NCBI RefSeq assembly: GCF_018977255.1
Contig: NW_024704762.1
Span: 8,742,001-8,806,000 of the forward strand
Direction of reading: 5' to 3'
Source: Callorhinchus milii
Taxonomy: Eukaryota
Length of the DNA: 64,000 nucleotides
The position numbers and the translations under genes were made by a program. Of the stretch, positions 1 through 64,000 are shown in pieces. Within the stretch, counting starts at the first letter, position 1. Every line of letters starts with the position of its first letter. The notes under the pieces were generated by a model that had not been told where the DNA came from, searched no databases, and worked only from the letters and a program-made list of their open reading frames with translations.

Positions 1-225
1 ATCAGCTCCCTGCTAAGCCCTGGTGGGCAAATGCACAGGCTCGAAACAACTGTGGGTTGGGTGGCGAGGAAGTGGGGGAGAGAATGTGCAGGTTAATGCA
101 ATTGACCACACGTCTATCTGTCACGCACATTAAGAGAGCGGTCACTGTTTCTGGTCTACATGACCTACAAACCCATTTATTGACTGCTTATGGTCTCAAA
201 GTCAATCTCTTTCCTCTTCCTGCAG

Positions 226-3200
226 GGGCTCGCCTGATGCAGACTCAATTGTAAGTAGACATTACATGTAAGGCCCATGCTCGCTTTATATATATGTGTG
301 TGTGTGTGTTGTTTTTGACCCAATGTAAAACTAGACCTGAGGCAATACAAAGCTTGCCTTATAGGCCTGATTAAGGCCTGGGTTTAAACTTGGTGTTGGT
401 CTTAGTTTCAGTCAGTTGAATCTAGGATTGAGCCACCCCTACATAACCTGCACTGGGGCAGGGAACGTGGAGAGACCCGAACAGTTAGGAGAGATGTTTA
501 AACTAAGCAGCTCCATTTTGTAAATGGGTTTAGAATCGATCTCACGCTTTGTGATTATACTAATCATTTTCTCAGTGAAAGTTTCTATTTGGAGCTGCTA
601 CTGTTGCCCAGATTTTGGTGTAAGCGAGATAGCGTGTTCAGCGACCTGGGCTGTCTGACCGTAGTTTAGATATATTCTAACCCACGTTGTATTTTTGCAG
701 AATTCTCCAGAGGTAGACGAGGAAGGTTACACCATCCGACCAGATATTACCCAGAACAATATCCTTCGTTCCTTCATTTTACCTGCCAGGGCCTCAGTCC
801 TCAGATATGGCCGTTACACTGGGATTTATTCTCAGTGGATCACCACCAACATCTCAGAGACGTCATCTCTTCCTCATTGTTTTCTTTCTCCAAAGACAGA
901 GAGGTTTTCTGTCCTTGTATCGAGAATCGACATCCACTATCCCCAGCTCAGGTGCAGCTCAGTTAGATACAGAGCAAAGTTACTTAAATTTTCCAACAAT
1001 TTGCCTTAACCACTAAGCGCCCCTTGGCTATTACTAGTGTACATCGGTCACTTTCTGCATTGACGAGCTAACTTTTACAATCACTCGCTCGCTATATCGA
1101 GAAATTCCATCGAGGTGAAAGGCACTAGTTAAGTGCAAGTTGTGGATGTGTTCAGGATAGTGTTGCAGCTCCTTCTGCTTTCCTCTACCACCGCAACCCC
1201 TCCCACCCCACTCCCAAATGCCCCTGGAGTTCCCAATCTCAGCCACGTTGAGCAGGCCACAACGGAAGTCGGGGATGGAAAGGACGCAGGTCTAAGAAAA
1301 TTGTAGAGTTGTGCTATGGGAATGGCAGGCAGGCAGGCTGCTCCGTTCAAACTCCTTGACTTTTGTAAACGCGAAAAAGAGACCGACTTCTGCTCGTCCA
1401 GCGACTCTGACTTTGACGATGACGAGCCTCGCCGTTTCCACGTGCAGATCAAGCCGGCGCTCCCGCGGGATGGGCCCCGGGACACCTCTGCCTCTGTGGA
1501 GGTGCTCAAAGCCTCCATCGGGAATATCGTCCTCTCCGCCAATCCGAGCGTAAGGGATTCCGTGCTACATGGTTGGGGAATGGAGAGGGAGGGTTTGGAG
1601 CTAAAGGAAAATTGGAGTTCAGGTGTAACTCTTCCAGGTTCTTGGGTGACTGCCATTGAATTGGTGCCATTGTGCCAAGGTCCCCAATCCAGCACTGTAC
1701 AGCTGTCCATCTGGGACTTGAGGGGAGTTTGAACATGGCACCCAAAAAAAGGCCACTCACGTGAATGACAATTGAGTTGCAGTGATTGTTGGAACTCGGT
1801 GGAGGGGAGTTTGCAGAGAGGAAAGTCGCGTTGATGTGGATTTTGTCCATCTCACAATCTGACTTGATTTCTTTTTTTTCAATCTCTCTTATTACAGATC
1901 CTTTCCAAAAGAAATTCCTCCAGTAAGTGTTCGGCAATCTGCCAAAGCCTCGCTGTGCTGTAGAGCGTTGCTGGTGTCTGTTGGGAGGAAGCGTGTTTGC
2001 CTGCGCGCTTGAGTGTGGGTCAGGTTGGAAGGGTGGCGAGAGTGAATCAATAAGTTACATGGAGCAATACAGTAATCTTCGGCACAGAAACAGGCCATTT
2101 GGACCCACTGGTTGGTGCCGGGCTTGACTTCGGTCAGAACAAGGTTTATATTGGTCAATAGCCGAGGCTTGCATTGATGAGCTATTTCATGGTGATGGCA
2201 CCTTTAAACTAATTCTGGATTCCTCCATTTACGTCTCTTGCTCCATCTATCTCTCCCTCCTATCTCTATCTGTCTGTCTTTCTCTCTCTCCTATTTCTGT
2301 ATCTCTCTCTGTCTCCCTTTCTCTCCCTCTCCTGCTGTCTCTCTGCTTTCCGTTTGATCCTCTTCCCTCCCAAAGCGTTCTTGACTCTGATGGTCTCTCT
2401 TTCCTTCTTTAGGACATTCAGTCCAAATGGCTGCGCCTTCACTGGATGGGAACGCAGAGACGTTGCGAGCCAGAGGTAAGACCCTCACAGAGATTTGATG
2501 AGCTGCGCTTACAAAGTGATCACAAGTGATGATCTCCTTTGCCTGTATTAATGTGTGCATGACAGCGGTTGTCAAACACTCAAACCACCATCCCAGGTCA
2601 ATGAAATTGACCGAAACTTCACAGCAAAGTCAACTTGCAGATAGATAATTTCTCTGTGACTTTCCCTTCTGTTTTCTTAGTGTTGCACTATAGTCTTTAT
2701 CAAGCAAAATATTCCCTCGGCCTCGTGTTTATTGACGGTGCTGTTTTCACTCGGTCTTTGCTAATTCTGGTTCTGTGTCTGACCTAGATGAGGAGGGGTT
2801 AACATTCCGAGTTTCCACGCCTAGCCCTGAACCCAACAGAATCATTGGCTCACAGAATGGCATGAAGTCTTTGGATCCACTTTTTGGACCCCCTCTGGAG
2901 ACTTCGTTTGAGAAGCTGGGCTTCGGAGGTAATGGAATACATCTCACCTCCTGACGCTGGCACACTCTCCCTCCCCATTGAATTGGTTTTCTCCATAAAA
3001 GGACAAGCCCTTTTTTTGGCACTTAGTTCTTGCCAAGGGTAAATTCAATTTAAAGGTGAAGGGCATGAAGGACATCATCAAAGTGAGGCATATTTTTTAG
3101 GACCTTTGCGTCCGTCAGGAAACACCAGATAAAGATGTGTCCAAGCTATAATAATAGTAATAATAACAATCCTTGCATTTGCCTCATCACATCTTCGAGA

Positions 3201-6200
3201 CGTCTCAAAGCGCTTCACAGAATATACTGTAAAGTGAATTGACTGTGTATTTTGTAGGCGAAATGTGGAATATTGGGTGTTGAATGAAAGCAAAGTTCAA
3301 GATTTTTTTAAATCATTATTGTGGTAGATCGCTCTTCTCTTCCTAAACGGCTTCTATCTCCTTCCAGCTCAGTTCAATCAGGTGAGCGGCAGCACCTTGT
3401 CCATGAGCCCTCCTCCACTTGCCTCCAGCATCCCAGAGGCGATTGAAGACTCCGGCCTAGATTCTCCCTCTCAGCCCATCACTGAAGCCTCTTCGCCCTC
3501 TCCTCAATCCAGACCTTGGACACCGCAGGTAGTCACGCCGCCCATCCCCCCACCGATCAACACCTCCTTCTCATCCAATTTTGAGGATGTTTCCTTCGCC
3601 ACCTCCTGCGGCTCCAAGACGAGCGAGGCGGCCCCTATTATAGGGGACGTCCATCTCGAGGCAGACCACCCCTGTGTTTCTCCAACCACAGACAGAGAGG
3701 CCTCACCTGCAGAACCAGACTCTGAACCAGACCTTTCCACACTACAGCCCTGTGCTCAGATCCCTCCCGACTCCACATCCACTTCAGGTCAGTGCCACCC
3801 AACCACAAATGCAGTAAATAAATAATATCCATTAACATTGGCAGTAGCCTTGTCCCGTTTGACTCAGAAAGCTCATTTCACAGCTGAAACATTTTCGTCT
3901 CCTGCTCCAGGTTCTCGGTCCGACAATCCCATGAAGAAAACCCCCACACTAGCACCACGTCGCAGACACTCCAAGAAAAAGCTCTTAGCATCTCAACAGG
4001 GAAATCCAGACACAGTACGTGAAGTTTAAGAACAAAGTCTCATCGAGTAAAATAATGACCACAATAAGAATAACAGTCCTTGTTTGAATTTGTTCAACCA
4101 AAGGCAATGAGTGCCCGCTAACTGCCAAGTTTGTTTCGTTCAGTCTAGGTCTCTTGCAGTTTCTCCAAGTCCGCCGCCCTCGGCCATCCTGACTCCAATG
4201 GATAATGGATCCCTGAGCCATGCTCTGCAGAGTCGACCTTCCACTCCAGCCATCAGTGCGTGTATGTGTTCTGTGGCCCCTTACTTCAACACTTGAGATT
4301 ATTTATTGACCCTGTTAAAGTCTTTGTCTTTCAGATGCTCATAAAAAGCCTCGCATTCGATATATCGTGTCTTATACACTGTGAAGTGTATAACTGTGTA
4401 TTTTGTAGACCTGGGGCAGGTTCCTGCAGTACCTGTCACCTCGACTGAGCACAAAAGATTCTAATCCCAATGGATTCTCCATTCCCTTTCTCTCCCTTTC
4501 GTTCTTCAAAGAAGCGTACAGATAAAACGGCTTAGAAGTGAATTGCTATTCAAAAAGGCTTTGGCAAGTTTTGGATGCAACGTTTATAGAGGAAATCTAG
4601 ACCAAGTGGAAATTCTCCCCAATAGCCTAGTAAAATAAAGAAGTGAATGGGTTCCTTGTGTTTGGGGAGGGCGCGAGGGAGGGAAGTGGGGGTTGAATCA
4701 TGAAAGTGATGATATTGTTTCCCGCTTCCTAGGTATCTCCCGGGGGCCCAGCCCGGTCACCCTGGGCTCTCAAGATTCTTTGCCTGTTGCTGCTGCATTC
4801 ACAGAGTGCATTAATGCGTATTTCCGAGGAGGAGATTTCAATAAGTAAGTGGGTGGCGGAGCTGAGCACGACCCTATACTGTGTGAATTGTTGTCTCTGT
4901 CACGTATTGCTGTTTCCTCTCCCGCAGTGTTATTGTCAAGATCACTGGAGACGTCACAATGTCCTTCCCGGCCGGAATCGGTCGCAGTTTCAGTGGGAAT
5001 CCAGCCCCACTGGTCATCAGCTTCAGACTGGTCAACACTCAGCCAATCGAGCAGTTCTTACCCAACGCCCAGCTCCTGTACAGGTCAGTGGTGGGGTGGG
5101 TGGGATGTGCCATTGCTGTGTGATGAGGCAAATAATATCAGTACAGAGAATAATTTATCCAGGGAGAACCCCATCATTCTCCTTCCTCACAGTGTCTGAG
5201 ATGTGGGTCTCTGTCAGTCGTGGAAATGAAGAGGAGGTGGAGGGGAAGCAATGAAAGGGATGGGATTTTGGAGATAGGGGATTGGGAATAAAACGGGACA
5301 AAAAAGGGGGATATTTCTCCTTGGAGGAATGTCAGGTCTATGTGGGGGAAGGGATATTCTATTGGGCAAGAGGGTAGTGAGGGCTCACTCAGATGTGGAT
5401 GGGGTGTCCCCTGGGGTGGGCCACCTGGGGTGTTGACTTCTGAGCGTCCTCTCCGGTGCAGTGACCTGTCGCAGAGTGATCACAACAGCAGGGACTTCTG
5501 GCTGGACATGTCGGCGCTCACAGCCCAGCTACAGATGCGAGCGGAGCAGAACCCAGGTGCTCCTTACTTCAACATCAGCCTCCTCAAGTACCAGGTACTC
5601 TCCGTCTCCAGCCCTATGTGTGTGTGTGCGTGTGGTGGGGGTGGGGGGGTGCGAACGACGCAAAATGGGGCCAGGATACTGAGACTCAATGCAGACAATG
5701 ATATAATGGGAACGGTCGGGTGGGTGTTAAAGGGCAAAATCAACTTGCACAGAGGGGCTTTTTCACTAGGACCCTGTTGTCTAAGTTGACACTCCAGTGC
5801 AGAACTGGGGGGTTGTTGCACTGTTGGAAGTGCCGTCCTTCAGGTGAGATGTTAAACCGAGCTCCCGTCTGCTTGGCTTGTTTGGGTGGACTTAAAGATC
5901 CCATACCACTATTCGAAAAGAGAAGAGAGTTTTTCTCTCTCTGTGTGTCCTGGCCAACAAATCCCCCAAATAAAATGGGTCACTCACTCCATGGCTGTTT
6001 GTGGGACATTGCTGTGCAAAATTGTGCTGCCACGTTTCGCCCACAAAATGCCCAGTCACTCCAGTTCACAATAAATCCTGTGAAGCGCTTTTGAGACGTC
6101 CCTGTGACATGATAAGGTGCTGTACCGAATGCAAGGATTATTATTGTTTTAGTCTGTTACGCGTCTCGCTCCAGCTTTCCCCTCAGGAACGACCCTCGGC

Positions 6201-8007
6201 TCCCCTGAACATGGCGGCCCGCTGGCGGAGCGAGACCGCGACGGGACGGACGGAAGTGGTGATGGACTACGAGTACAACGGGGACGCCATGCCGGAGAGA
6301 CCTCCCCTGAGGAACCTCCAGGTCTTGCTCCCTGTGGAAGGAGCGGTCAGCGAGGTCCAGTCACACCCTCCCGGCAGCTGGTGAGGATTTGAAGCTCCCC
6401 ATCCATTCATGTTCTTTTAATAAAATGGCTCCCCAGGAGACCGAGCAGGGCCATGCGGCAGCAGGATGCAGGGACGAGAAATTCGGAAGCTCGATGCCCG
6501 CTCTCAGCCGAGTTTAGCTGATCTCAGCCGCGTTGCTGGGCAGGACCAATGGGGCACACCTGCACATGATTGGTTGGGAGGGTGGCATTGCCCTCATACC
6601 TAAGGGTGGGCTAGGAAGAGGTGAGGCCAACCAGGATTTCATTCCTAATCTGACATCTGCTGAGAAACACAGTGGTGTGGATTTCGGGCGAGAAATCCAA
6701 TCAACTTGTAATTGGAGGCAAAGTCGTGGGAAGTTGCCCCGTCCCTCCCCGAGCCAATCACAGCCTCTGAGAGCATTGCCTCCCAACCAATCACATTTAA
6801 GGGTGAGGGCAATGCCTCCCCCCACCCAATCACGTGTAGGTGTGCCTGAGCGCTGCACCTCATTGGTTGAGGCAGTCTTGTGTGGTCAGGTCCTCTGACA
6901 TTATCAGTGTCTCCTCTTCGTGGAGAAATGGCTCTTCCAACAGCTCTGACACCTCCTGTCTTCTCTCCCTGAAGGAACCCCGAACAGAAGAGGCTGTTGT
7001 GGAAGCTTCCAGATATCTCCGGCCAGTCCGCTCACCTGGGTAAATGCAACCCCTTGTTATTTTTTTTGTGACGCTCCAACCCTTAAGCATCGGTTTGGCG
7101 GGTAGTCTCATGTGGCTCACTCACACCCACCCACCTTCTACACACTCTCCTCCCCCCCCCCCCCCCACCCCCCACCCACCTTCTCTCTCGCAGGGAAAGG
7201 ATCACTCCGTGCACACTGGCAGGTCACCGAAGGCCCCAGCAAACCCTCCCCGCTGGCCCTGCAGTTCACAAGCGAGGGAAGCACCCTGTCAGGGGTGGAC
7301 ATCTGCCTGGTGGGGGCAGGATACAGACTATCACTGGTGAAGAAGAAATTAGTCACAGGTGAGATGTTGCTCTTCGCTTGTACCACTGGTTTGCACAGCA
7401 CGTTGCTGTGAGCAATTGGCTGCCGCGTTTTGTCCACAGAATACACAGTCACTCCACTTGACAGTATATCCTGTGAAGCGCTTTGAGACATCTCAACGAC
7501 GTGATAAGACGCTGTATCAAATGGAAGGATTACTAATAATGTCTGACTCGCTCAGCAGTGCTAATTTGCACGCATACAGTGCTTTTCACGCATGGGAACA
7601 TCTTGAAACTCTTTGCAAAGACGAGTGTGAGCTTGAACCGGAGGGGACTGGCTTCGACGCGGCTGAAGGTCACAACCGAAGGAGGTTTTTAGTCGTCTTT
7701 TTTAAAAACAGAGCGAGGAGCAAGGTGGAGGGAGGTTGGGGGAGAGTTCCAGAGGGAAGGCCATCACAAGGCATTTGAAAATAGGAACAAAGACATGATA
7801 AATTGATCTGCTTAGGGATAGAGAGTCAGCGGAGCTCGGTGAAGATAGGGGTGACTGGCTCATGAAACTCATGAGAAAACAAACTGAGGCCAATTCGGGG
7901 GGAATTCTCCCCCCAATTCCTGAGACGAGTCAACTGATGCAAACGTGTATTTTTTTTTTACTCTTTGTGTTTTTTTTTCAAAAGGCAAATACTTTGCAGG
8001 ATGCTGA
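226..8007 (+). CDS. FCHO1: F-BAR domain only protein 1 (FCHO1), 3' part: disordered linker plus mu-homology domain; the 5' exons lie outside the window
   Basis: Phase-consistent exons: 226-250, 701-758, 1371-1549, 1898-1922, 2413-2475, 2788-2928, 3368-3787, 3884-4014, 4144-~4261 (donor uncertain, 4255 or 4261), 4733-4844, 4928-5083, 5462-5594, 6175-6380, 6975-7039, 7194-7358, 7985-8007 (GKYFAGC*). Muniscin motifs: [102 protein letters not shown]1 is preferred over FCHO2/SGIP1 from the motif variants and 19p13-type neighbours. Confidence 0.9.
759..1370 (+). other. U12-type (minor spliceosome) AT-AC intron in FCHO1
   Basis: 5' site ATATCCTTC at 759, branch site TCCTTGAC at 1353-1360, terminal AC at 1369-1370. 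The join keeps frame ([16 protein letters not shown]). No in-frame GT donor follows the conserved peptide. Confidence 0.9.
5740..6146 (+). mobile_element. Deu-domain SINE (AmnSINE1/SacSINE1-like) with L2-type 3' tail
   Basis: Core gccgtccttcaggtgagatgttaaaccgag...aaagatccca...ctattcgaaaagag...gtgtcctggccaaca resembles the DeuSINE central domain as recalled. Ends in the gcaaggattattatt tail. Related copies at about 14235-14490 (+), 18590-18840 (+), 30960-31220 (-), 43240-43500 (-) and 59830-60140 (+). Confidence 0.7.
6545..6868. repeat. Imperfect long inverted repeat (MITE-like or fold-back), CCAAT-rich, in an FCHO1 intron
   Basis: 6554-6596 gcacacctgcacatgattggttgggagggtggcattgccctca is a near match to the reverse complement of 6804-6845 tgagggcaatgcctccccccacccaatcacgtgtaggtgtgc. 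Confidence 0.7.
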
Positions 8008-11000
8008 TTGGTGATGAAGAGAGAAAATCATCCAATTCTCAACTTTTTTGACCCGTTTCCATGTGTGAATGTCGAGATCCGAGCTTCGTCCAAGTGGCTG
8101 CTCTGCTCCGCTCTGGGGGGTTACGAACTCGCGAGATGTCAAACCGTTTACCTCAGACCCTCGCTGATACCTTTCTTCTTTGTCTGAAGAACAAGTGGTT
8201 CAATGTTGGTGTTCAACCTTCTGGAGACCTTGGCACCGAGCTCGGAAAAGCTTCCAGCAAAAGCTCGGAACTATTTTTAAGATTTTACCTCTTCTTTCCA
8301 CATCCCTCCTCTCCTCCCTCCCTGCCCCAGGAAGGATCCATCTCTACCATATGTTTTCAACACGTTTGCACTTTGTATAGCTAGTGGACATCCCCAGTTG
8401 GCTGCTTCAGGTCACACCTGTATCTGAGAGGATGAGTTGCCCATTCTATGAATATTGATGGGGGTCGGGAAGGATAGAGAGAGACGTGTTCAGTACGTCT
8501 CGACCCAACTCTGCCATTTCCAGAAGCAACCGGGTTTCCAGAACAGTGTGTGTGTGTGTGTCGTCCCCCTGTCCCCCCCCCCCAGATGTTAGTCAATGTA
8601 TATTTCACTTGAGATCGATCGTGGACCTTTCGTGCTCCACTCCCCACATTGATCGCACCTATGAGGGCGCTGAGAGAGTGTCTTGGTGGGACGGAAATGA
8701 TAGCAGATTGAGCTACTAGCATTTTTGTTGAGTGTGGAGTGCATCTAATCTTCATGGCGAAGCATCCTGAACTCAGCCAGAGCTCCAATCAGGTCTCCCT
8801 AGACGGGGCAATGGGTGAATGAGCAGAGATGTGCAGATCAGAAAGCTCCCAAGTATGATCCTCAGTCAGTCAGCAGTGGGGAACCTCACAATGGTGCCTC
8901 GGTGCTCCAGGTTAGGAAGGAAAATAATCAGCCATGGATCCTGATCAGTGTCCAGTTCCTCCTCTGCCTTCCAACCCCCAGTCCCCACACCACCCTCACT
9001 GTGGATTTTTTGTGTGTGTGTGCGTGTGTGTGAGGACAGTGCAGGCTCCACAGTTGAACGCTGGCTGTTTAGTTTCGCTCTACCTGCACAGGTAAAGAGC
9101 AGACCGCCTCCATGACCCATGCAGTCCAGTACAATTTATCACGTTCAGAAGAGGAAGGGAAAAAAATCTTTCGAGATTTCATCAGACTTCAAACAAACAT
9201 GGCCCATCTTTAAAGGGGAAGTAACTATTCTCAGCTGTTCCAATGCTAACCTCTCCCTCGGACTTCTCTACTGGATATCGTGAAGGCTTACTGACCAATG
9301 GGAAGGAAATGGTGGCTTCTGAGCATTGACACTTTGGACTTCTGACTTGTGTGTGTGTGTGTGTGTTTGTTCGTTTTTTAAAGTTGCATCAAATAACTAT
9401 CCAGTGACTGTGTGACATATAAGAGAAATGGGCTGTCATTCAGGGTCCCAAATTCCACGTGACTTTTAGCCTTAAGACCCTTATTCTTGAAGCGAATCTT
9501 CATTCCGGTAGTAATAATCCCTCAAAAAAAAATGTGGTCACTCAATCCACGACTGTTTCTGGGACACTGCTGCGCGTAATTGGTTGCCACGTTTCGCCCA
9601 CAAAAGACAGTCACTCCACTTTACAGTACAGTTTATCCTGTGAAACGCTCTTGAGGTGTCTCAGTGTCGTGATGAGGTGCTATACCAAATGCAAGGATTA
9701 CTATTCATTTGGTAGTCGCTTGTTTTTAAGAACAGCAGAAAATTGGCAGTGAAGTAAAGACTGAATTGGGAGCATGACAAAAATTCTGCCTCAATCTGGA
9801 ACGTTAAGACTACGCAATCTTAGAGGCTAAAACCAAGTGAAGCTTTGGGATTCTGGACCTTTGAGACCTGAGTGTTGGAAGGAAAGATATTTGACTGTAT
9901 AAGCTATGTGAACATGAATGGCACGTCCCATCATGTCTTGTGTGGTTCTGTCGGTGTACAAGCTGGCTGGTCAGAGGAGACATGAAGACCCGCTTGTGTT
10001 TTGGGGCCGAATGATGATGGCTGAGATACTAAGATGTTTCCTTGAAGAGTTTTGAATCTTGTGGAGGATTTTTTAAGAATGTAATGGTGTTTTTATAACT
10101 TATTAAGCAAAGCGATGTGTGGTATTTCACCATGAGTTTGGACAACGGCAATGGCAGGCATCCGGTTTGTATGTAGACAATATTTTGATGCCAGGCCCAT
10201 CAACCTGTGCTTGAGTGTGAGGCTTGAGTCTGTGCTGTTGCAGGGATCAGTGGCTTGTTTTATGCCTTAGTCTGTGCCCATCATAGAGCTTGGTTAAAAG
10301 GTGAAGGCCAGGCTGTCTTTTCTGGTGCATGAGACTAGGCTAAGGTCCATTGTGATGAAGGGCAATAAGTGTCCAGGCTTTAGGCTTAAACCCAGCCTGG
10401 TACAGAGAACTATGTATATAAGCCTAGGCTCATCCTAAAGCAGTGGACTTTGGTATAAGCTTAAATGTAGGCCTGAGTCTGTCCTGTAGGGACTGTATGT
10501 TCAGCCTTTAGCTCAGCCCAGTTAGGGCCGTGGATTTGGATTTTTAATACCTGCAGCTGGCTATAAAATTGTCAAGTGGTCACTGAGCAATGAGTTGTTT
10601 TTTTTTGCCCTTTCCCTGCTTATTTTTCTGAGTGGTTTACACACACACAGAGCACTTGGGGACTGCAGCACAGTCTAGTAAGGTCCCCAGCAAAGGGGGA
10701 AGAGAGGAACCTGAGCCTGTGAGCCCTCTGCGGCCCTGGCGCTATGCGTGACTGTGCTTCGATCCTACCCTCTTTGTCCCCTGCCTTCCCATTCCGGTTT
10801 AAGCCGTCGAAACATTTCAGACCGTGGCGAATGACACCAGGGTTGTGACATCAGAGGGGAAGGGTTATTGTACCAGTGGATTTTGGGGCCACCACTGGAT
10901 AGGTCTCGCTGGTGTAGATATGTGTGCGTACATAAACCACATGTGCATAAATACACTATACCTACAAACGTGCTCACCTCGCTGGAAGTGAGGTGTACTT

Positions 11001-11152
11001 TAAAGTGTTTTTCTATTCTAGTCTCCTGCTCCCTGGATCCAGTTTGGTCAGGGCTCGAGTTGTGTCGAGGTGATTGCTATGTGCCTGTTGAGTGGTTAGC
11101 AGTGATGGGAGAGCTGCCTGTAGGTGAATCTCCAACCGTGTTCTGAATAAGC

Positions 11153-11158
11153 AATAAA
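11153..11158 (+). terminator. Candidate polyadenylation signal for FCHO1 (long 3' UTR)
   Basis: AATAAA downstream of the FCHO1 stop and before the REX1BD promoter region; usage is unverified. Confidence 0.4.
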
Positions 11159-11302
11159 CTGACTTCCTGATACACAAACGTATCCAAAGGTTTCTTTCTC
11201 TCGAGAAAGGCTCCCGGGAGCTAGCGAGTGTGGGTTGTATGGACGGTTACAGCACGGAAACAGGCCATTCGACCCAACCAGTCCACGCTTGTGCTCATAT
11301 GT

Positions 11303-11615
11303 GTGGAGCCCTGTAGCTCAGTGGTTAGAGCACTCGCTTTGCAAGTGAGAGACCTGAGTTCAATTCCAGGCAGAGGGCCAAACCTTGGGCAAGTTTCCTT
11401 ACTCCACACAGAGCCTAATAATAATCCCTCCAAAAAACAACCAAAAACAATAATAAATTGGTCATTTTCAATCCACGACTGTTTGTGGGACATTGCTGTG
11501 CGCAATTGGCTGCCGCGTTCGCCCACAAATATACAGTCAATTCACTTTACAGTATATTCTGTGAAGCGCTTTGGGACGTCCTCCCGACGTGAAAAGCGCT
11601 ATATCAAATGCAAGG

Positions 11616-11646
<31 letters not shown>
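11303..11646 (+). mobile_element. Full-length young tRNA-derived SINE with L2-type 3' tail
   Basis: tRNA-like head with A box (tagctcagtggt) and B box (gagttcaattcc), body, and aaatgcaaggat(tat)n tail. Nearly identical to 13171-13497 and to the reverse complement of 34283-34607. Confidence 0.85.
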
Positions 11647-11927
11647 TCCACATGAACCTGATGCGGAATATGACACATGACAGGTAAATGGGACTGAAAG
11701 GATTACTGGCGCGGACCCAATGGGCCGATTGGTCTTCTGCGCTGCCACTTTGCGCGGTTGTGTAGGTGTTAGACGCAAAGACATTGACTAAATGCACATC
11801 CAAAGAGTTGGGCTGACGGTGGAACGGGATCGTCAGGTGGGCTCTCCTTCGGCTGAAACCAAGGTACCGTCAACTGCTCGAGATCCCTTGGACCTGTTGG
11901 AGAAGTGTCCAAACGGGCCTTGTACTT

Positions 11928-11935
11928 TGACGTCA
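11928..11935. promoter_or_regulatory. Palindromic CRE (TGACGTCA) upstream of REX1BD
   Basis: Exact TGACGTCA about 160 nt upstream of the putative first ATG, in CpG-containing DNA. Confidence 0.45.
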
Positions 11936-12089
11936 CAAACCTCACAAGCGTCCAGCACACACCAAAAAAAAAGGGCTGACCTATGGGGCCGGGAGTTGGG
12001 TTTGTAACCAGGAGAAAGGTTTCGCCTCCGTGCAGTGGACGTACGGAGCCTCCGGGCGGTGCTGTTGGAGGAGGAGGAGGAGGGTGGCG

Positions 12090-15000
12090 ATGGGGCTGCT
12101 CGGTGCTGCATTGAGGAGCGCAGTGTGGGAGCTGAGCCTGGGGCGCAGAGCAGGGCCTGGCATGGTGAGGGCAACGTGAGGGCAACGTGAGGGCATAGTG
12201 AGGCCACGGTGAGGGCACTGCGAGGGCAACGTGAGGGTATGGTGAGGGCAACGTGAGGGCATAGTGAGGGCATAGTGAGGGCAACGTGAGGGCATAGTGA
12301 GGGCATAGTGAGGCCACGGTGAGGGCAACGTGAGGGCATAGTGAGGCTATGGTGAGGGCAACGTGAGGGTATGGTGAGGCCAAGGTGAGGGCAACGTGAG
12401 GGCATAGTGAGGCCACGGTGAGGGCAACGTGAGGGTATGGTGAGGGCAACGTGAGGGCATAGTGAGGCCACGGTGAGGGCACTGCGAGGGCAACGTGAGG
12501 GTATGGTGAGGGCAACGTGAGGGCATAGTGAGGGCATAGTGAGGGCAACGTGAGGGCATAGTGAGGCTATGGTGAGGGCAACGTGAGGGTATGGTGAGGC
12601 CAAGGTGAGGGCAACGTGAGGGCATAGTGAGGCCACGGTGAGGGCATAGTGAGGGCACAGTGAGGGCAACGTGAGGGCACAGTGAGGGTATGGTGAGGGC
12701 ACAGTGAGGGCCTGGTGAGGGCACAGTGAGGGCCTGGTGAGGGCAGGGGGTGAGGGCCTGGTGAGGGCAGGGTGAGAGAGCATGGTGAGAGGATGGTGAG
12801 GGCACGGTGATGCCCGCACGTTAAAGGGTTTAGAGCGCTCGAGGAAAATAAGTCGGAAAGTCCTGAGAGGAGAGGCGGCGTCAGTCACCTGGTGTGGCGA
12901 GAAGGTGCCCGTTTCCTTTGGCGTCCCGGCGGTGGCGAGCCTGACCGTACCGCGGTGTGCGGGACGTGGCCGTGCGCCGGTTGAGCTGCCGGGTTCGCCC
13001 GCGCACTGCAGTGAGTCCGGCAAAGTGCTCTCGAGACATCTCGAGGGCTTTGAGAGGGCGCTGCCCTCAAACACAAAGACGATTCGTGTTAATATCTAAT
13101 TATCAATTATTAATATACTGTTGGGTACCGTGTTTACTATCCCCCCCCCCCCCTCCCATTACAGGCTTACGTGGAGTCCTGTAGCTCAGTGGTTAGAGCA
13201 CTCGCTTTGCAAGTGAGAGACCTGAGTTCAATTCCAGGCAGAGGGCGAAACCTTGGGCAAGTTTCCTTACTCCACACAGAGCCTAATAATAATCCCTCCA
13301 AAACCAAAAACAATAATAAATTGGTCATTTTCAATCCATGACTGTTTGTGGGACATTGCTGTGCGCAATTGGCTGCCGCGTTTGCCCACAAATATACAGT
13401 CAATTCACTTTACAGTGTGTTCTGTGAAGCGCTTTGGGACGTCCTCCCGACGTGAAAAGCGCTATATAAAATGCAAGGATTATTATTATTATTATTATAC
13501 GTTAGCAGGTAGTATCTCTGACCTCGTCGCGCGCACAGACACAGAGCGTGCGGCTCGCTCACTCACTGGGGTCGCTGTTTATTGCTGTTTATTACAGAGC
13601 GGTCTGAAGGCGCTGGTGCGGAGATTCTACGCGTTGCAGGAAGAGAGAGTGGAGGCTTACAGGCTGTTTGACGAGTGAGTGACGGAAAGCGGCCGCCTGC
13701 GCGACACTCGTCAGTGTGGTGGTCAGACCACTCGCCTCGCGGGCGGGAGGACGCGAGTTCCATTCCGGGTCAGGGCGAGACTTTGTGCAAGTTTCCTCAC
13801 TCCACAGCCGAACCCAAACTATACACAACAACTTTCCAGAGAAGCCCTGGGGCTCGGTGGAAGGGAGAGATCATCTGCTAAAATGTTATCAAACCTCACG
13901 CAGTGACAATAGTTTAATTGTTGTTCTCTTTCTCTTCTCTATCTCTCTCTCTCTCTCTCTCTCTGTGGGCAGGGGCCACCGGGCCTATCTACAGTCTTCT
14001 CCCGACTATGACTTTGTCCGTTACCGGCAGCTGGTGCACGAGATCACGCAAGCGTTTAACGGGATCTCGAAGGAGGTGATCGAGCTGAAGAGCCGGCTTC
14101 ACGAGGAGTGGGACCGCCCCGACCTCTCGGAGCACATGGAGCGGATCCAGGAGCGGGAACGGGAGAAGTTGGAGCTGGTGAGGGGCATCACGTCACACAA
14201 AACCAAAAACAAAAACAGAGGGCAATTTCAGATCAGATGTTAAACCAACTGAGGTCCCGTCTGCTGGTTCGGGTGAATGTTAAAGAGCCCGCTACGCTAT
14301 TCGGAAATAGAAGGGGGTTTCTCTCTATCCCAATGTCCAGATAAAATCGGCCACTCACTTCATGGCTGTGTGTGGGACATCGCTGTGCGCAAATTGACTG
14401 CCGCCTTTTCCAACAAAATACACAGTCGCTGCAATCTGCAGTAAATCCCGTGAAAAGCTTCTAGACTCCTCCTGACATGATAGGCGCCACATGTTTTAGT
14501 TGCTTGGACTCCAGCAGTTGCTTCAATGCACTCTCGCCTTGGCTCTTATTAACCTGCGCGTAATACTTTCCGCAATTAGGTAAGCGGGATCCATCCCTCC
14601 AGAGAGAGAGAGAGAGAGAGAGCGCATTCCATTCCACCAATCTATCTCTGGAATTTCCATGTGTAGGTGGGATGTTTGGTTTGGATACTCTTACGCATTG
14701 TGGTGGGTTTCTGCATGTGTCAGACACCTGGCCAACCCCCAAAAAAGGGGCCGCATCAAATGCAAGGATTATTATAATTATACAGTGGAAAAAAAACACC
14801 AGCGTTGTCTGGTTCTGCTCTATAACACACTGCGATTCTTCGATTGATTAACAGAGATGTATGTTTCTTTGGTTAACCGAGACGTATGTTTTTCCGCAGA
14901 CTGCCAGGCTGCAGCTCGCAAAACAGAGAGCGTTGGACCATCCGGAGAATGAGAGTTACCAGGAGGAAACCCAAGAACTGAAGCAGAGGTTAGTGGCTGG

Positions 15001-15603
15001 TCACACGGTTCCCTTCAGTCAGCTCAGCGGAAGGCAGAAACGTAGGAGAGAATGCACAGTGCGTCATATGTACTGAGTGGTAAATTGTCTGATCGGAACA
15101 GGAAGGAGAGATCTTGGGGGTATTTGGTAACCAAATCCATGGGCACAGATTTCCCGAGGAGTTCACGTTCACGGAATCTTGGGATGCGCGGGGTAATGTA
15201 CAAGACGGGGAGAGGTCATTTTAAACGTTATCCAGATGTGGCCTCAGTGAGACCTCATCTGGAGAACAACCCAGGACGCTCCCGTCAACCGAGAGGTTTC
15301 AGGCTCGTCGGATTCAGAGACACGGAAGGCAGTTGGATGGTAATGAGGATGGCTAACTCCCACCTGAGAAAGGGACAGTTATTACTGTCTACTCCTCTCC
15401 CAGCCCCCCCCCCCCCGCCGCCATCCCCCCAGTCACCAAACGGGCCATAGGGGTGTGACGTGTAGAGCAACATTGATTGACTCTGTGGATTATCTCCTCC
15501 TTCTCTCACCAGAGTCAACAAAACCATTGAGGCCATCAACGAAATCCTCCAAGATTTCAAGTACGACTCGGAGGAGATGGAAGAAACGGGGGAGAGGGAG
15601 TGA
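12090..15603 (+). CDS. REX1BD: Required for excision 1-B domain-containing protein (C19orf60)
   Basis: Exons: 12090-12164 (tentative; ends ATG|GTGAGG in phase 0, and the start could instead be ATG 12162), 13598-13674, 13973-14177, 14900-14988, 15513-15603; about 178 aa. Peptides [49 protein letters not shown] and TIEAINEILQDFKYDSE match REX1BD as recalled. Tail-to-tail with CRLF1, as in human. Confidence 0.88.
12165..12810 (+). repeat. 11-bp minisatellite (GTGAGGGCAAC / GTGAGGGCATA / GTGAGGGTATG / GTGAGGCCACG variants)
   Basis: More than 50 tandem 11-mers read directly from the sequence; source of the spurious repetitive minus-strand ORFs. Confidence 0.95.
13171..13497 (+). mobile_element. 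Full-length young tRNA-derived SINE (same subfamily as 11303-11646)
   Basis: A and B boxes, near identity to the 11303 copy, (TAT)n tail. Confidence 0.85.
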
Positions 15604-16215
15604 GAGAGGCCGGAGGTGTCCCTGTGTGTCAGAATCACTTCTCTCATCCAGCCCGGATGGTTTACCGAACCACAGGAGTGAGGTTTTGTATGTGGGGGGG
15701 GGGTGGGGGTTGAAGGAGAAGGGAGGTTTGGGTTACACGTTGTCAAGGTTCCAACACACCCTGAGTACTCTCTGACTTGCCCTCACTGCAATGAATAACT
15801 CATGATGTTATTCAGAACTAGGGATCAAGGAGGTGAAAAACCAACCCTTTTTCAGAGGTCAAAAGGGGGATGAGTGGGTGGGGTGGGTGAATGGGTCCCG
15901 TTTTCGGGATAGGTGTCCGGAATAGTTTCTCTCTGTGTGATAAACATTTAATTCCTCAAGGTGCCCAGAATTCACCCTGACCTGTTCCTATGTGGCTGGA
16001 AATCCTCAAGAGAGCGATCTCTATTGGCACATCAGTGTGATTACCACATTACCACACCAGGGTTGTACCTATGGGCTCGCTGAGCAAAATAGTCATCCAA
16101 TTTGGAATCAAATTGAGTGCAGTGTTGTATATGTGCCCCCAATGTTACCCCTGTATAAATGTAGTCAATCGCTATTTCCCCCCTAGAATTACTGATGTTG
16201 TTCTTGCTCCGGATA

Positions 16216-16221
16216 AATAAA
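16216..16221 (+). terminator. Candidate polyadenylation signal for REX1BD
   Basis: AATAAA followed by a T-rich run. It faces a minus-strand AATAAA at 16428-16433, the CRLF1 candidate. Confidence 0.5.
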
Positions 16222-16650
16222 CATTTTTTTTTAATACCTTAATCGTGATCACATCGCAATGCGCAGTGCCAGACTGGGGTCAGCAGAGCAAGGAATTGGT
16301 CGGGTAAACCTGAATCTTTGACGATCTGTACTTGTTGTGCTTTAATGTTCCTATTTTCTTGACAAAGAAAATAATTGTCCCCAAAATCGTTAAGAGGTCA
16401 TTTCAGCCCCACAATCATCCTTTACATTTTATTTGTGTTAATACCCTCCGTGCACTGATTCTACAGGATTTTACAGCAGAAATCTTTACAGTGGGACAGG
16501 ACAGGGGGAATCAATGGCCTGTCAAGGCCAGGTCACTGCGGACAAAATGCAGTTCTAGAACCTTCTTCCCACTGAGACCGTGTCCCTAATGCCCTCCACC
16601 AAACATACTATCTCCAGCGTCACATCTAAGAAATCTAATCGACAACAAAG

Positions 16651-19600
16651 TCACACAGACGCTGCAGAAACCCTCACGCCTCTAATAAAGGGAGAGCTCG
16701 TCTCTAATCTAACGTGCAGACGGTCCCAGGGGTTTTGGAGTTGACTGGGCAGCCTTCGCCGGGGGCTGTTTCCAACGTTCTGAGTTAACGTTATGCTTTG
16801 TAGCCACCAAGAACTTTCTCCTACGTTCACGAGGCCCATCTGTTGGGAGGAGTGTCTCTCCTTGGAGTTATCTGCTGGGAGAGTCTGAAAAAGAAAAGCA
16901 ATTTGTGAGTGACTTTTATTTTGGGTTGAGATAGACTGATAGACAGAGAGAGTGAGAGTGAAATGGATTTACAGACCAGACACTTGGAGAGAGATCAGCA
17001 GACAGATAGGCCAGTGAGAGATGAAGAGAGGCAGAGATTGATGGGCAAACAGCGAGTGATAGATACCGAAATATACAGTGAGGAACAGATAGACAAATGG
17101 ACACAACAGGAAACAGAGAGAAAGTGGTAGACAACAATAAAATGACATTTGTATAGCGGCTTTCAGGTCGGGAGGACGTCCGAAGGCGCTGGATAGACAG
17201 AGTTATGGACCCGAGCTGAGGGTCGGGATTGGGGAGGGTGGAGGGCAGGGGGGGAAGCCGGGAGATCGAAAGCACGGTCAAAGAGGACTGTCTTGAGGTG
17301 GGTCTTGAAGATGGCAAGGGATGGGGTGAGACGGAGGGACTGAGGGATGAAATGGGAAGTGGTATGACTGAGGGTGGGAGCAGAGTGGCGGAAGGCCAGC
17401 CCGCCGATAGTGGGGCGAGCAAGGTGGGGGACATGAAGCAGGCCGCAGCCCGCTGAGCAGAGGAAGCGAACAGGGTGGCAGGGGGTTAGGAGATCGCAGA
17501 GGTGGGGAGAGCAAGGCCTTTGAAGTTGAGGACCAGGTTCTTGGACTGTATCGTCTGTGGGATGGGAAGCCAGTGGAGTTGGGCGAGGATGGGGTGATAG
17601 GGTCATGGAACCTGGTGCGGGAGAGGACATGAGCTGCAGAGTTCTGGATGATCTGCAGCCTGTGGAGGGAGGAATTGGGGAGGCCGATAAGCAGGGAGTT
17701 TGCATAGTTGAGCCTCGATGTAATGAAGGAGTGTATGAGGGTTTTGGTGGCCTGTGGTGTGAGACAGTGGCGGAGCCGGGCGATGTTGCGGAGGTGGGAG
17801 AAGGCAGAGCGGGCCATGGCACAGATGTGGGGTAGAAAGGATAGTTGAGGGTCAAACAAGACCCTAAGGTTCCGAACTGGTTTAGAAAGGTGGAGTGTGC
17901 AACCATGGATGGTGATGCTATCAGCGCCTGATCCAGGACTTGATGTCTGACAGACATTCTGTCAGCACAGCAGTGCTCCTGGAGTCGAGACAGAATGAAA
18001 GACAAATAAATAATGAGAGAGAAACGGAGACAAACCACTTAAGACAGGTGAACAGACTGAGAAAGACGAGGCGAGACAGTGAGAGAGAGACAAACAGAGA
18101 CAACCTGAGGGATAAAGAAATGGGCAGAAAATACAAGACTGACATAGCCCTAATCAGCCAGGTTAATTTGATAGACACCGTTAGTTACTATCAAACTCTT
18201 AATAGATGTAGAATTGATTTGGGATATTTTAAAAGGGAGATAGAAAGATACTTGGAAAGTATGGGTGCTAAGAGATATGGGAGTGAAAGTTTTCCCCTGA
18301 TCTAATCAACTGGCGGAGCAGGCTTGATGGGCTGAATGGCCTCCTCCTGTTCCTATTTGGTTTCACGGAAGACTTGCCTTCCTGCGATCCAATAAAAACA
18401 GCAACTTCCTGGTTCTGGGGGAAACAGAAACAAAAATCAAAGAGGCAACATCTCAAAATGTGTTCCTCGTCTCAGCCATACACCCCCCTCTCCCTCCAGG
18501 GCACTGAGATAAATACAGCTGGGAATGGGAATGAGGGAAATGGGATTTCTCTGGGAATGAGTATCAGTTTCTTTGTCCTGCCTGTCTGTTCAGGTGGACA
18601 TTTCAAAGATCCCATGGCACTATTTAAAAAGAGAAAGGAGTTTCTCCCCAATTAAAAAAAAATGGGTTCATTCATTTCATGACTGTTTGTGGGGACGCTG
18701 CTGTGCGCAAATTGGTTGCTGCGTTTCGCCCGCAAAATACACAGTCACTCCACTTTACACTGTGTCCTGTGGAGCGCTTTGAGACGTCTCGATGACCTGA
18801 TAAGGCGCTGTATCAAATGAAAGCATTATTATGATGATTAATATATTACATGGAATGTCTCTGGGAATGGGGCACTTACCTGGTTGCGAGTCTTGTGTGA
18901 TTTCTGCAGCCAAACCCGCCACTGGTCGTACAGCTTGATGTTGAGGGCGGAGCAGCCGTAGGCGTGTTTCTTGACCCAGCTGAAGAACTGCTTGAGCTCT
19001 CGCCGCAGGTTCGAGCCCTGCTCCCGGCTCTTCTGATAACAGGCTCCGCTGGCACGGTCTGCGGCAAGACGGCAAAGCAAATCAGTCGCTTGAGGCAATC
19101 GCCTGGACGCTCCCACACTCACACGCAGGTGGAGACAATCCGAGGCGTGAGATGCTCCTTTGCTGCCGTGACTCGAGGGAGGGGGAGCGAGGTAGGTGTA
19201 GGCTTACCAGCTGAGGGGGAGGAGACTCACTGTTCTGTGGGGGCGCGGAGCTCACTGTTCTGGGGGTGCGGAGTTCACTTCGGGGGGTGGCGGAGCTCAC
19301 TGTTCTGGGGGGGGAGGGGCGAAGCTCACTGTTCTGGGGGTGGGGGCGAAGCTCACTGTTCTGGGGGTGGGGGGGCGTGGGGGCGGAGCTCACTGTTCTG
19401 GGGGTGGGGGGCATGGGGGCGGAGCTCACTGTTCTGGGGGAGGAGCGGAGCTCACTGTTCTGGGGGGGGTAGGGAAACAGAGACTCATTCCGGAGGTGGA
19501 GACTCACCGTTGCGGGGGGTGGAGGCAGCGGTGGGGCTGCTCCAGTCACTCCAGATTCCGGCTTTCTTGGAGCCGTAAATCCCCACGGGATTACACCGGA

Positions 19601-22600
19601 CCTGCACAAAGTAGACGGTTCCCGGCCTCAGCCCGGCCAGGCGACAGGACGTCTGGTTCCCAATGTCGTCCACCACCTGAAACAGGGAGAGAGTCAATGT
19701 CTGCGCCAGGCAACCAATGGAACTTGGTTTGGAGCTGAGCCAGAAGAGCAGGTGGAGTCCAGAATAATGTGGTCAGTCCTTTCTTATATCCTGAACTCCC
19801 CCTCTCCCACCTCACAATTGCTGCCCACCCCTGCCTTCTTGCAATGCTGGACGTACCTTCCACTCAACGCTGTCCTCGACCCGGTAGCGGATCTGGTATT
19901 TGGCCTGAAACAGAAAATCCTTCAGGGCGGGAGGGGAGCTCCAGCGGGCACCCAGCTGGTCCTCCAGGTCACCCACACGATTCACCCGCACGTCGGACGG
20001 AGGATCTGTAGTAACTGTCCAAGGTAATGGAGAAGCGGTTACATTGGGTGTGACATGTTAAGCTTAGAGTTGTAACCCTGTTGTGGTCCTCTTCCACTGT
20101 GTCTTTGGTCATCTGCCCAGCCCCCTGCCCTCCGCCCCTCTTAACTCCAGCTCGTGCGCAAACCCTCGACTGTACAGCGCCTTGGGATGTCCTCCCGACC
20201 TGGAAGGCAGCTGTACATAAGTGCAATTTGTTGTTGTTGTTAACTTACCCACATCGAGGATGTCCAGGGAGATGATTTCAGAAGCCGCAGAGCCCAGCTT
20301 ATTCGACGCCTCAACCCAGATTTCATAGGGAGTGAAGAGAGCGAGATCCCTGGGAATATAACAGGAATAGACCCCAGCCACACCCGGCTCCGAGCACTCC
20401 TTCTCTCTGCCGTACCACCTGAGGATAAGATTAGGATCACTGAGGCTGACACAATCTACAAGATGATGGTCAGTCACACAACCTCACGCTCACATAACTT
20501 GTGTAGTCCCATAGCCTAGTGGTTAGAGCCCTCGCCTGGCAAGCGAGAGGATCCGTGTTCGATTCCCAGGCAGCGCGAAACCCGAGGCAAGTTTCCTTAC
20601 TCCACATGCCTATGTTTACCAGCAGTAAGTAGGAACCTGGTTGTTAGTCGACTGATGGATCAATTTCTGGCGGTAATAATCCCTTCAAATAAAAAATGTG
20701 GCCACTCAATCCACAACTGTTTGTGGGACACTGCCTATCACAATGTTTGCCCATAAAATACATAGTCAATCCACTTTACATAAACTCTGTGAAGCCCTTT
20801 GAGGTATATCATAAGGCGCTATATCAAATGCAAGGATTATTATTATGATTATAACTTTCCCCTTTTTGACCTGTGTGGCCACATTTCAGTTCTGCAGCTC
20901 AGTTATACAGACTCCGCTGTGTGTGTACCCTGACTCATTTTACCTTAGTTTATATTTCAGGGTGTAGCGGGTTCTCAGGAATGCCTCTCCTTCTCCACCG
21001 GGCAGCCACTTACACGTCAGGTCCTTGGTGTTTTTGGACCAACAGGTTATGTTGGTTGGTTTCTCAGGAGGCGCTGACATAGAGTGAAAGAAAGAAATAA
21101 AGGCACTTTTCATTTCTGAGGAGGGATCATCTGAGAAGCTCATATTTAAAGCCCCTCGAAGAAACGCGATGGAATTACACGACCCTCCCCTGCTCCCCTC
21201 CCACTAGCGCAGCATGCAGAGGGATCCAAAACAAAGGGCTCGTAATCCTAAAACTTGAGCTGAACAGGTTGGAAGTTGAGATCAGAAAAGAAATTTAATT
21301 ACACCGAATACTGTGAGAAAAGGGAACGCACTGCCTCATTAAGGTCAGAGACACAGAATGGATTGGGATGTTTAAGAGCAGCCCCAAGCGCTGGACAGTC
21401 AAGGGTTTGCACCCGAGCTGGGGGGGGTGGGGATCAGGAGGGGTGGAGGGCAGAGAGGGTGGGGCTAGGAGAGTGACCGAAGGCTCGGTTGAAGAGGAAG
21501 GTCTTGAGACGAGTCTTGAAGGAGGCAAGGCGGGGCGGTGGGGGGAAGAGGTGGATAGATACTTGCGAAGTGAAAGGAATAAGTGGGTGTGGAGGAATGG
21601 GATGTTAAACAAAAAAACTATCATTATCTAATAAATTAGCTGAACAGGGTTGATGGGCTGAATGGCTTCCTCCTTTTCCTAAATGGTTATATGAAGGAGT
21701 GGGATATCAGTCAAAGTTCTTGTCCCTGATCTCCCGCTAATGGTCCCTGTTCGAACCAGTGAGTGTAGCCATCGGGCGAGGTCAGGATCATAAGAGCTCC
21801 CCTTTGAGATGCCTGCCACCCCTTGTGAAGCTGCCCAAACACACACACACACACAGCCTAGACTCAATTAGACCTTAGAGGTACGAGACTTTACCCCAAT
21901 CAAAACAGCTGCCTTTAGGAAAGGAGGGGAGACAAATGCTCATTGTGTCATCACATCTAACCCTCCCCGGGAGGGATTTGAAAACAAAATACCGAGCCTC
22001 AGTGAGATCCCATCTCCTTTGATCTGACGAGGGATCAAATTTCATTCCTGCCTTTACAGACACATAACAACCGTCATTAATCTTAGTTACACACCAGAGG
22101 CAAATATGTGGCATGCGATGGGAGAATTATTACATATCGCATATTTCTTCCCCCGCACAGAGGTATGCAGGTGTGCAACCATTGCACAATTACACACGCA
22201 ACAGTAAGCATGCATGCACGCACTCCCTCAATCCCTCCGCCTTGCCCCCTTCCCCATCTTCTGGTTGTGCCTGAAGAACTTTTTCTTTGACCGTGCTCAC
22301 AGTCATCTCTCCCCCCCTTACCCCCCTCACGCTCAAGTGCTCTGGGACGCTATCCTGTGTGAGGGGTGTTATGTAAATGCAAGTTGTTGTTCTGGTACCA
22401 TCCCCTTCACCCCCCACTCTCCCCCCTCTCCCTGCATAATAGCCCCATTGTGGACACTCACAGCCCACGTAGAGACACGACCCTGCCAGGATCCTGCCAT
22501 CGGCCCTGTGGCACACCAGGTTGTCGCCGGATTGCTGCTGAGACCCGTTGAGGTTGCGCAGTGTGACCCGGAGTGCCGTCTCATTGACGACTCTGCACAG

Positions 22601-24664
22601 CTCGGCTGGGATCTGCCTGCCGTTTAAGGTCCAGAAGAGGTCCCGAGACTTGATCTTTGATTCCGACGTCACAGCACAGGTCGCGCTCAGCGAGGAGCCT
22701 ATGGTCAGGATGGGGTCCTGTGGCATCACTGAGCCCATCGCTATAACACAAGACAATCACTTGAACTCTCGTTAGTTTGAGAGTAACCCTGGCCTAGATA
22801 TTCAACTCACTGTCCCAACCCTCCTTACCTCATCTCCTCAATTTCCTCCAGCCCTATGCTCCCGTCCATGCCTTCTTACTCCGGTCTCCTGCTTCTAATA
22901 ATGATAATCCTCGCATTTGATACAGCGTCTTATCATGTCTTCAAGACGTCTCAAAGCGCTTCACAGAATACACTGTAAAGTGTAGTATATTTTGTGGGCA
23001 AAAATAATATCAAATGCGAGGATCATTATTATTATTGTAAAGTAACTGAATGGCACCAGCCCACTAATACCACCACTAGATGGCACTTTCGAGTGGCACA
23101 GTGTCTTCCTCTGATGGGTTCTCCTCTGAGGAAGTCCCCAAGATCCCTTAGCCCCACTCTGCACCCCACATTAAGGTGGTTGAGTAAATCTTGGCCGCAG
23201 TGGCCTCTGGTTGAGTAGGGCTCACAGCTGGCTGCAGAAGTATTCCACTGCAACATGAATATTGGCCTTGAAATGACAGGTATCACTGGACCAGTTAGTC
23301 GGATCTCTGTAAAGTGAACTGACTGTATATTTTGCGGGTGAAACGCAGCAGCCAATTGCACGCAGCAGTGTCCCACAAACAGTCGTGGATTGAATGACTA
23401 TTATTATTATTATTATTATTACCATTTGGCTGCAGAGAAGAAAACAGCTCCTGAGCGATTCAGGAGAGGAGAGGGTGGTTGGGGAAAAGGGAAGAGGGGT
23501 GGCGGTGGTTGGGAATAGTGGAATCGGTTTGAAGACGTGGCGGGGGGCGTGAGAGAAAGGGGCGGTTGTGGGGGCGAGAAGGTGCGGCGGTTGGGACAGG
23601 TAACCGGTTCTGGAAGGTGCTGATGGCAATCGCCAGCCAAGCAGAGATTCTAGCAATCTGTCACATTCCGGCCTCCAGTAAGAGCAGATCCCGGCTTTGA
23701 AAGGTAACATTCAACTTGGATGAGAGAGCAAAGCGCCTGTGATTGATCTATGTCCCAACAAGACTCTGGCAACTCCTTCAGGCGAATGATAATCCCTCTT
23801 TTATTTCGCTTCCTTTCAGGAGAATTCTTCTCTCAAAAAATATGTTGCCCATTTTTCCGTCTCCTGGTTTTCTGTTCTCTCCCTCTCTCTCGCTCTCTCT
23901 TTCTTTCTTTTTTTTTAAAAACTTTTTCTGTTCTCTTTCTCAAAATAATTGCCTCCCAACGCTTGATTTCTATTTTATTTCCCAGCGATTTACATTTAAA
24001 GTTTTTTTTTTTTTTTACCATCACGTTTCCACGAATCCAGGTTAAATCAGAGCCACAGTCTCATGGTAGAGGGGAAAGTTTTTTTTTTGGTGAAAAAAAA
24101 AGCTCAACTTGTTATTAGAACCCAAAATTGTTCAAAATTTGAAATATTTTTATACATATATATTATATATTACAAATACTGTACATAGCTCCTTGCCCAT
24201 TGCAGTGCCTGATATACTTCGTTTTTATACACTGATAGAGTCTGGTATCATATATTTCTATATGAACAAATTCTGAACAAATATGAACAGATTTCTGTGA
24301 AAGTTGAGGTGTTTTTTTAAAGGCAAAAGACATAACTATAATGCATAACAAATTCAGAAGGATTTTAGGATCGTATATTAAACTGAGTTATTTTAGAACA
24401 AATATATATACTTATATATGTGTGGATGTATAAATATATATATATATATAAATGAATAGAAATGAAATGGAGGAAAGAATTCCTCAAAATAAATAAAGAG
24501 CAACGTGTTAGTTACACTCACCCCCTTGACTATAGGTTAAATCGTCTGTTAGAAAAATTCTTTATTCTATTCGGTTCCCAAATGCAATTGCAAGTACAGT
24601 ACTTACGAGTGATACCCAACACTGCTTTCAGCAAACAAAGGGCGAGGAGAGGAGAAACGATCAT
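16651..24664 (-). CDS. CRLF1: Cytokine receptor-like factor 1 (soluble type I cytokine receptor: signal peptide, Ig-like domain, two FN3 domains, WSDWS)
   Basis: Minus-strand exons: 24664-24607 ([19 protein letters not shown]), 22740-22462, 21073-20944, 20418-20249, 20014-19857, 19676-19508, 19058-18880, 16884-16651 (last exon less certain). Motifs: [115 protein letters not shown]. Confidence 0.93.
17130..17900 (-). mobile_element. L2-clade LINE 3' fragment (ORF2 C-terminus plus 3' UTR)
   Basis: Translates [11 protein letters not shown]...[16 protein letters not shown]...[21 protein letters not shown]...[12 protein letters not shown]...PITP, typical of L2 ORF2, with frameshifts. Ends in the tail shared with the SINEs. 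Confidence 0.85.
19226..19490. repeat. G-rich minisatellite (about 9 x gagctcactgttctggggg...) in the CRLF1 intron after the WSDWS exon
   Basis: Tandem variable-length units with a constant ctcactgttct core. Confidence 0.9.
23073..23086 (+). promoter_or_regulatory. CTCF-like motif in CRLF1 intron 1
   Basis: CCACTAGATGGCAC fits the CTCF core CCASYAGRKGGCRS. Confidence 0.5.
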
Positions 24665-26774
24665 ATTTCCGAAAGTTCTGTGCACTTAACTTAATGTATT
24701 ATAATTTTTCTTCCCCCCCCCCCCCCCCCACCCCCCACCAAAAAAAAAAGGGGTGAAAAAAAAATCAAAATAAAAGTGATGTATAGTCTTTTTCTTCTTC
24801 GTGGTCGATGGGGAGTGAGTGAGTCGTTCTCATGAGAAACAGCACTCGTTGGACTGAGTGAGATAAATCGTGCCCAACTAACTGGAGTGGAAACTTTTCT
24901 GTCTGTCTTGTCTGTCTGTCTGTCTGATTCCCTCCACCAACCCCCCCCCCCAAAAAAAAAATTGGAGCCTGAAATCTGACAAGTTTCTCCCTGTAAGAAC
25001 CTTGATCCAACCCCTTGCATTATCCTGACTTGTCTTTTTTTGTGTGTGTGTGTGCAGATCCCACCTATCTGTCTGTTTCTGCTCCAACCCCTGGTGTCTG
25101 GCTGGTTTGGGATGTTGAATAATACTTCCTCAGTGGTTAAGATTCCTGTAAGCTTATGCATCGATCTCTAAACCAACCAACCCAACCAACCAACCACTTG
25201 TCAATGGCTGAGCCATGGTGACTCACTCACTCACTCACTCACTCACTCACTCTCACTCACACTGTATATCGTTGAATGAATGGTTCAGAGGAAATGTTGG
25301 CAGGAACCTTTCAATAGCCCTGGGAACGTGTAATTTTTTTTTAAGCACAGGCTTAGCTTAGCTCCTGTATCTCCAATGCAATGTCTGATATACTTCGGGT
25401 TTCCCCCCACCCCACCCCCCCACACACACACACACACTGTAATAGTCTGACATAATCTGCATTCCCTTCCATGTGACCTACTGTCTGTCACATCTTCACA
25501 CCAAAATAGCTCCCATCTCCTGATTTAGCACGCTGACCATCCACGGCACGTCTCGGCGTAAACACTCTTGATACACATCACACCCTTCGCTGTAACGTTC
25601 GCTGATACAACAGCAACAACAACGAGTTACATTTTTGCCCACAGAACGTACACAGACGTCTCGAAGACGTGATCAGGTTCTAAATCAAATGCGAGAATTA
25701 TGATTATTATTTGTAAAGCGCCTTTCACGTCGGGAGGACGTCCCAAGACCCTGGACAGTCAGGGTTTTGCACTTGGTATACAGGCACATCGCTCACTGTA
25801 GCCGTTTGATATGTCCTCACCTCTCATTGTAACACTCTCTGATATATCTTTCACTCCTCACCGTAACTGCATTATAACGCACTCTGAGCTTCACCCCTTT
25901 GTAACAATCCAATCACTCCAATCACTTAGATTACTCCAAATGAGGCTTATTTGGGGAGTTGGGGGGGTCAACCGGGTGTGTGATACATTCGGAAACCCAT
26001 CACCAATGCTTAAGAGTCTCCAAACCAAACTTTATTGAAGGAAGGAAAATGGAAAGGAGATTTTTAAAATGCTGGAAATCCACACATCAACACAAGTCAC
26101 ACCTTTCAGTGTGTGTGGCTTAATGCTACCCTACGCGAGGGACACTATATAAATGCAAGTTGTTGCTTTACTGGACACTGTCAGGACTATTGGGGGGAAC
26201 TAGTATTTACAGGGTTAATAGACCAATTCCTGCAATTGGGCAATTGATGCTCTTGCTCAAAACTGACCTTTTGTAAAGCAAAGCGGTGAAATATCCTGTT
26301 GTTGCCTACGCATTGCTCTCTCTTTAACACGTCAGTGAGTGGGTAGAGAACAAGGCATTTCATACCCTCTCCCTCATCATCTGTCCCACACCACAGTGAT
26401 ACACTGCTCACACAGAGGAATGGACATAGTGGGGTGTTGTTTCTCTCGCAGTCACTGAGCGCTTCCAAAGTGACACAACCAGCCCTGATCAGAATGAATG
26501 GCTCATGACACACTGCTCTGGACTTGTCGCACTCAGAAAGCATCTCTGGAGCACTGTACAGTATGTGAAGCTATTCTTGCTAACCGCAATGATGGGAAAG
26601 GAAATTCCTGAATCATGATGATGGTGTATATCAACAAATTATCCTGGAGCTTTGAGCATGGGCCAAAAAGCTGTGAGGTCGATTGGAATATGAAAGAGAG
26701 AGTGATGTAAAATATAAGTTAGGCTAATAGCTCATGGGCTAACCCTGTTGTTTACTCCTCTCATAAAAGTTATT

Positions 26775-27350
26775 TTAACAACAGCAAGATTACACTTATA
26801 TAGCGCCTTTCACATTGGAAGGATGTCCCAAGGCGCTGGACAGTATGCAGCATTTCAGACCCAAGCTGGGGTCAGTGGGGGGAGAAGGAAGAGGAGGGGA
26901 AGGGGGGTGGCTGATGGAAGAGGAGGGTTTTGAGGCGGGACTTGAAGGAGGCTGAGGAGGGGGTGAGGCGGAGTGATTGGGGAATGGAATTCCAGAGGTT
27001 GGGGGCAGAGTGGCTGAAGGCACTCCGCCAATGGTGGGGTGGGTGGGTGAGTCGGGGGATGTGGAGCAGGCCGGAGCCGGCTGAGCGGAGGGAACGGGCG
27101 GGTTGGTAGGGGGTTAGGAGGTGGCAGAGGTAGGGTGGGGCGAGGCCATGGAGGGCTTTGTAGGTGAGGACCAGGAGCTTGAACTGGATCCTCTGAAGGA
27201 TAGGGAGCCAATGGAGTCGGGTGAGAGTGGGGGAGATAGGGTCACGGTGTTTGGTGCGGGAGAGGACACGGGCTGCAGAGTTCTGGATTATCTGCAGCTG
27301 TGGAGGGAGAAGTTGGGAAGACCGACAAGAAGGGCGTCTGCATAGTCAAG
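26775..27350 (-). mobile_element. L2-clade LINE 3' fragment
   Basis: Parallels 17130-17700 (e.g. gggctgcagagttctggattatctgcagc, ggagaggacac) and has the same tail. Confidence 0.8.
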
Positions 27351-28283
27351 CCTTAGTTTTCAACTGCTGGTAGGACATTTGTAAACAAGTGTTTCTAACC
27401 TCACCTTTGTTTTTCATTATTGATCTAAAGTAAGTCATTGTGTGTGTGTATCACATTAATAGGCCATTCCAGTTCCGATGAAAGGGGACACCTAAAACAT
27501 ACCCCAAATTAACATTAGTTGCAGGATCGCGAAAGGCAAGTACAGGAACGGGGAAGTATTCACTTGCACGGAGAATATTCCCAAACTGAAACGGGTCACA
27601 TAAACAACAACCACAACAAAGGATCCTTAAGGCCGGGACAGCAACTTGTTTAAGCGCTCCGAGTTGCTGCCCTCCTTGAAGGGCGCTACGTCAATTCAAC
27701 TTGTTGTTGTTGTTGTTGTTGTGTGAGAAACAGCTTGACGCCTGACTCTGGACTTGGTATTCTAGAAGGATGAGATTAAATGGACCTTCTTCAAATGAAC
27801 CCTCTCTGTTAATTTGTGAAATCCGCCCGAAATACTCCAGCAAGTCTGCCTGCAATCTCAGAAAAACAGCGTTACCCCAACAAACAATGCAGCAGTGATA
27901 TCACAGTGAGTCTGTCACAGGGTCACAATGAGGGAGACGGTGTAACAGTGAGACCGATATCGTGTCCTTAAGGGAAATAGCTTTGAGGCGGTGGAGCAGC
28001 GAGACTGTCACCGTTCGGCTGTCACAATGTCACACATGGACGCAGTGTAGCTCTTAAGATTAAGGCGGTGTAGCGGAGGTCGTAACCGACTGACAATCAG
28101 TTCGGGGCATTGTCACGAGTGCTAACGGCCCGGTTTGATGGTGCAAAGCATCTCGTAACCCACTGACTGACTGACAGTGTAGCAGTCAGAACCTTAAAAG
28201 ACATTGTAACGGCTGGTAACAGGTTTAACCAACTGGCACAGTGCGGCGATCGGCTTGAAATAGTGTAGGCGTCTGGCACAGCG

Positions 28284-28860
28284 AGTGTGTAACAGTGTAA
28301 CAGTGAGTGTGTAACAGTGAGTGTGTAACAGTGTAACAGTGAGTGTGTAACAGTGTAACAGCCTGACACAGTGTAGCAGTGAGTGCAACAGTGTAACAGA
28401 CTAACACAGTGCAACAGTGAGTGTAACAGTGTAACAGTGAATGTGTAACAGTGAATGTGTAACAGCCTGGCACAGTGTAACAGAGTGAGTGTGTAACAGT
28501 GTAACAGCCTGGCACAGTGTAACAGAGTGAGTGTGTAACAGTGAGTGTGTAACAGCCTGGCAGAGTGTAACAGTGAGTGTGTAACAGTGAGTGTGTAACA
28601 GCCTGGCAGAGTGTAACAGTGAGTGTGTAACAGCCTGGCACAGTGTAACAGTGAGTGTGTAACAGTGAGTGTGCAACAGTGAGTGTGTAACGGTGAGTGT
28701 GTAACAGCCTGGCACAGTGTAACAGTGAGTGTGTAACAGTGAGTGTGCAACAGTGAGTGTGTAACAGTGAGTGTGTAACAGTGGCACAGTGAGTGTGTAA
28801 CAGTGAGTGTGTAACAGTGGCACAGTGAGTGTGTAACAGTGAGTGTGTAACAGTGAGTGT
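28284..28860 (+). repeat. Minisatellite (GTGTAACAGTGAGT and variants) upstream of TMEM59L
   Basis: Dozens of tandem gtgtaaca/gtgagt-based units; source of the LLHTHCYTL-type ORFs. Confidence 0.95.
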
Positions 28861-28900
28861 TCACTCGGTGGCCGATCCTCTCTCAGTTGCTCTGTGGTGT

Positions 28901-28908
28901 TGACGTCA
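28901..28908. promoter_or_regulatory. Palindromic CRE (TGACGTCA) in the TMEM59L proximal promoter
   Basis: Exact TGACGTCA 146 nt upstream of ATG 29047, plus a TGACGCA variant at 28918. Confidence 0.5.
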
Positions 28909-29046
28909 GAGTGAGACTGACGCAGCCCTCCTCCTGCTCTGCAGTGTGCGGTGCGGTGTGTGCGGTGTGTGCGGTGCGGTGCGGGGGGTGTGTGCGGGGG
29001 GTGTAGCGGAGGGGGTTGGGGGGTGGGGGGGGTTTCAGGAGGAGCA

Positions 29047-36765
<7,719 letters not shown>

Positions 36766-39700
36766 AACGTTGTGTCTCCCCAAAACAAGAGAGACAGTTT
36801 TTCCCTCTTTGCTCCAGCACGTTTGCAAAATTTGAGAATAAAAATCAACCTAATAATCTTCCCCCGAAATGAAATATTCCAGAGAGGGGAGGAGGGTGGT
36901 GGAGGGAGGAAGGTGTGATGGTGTCTGCATTTATCGACCCCCCCCACCCACCTCCCCCACCCCCAATCCCACCCTCGGAATAGAGTTCTTAATGAGTTTG
37001 AATTCAGTTCTCTTAAGATTTATTTAGGATCCAATGAAAATGCCATTAAAATCTAACAAGATTCTCAAATTCCAAATGAGTAATTTAGAATCCTAGAAAT
37101 GTTTTGGAATGGGTTCCTATTTTCTGATTTGTTTCTAATATATATATATGTGTGTGTGTGTGTATATATAGATCGATATATAACATGGTTGTAAATGATT
37201 TGGCCCCAATCTTTTGTCCAACAGGATTCCCTCACTGAGATGCTTTTTTCTGTGATCATGTGGTGGTGAGGGAGGGGGTCGGACAAAGATCTCTCTGGTT
37301 AATTGCAACCTCCAGAAATGGGAATGAAAGCCACTAGAGTGGGATCTAATGGGAAAGGGAATAGGAAAATCAATTCCGTAGCATTATAGTATAGTCCCAT
37401 ATTAGTTCATCGCTTTATTTATTCTAACTGTGTTATCGAACAGTGCGCGAGTGGGGAGTGGGGGTGGTGGGGGGGGGGAAGGGGTGGTGGGGGGAAGGGG
37501 TGTTGGGGTTAGGGGTGGGAGGGGGAAGCTTTGTAGTCAGTTCCTGCATGTTTCATTCACTTCGCTCTTAACGTGTCAATTACAACTGAACCAAGGATGA
37601 GATGTGTGTGTGTATGTCGTGGGAGCCGTGGGGAGGGGGGAGTTTCATGAGTCTTAAGCCCTCTGGGACATACGCTGGCTGAGGGACGCTATATAAATGC
37701 AAATTGTTGTTGTCCTTACATAGCTGCACAGATCAGCCAAGGTCACACCTTGAATAATAAATAAGAAGAATCCTTACATTTTGGTATAGCACCTCATGTG
37801 TTGGGAGGACGTCCCAAAGTGTTTTGCAGGGTTTACGGTAAAGTGTGTTGGACTGGGTGACAGGTTTTTTTTGTGTGAATCTTAGCCATGTTGCCATGGA
37901 GCAAGGAATTTCAATGGGCGGATTGGAAGATTTCTGGAAATCTTTGATTTGCGAGTAAATCAGATGTTCATTTGACCTTTGGGCTCCATCTGGAGTGCAG
38001 ATGGATTGGGTGAGGGGATGAGGGGATGGGTGGGTGTATACGTGAATGGACGGGGTCGGAAACTGAATGTAAGTGTTGCCAGACCCTGGAATATCATGTT
38101 GAACCTTCACATCTGTAATAAATTATAATGGGAGTGATAAGATCTTTATATATATATGTTTATGTGTGTGTGTGTGTGTGTGTGGCAGGTTCATGGGTGG
38201 GAAGGGTTAGGGACATTAGGTAAGATGTTGAGGTAGATAAGTCATATCTTAAAGTTTGGGGCTGAGAAGGGGAATATGGGAGAGAGCGATGGAGCCAAAA
38301 GGTAAGTTTATTGCTTTTGCTAAGGAGAAAATCAAGAAACCTACAACTTTTGGTGGCTACGGTGACTCAATGTTTATCAGCCTCTCTATTCACTTCCTAT
38401 CCACCACACAAGAACTTCCTTTACCCTAAGCGAACAGCTTTTAGTTGCTTTTAGTTTCCTTGTTTTTTTGGTCTTTAAATGTTGTTGCATTTCCTGTTCA
38501 GGATTTTCGAAATGTAAGCTGATAAAATAAAATAAATCTGATGGAATGACTGTGTTTGGCTAATGTTAGCTGCAAGGAGAAACTGGCCATAATCCTCTAG
38601 CTTAGTGCTGGTCAACATGTGGCCCGTGGGCCGGAAGCAGCCCATGGGGGCCGTCAAGAAGCAGCCCCCAAACCCCTCTACCCCACCCCCGAACATTCAC
38701 ATGACTTTAGGTAAGTCCGTGTTCAATCAGTAGGGTGCTTCAACCGTGCCCTCAGCTCCCCTCTCGACTCTCTACCCCCTCCTCGCTCCCTCCCTTCCCT
38801 CCCCTCGCCCTGACTATTTCCCCCCTGCTCGGGTCCCGACCCAACTGTTCAGCGCCTTGGGACGTCCTCCCGACGTGAAAGGCGCTCTATAAATAAAATC
38901 TTCTTGTTGTTGCTTTCAGCTTTTTTCTTGATTGGGTATTTCTTGATTTGTGGCGTAAAAAGATTATGCTTTTCCTTCTCTGTGTTTGGGGGTGTGTGTG
39001 TGTGGGGGGAGGGGGTGGTGGAGGGGAATGCGAAGGAGGGGGTTGGAGGGCATTCTAAGCCAGGCAAAGCACCAATTGTTGCCCTTTGGGTGTCCAAAAG
39101 TAATAATAATACTTGCATTTGATACAGGGTCTTATAAGACGTCTCAAAGCACTTTACACTATATTGTGTGGGTGAAATGACACTTGGAATGAGCACGAGT
39201 TGGGACATCGTAGGGAAGATTAGGGGAGAAAAGTGGATAAAACTATAAATCGCAATGGGATTTGAGACTGGGCAAATTGGGGGTGGGGAGGTGGGGTAGA
39301 AGAAGGGGGTCGAAATCTTTGCCTTATCGGGCCACCAGCGGGAAGGTCACTGCGGAATTTCCAGAGAGGAATTTGAGGAGGATATCTGCAGGAGCGCACG
39401 GAAAGCAAACTCCATCGTAACAGCAACGATCCTTGCGTTGACACGGCGCCCTATCAGGTCTTCGAGACGTCTCAAAGCGCTTCACGGAAGACGCTGTAAA
39501 GTGAATTGGCTGCGTGTCTTGCGAGCGAAACTAGTAAGAGCTGCGAAGATTGCAACCGGGACTTAAGCATTCGACTTAAGAACGGCGCTGGCAGCGATGG
39601 GGTTAATTCCCCTTTTCCCCCTCTCCTATATTACATTCCCCCCCCCCCCCCCCCGACACCCCCTCGTTACACACGGTCCAGTGTGACTCGGTGTGACTCG

Positions 39701-40119
39701 GTGTTGGGGCTGCCTCGCCTGTTAGACAGGTTCCTCCTCAAAAGGCTCACAGAGTCAGAGCTGTCACTCACTCTGGAGGCAGGAAAGTGCAGAGTCACGG
39801 TGATGAGTGGCAAACTGTCCCTCTGGCACACACACAACACACACACAACACACACAGGGTTGGGGGGGGAGAGGCTGTAGGAATTTGGCCCCATTCTCAG
39901 CAACTGCTGATTGGTTTGGGGTCAGAACCCCTTCCTGAGCTGCATCAGCACAGCACAGGGTCACAGCCACAGCACAACACACAGGCAGGAAGGCACTGCA
40001 CACACTGTGCATAGCACACAGGCAGAAAATACACAGGCAAACACACACACACACACAGGCAGCACAGTGCACAACACAGCACACAGCACAGCACACAGGG
40101 CAACCAGTGTACAGCCAAA

Positions 40120-40722
40120 CACACAGCACAGAGCCACCCCCAGCACAGAGCACAGAGCCACCCCCAGCACAGAGCACACAGCCACCCCCAGCACAGAGCC
40201 ACCCCCAGCACACAGCCACCCCCAGCACAGAGCACAGAGCCACCCCAGCACAGAGCCACCCCCAGCACAGAGCACAGAGCCACCCCAGCACAGAGCACAG
40301 AGCCACCCCCAGCACAGAGCACAGAGCCACCCCAGCACACAGCCACCCCAGCACAGAGCACAGAGCCACCCCAGCACACAGCCACCCCCAGCACAGAGCA
40401 CAGAGCCACCCCAGCACAGAGCCACCCCCAGCACAGAGCCACCCCAGCACACAGCCACCCCCAGCACAGAGCACAGAGCCACCCCAGCACAGAGCCACCC
40501 CCAGCACAGAGCCACCCCCAGCACAGAGCACAGAGCCACCCCCAGCACAGAGCCACCCCAGCACAGAGCCACCCCCAGCACAGAGCACAGAGCCACCCCC
40601 AGCACAGAGCCACCCCAGCACAGAGCCACCCCAGCACAGAGCACAGAGCCACCCCAGCACAGAGCCACCCCAGCACAGAGCCACCCCCAGCACAGAGCAC
40701 AGAGCCACCCCCCAGCACAGAG
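40120..40722. repeat. Minisatellite of CACAGAG / CACAGAGCCACCCC(C)AG units
   Basis: Tandem array; all the long overlapping ORFs at 39764-40861 derive from it. Confidence 0.95.
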
Positions 40723-41084
40723 CTTGACAGACAGTACAGCCCATCACACACCACCACAGTCAGGCAGACCCTACACACTCACACTGCTGTCCTGGACACA
40801 TCCTATTCCTGCCCAAAGCCATCACAGGACCTGCTGCCCCGACTGGGGACACACTCAGTAAGCCAACAACTTGCATGCTTCGACTTGGGGGGGTTTTGTG
40901 GGGGTTATTTTGTGTGACTGCTGTTCCACTTCACCTCTCCCAGAGCCTCACTCACTTTGGCACATGAGCTGTTGTGGATGTGGTGTGTTATTGGGATCAT
41001 GTGGGGGGTGGGAGGGGGTTGTTGTTGCTGTTGTTGTTGCAGTCTGTGTGGTGCTCTGATAGCCATTCCCTTTACTGCTTGTAA

Positions 41085-41116
<32 letters not shown>

Positions 41117-41274
41117 GTGGGTGGGGGGGATTATGTGTGTGAGGGTATTTTTTGTGTAAGATGAATATCTCCCAAAACATTTCAAAATAATATTGGGGAT
41201 GGGGGGTGGGTGGGGGGAGAGGAATCTAAGTCAGTTGTAGTCCCCTATTCTGATTGCCCCTCTGCCTGATACAT

Positions 41275-42120
41275 TATGTTATTACAGCTTATGTAAACGT
41301 TATCTTAAATATTTAAGAAATAGTTTCTAAGTGGTTTTCAGTGGTCGATCCGTTAAAGCAATACCACTGCCACGTTACTTATGAATGAATGTTACTTTTC
41401 TTTAGTAGGTTGGAACTTCCTAAAACAGCTACGTTTTGCTCCCGAGGTTATTTTTGTCAAGTCACTTCTGTACTATCTTATTAACAATAACAGTCCCAGT
41501 CGCACTGACCATTATCGGAACTATGTTTGTTTTATATTGCCACATTAGATGCGCATTCAATTTATAATATCAATACGTTTCCTGATCTCTTATTTCCTTA
41601 TTTCTTACATTGTAACCGCATCAGGTACAACCACATATACAGTCTGGTTGTTTTGTGATAACATCTGGTTTGTTCCCGATTACTGTCCTATCTGACTTGC
41701 CAGACCCAGATTATTGTGATGTTATTTTTCAGTGTTGCTTTCGTTCACACCAGTTAGCCTTTACGTCAATATCTTAAGTGTTTACGAATAGTCCAGTGAG
41801 TATATTCAGCTACAATCTTATGCGGTATCAGATATTCTGATTGCGCGAGGATTGATGACGTGATGGCAGATCGCTCTGGTTTCTGGTGTTTGTTGACATA
41901 TTTGGCATTTTTGATCAATGTTTCTCTTTGAGACCTTATTTTCATAATATTGGGTAGTAATCGCTTGGTCTTGCGCTGAATATTATTAGAGCTTCTGTTT
42001 GGGCTCTCTGCTCACATTCGTCAACCAGCTGAGGCTCGGGTTCACATCTCAGCCTTGTTCTTTCGTTTCTCTTGGAAGATGACCATTCACGATTTTCTTC
42101 TCCCATTTGCTTCCTCTGCA
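41275..42120 (-). mobile_element. Decayed 5'-truncated R4/Dong(Rex6)-clade non-LTR retrotransposon (zinc knuckle plus restriction-like endonuclease)
   Basis: Manual minus-strand translation across frameshifts: KWEKKIVNGHLPR..SLSWL..QTEALII/AQDQAITTQYYENKVSKRNIDQKCQICQQTPET/ILAQSEYLIPHKIVAEYTHWTIRKH/ITIIWVW/SDRTVIGNKPDVI/LMWQYKTNIVPIMVSATG/QNVAVLGSSNLLKK. This is the motif order of the R4/Dong ORF C-terminus as recalled. The 3' end falls in taataacataat. Confidence 0.75.
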
Positions 42121-45100
42121 AGATATTATATTATTAGCAGTAGCTTCCAGCGCAGATGGGATCTGTGCAGATTACAGTGTGGTGGTTGGGGGCGGGGGGG
42201 CTACACAGATGTGGGGCACTTAATGTGCTTGGAATGTAAGGCGCATGGTTATGCGAAAGGAAGATGGGAGGGGGGGATATTTTGGAAGGAACTCAGTGGG
42301 GTGGGCTGTTGCTCTCTTTGCTCTACGACACCCTCAGGGAGTTTTTCCACGGAGCGCTCGCTGGGAGCCCCACCTTTTCTCAGACTCGGTTCTCACGTAC
42401 CAGTCTCTCCCTCTTATATTATACCATGTCCCAGGTACTGTTTCTGCCAAGGGGCTGGGCACAGTGTAAAAGCTGGCACCTGGTGCCCGGTCTCACCCAA
42501 ACCACCCATCCTGTCTGGTTCCAGCGAGTACCCACTTCCAATGACCAATTTCTGCTCCTCACAATGAGCTCACTCTCCCTCCTTTCATTCGTTCAAGTGT
42601 CTCCCCTGATCCCCATTCCCTGACTTAACCCAGTTCACTGTTAAGATTGGTGCCATTTTGCTTCCACCCTTGCCCACCCACCTTCCCAACACATCCTCTC
42701 AGTAAAACCCGTTTATCTCGGGCTTCAGATTATTTATTAATTAAATTAATTAATTTCCCGCAACTCTTCCAGTTCCAAAACAGTAAAGACCCCCGACCCA
42801 CTCCTCTCCGCACCTTAAGATCCTCAGTAAATGCACCAATTCCTCTTGCACTAATCGACAGGCCTCTTAACTGGCTCACATCTCAACAGTTTAACAGCTG
42901 AATTAATTACCTTCCTTCCCACCTCACCCATAATTAACTGTCCAATAAATTAAGCTCCCCATTCATTTTTTTTTCCTTCATGAATTATTCAGCTGGTGAC
43001 AAAAGTACCTTCTCCATCAGAGTCCATTCATTAAAGTGTCTGCTTAATTAAAAAGCCTTCTTAATTAGAGTCTGCGGAGTTACTGTGTAACTGAGATTGG
43101 GACCGTGCTATGCTTTTGGAAGACTGTGTTTACTTGCACACAGCTCCACATGTTCTACTCCATATTGTTGCTTCCATTTACCCAGCCTCGACTGTGAACT
43201 CACAAAGTCTTGACATAAGGTGTGTATTATAATTATAATAATAATAATCCTTGCATTTAATAAAGCACCTTATCATGTCATTCAGTCATCTCAAAGTGCT
43301 TCACAGGAGATACTGTAAAGTAGAGTGTCCCACAAACAGAATGAGTAACCAATATTTTATTTAGGGGATTTGTTGACTAGGACACCCGGAGAAAGAAATT
43401 CCCTTCTCTTTTCGAGTAGTGCCGTGGGATCCGTGTGGATGATCTTGAATGTCCACCTGAACAGGCAGAGATGAAGCCGCAATCTTCTGACCCAGAGATG
43501 TCAGTCGCCCTTTCTCAGAGAACCTCGTTGTCTGACTTTTACTCAAGAAATCTCAACTCTGGAGTAATTCCGGGCTTGCACTCAGTTGTGAGATAGAGCA
43601 TCTTCCTTCTAAGTGGCAGGGTGTGGATATTCAGAGCATTGATTAATAATGAAGAACAATGATATCCATTGAGAGAGCACGACTGCTGGGCACTGCTGGT
43701 GGGTTTGCCTGTTACTGAGCTGTGTGTCACTCATGCGCAGAATCCATAATCTGCATCTCACAAGCCAAGGGCGAAAACCTCGGTCAGAGAACAGTGTGTG
43801 TTTGTGAGGTCCGTCACAGCCTGACGTAACACAACTTTCATGGGTTATACAGTGAGCGGGTGGGCCAGAGGAAATGGAGGGAAGGGGGGAAGGCCAGACA
43901 CGGCCTGCGGGTCGCCAGTTGGACCACCCTGATCTAGTGGATCAAGGCATTTTATCCCGGGTTGGGCAAAACCTTAGACACGTTTCCTTACTCCACACTC
44001 CTCTGTTTTGCCTAGCAGTAGTTAGGAACCCGGTCGTTACTCAATTGGCAGATTGATGTCCGGGGGTAATATTCCCTTCAAAAAAAACATGTTTTGCCTA
44101 CAAAGTACACAGTCACCCCACTTTACAATATACCCTGTGAAGCACTTTGAGATGTCTCAACGACACAATAAGGCGTTATATCAAATGCAAGGATTATTGT
44201 TGTTGTTATATTGAGTTACCAGAGACTGCAATGATCGGTGCAAACACGTACAGTAAAGACGAGCTGTTGTGTGTGTGTGTATGTGTGTGCACGAGGGGGG
44301 GTGTGGTGACTGCCGATGCTGGAAATATGTAGATGAGTTGGTCTATGAGTAATGGGTTAATGTTCTGGGTGTCATTCTCTATCGGGATGAAGGGCTACAC
44401 CCAATGTGGGAACCTATTTTTCTCTTTCGCTTGGCGATCAAACAGCATAGTCATTTGGGGTCATTTCAAGACGGAACCAAAAAAGGAGTGAAGTGATTGT
44501 TGGGCGGGCAACAAGATGGCAGGGAGGGGCATTTGTTGACCCCCTTCAGAAGCATTTGCACCCAGTCTTTGCCCCTCCTGACAACCCTGCAGATAAATTC
44601 GTTGCTCACCTCATGGCTGTTTGTGGGAATTTGCTGAGCGCAAATTGGCTGCCGTGTTTGCCTGTCACTACATTTGACAGCAATTGCCTGTGATGTGCTT
44701 GGAGACGTCTTGACATCGGAGAGTAGTGGTTAAAGCGCTCGCCTCACAAGCGAGAAGATTCTTAGGCAAGTTTCCTTACTCCACTCGCCTCGGTTCACCT
44801 AGCAGGTAGGAACCCAGTTGTTAGTCTCTTGATGGATCGCTTTCCGGGAATAATAACCCCTATTAAACCCAATCCAATCACTCAATCCAAGACTGTTTGT
44901 GGAACACTGCTGTGCGCAATTGGCTGTCACGTTTTGCCCGCAAAATACCCAGTCTCTCCACCTTACAATATATTCTGTGAAGCGCTTTGAGACGTCTCAA
45001 TGACGTCTCAAGGCGCTGTATCGAATGCGAGGATTAGTAATATTATTACTGGCACTGGATCAAATTTCCTGACTGTAGAAGTATTTATTCAAAGGGTGTG

Positions 45101-46730
45101 ATTGTGCAAGTGTCCTGTTTACTCCCGTAACTAACCAGTTTTTCCGAAATAATGTTTTTCCGGGCTTTAAGGAGTTAATTCCTCCCTCAGCGATGGAGCT
45201 GTTACACAGTGACTAATCACAAGAGATCCTCTTTCAGTTTTGCCCTCACGTGACCCGATCTGTCATAGAAGGTGAAAAGCGGAGTGGAAGAACAGTACGA
45301 TGACCCAGCACAAAACTTAAAAGCCTTTTCCTCCCGAAGACTTGCGTTCGCACAGCCTGAAGACCGGGAAAGATGCGCATTTAACCCGTTGTCTCTGTGC
45401 AGACTGCATCCATTAAACTGCCTGGGCCTCCATCGACCGATCACCTAATGTGGGCAATCTAGCAGCTAAGAAAAGCGGTTTGCAGAGAAACCTAACGCTA
45501 GATGTGCTGTTAATGAGGTTGTGCTCCAGTCTGCGGTGGGTGAAGCCGTCTGTTGTGTCGAGCGCTCCTTCAGTGAGGCGTACCCTCCCTCCCACCCCTA
45601 CCACCACCCCCTGCCCCGGGCACAAAACATTCCGGGGTAAGGTGAGCGGGGCAAGTCTCTCTGGGGTGGTGTGGGTGGGGGGGGGGGGGGTGGGTGGGTG
45701 TTGGGGAGGGGGCGCCAGAGTGTTAGTTCCACTCCAGACACAGGGAGATCTCCTCGCCTACGTGGAACTCTTGGTAGTCTGATTTTGAGACTCTGTTAAG
45801 CGTGACGATGGGTTTCTCTGTGTGTCGGATACCCGACCGACCGCAGAAGTAAACTGAATAGCGCAGGTCGGTGCATAGCTCAGGTATACGAGCGAGATAT
45901 TAAATTTACGAACACTCTGTGTGTGTGTGAGTGTGTGTGTGTGTGTGCACTACACTAAGCACTGTATGACTTTCTTGAGGACTGTGTCTATTCTGAGGGA
46001 GATGGGATGGTGCAGACTTGAGGAGCCTTTTGTTAATGCACTATTGATGATAATAATAATAATCCTTGCATTTGATACAGCGCCTTATCACGTCGTTGAG
46101 ACGTCTCAAAGCGCTTCGCAGGACATACCGTAAAGCGTAGTGACTGTGTATTTTGTGGGCGCAACGTGATCCCTAACATCCTCTCTTCCCTCTCCAGCTT
46201 CCGCTCCCTGCCGAGGGTTAATTGGATTGGGATCCGAACAAACGGTTTGCCCAGCGACCGAGAGAATCCGTGGCTGAGATGAGAGAAGCGTCCGATGACT
46301 CGGAGAAATCAGCTTCGCTCGGTCGCCGCTCGTAGGCCTGTCGATCCACGACGATTCCTCTCCTCCGCAACCAAACAGTCCATCGTTCAGTCGGAAACAG
46401 TGTCCCAGCCACTGGGGTAAAACAAGTTGTCTTTTTGTGAAAGGTTCTCCAGGCCTTCGACAAGAGAAGAGCCGCAAGTCACGAGGGGCTGCGAGCCAGG
46501 GGAGCGAAGGAGAGAGAGAGGTGGGAAGGAATCCTTAAAGCCCTGAAAACAAGAGACGTTGTGTGGGAATACGACTTCCAGGTTTTTTTTTTCCGCGCGA
46601 AACCTCTTCGCGAGGTGCTTTGTTCACAACGAGGGGGAATCATGACCCGAAACTGCTCAGCGGCAAGAATTCCAAGCCAAACCCAATTCCGAATTCCAAG
46701 CCATCACGGGAGCAGAGTTGAAGCCTGACC

Positions 46731-49700
46731 ATGCTGTGTTCCAAGAGGGGACGACCCAATGCCTCGTGTAACCCTCCCACCATCGACGTGCCAGCGCTGA
46801 GCGGATGCAGACACCTGGATTGCACTGTCCAGGGTCACCCTTCCCAGGCGCTGGAGGTGAAGTGATCTCTGTCGATTTGTTGCTTGTTTCGTATTTTTTT
46901 TTCTTAATTGCGTAGGTTAATGTTAACTTCTCTCTGGTTCATCTGAAGCATTGTGTCCCGAGTTGAAATTACTTGTGGAGTCCTGTAGCGTATCGGTTAG
47001 AGTTAGCCCGCTCGCCTCGCAAGCGAGAGGACCCGGGTTCGATTCCCGTTTGCCGAGTTTCCTTACTCCTTTTCCCCTCGTTCCTCAGTAGGGATCCGGC
47101 TGATAGTCGATCGGTGGATCGCTTGTCCCGGGGGTAATAATCCCTTCAAAATAAATAAAAATAATAATAACTTGGTCACTCAATCCACGGCTGTTTGTGG
47201 GACACTGCTGTGTGCAATCGGCTGCCACGTTTCGCCCACAAAATATACACTCAATTCGCTTTAGAGTAAAGCGCTTTGAGACGCCTCGAAGACGTGATGA
47301 GGCGCTGTATCAAATGCAAGGATTATTGTATTTGTTTAGCGCCTTATCAAGTCTTGGAAGGCGCACACACTTTCTCAGCTGTGTGAGCCAAAGGTCTAAA
47401 GGGTAGAATGTTCCTAACAGAGAATGTCACACTGGCGTACTGTACTTCACTGCAATGCTTGCTTGCACTGTGGCTTTGAAATGTCTCGAAGACGTGATAA
47501 TAACATCCAATGCAAGGGTTATTTCCATTGGGTTCCTGACGTGAAAGGCCCTATAGAAATGTAACGTTTGTTGTTTGTTGTTGTAGGTCATGCGGGAACT
47601 GAGGAACAATAAGCAGTTGTGTGACGTGACTCTCCGAGTGACCCACGAGGGCAAGGAGCAAAGCTTCCTGGCTCACAGGGTGGTCCTGGCATCCTGCAGC
47701 CCCGTCTTCAAGGCCATGTTCACTAGTAACCTGCGCGAGCGGCACTTGGCCGAGGTCAAGGTGGAGGGAGTCTGCCCCAGGGTGATGGAGAGGCTGATCG
47801 AGTTTGCCTACACGGCGAGGATCTCTGTGAGCGAGCCCGCCGTGCTCCACGTGTTGCTGGCCAGTATGATGTACCAGGTGGAGGAGGTGGTCAAGGCTTG
47901 CTGCGATTTCCTCGTCAGGAACCTGAACTCCAGCAACGCCATTGGCATCTCCAACTTCGCCGAACAGATCGGCTGCACTGAGCTGCACCAGAGGGGGAAG
48001 GAATACATCAGCATGCACTTCAATGAGGTAAGTCTCCCCCCTCTCCCTCTCCCTCTCCCTCCCTTGTGAAGGCCATATTGTATATAAATACAAGTTGTTG
48101 TTGCCATTGAGAACACTGTCTGGCGAGCTTCACCTCTCCTCTCCGCTCATTCCTTGCAGGTCACCAAAGAGAATGAGTTCTTCAACTTGACCCACTGCCA
48201 ACTCCTGGATCTCGTCAGCCAGGACAGCCTCAATGTCCTGTGCGAGTCCGAAGTATACAAAGCCTGCACGGAGTGGGTGCGCTGGGATCTGGCCAGCCGC
48301 GACCAGTACTTCCACGCTCTCCTAAACGCGGTGCAGATCTACGCTTTGCCCCCGAGGTTCCTCAAGCTCCAGCTGCAGGAGTGTCCGATCGTCAACAAGT
48401 CCAACACCTGCCGTGACTTCCTGGCCAGGATCTTCCAGGAGATGGCGCTGAACAAACCTCTACCCCCCACTAAGCTGCGGGGGAATCAGTTGATCTATGT
48501 GGCAGGGGGGTACCTGCACAACTCTCTGAGGTGGATGGAAGCCTTCAGCCCCCGGACAAGCCAGTGGATCAAACTGGCCGACCTCCCTGAGCCCAGGAGT
48601 GGGTTAGGCTCCTGTGTGGTCTTCGGGCTGTTCTACGCCATGGGCGGCAGGAATAATTCCAAGCATCTCAATGTCGACTCAGACGCCCTGGATTGCTACA
48701 ACCCCATGACCAACCGCTGGACCCAGCGAAGTCCCATGAACGTGCCCAGGAACCGGGTGGGCGTCGGGGTAATCGACAGCATCATCTACGCTGTGGGAGG
48801 GTCTCATGGTTCCTCCCACCACAGGACAGTTGAGAAGTAAGTGACTGCGAAGGAGTCCTGAGTAATATTCCTTGCATTTGATACAGCGCCTTGCGTTTTG
48901 TTCAGACGTCTCAAAGCGCTTCACAGGATACACCGTAAAGTGGAGTGACTGTGTATTTTGCGGGTGAAACGCGGCAGCCAGTTGCACACCGCAGCATCCC
49001 ACATACAGTCGTGGCTTGAGTGACCGCATTTTTCTTTTTGATGGGATTATTAACCCCACAAAGCGATCCAGGGATCGACTAACCCTGACCTTGGAAGTAT
49101 ATTTAATCAGAAACTAAATAAACTGTATACTTTCCAAGTTAAGGGAGCGTCTGCAAACAGCAACCTGGAAAGCATTCACTGGAACCACAACTCCGTTGAG
49201 TTTACGGTCTTGTCCTTCTTTGCTCGTAGATACGACCCCGAGACCAACTGTTGGACGTTCGTGGCACCTATGGCGGTGAGCCGGATTGGCGCTGGAGTGG
49301 CCGTATGGGACGGTCTTCTGTACGTCATCGGGGGATTTGACGGGGAGAACCGCTGGCAGACAGTGGAGTGCTATCACCCTGAGACAGACAAGTGGCACTT
49401 TGTGGCTCCGATGGGCAGTGTTCGCAGTGGGGCAGGTTATACACTTTCCACTTTGTTCTTGTGAGAAATTGGGGGTGAGGGGCAGAGGGTATAAAGGCCT
49501 GGGAGCCTGAACAGAGCCTGGTGTATGTAATAATAAGAATTATATTATAATAACACACTCAAACTTGCTTAAGTCTGATCTGTATAAATCGTAACATCTC
49601 CTAACTTGTACACCTGCCCAAGACCCGTTGAATTTTCTATTATATATAAGTTTCAGGTAACTCATACTTTGGGTAAATCATATTCAACGTTTGGTCCCGA

Positions 49701-51132
49701 CTGATACGACTTATGTGAGGTTTACTGTAATAATAATACTTGCATTTGATACATTGCCCTATCACGTTGTTGAGACATCGCAAAGCCCGCTTATTGTAAA
49801 GTGGAGTGACTGTATGTTTTGTGGGGGAAACGCGGCAGCCAATTTAGGATGGGAGACAGGGACGGGGTGTGTAAACAAAGGGAGCTGAGTTAGGGTTAAA
49901 GAGGGTGTTGCTGGGGTCAGTTTGAGATGTCATGGGGGGCTTTATTGGGGGAACAAGCCGAGAAATGAACACATTACGTTACTATTTCCCACGGACCCTC
50001 TCCTCGGCTTTCCTCCCCTCAGGTGTTGCTTCTCTGGACAATTACATCTATGTGGTTGGCGGCTTTGACGGCACGAACCAGCTGCAGACTGTGGAGCGTT
50101 ACAGTATCGAGAGGGATCAGTGGGAGAGTGTCGCGCCTTTGAAACACAGCCGGAGCGCACTGGGAGTAACGATGTACCACGGAAAGATCTACGCACTGGG
50201 TAAGGCCTCTGTTCGTTCACCGCGGGTAACGATAATGATTCTTACATTCGATACAGTGCCTTTCGCGTCTGGAGGACATCCTCACAGGATTCTGGGGCTG
50301 ACGGATATTCAGCGTCTCTGCTTATACTGTAGTAACCATCAGGGTACATTTACTTAACCTTTCATTCACTAAATCCATCTCATTGAGTAGCAGAACAAGG
50401 AGGCGCAATCTTAAAATTGGACCGAGGCCATTTGGGAGTGAAATCAGGAAGCTTTTTTTCACACAAAAGGGAGTGGAAATCTGGAACTCCCCCCCTCTCT
50501 CTCTCACTCCCTCCCTCCCTCCCTCCTCCCCCAAAAGGCTGAGGATGCTGGAAACATTCAAATTTGCAAGACTGAGGTGGACAGATTTTTGTTAGGAATA
50601 CGGGGCAAAGGGTGGATTATTGGGGTTCAGGTACAGATCAGCAACGATCTAATAGAATGGCAAAATAGACTTGAGGGGCTGAATGGCCTCTTCCTGTTCC
50701 TGTGTTCATTCCATCCCATTGGATACAATTCCAATGGATCCAACCCCTTCCCACTCCATCTCACTCCCCTCCATTGCTGATGAATGGTCACTCGGGGCGA
50801 GGACGTCTCGCGGGGCGGTGGGGGGTGGGGGGGTGGTTCTGCTCAGGGGAGAAAGTAGGAAGGTTTTTGGCTGAAATGGAGGTTTGTGAACCATATTGTT
50901 GGAATTGAATTCCCTTTATTCCCCCCCAAACCCCACAGGAGGCTTCAGCCAAGAGTTCCTCAAGAGTGTGGAGTGCTACGATCCCGAGAGTGACCAATGG
51001 ACTGAGGTAGAGAACATGCTGTCGGCACGGAGTGGTATGGGAGTGGCTGTCACCATGGAACCCTGCCCCAGGAACCTCAGCAAGTCAGAGACTGATCTGC
51101 CACTGAACGCCACACTGCCCACGTTGTGCTGA
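46731..51132 (+). CDS. keap1a: Kelch-like ECH-associated protein 1, Keap1a-type paralog (BTB-BACK/IVR-6 Kelch)
   Basis: Exons: 46731-46856, 47587-48027, 48160-48836, 49230-49435, 50023-50199, 50939-51132; 606 aa. KEAP1-specific peptides: [41 protein letters not shown]...[30 protein letters not shown]. The [23 protein letters not shown] lacks the C273 equivalent and keeps C288, the Keap1a pattern. Confidence 0.93.
46976..47330 (+). mobile_element. Older tRNA-derived SINE (longer body) in keap1a intron 1
   Basis: tRNA-like head with B box gggttcgattccc, a body segment absent from the young subfamily, and an L2-type tail. Related copies at about 20507-20850, 44720-45045, 55600-55945 and 57610-57955 (-). 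Confidence 0.75.
50370..50705 (+). mobile_element. CR1-type LINE 3' fragment in keap1a intron 5
   Basis: Translates [10 protein letters not shown]...[15 protein letters not shown]..., followed by a CR1-like 3' end (gaggggctgaatggcctcttcctgttcct). Similar tails at about 18170-18360, 31930-32060 (-) and 59350-59480. Confidence 0.7.
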
Positions 51133-53682
51133 GGCCACTTGAGACATGGAAGAACTTTTTAGGATCTCAGCCTCCACTCTCCTCTCTCTTTCTCTCTCTT
51201 CCCAATAAACCCCACTCCCACCCCAAATTCGAGGGACCACTTTGGGTTGAGACTAAGCTACAATCAGCGGTGAACCTATTGGAACCTATTGGCGAAAAGA
51301 ACATATGACAGTGTTGGTGGTGGTGGGGTGGGGGGGGGCAATGGGATCCAGGTTTTCAGGTCTCACCTGAAGATGTTTTCCACCCTCTCCCCCCCGGCTT
51401 GAAGTCATGCTCCGCCACTGTCAAGCGCTGTGGGACACTACCCTGTGTCAGGGGCGCTATATAAATACAAGTTGTTGTTATTTTTATGATGCTGAGTGGC
51501 GTGAGATGATGTAGAGTTCAAGCAGGCTATTCAACGTGGACTTTGTGCACAGGTAACACACGTGGGTTTGAATTAATGGGCCCCAAGTGAGATCCAGACT
51601 GGAACAAATTGTCTTATCTTTGTAGAGCAGTGGCCAAGAGGAACCGTCTCTAAGCAGAAGCCTTGAACTGAACGCTATGTCGATCGACTGTCAATCAGCT
51701 TTGGGAGTTGGGGACAAAGTTTGCACTAAATTCCCCTAGAGATTGGTTTGCAGTGAATCAGTTGAGCAGATATGGAAGCCATGGCTCGCCTCTTGCCATC
51801 CCCATGACTGGTTGATGTACAGAAACCTTCTGCGCAAAGATTATACATAAACATATATAGCGTATATTACATATTTTTAACAAAATCTCCCAACAGTGTT
51901 TACGCTGCATGTTTCAGTCAGTGACACAGCCCATGGCTGAAATCCTTCTTTCCATTTATTCAGTGTTAAGATTCTCAGCCATTTATTTGACACTCTTGGC
52001 TCCTAGTTGTGCTCCATATGTGTGAATCAATCACCTTCAAGATAAAGGACTTTCTCTCCTCTCCTCTCCCATCTCCTGGCCTAGAGTCTGCTCCGCTTAA
52101 CATTTCAACGCTCGGAATGAAAGAAACCCAGCTGCTTTGGGCAACAGTGATTCTGGTTTAACCTGTTCAGCATTTTAACCTTTTTAATTTATCTTTTAGG
52201 CAAAGCCATGGCTTCTCCACTGTGCTATCAGGAGGCTTCACACACTACAATTCCTGTACAGTGCCCCTTTTTACAGGGCAGTGCCCCTTCAACTCCACGG
52301 ACAAAATACTGACCTGTGGTGCTACGGTTGGGGGGGGGGGATTGAGGGCAGCCCGGAGTCGGGGGTAGGTTATGAGGGCTGCCTCCTCGCACCGATCCTT
52401 GCATATAAATTCCTGTACGTAGTGTCGATAGTGTAAATACAGTATTATACTTATGTAAATGAATGATGTGCCTTTTGTTGTTGGAAGGTGCCATTGTCTC
52501 AGGTGTGAACTAATAAATGATGTTGCCGGAACCTCCTTTCGCTCGTCGTTTACGCCCTTTTAATCCTCTGAAAAAAACTCATCGAGATGAACTTCTCATT
52601 GAGGAACCAAGTTGCAGGGTCAAAGCCTGGAGTGCAGAACCAGGACACGACAAAGGCGGGAAAGAGTTGGAGAGAAGATGGGTGGGTGCAGTCTTCCGCC
52701 CCCATATTTTGGAACTTCATCCTACACTCCTTTCTCGTCTCTCCCTCCCTTGTATCCTTCAAGGTACGTCTCAAGACCCTCCTCTGCGTCTTTGGTCACA
52801 ATCCTACCCCTACTCTCCCTGCCCTCCTGATCCCAACCCCTTGCTTGGGTCCAAATCCCTGACTGTCCCGCGACTTGGGACGTCCTCCTGACGTGAAAGG
52901 TGCTGCATAAATGTAATTTGTTGTTGGGTGTTTAATGGCCTGTAGATTGTCTCACTTGCCAACCAGGTATATCTACAGTACTCCAAGGCACTGTTGCTGA
53001 GGCAAGCCAGCCACACACTGGGGCCAGGGAATCTTCCCACTCAACTCCCTGATAATCTTGCAAGCCAAAACCCTCATGAGTAGGGTGTTTCCTCGCTGGA
53101 AAAACAACGGGAATCTTGCCAGACAGTGTTCTCAATGGCAAGCTGTGCGGTTTTACAATATATAATTTGGGATATGACATGTGCATACCGCTGTCAGGAT
53201 GGTAGAAGGCGAACTGAGTGAACCTTGGTTTTCTTTCGTCTAGCAATTCTTATGTTATTTTTGTTTAGCTTGTTAAATTCCAGCAGTTACCGCAAACCAT
53301 ATACTAGGGTGTCCCCAAGCCTTGGATCTTGCCAGCCTGTGCCAAATACTCGCTGGATTTAGATAAGCCGGTTGCATCCCTTCAGAGAGAGTGTGTGCAT
53401 TGCATCCCAGACACAAGGATATGTCCAGGTTTGGGTGTCTTACAAAGGTGGGAACGCTGGTTATTTTAAAGGTTGTGGTTTATTCCTCTTAACGTAAGGG
53501 ATCAGTGCACTGTACAGGCTGAGAAATCCATCTAAAGGTTTAAGTTAACTGATCTGGCAATGTAACCCAATGCCTGTTTGCCTTGTTTATTTGTTTGCCT
53601 ACAAAATACCCAGTCGCTACACTTGACAGTAAATACCGTGAAGTGCTTTGAGGTGAACGTTTGATTTGAAAAGCGCCGGATA

Positions 53683-53741
53683 ATATAATATATTAGTGCT
53701 GCCTCACACTATATAATATATTAGTGCTGCCTCACACTATA
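53683..53741. repeat. Perfect 28-bp tandem duplication
   Basis: atataatatattagtgctgcctcacact x2 (53683-53710 and 53711-53738). Confidence 0.9.
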
Positions 53742-56700
53742 CGAACGTTATGAGTACTGAGTCGACTTAACGCCCTCGGTCTCTTTCGATGCTGGAGCCC
53801 TATCGACGAGAATTAAAATGACCTCGGCTTGGAAAAATTCCTCGTACGAAGTTGGAATTCCACAAGTTTTCCACTAGAGAGCAGCGTCGCTGTGTATGTG
53901 GGAAAAGGGCTGGGCTCACATCCGAAGTGGATCTAATACTGTACTCAAATCCTAAAATCTAAGCCCGGAAATGTATCGGGTTCCGAGCCGCTAAGACCTG
54001 AGCAACATTTGGAAACCGGTCACGATTCGGAAAGAACCGCAGAGACCCAGCCCCAAAATTAGGACCAAATTTTTAAGAATTTCTCTCAAATTCTGTGCGA
54101 TCGTAGCTTTTGAGACGATGAGTCAGTCTTAGGACTGAATCCCTGTGAAACATTAAACCACTGATCTATTGTCTCTGCATATCGATAATTTTTTTTTGGA
54201 GTGGGAGGGGACGGTTAGTTTGAGTTCTGTCCCCTTTCGGCCTCTGTACTGGGGCCAGAACTCAAACCGACCACAGTTCATGGGTAACTAGACAGTGATA
54301 TACACAGCCACACAATTTGTGGTGTGGGGTTTCCACGAAGATCTGGACACTTCAGGGTGAGTCAAAATCGTGAGTTATATAATGAACCAAAGGCTGCAGT
54401 AGATTACGCAGGATAACTCTTTCAAGAACAAATTAAATAGATTTCTGTTAGGGAATAGTATCTTGGGATACCGTATATAGTTTGGGACATGACGTGTGCA
54501 AGCAACTGCCAGGATGTGGTGGAAAATGAACTGGGTTGGACCTTGGTCTTCTTTTGTTTCGCAAATGCTTATGTCCTCATAGACTGCAGTGTGTTACTAT
54601 GTGCTATATAGGGTAACACACAGGTTGGAGCTAGAATAATAATCATCCTTGCGTTTGATACAGCGCCTCATCACGTCATTGAGGGATTTCTCAAAGCGCT
54701 TCACAGAACATGCTGCAAAGTGAATTGACTGTGTGTTTTGCGGGCGAAGCAATGGACCTCAGTGGCTCAGTGGGTCGGTCAGAGGTAGGTCATACAAGAT
54801 AACTCACAGGTTGGAAGTGTGTGACGCACGGGTTATAACCCATGATGAGAAAGGAAATTTACAGGTAAGGCGACTACCCCTTTAAATGAACTTTCTCCCC
54901 CCCCCCCCCCCACCACCACCCCCTCCCTCCTCTCCCTGGCCTGGGTGGAACGAGTTTAGTGAGCGGCACTGATTCCCCACTGTGCAGAGACTTGTTGCTG
55001 AGTGGCTGAATGCACTTTGGCTGCCGTCAGCCTGGCACGGAGACGGCTCGAGGCCAGCGGGCACTGACTGGCCAGGACCCGCTTCCCTCTCGTAATGAGA
55101 CGGCGCTTTTAAAAATGCTGCATTATATCTTCGTCGTTTTTTTTTTATTTTAAAAAAAACTCAAGTCAGGCTTGGCTGGTCACCAGCTCAGACAATCCAA
55201 TCCGAACAGGCATTTCTGATTTGCAACCAGAAATTGCTGATCCCACAGAACTTTAAATACACTAGAACCCACCGCTGACTACTTACTGCAAGGTGAGCCG
55301 CAGATCCGAGCTGCCTTAAAGGTGCCATATATATATATATACATATATACCCCAGGAACAGGACACTGGGGCTCATTTAGAAAAGCAACAACAACAACTT
55401 GCATTTACATTCATCAATTCATTTACGGAACTTGCGCTCCGAGACGCCGCCCCGGGTGAAAGGCACCGTGCAAGTGCAAGTTGTTATTGTTCGCAGCACA
55501 GAAACAGCCCATCAACTCTACCCTGGTGTCTTTACCTCATCTATTTCCCGGTCTGCGGCTCAACTCACCTCATCCATAGCTTCTAACATTCCTCTTTTTC
55601 GCAGCGTCTTATCTAATTCCCTCTTCGCGGGCAAAACCCAAGGCAAGTGTCCTTACTCCGCACACACACGCACACACACGCCTCTGTTTACCCAGCGGTA
55701 AGTAGGAACCCGGTTGTTAGTCGATTGGCGGATCGCTTTCCGGGGGTAAAAATCCCTCCCCCAAAAAATTGAGTCACTCAATCCACGACTGTCTGTGGGA
55801 CCCTGCTGTTTGTGCACAACTGTCTGCCGTGCTTAGCCCACAACATACACAGTCACTCCACTTTACAATATATTCAGTGAAGCGCTTTGAGATGTCTCAA
55901 ACAACGTGATAAGGCGCTGTATCAAATTCAAGGATTATTATTATATAAATGCAATTTATTGTCGTTGTTGTAGGGGAGGAGCTGGTCCTCAGTCACTGCA
56001 AAGGGAGCGTGACCTGTTTAGGAGCCCTGTGCGCTGAGCCAGCCCAATGCCACGCTAAACACTGGCGATGGCATTGAATGCCAAGTGGCCCGAGCCCTGG
56101 CACAGACAGACAGGCGGAGGCACAGGCAGAGCTGGGGCCGGTTTCAAGGAGCCCAGCTGTTCTCCCTGCCCGATTGATCCTACTGCAACCACTGCAAAAT
56201 GCATTGGGAGAGAGAGAGAGCGAGGGAGGGAAGGAAGGAAAGAAAGTGGGAGGGAGGGAGGAAGAGGGAGGAGGTTAAGGGCAATTAACAGACGGTCTCA
56301 AACACCCCCCCTCTTCCCTCTGCCAGAGCTGCATTGCACCAGCCTGATCTGGGCATCGGACACAAACCAGTGCATGTTGCAGTCTCTCTCTCTCCTCTGT
56401 CTTTCTCTCTCCCAGCACTGAGTCCAGCCTGAGCCAGAGGCACACTCACAGTGAGCCTCACTCAATTGAGAGCTCTCAGACCCACAGCCCATCTTATCCT
56501 CCCTCAGTAACCCCCCTACCCCTTCCCTCCCACCTCTCTCTATCTCTCCCTCCCTCGCTCTCTCAGGGCAATACATAACAGGCATTTTACAATAAAGAAA
56601 TAAACACTTCATTGAATAATATTTGTAATAAAGAGAGGGAGGTGACAGACTGCTCCCAGCTCTATTTCTGACATTCCCAGCTCCTCTCTCTCTCTCCAGT

Positions 56701-57023
56701 TTATTTTTATATAGATAGATACAAAATATAATGTAATAATATTCCTTGCATTTGATACGGGACCTTATCACGTCTTCGAGGCAGTCTGAAGTGCTTCAGA
56801 GAATGTACTGTAAAGTGAATTGACTATATTTTGTGAGCGTAGGTAAATATACATATGTTAAAAAACAAATTGCAGATATTTTTACACGACGATAATGATT
56901 AGTGAATTGCAATTGGCAGTTTGGCACTCCAAACAAATCCCCAGAGTCCAGAAATCCCAAATCTAGGAAGACCATATTCCCTTTCTAGGAATCCCAAATC
57001 CCACACCCCAAAAATCCCAATAG

Positions 57024-57060
<37 letters not shown>

Positions 57061-58756
57061 CCCTCCGCCTTGCCCCCTTCCTGCCCCATTTTCAGATCAC
57101 CTCCAAAGATCTTCCTCTTCGATCGTACCCGCAGTTACCTCTCCCCTCTCACCAGCTCAAGGTCAGGCTCCGTCACTGCTTCCCTGGGTGAAAGGCTCCC
57201 TAGTTGTTGTTGTTGTATTACGCAATTAGAAGTAATGTACCTTTAACAGACGTGCACATATGAAATATTTCCACAGAACAATAAGGGGAAAGGGGGCTCG
57301 ATCCCCACTGGCACAGAAACGTCCTAATACACTGTCAGATCATCGCGTAACCCTTTTAATAAAGTAAGTTCTGGTTCCCAGAAAGTTAGGGGTCAAAGCA
57401 AGGTTACAATTCAGCGTTGGAAAGTAATTTGCATTGATTTCCACCATGTTACAGGGAACGAATAATCTAATATGTCACATGCGTCTCTCTCTCTGCCTTT
57501 ATAAATGACTCCAGTGCCAGGCAATGCCACGTTCTCTGAGAAGGTCACCCCATAACCTTCTCCCGGAAGACCATTATCCAGCTCCTCGTGTTGGCTCATT
57601 GAGTAAACAATAATAATAATAATCCTTGCAATTGATGTAGCGCCTTATCACGTCTCCAAGCGCTTCACAGAATATACTGCAAAGTGGATTGGCTGTGTAT
57701 TTTGTGGGCGAAATGCGGGAGCCAATTGCACACAGCAATATCGTGGATTGCGTGACCATATTTTTTGTTTTCTATTACGGAGGGATGATTACTCCCGGAA
57801 AGCGATTTGATAATTGATGAACAACTGGGTTCCGACTTACTCCTGGGTAAACAGAGGCGTGTGTGTGGAGTATGCAAACTTCCCTCACGGTTTCGTCCTG
57901 ACCGGGAATCAAACCCAGGTCTTCTCGCTCGCTCTAACCACTACGCTACAGGATTGCACTTATGGAAACAGATCTGCAGACACACACGTCTCGTTTCTTA
58001 ATACCCCGCTGCCATGTTTTCAACTGTGTTGTATTTTCATTGGAATGTTTCTACACTGGGAAATTGGCTGTAATTATTGCTTGTTTATGCTAATGGACTT
58101 CTTCCCAAGACCCCTGGAGTTTTTCAGGCACCGCTCACCAGCCTCCTACACACAATGAGAGCAGAGACGGAGAGAGACAGAGTGTGAAAGAAGCGAGAGG
58201 AGAGAGAAGGAGTGCGAGAGAAGGAGAAGGAGTGAGAGTGGGCCAGAGAGAAAGCCAGGGATCGTGTAAGACTGAGAAAATGAAAGAGATGCAAAAGAGA
58301 GTAAATGAATGTGGAAGAGATTGACATATAATAACGACGACAACAAATTACATTTGTAGAGCGCCTTTCACGTCGGGAGGACGTCCCAAGGCGCTGACAA
58401 TATACTCACGTAGTGAGAGATAGATAGAGAAAGATTCACACAGAGAGAGAAAGTAAGAGAAAGATGAGAGAGGGAAGGAGGAAGAAAGAGAGGGACTTGA
58501 GGGGAGGTGTAAGTTCCTTCCCCTCCTCCCCACCACCCCATGTCCTCCCTGGAAACTCTAACGTATACTGGGGTTCACCCTCTGTAACTCCTCTTTTTTT
58601 TCTTGCGGAAACCCGGTTTCCAAATTAGCGATGAATATAATAGTTTTCCCAATTTCTCCACTGTTCTCTATTTATGATTGAAATGGTTTTAAGGCTGAGA
58701 CCAGGTAGAATTTCGAGTCTCAGGTGTGACCCTGGGCAGTGCCTCTACCCACTGCG

Positions 58757-58770
58757 CCACTAGGGGGCGC
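58757..58770 (+). promoter_or_regulatory. CTCF consensus site between keap1a and SSBP4
   Basis: CCACTAGGGGGCGC is a near-perfect CTCF core. Confidence 0.6.
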
Positions 58771-61732
58771 TGTAAGATGGTTATAAATAGATGAGGTGTA
58801 CTATTTGTGACACAAGGGATTGGTGTAAGATATTATGCCCCAAAGTCCTTGGACAAGGAAGGGGTTGGGGACAGGGGCTAATTTTCCTTCCCTCCCCAAC
58901 CCCCATGGAACAGAAACACCTCGAGACAAAGAAAACAACGATTGTGTTTTCTATCCCTCTTTTTAAATTATTTTTATTTGCATTGAATGTCGAACACGAG
59001 CTTCCAATTTTGGTAACAGCATAAAATTGCTTTCAAATATTAGGAAACAAACAAACTCCTCCAACTATGACTATTCTGTGACAGTGATTGTGTTGTGCCC
59101 TGGACTTTATACAGGGCCTTATAACAACAAATTACATTTGTATAGCGCCTTTCACGTGGGAAGACATCCCAAACTGCTGAAGCGAAAAAATATTCCCATT
59201 CTCATTCAAATGTTTCCCAAAACGAAATATCTTGGAGCTCTTCACACAGTGAGTTACTTTGAAGTGTAGTGACTGAGGTTTTAAGTGGTCAGACAGACAG
59301 TGAATCAGCAGTATCATCATCCCCATGAAGTCAATGATCAACTAGTCAGACTGCTACTTGGGGAGTAAAGGGGATTAAGGGATATGGAGAGAGACGGGGA
59401 AATTAAATTAAAAGATTTGGTCGGATCTTATAGAATGCCAGGACAGGCTCAAGGGGCTGAAGGGGCTACTCCTCTTCCTATACGAGCCTCCCTCTCAAAT
59501 CTAGCATTGTCACGAAGTATTTAGTCTTCTCCGTTTGGAGATTGGATATTGAACCAGGAACGGAATAGGATTAAAACGCTAATATGAATACAATTGAACT
59601 ATAACACTGAGCTGCACAGACCCAGATGTTGCGGTTTTGACTCCGTCTCCAGGTCTGTGCTCGGTTAGCTGATGGCAGCTGGTGTTTGGCTGGGTCGTGG
59701 GGGGTCTTGGTGAGGGTGATGGTGGGGGGAAATACTATCTTTAGCCTCAGTAATCCATAGCCTTGTTGCCTAGGATCGCACATGGAGACCTGGGGGCCAG
59801 GTGCTGTTGGAAACATGGAGCATATGAGTCAGCGCCTTTAGGAGTGAAGAGGAACTCGCTCTCTCACATCAATGGTGGATCAGTCAGTAACAAGCTATTG
59901 TTGACAGTGTAGGGCAGTGCTTCTTTGTTGGATGTGAGATTCAGGATCCCATGAAACTATTTGAGAAGAGAAGAGACTTTCTTCCAATGTCCTGGCCAAA
60001 AATTGTCCAAGATAAGCTCGAACGTTCAGCCCTCGGCTGTATGTTTTGCACAAACAAGCAAATGAACAGTCACTACACTTGACTGCAATTAGTTGCAAGC
60101 ACTTTCTGACATTATATAAGTGCCGGAGCAATGGCGAGGATTGTTCATTGCGGTCTGAGGAACACAAAGTGATGCCCCTTTAAGATAACACGCTTCCCCG
60201 TTGAAACAAAGGGCTTTTCTTTTCCACAGTGACTGCAGGAGCCAAATAACTCTGAAAAAAAGTGACTTTATGTAATCTGAGCGCAATATACAATTGCTTA
60301 AAGGGGCCGTTGATTTTCGTAACTTGATTGGCGCTGGGCAAATCTTTTTCCCCCAGCTTTTTTGGGGGGCGGTGGGGTGTGGCGGAGTGAGACAGATGAC
60401 ACAGAAACATCCACAGTTACTAACTATCACAGCGACCTGTTTTATTTTGCTGGCAAGTCAATCATTCACACATATATATTAAAAAAAACAAAGAAAAAAT
60501 ACCAGAAACGTGAATAAAAAGCGATAAAATGCCAAAACTTTCCCCTAATTGTCTGATAGGCAATGGGACAGCCCAAAGCTTCGGACATTCCCCCGGTGGA
60601 GGGTTGAAGGACAAATGTCTAAAATGAGATAACTGGGGCAACAGTTCGGGGTTACAGTCATTCTCACTGACCCCTGGTTAGTGAAGGGAACTATCCCACC
60701 CCTGATCCAGAGACCCCCCACCGCCCACCACCACCCCACCACCCTCTCGCTCTCGTCCCACTGAAAAGTGGATGTATGGGTGGTTTGTTGAATAAGGTTA
60801 GTAGTGGGATGGAGTGTGACACTCCCCCTCCCCCTCCCCCTTGAAGATTTACTCATGAGTAACAGTCACTTGGGTGAGGTGCTCAGAGGATGCCCTGGGA
60901 GAGGATACTAGTGGAAAGAAAAAGGAATCTATTTGCATTCATCATAATCCTTGACACTTGGTACAGTGCCTAAAGCATCAAGTGTCACTTGAGAAATTTA
61001 CTGCAAACTGTAGTGACTGTGTATTCTTAGGCAATTTGCACACAGCAACAAACGGTCGTGGATTGAGCGACCAAAATAATCAGGTTCCCACTTACTGCTG
61101 GATAAACAGAGGCGTGTGGAGTAAAGAAACTCGCCTAAGGTTATAAATATAATAATAATCCTTGCATTGGATCCTAAGGTTTCTCACCGCCCGGGAATCG
61201 AAGTCGGGTCCTCTCGCTTGCGAACTGTGAGGCGAGCGCACCAACCGCCGCGCCACGGCCGCTCCACGTAACGTTAACAGCTCGCGGAACGCAGCCTCGT
61301 CAAATAACGAGGCTATTCTTTTTGTCACGGGTGGGCGGGGGTGGGTGGGTGGGGGGGGCGGTGGGGGGGGTGCGGGAGAGCAAATCGGTCGGCTGCGGCG
61401 CGGGCGGCCGAGTGTGCCTTTAAGAAAAACCGGTTTGCCCCATCCATCGGCAGGGGGAGCCAAAGGGATCTACAGGAGCGAAGGCTCCTCTGTGGAGCCT
61501 CCAGCTCAGACGGTTTCAAGTCTCCCCCTCCACCACCACCACCATCCCACCCACCCCCCCCACCCCCCCTCCCATTCCCCCCATTCCCTCCCCTCCTTCG
61601 GAAAATGTGGCTGTGTTTGTGCCCAATGGTCGGGGAGCTTTGCACAGAGGTAGCTATGGAGATGGAGATTGCCTGGCTCCTGCTCTTGAAGGTTTGACAG
61701 GTGTGTGCTCAGCCAGAGACAGAGACCACGGT

Positions 61733-62764
61733 ATGTACACCAAAGGGAAAGGATGTACTGTTCCCTCGGACAGTCAGGCAAGAGAGAAGTAAGTGATGGC
61801 TTCAACACCACACACCACAACACCCAGAGACACACACACAGGGACACAGGGGACAGGGGGGACAGGGGGAGAAGGAGGGGGGGGGGGGGAAGGGGGAAAA
61901 AAAAGAAAGGAAGGAAGGAGGGAAGGAGAGAGGGAGAGAGGGAGAGAGGGAAAGGGGGGCAGAGACCCAGCAGTAGAAATAGAAAGGGGATACATGTGGA
62001 ATTGGGAGAGTTGGATAAGGGGGGATTTCACTCTTCGAGAGGTGCCTTTCTCTGGGTGTGTTTTGGGGGGGGGGGGGGTTGGTGGGGTGGAGGGGTTGGG
62101 GTTGGTTGGTGGTGGTGGGGTGGGGTGGGAGGGGGTGAGGGGGAAGTTTTTTTCCCCCATTTTTTTCATTTTTTTTTACCCCCCCCCAAAAAAAATATAT
62201 ATGTTTGTTGAGCTGTTTGAATTATTTTTTTTTGGGGGTGTGGGGGGTGGGGGGGGTGAAAGGTAAGGGAAAATCTTTGAGGGGGGAGAGAGGGGGGGAG
62301 AGGACAGGGAAAGAAAGTATCTCTCTGGCTCTGGTTATTGAGTGTGAGATGGATACAAACGCTTTTGTTATTGTTAATGCTGATTATTTTTGGGGGATAC
62401 AATGTTTTTTTGCCTGAAATCGCTTCTTTTAGCAATATTTTACCCCCCCCCCCCCCCCGCTTTGATCTGAGTGCTCAAGAGAGAGAAAGAGAGAGAGAGA
62501 GAGAAACATTAGAAGGATACACATCACAATATTAGAAGTCCAGTTTCTAAACACTAAATAATAGAAGTCGAGCAGTTTATTTATTTATTCCCACTCCCCC
62601 CCCACACACTCCCCCACCATTGCTTTTCTGTTGCAGGAGATTTTCCTGTTTGTTTGTGTTCTTCAAGGATGTTTTTTTTTAAAAAACAATTTTAATTAGA
62701 ATTTATTTCTCTCTCTCTCTGTGTGTGTGTGTGTGTGTGTGTGTGTCTCCTTCCTCCACACACC

Positions 62765-62795
<31 letters not shown>

Positions 62796-63359
62796 ACAAA
62801 GTTCTTACTTTTTTGTGTGTGTTGTTGTCACTGCGTATTCTTGACTTCTTTTTTTCTCTCTTTCTATCCCTCTCTCCCGCGCTCTCTCTCTCTTTCTTAT
62901 TCCCCCTTTCTTTTTTTCCACAGATTAGCCTTGTACGTTTATGAATACTTACTTCATGTGGGGGCACAGAAATCGGCTCAGACTTTCTTATCCGAGGTAT
63001 GTATGTGTGTGCGCGCGTGCGTTTTTGTGTTTTATTTCAATTTTGTTTTTATTTGGGTTTTATTGTGGTTTAATTCAACATTGTTCCGAAATGTGGCATT
63101 ATTTCGCCTCTCCTTCTCGCTCAAGCGACCGATTCTATTTCCCCTTGTTGTTTGGTGAATATTTTTCCCCCCTCCCCGCAAAAATAAGACATAGTCACTC
63201 CACTTTACGGTGTGTCCCGTGAAGCGCTTTGAGCCGCCTCGAAGGCGTGATGAGGCGCTGTATGAAATGCAAGGGATTACTATTGTTTTTTTTGCAGATT
63301 CGGTGGGAAAAGAACATAACGTTAGGTGAACCGCCAGGATTCTTACACTCGTGGTGGTG
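61733..63359 (+). CDS. SSBP4: Single-stranded DNA-binding protein (SSDP family, LisH/LUFS domain), first three coding exons; the gene continues beyond the window
   Basis: Exons 61733-61788 ([18 protein letters not shown]), 62924-62996 ([24 protein letters not shown]), 63298-63359 ([20 protein letters not shown]). The family assignment is secure; SSBP4 is preferred over SSBP2/3 by 19p13-type synteny. Confidence 0.88.
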
Positions 63360-63556
63360 GTGAGTGTTTATTTTCACGTGGAAATTATCTTTCTCCCTCT
63401 ATTCTTTTGATTTATATATATATATATCATATATATCATATAAAACCCAACGTTTGATGTTTGCCAGAAGGAGATCCGATTCTTGAACAAAGGAAATCTG
63501 ACTCCAGATGGTGTGAGGCAATGTCATCCCCTTTGAAAGCCAGTGAGCTGGGGTGA

Positions 63557-63588
<32 letters not shown>

Positions 63589-64000
63589 GCTCCCTTCCTC
63601 TCTCTCTCTCTCTCTACACGTTTCCAAAATATGCAGAGATAGATAGACTCCTGCTCTCTCTTCGACACCCCCCCCCTCCCCCCACCCCCAACCCTCACCC
63701 TCTCTCTCTAGTTCTTGAAGCAACTTCGGACTTATTCAAAAGTGGCAGATTTTCGATTTCCTCCCCAAGAACAAAACGAGCGATTATTTTATATTAAAAA
63801 ATTCTCCGGCCAGCCCCCCGCTGGCTGGCTGGCTGGCTGGTTTGGGAAATGTTGCTGGGTTGGTGTGAAACTGCCGTGAAACTGAGCCACACTGAGCTGT
63901 AAAGGTCCCAGGCTCCATCCCCCGCCCGGTCTGTTTGTTGCTGTTAGTTGATCCCAACCTGGTTAGGAGTGAGTTGGGGGTGGGATTACACTGGCCTCAG

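What the first reader, a model, noticed from the sequence alone, without database searches (positions are those of the whole stretch)
47773..48384. Keap1a with a rewired cysteine code: no Cys151, no Cys273, Cys at the His129 position
Seen: [11 protein letters not shown] aligns with human ISMGEKC151VLHV, so C151 is Ala (GCC 47839-47841). The C273 equivalent is Ile (48337-48339), and the C257 and C434 equivalents are also absent. C226, C288 (48382-48384), C297 and C613 are kept. EGVCPRV places a Cys (47773-47775) exactly 22 codons before position 151, at His129. Established: C151 senses sulforaphane/tBHQ/CDDO-type inducers, C273/C288 sense another class, C226/C613 take part in H2O2 sensing, and H129 lines the C151 pocket. 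Inference: either an electrophile-resistant Nrf2 repressor or a sensor thiol relocated within the pocket.
Basis: partly seen in the sequence, partly recalled or inferred. Interest (0 to 1): 0.7.

Follow-up and report, generated by a model that had tools for sequence, protein, structure and literature searches.

The report
Elephant shark Keap1a lost Cys151 sensor
This is the elephant shark's second copy of the oxidative-stress regulator Keap1 (Keap1a); it lacks the Cys151 chemical sensor, as Keap1a of three other cartilaginous fishes does, and likely acts as a brake that ignores sulforaphane-type inducers while the intact Keap1b copy does the sensing.

Summary
The residues are as described, but most are ordinary for Keap1a. 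The gene is the intact, spliced Callorhinchus milii keap1a (606 aa, identical to XP_007897069.2). Among 105 de-duplicated Keap1a entries Cys273 is absent in 104 of 104 with a letter there; loss of Cys273 and Cys257 is published. Cys at 129 occurs in 78 of 105, in 76 beside an intact Cys151, zebrafish included, so it is no replacement for Cys151. Ala151 is real (no other letter in contigs of 4 runs, 3 studies) and comes with G148S and K150P. It is not unique: 4 of 22 cartilaginous-fish Keap1a lack Cys151, three without Cys129, and 0 of 22 keep Lys150, whereas 15 of 15 of their Keap1b, this genome's included, keep H129, R135, G148, K150, C151 and H154. Best reading (0.7): an Nrf2 repressor blind to Cys151-class electrophiles, the published behaviour of zebrafish Keap1a, with sensing left to Keap1b. 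Relocation of the sensor to 129 is unlikely (0.08). The repeated Cys151 loss was not found in print. Function untested.

The parts
46731..46856 (+). keap1a coding exon 1 (start codon, N-terminal region)
   Evidence: Exon model translates to a 606-aa protein identical to P0002; covered by the spliced contig
47587..48027 (+). coding exon 2: BTB domain and start of BACK
47773..47775 (+). TGC, Cys105 = human His129 position; residue just before a predicted helix
   Evidence: Cys in 78 of 105 Keap1a entries
47830..47841 (+). remodelled sensor loop S-E-P-A = human G148-E149-K150-C151
47839..47841 (+). GCC, Ala127 = human Cys151 position
   Evidence: no other letter in contigs of 4 runs
48160..48836 (+). 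coding exon 3: BACK/IVR and Kelch 1-3
48193..48198 (+). His225-Cys226 equivalents, kept
48289..48291 (+). CTG, Leu at the Cys257 position (general Keap1a trait)
48337..48339 (+). ATC, Ile at the Cys273 position (defining Keap1a trait; Ile in 86 of 104)
48382..48384 (+). TGT, Cys288 equivalent, kept
48409..48411 (+). TGC, Cys297 equivalent, kept
48811..48813 (+). TCC, Ser at the Cys434 position (Ser in 98 of 105 Keap1a)
49230..49435 (+). coding exon 4 (Kelch repeats)
50023..50199 (+). coding exon 5 (Kelch repeats)
50939..51132 (+). coding exon 6 to the stop codon; Cys613 equivalent at 51064-51066, terminal Cys at 51127-51129

Best explanation
This is the intact keap1a gene of the elephant shark, whose protein has no Cys151 and likely works as an Nrf2 repressor that ignores Cys151-class electrophiles, leaving that sensing to the Keap1b copy. 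Shown: intact spliced gene, BTB-BACK-6 Kelch layout, kept Nrf2-contact residues, S148/P150/A151, and a Keap1b paralog with the full Cys151 site in the same genome. Inferred: it dimerises, binds Cul3 and Nrf2 and drives Nrf2 degradation; sulforaphane, tBHQ or CDDO cannot switch it off because the target thiol is gone; Cys288 and Cys226/Cys613 may still let it answer prostaglandin-type electrophiles and H2O2. Inferred history: the Cys151 site of cartilaginous-fish Keap1a had lost its activating neighbours (Lys150, mostly His154), so the cysteine itself became dispensable and was lost in several lineages. Cys129 is a common Keap1a residue at a helix start and is probably unrelated to the loss.
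For: Protein identical to the annotated Keap1A and inside the Keap1a clade (support 1.0, 0.96). 15 of 17 Nrf2-pocket positions examined equal human, the other two are Tyr to Phe (list of positions recalled, seven of them also seen in the table of PMC10146909). Only 4 departures at 158 columns that are at least 95% conserved elsewhere, so the protein is not decaying overall; 4 of 5 coding differences in run contigs are silent. Cartilaginous fishes: Keap1a lacks Cys151 in 4 of 22 species (Callorhinchus Ala, Pristiophorus Gly, Hemiscyllium Ser, Narcine Phe), Lys150 in 22 of 22, His154 in 20 of 22; Keap1b keeps H129, R135, G148, K150, C151, H154 in 15 of 15. This genome's Keap1b exon reads ...IHPKVMQR...VGEKCVLH. 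Zebrafish Keap1a (Cys129, Thr150, Cys151, Ile273) represses Nrf2 but answers sulforaphane weakly (PMC7452054) and is nonpermissive and dominant-negative for electrophile signalling through C273I (PMC9754640). Mouse C151S KEAP1 keeps CUL3 binding under CDDO compounds (PMC12550724).
Against: No function was measured for this or any cartilaginous-fish Keap1. Cys151 is kept in 93 of 94 bony-vertebrate Keap1a and 18 of 22 cartilaginous ones, so it is not free to vary everywhere. This protein keeps three basic pocket residues (R131, R135, H154), more than the shark mean of 2.4 and the batoid mean of 1.7, which fits a pocket still in use. Two of its four departures at conserved columns fall in the pocket (chance about 0.04 given C151, post hoc), which fits directed remodelling as well as decay. 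The excess of Cys151 loss over cartilaginous Keap1b is not significant by itself (4/22 vs 0/15, p=0.13; vs bony Keap1a 1/94, p=0.0045; species are not independent). keap1b-knockout zebrafish still showed some sulforaphane induction (prdx1 4.8-fold vs 17.8-fold). The three other losses each rest on one database gene model, not checked against reads.
Confidence: 0.7

Rival explanations
1. Cys129 is a working sensor thiol in the same pocket. In most Keap1a it sits beside Cys151; in the elephant shark it is the only thiol there and would carry electrophile or oxidant sensing.
For: His129 lines the Cys151 groove in the human structure (PMC4045772). Both models put the Cys just before a helix, in a C-P-R motif with R131, R135 and H154 kept; a helix start can lower a thiol pKa (recalled). 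Cys129 is held in 17 of 18 frogs and 58 of 66 teleosts. One unnamed teleost-like entry (P0178) also has Cys129 without Cys151.
Against: 76 of 78 Cys129 carriers keep Cys151, and 27 of 105 Keap1a have Ser, His, Asn, Glu, Asp or other residues at 129, largely residues typical of helix caps (recalled). Three of four cartilaginous Cys151 losses have no Cys129. Zebrafish Keap1a carries Cys129 and still answers sulforaphane weakly. No geometry could be measured: the BTB model superposes poorly on solved KEAP1 BTB (rmsd about 12 A, TM about 0.48).
Confidence: 0.08
2. Loss of Cys151 was selected, not tolerated: Keap1a of cartilaginous fishes is tuned as an inducer-proof damper that heterodimerises with Keap1b and caps the Nrf2 response.
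For: Losses in four separate groups with four different residues; clustered G148S, K150P, C151A in an otherwise conserved protein; a dominant-negative role is published for zebrafish Keap1a (PMC9754640).
Against: 18 of 22 cartilaginous Keap1a keep Cys151; four different replacement residues are what relaxed constraint also gives; no codon-level test was possible because only proteins of the relatives were held.
Confidence: 0.17
3. The gene is degenerating, or Ala151 is an assembly error or rare allele.
For: Keap1a changes faster than Keap1b in all four species pairs measured (0.42-0.66 vs 0.34-0.48 substitutions per site) and amniotes lost it (PMC7452054).
Against: Open frame, six spliced exons, no other letter in exon 2 in 4 runs from 3 studies; terminal branch of this protein (0.16) is shorter than that of its Keap1b (0.22); Nrf2-contact residues kept.
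Confidence: 0.04

Closest known systems
Zebrafish Keap1a (NP_878284.2, P0219)
   Same: Same subfamily; Cys129, no Lys150, no Cys257, Ile273, Cys288, Ser434, Cys226 and Cys613. Published: represses Nrf2, weak sulforaphane response, dominant-negative for electrophile signalling.
   Different: Zebrafish keeps Gly148 and Cys151 (Thr at 150); the elephant shark protein has Ser148, Pro150, Ala151.
Keap1a of other cartilaginous fishes
   Same: No Lys150 in 22 of 22; Cys151 also missing in Pristiophorus japonicus, Hemiscyllium ocellatum and Narcine bancroftii.
   Different: The other 21 have His, Glu or Asp at 129; Callorhinchus is the only one of the 22 with Cys there, and one of two with His154.
Mammalian KEAP1 / Keap1b
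   Same: BTB-BACK-Kelch layout, Nrf2 pocket, Cys226, 288, 297, 613.
   Different: His129 and Cys151 in 75 of 75 Keap1b-clade entries; Cys273 nearly always kept. The elephant shark's own Keap1b is of this type.
Engineered KEAP1 C151S and C273I mutants; invertebrate Keap1 without Cys151
   Same: C151S is blind to CDDO compounds; C273I mutes electrophile signalling; sea urchin, octopus and fly Keap1 lack Cys151 (PMC6155405).
   Different: Here both changes occur together in a natural vertebrate protein, with a second thiol at 129.

Membership tests
Keap1 (KLHL19) | BTB, BACK and six Kelch repeats | tested here: met
   Pfam BTB 45-154, BACK 160-260, six Kelch_1 stretches; best PDB sequence hits are KEAP1
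Keap1 (KLHL19) | Nrf2-binding pocket residues in the Kelch domain | tested here: met
   15 of 17 positions identical to human, Y525F and Y572F otherwise
Keap1 (KLHL19) | Binds Cul3 and Nrf2 and represses Nrf2 | not testable with these tools
   Needs cell assays; inferred from zebrafish Keap1a
Keap1a subfamily | Groups with fish and amphibian Keap1a, apart from Keap1b | tested here: met
   Clade support 1.0 and 0.96; a separate Keap1b lies on another contig of this genome
Keap1a subfamily | Cys273 absent, Cys288 present; Cys257 absent | tested here: met
   Ile, Cys, Leu; feature as published in PMC6155405 and PMC10146909
Keap1a subfamily | C3IR segment giving strong Cul3 binding (PMC10198636) | not tested
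   The seven residues are given in figures that are not held; binding not testable here
Cys151 electrophile sensor site | Cys at 151 | tested here: not met
   Ala
Cys151 electrophile sensor site | Basic cluster H129, K131, R135, K150, H154 | tested here: not met
   3 of 5 basic (C, R, R, P, H); Keap1b clade has 5 of 5 in 69 of 75
Relocated sensor at 129 | Cys129 co-occurs with loss of Cys151 | tested here: not met
   76 of 78 Cys129 carriers keep Cys151; 3 of 4 cartilaginous losses lack Cys129
Relocated sensor at 129 | Thiol placed and activated within the pocket | tested here: inconclusive
   Cys precedes a predicted helix but the model superposes poorly and gives no distances

The most novel reading that the evidence does not exclude
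Cys129 is an overlooked second reactive thiol in the Keap1 BTB pocket, specific to the Keap1a subfamily (three quarters of its members), and the elephant shark protein is a natural Cys129-only version in which it alone senses a class of oxidants or electrophiles after Cys151 was discarded.
Probability: 0.1. Interest if true: 0.6.

Novelty: new variant of a known kind. Interest (0 to 1): 0.25.

Why it matters
Cys151 is described as conserved across vertebrate Keap1 (table in PMC10146909; PMC6155405). The repeated loss in cartilaginous-fish Keap1a is an exception that sharpens a published idea: the two Keap1 copies split into a sensor (Keap1b) and an inducer-insensitive brake (Keap1a). It gives natural alleles for testing that split and a clean background for asking what Cys129 does. 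It is a refinement of a known system, not a new mechanism, and the animal keeps a normal sensor in Keap1b.

Tried and rejected
Sequence error or rare allele at 47839: rejected; only contigs were available, which drop rare variants, and I laid 4 of the 13 runs that hold the stretch. No RNA holder was on record as RNA. Wrong register: rejected, no gap between 129 and 151. Cys129 as a lineage-specific gain: rejected. Other chimaeras: three protein searches returned no relative between 72% and 100% identity apart from this gene, so whether Ala151 is shared by all holocephalans is open. Structure: the full-length model was weak in BTB/BACK (mean pLDDT 70, pTM 0.54); the exon-2 model had pLDDT 86 but pTM 0.53 and rmsd about 12 A to solved BTB; neither gives distances, so I used only their secondary structure. 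The residue at 129 in the first Keap1a is left open: the tips show Cys in this species and most bony vertebrates, His in sharks, Keap1b and lamprey. A first pocket-clustering figure (p=0.0014) counted C151 itself and was replaced by the conditional 0.04. The first exon guess was off by a base at several junctions and was corrected. McMahon 2010 and Kobayashi 2009 are not held and are cited second-hand only. Earlier findings of this scan: none returned.

Full report
What it is. The stretch lies in exons 2 and 3 of a six-exon gene at 46731-51132 (+). With GT-AG junctions it gives an open frame of 606 residues, letter for letter the database protein P0002, which NCBI names kelch-like ECH-associated protein 1A of Callorhinchus milii, XP_007897069.2. 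Pfam finds BTB, BACK and six Kelch repeats. In trees of the relatives it falls in the Keap1a clade (support 1.0 among 120 proteins; 0.96 among 192). A search of the own genome finds a second gene on contig C5 at 57% identity, whose exon is part of the annotated Keap1B, P0105.

Alignments to solved human KEAP1 chains run without a gap between positions 129 and 151 and through the IVR. The codons are TGC at 129, GCC at 151, CTG at 257, ATC at 273, TGT at 288, TGC at 297, TCC at 434, and TGC at 226 and 613. Thirteen of 24 listed runs hold the exon. I laid four, from three studies: none lists another letter in exon 2, and one 2600-base contig covers the six exons in order. Five coding differences appear elsewhere, four silent and one Val to Met. 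Of 158 columns at least 95% conserved in the other proteins, this one departs at only four, and two of them are G148S and C151A.

Most of the 'rewiring' is the Keap1a norm. From 116 Keap1a-clade entries I dropped 11 isoforms or duplicates, leaving 105 (97 named, 8 unnamed). Position 273 is Ile 86, Leu 16, Val 2 and never Cys (104 with a letter). Position 434 is Ser in 98 and Cys in 1 of 105. Position 257 is Cys in 1 of 115 before de-duplication. Loss of Cys273 and Cys257 in Keap1a is in print (PMC6155405, passages; PMC10146909, passages and table), and C273I was singled out experimentally (PMC9754640, abstract and passages). Position 129 is Cys in 78 of 105: 17 of 18 frogs, 58 of 66 teleosts, lungfish and bichir. 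Of the 78, 76 also have Cys151. Named zebrafish Keap1a reads DVCPQ at 129 and GETCV at 151. In the Keap1b clade 75 of 75 have His129 and Cys151.

What is unusual is the loss of Cys151, and it is shared. Cys151 is present in 102 of the 105. Adding cluster members gave Keap1a of 22 cartilaginous-fish species: four lack Cys151, namely Callorhinchus (Ala), Pristiophorus (Gly), Hemiscyllium (Ser) and Narcine (Phe), and the last three have His, His and Glu at 129. Each has sampled relatives with Cys151, so I infer separate losses. None of the 22 has Lys150 and 20 have Gln for His154. All 15 cartilaginous Keap1b examined, this genome's among them, keep H129, R135, G148, K150, C151 and H154; K131 is kept in 14. 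The contrast with bony-vertebrate Keap1a (1 of 94) gives p=0.0045 and with cartilaginous Keap1b p=0.13, neither corrected for kinship. The three other losses rest on single gene models that I did not check against reads.

How it most likely works. Shown by sequence: the Nrf2 pocket is kept (15 of 17 positions equal to human, two Tyr to Phe; the list of positions is recalled, seven of them also seen), the Cys151 thiol is gone, and the Cys288 and Cys226/Cys613 sites remain. From papers: Cys151 sits in a groove lined by H129, K131, R135, K150 and H154, with CDDO bonded to the Gly148 amide (PMC4045772, passages); the K131M/R135M/K150M mutant behaves like C151S (PMC12634842, passages, citing work I could not read); C151S keeps CUL3 bound under CDDO compounds (PMC12550724, passages). 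Zebrafish Keap1a, with Thr150, represses Nrf2 but answers sulforaphane weakly: keap1b knockouts gained no survival benefit and induced prdx1 4.8-fold against 17.8-fold (PMC7452054, abstract and passages). It is also reported to bind Cul3 more strongly than Keap1b (PMC10198636, abstract, first part and passages). Inferred: the elephant shark protein is a standing Nrf2 repressor blind to Cys151-class inducers, the end state of a site already weakened across cartilaginous fishes, while Keap1b senses. I put this at 0.7, a selected damper at 0.17, a sensor moved to 129 at 0.08 and degeneration or error at 0.04.

Against this reading. Nothing was measured on this protein. It keeps three basic pocket residues, more than the shark and batoid means, and its changes cluster in the loop (about 0.04 by chance given C151, post hoc), which suits remodelling as well as decay. 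Both models place the 129 cysteine just before a helix in a C-P-R motif, where a thiol can be activated (recalled), and its high frequency in frogs and teleosts suggests it is under some constraint. The models could not settle geometry: the BTB model matches solved KEAP1 BTB at only TM 0.48 and rmsd 12 A. Whether Cys129 was present in the first Keap1a or arose twice is left open.

Novelty. The gene and its subfamily are annotated and studied. I found no paper on Cys151 loss in cartilaginous-fish Keap1a or on a Keap1 Cys129, from search listings only: Keap1a + Keap1b + cysteine + evolution, Keap1 + Callorhinchus milii + Nrf2, Keap1 with H129C, Cys129 or C129 (20 of 37 listed), Keap1/C151 with elephant shark terms (20 of 115 listed), Hemiscyllium terms and Keap1a + Cys151 + lost + shark. 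The library lacks most subscription papers. Alignment figures and supplements of the papers read were not seen, and those showing zebrafish or frog Keap1a may well display Cys129. Verdict: a real, modest variant of a known kind; interest 0.25.

Noticed in passing
P0011 (Pristiophorus japonicus Keap1A), human positions 148-151: The loop reads C-E-Q-G where other sharks read G-E-Q-C: a Cys at 148 and a Gly at 151. This is a better candidate for a sensor thiol moved within the loop than Cys129; single UniRef entry, not checked against reads.
   Followed up: partly
P0239 / P0237 (Hemiscyllium ocellatum Keap1A): Ser at 151 while Chiloscyllium, Rhincodon and Stegostoma keep Cys. The epaulette shark is known for hypoxia tolerance (recalled); one literature search found nothing on its Keap1.
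   Followed up: partly
P0178 (unnamed, teleost-like Keap1a): Cys129 with Ser151, the only other Cys129-without-Cys151 entry; one sequence on one contig, may be an error.
   Followed up: partly
P0105 and other cartilaginous Keap1b: They keep both Cys273 and Cys288 (15 of 15), unlike teleost Keap1b, so the elephant shark has a mammal-like full sensor copy. His replaces Tyr85 in 14 of 15 Keap1b and 20 of 22 Keap1a of this group, near an alignment gap; Tyr85 is proposed to tune Cys151.
   Followed up: partly
window 51127-51129: The protein ends in a Cys (residue 606) on a C-terminal extension longer than in shark Keap1a; it might stand in for human Cys622/Cys624 in H2O2 sensing (speculative).
   Followed up: no
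window 5974-7408 (+), 13683-14240 (+), 19488-22756 (-), 33662-35925 (+): Neighbouring exons match muHD (FCHO-like), REX1-B, a cytokine-receptor Ig domain (CRLF1-like) and BSMAP (TMEM59L-like) (115 of 198 candidate frames scanned). Gene names and their clustering on human 19p13.11 are recalled.
   Followed up: no
window 46983-47465, 48754-49075, 49720-49880, 50525-50846: High-copy interspersed repeats in the keap1a introns, seen as very high contig depth.
   Followed up: no
window 39700-40900: Long low-complexity tandem array open in several frames; also a mucin-like hit at 11836-13095 (-), probably a repeat.
   Followed up: no
window 49402: G/A difference giving Val or Met at residue 473; the two database versions of the protein differ only here.
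   Followed up: yes
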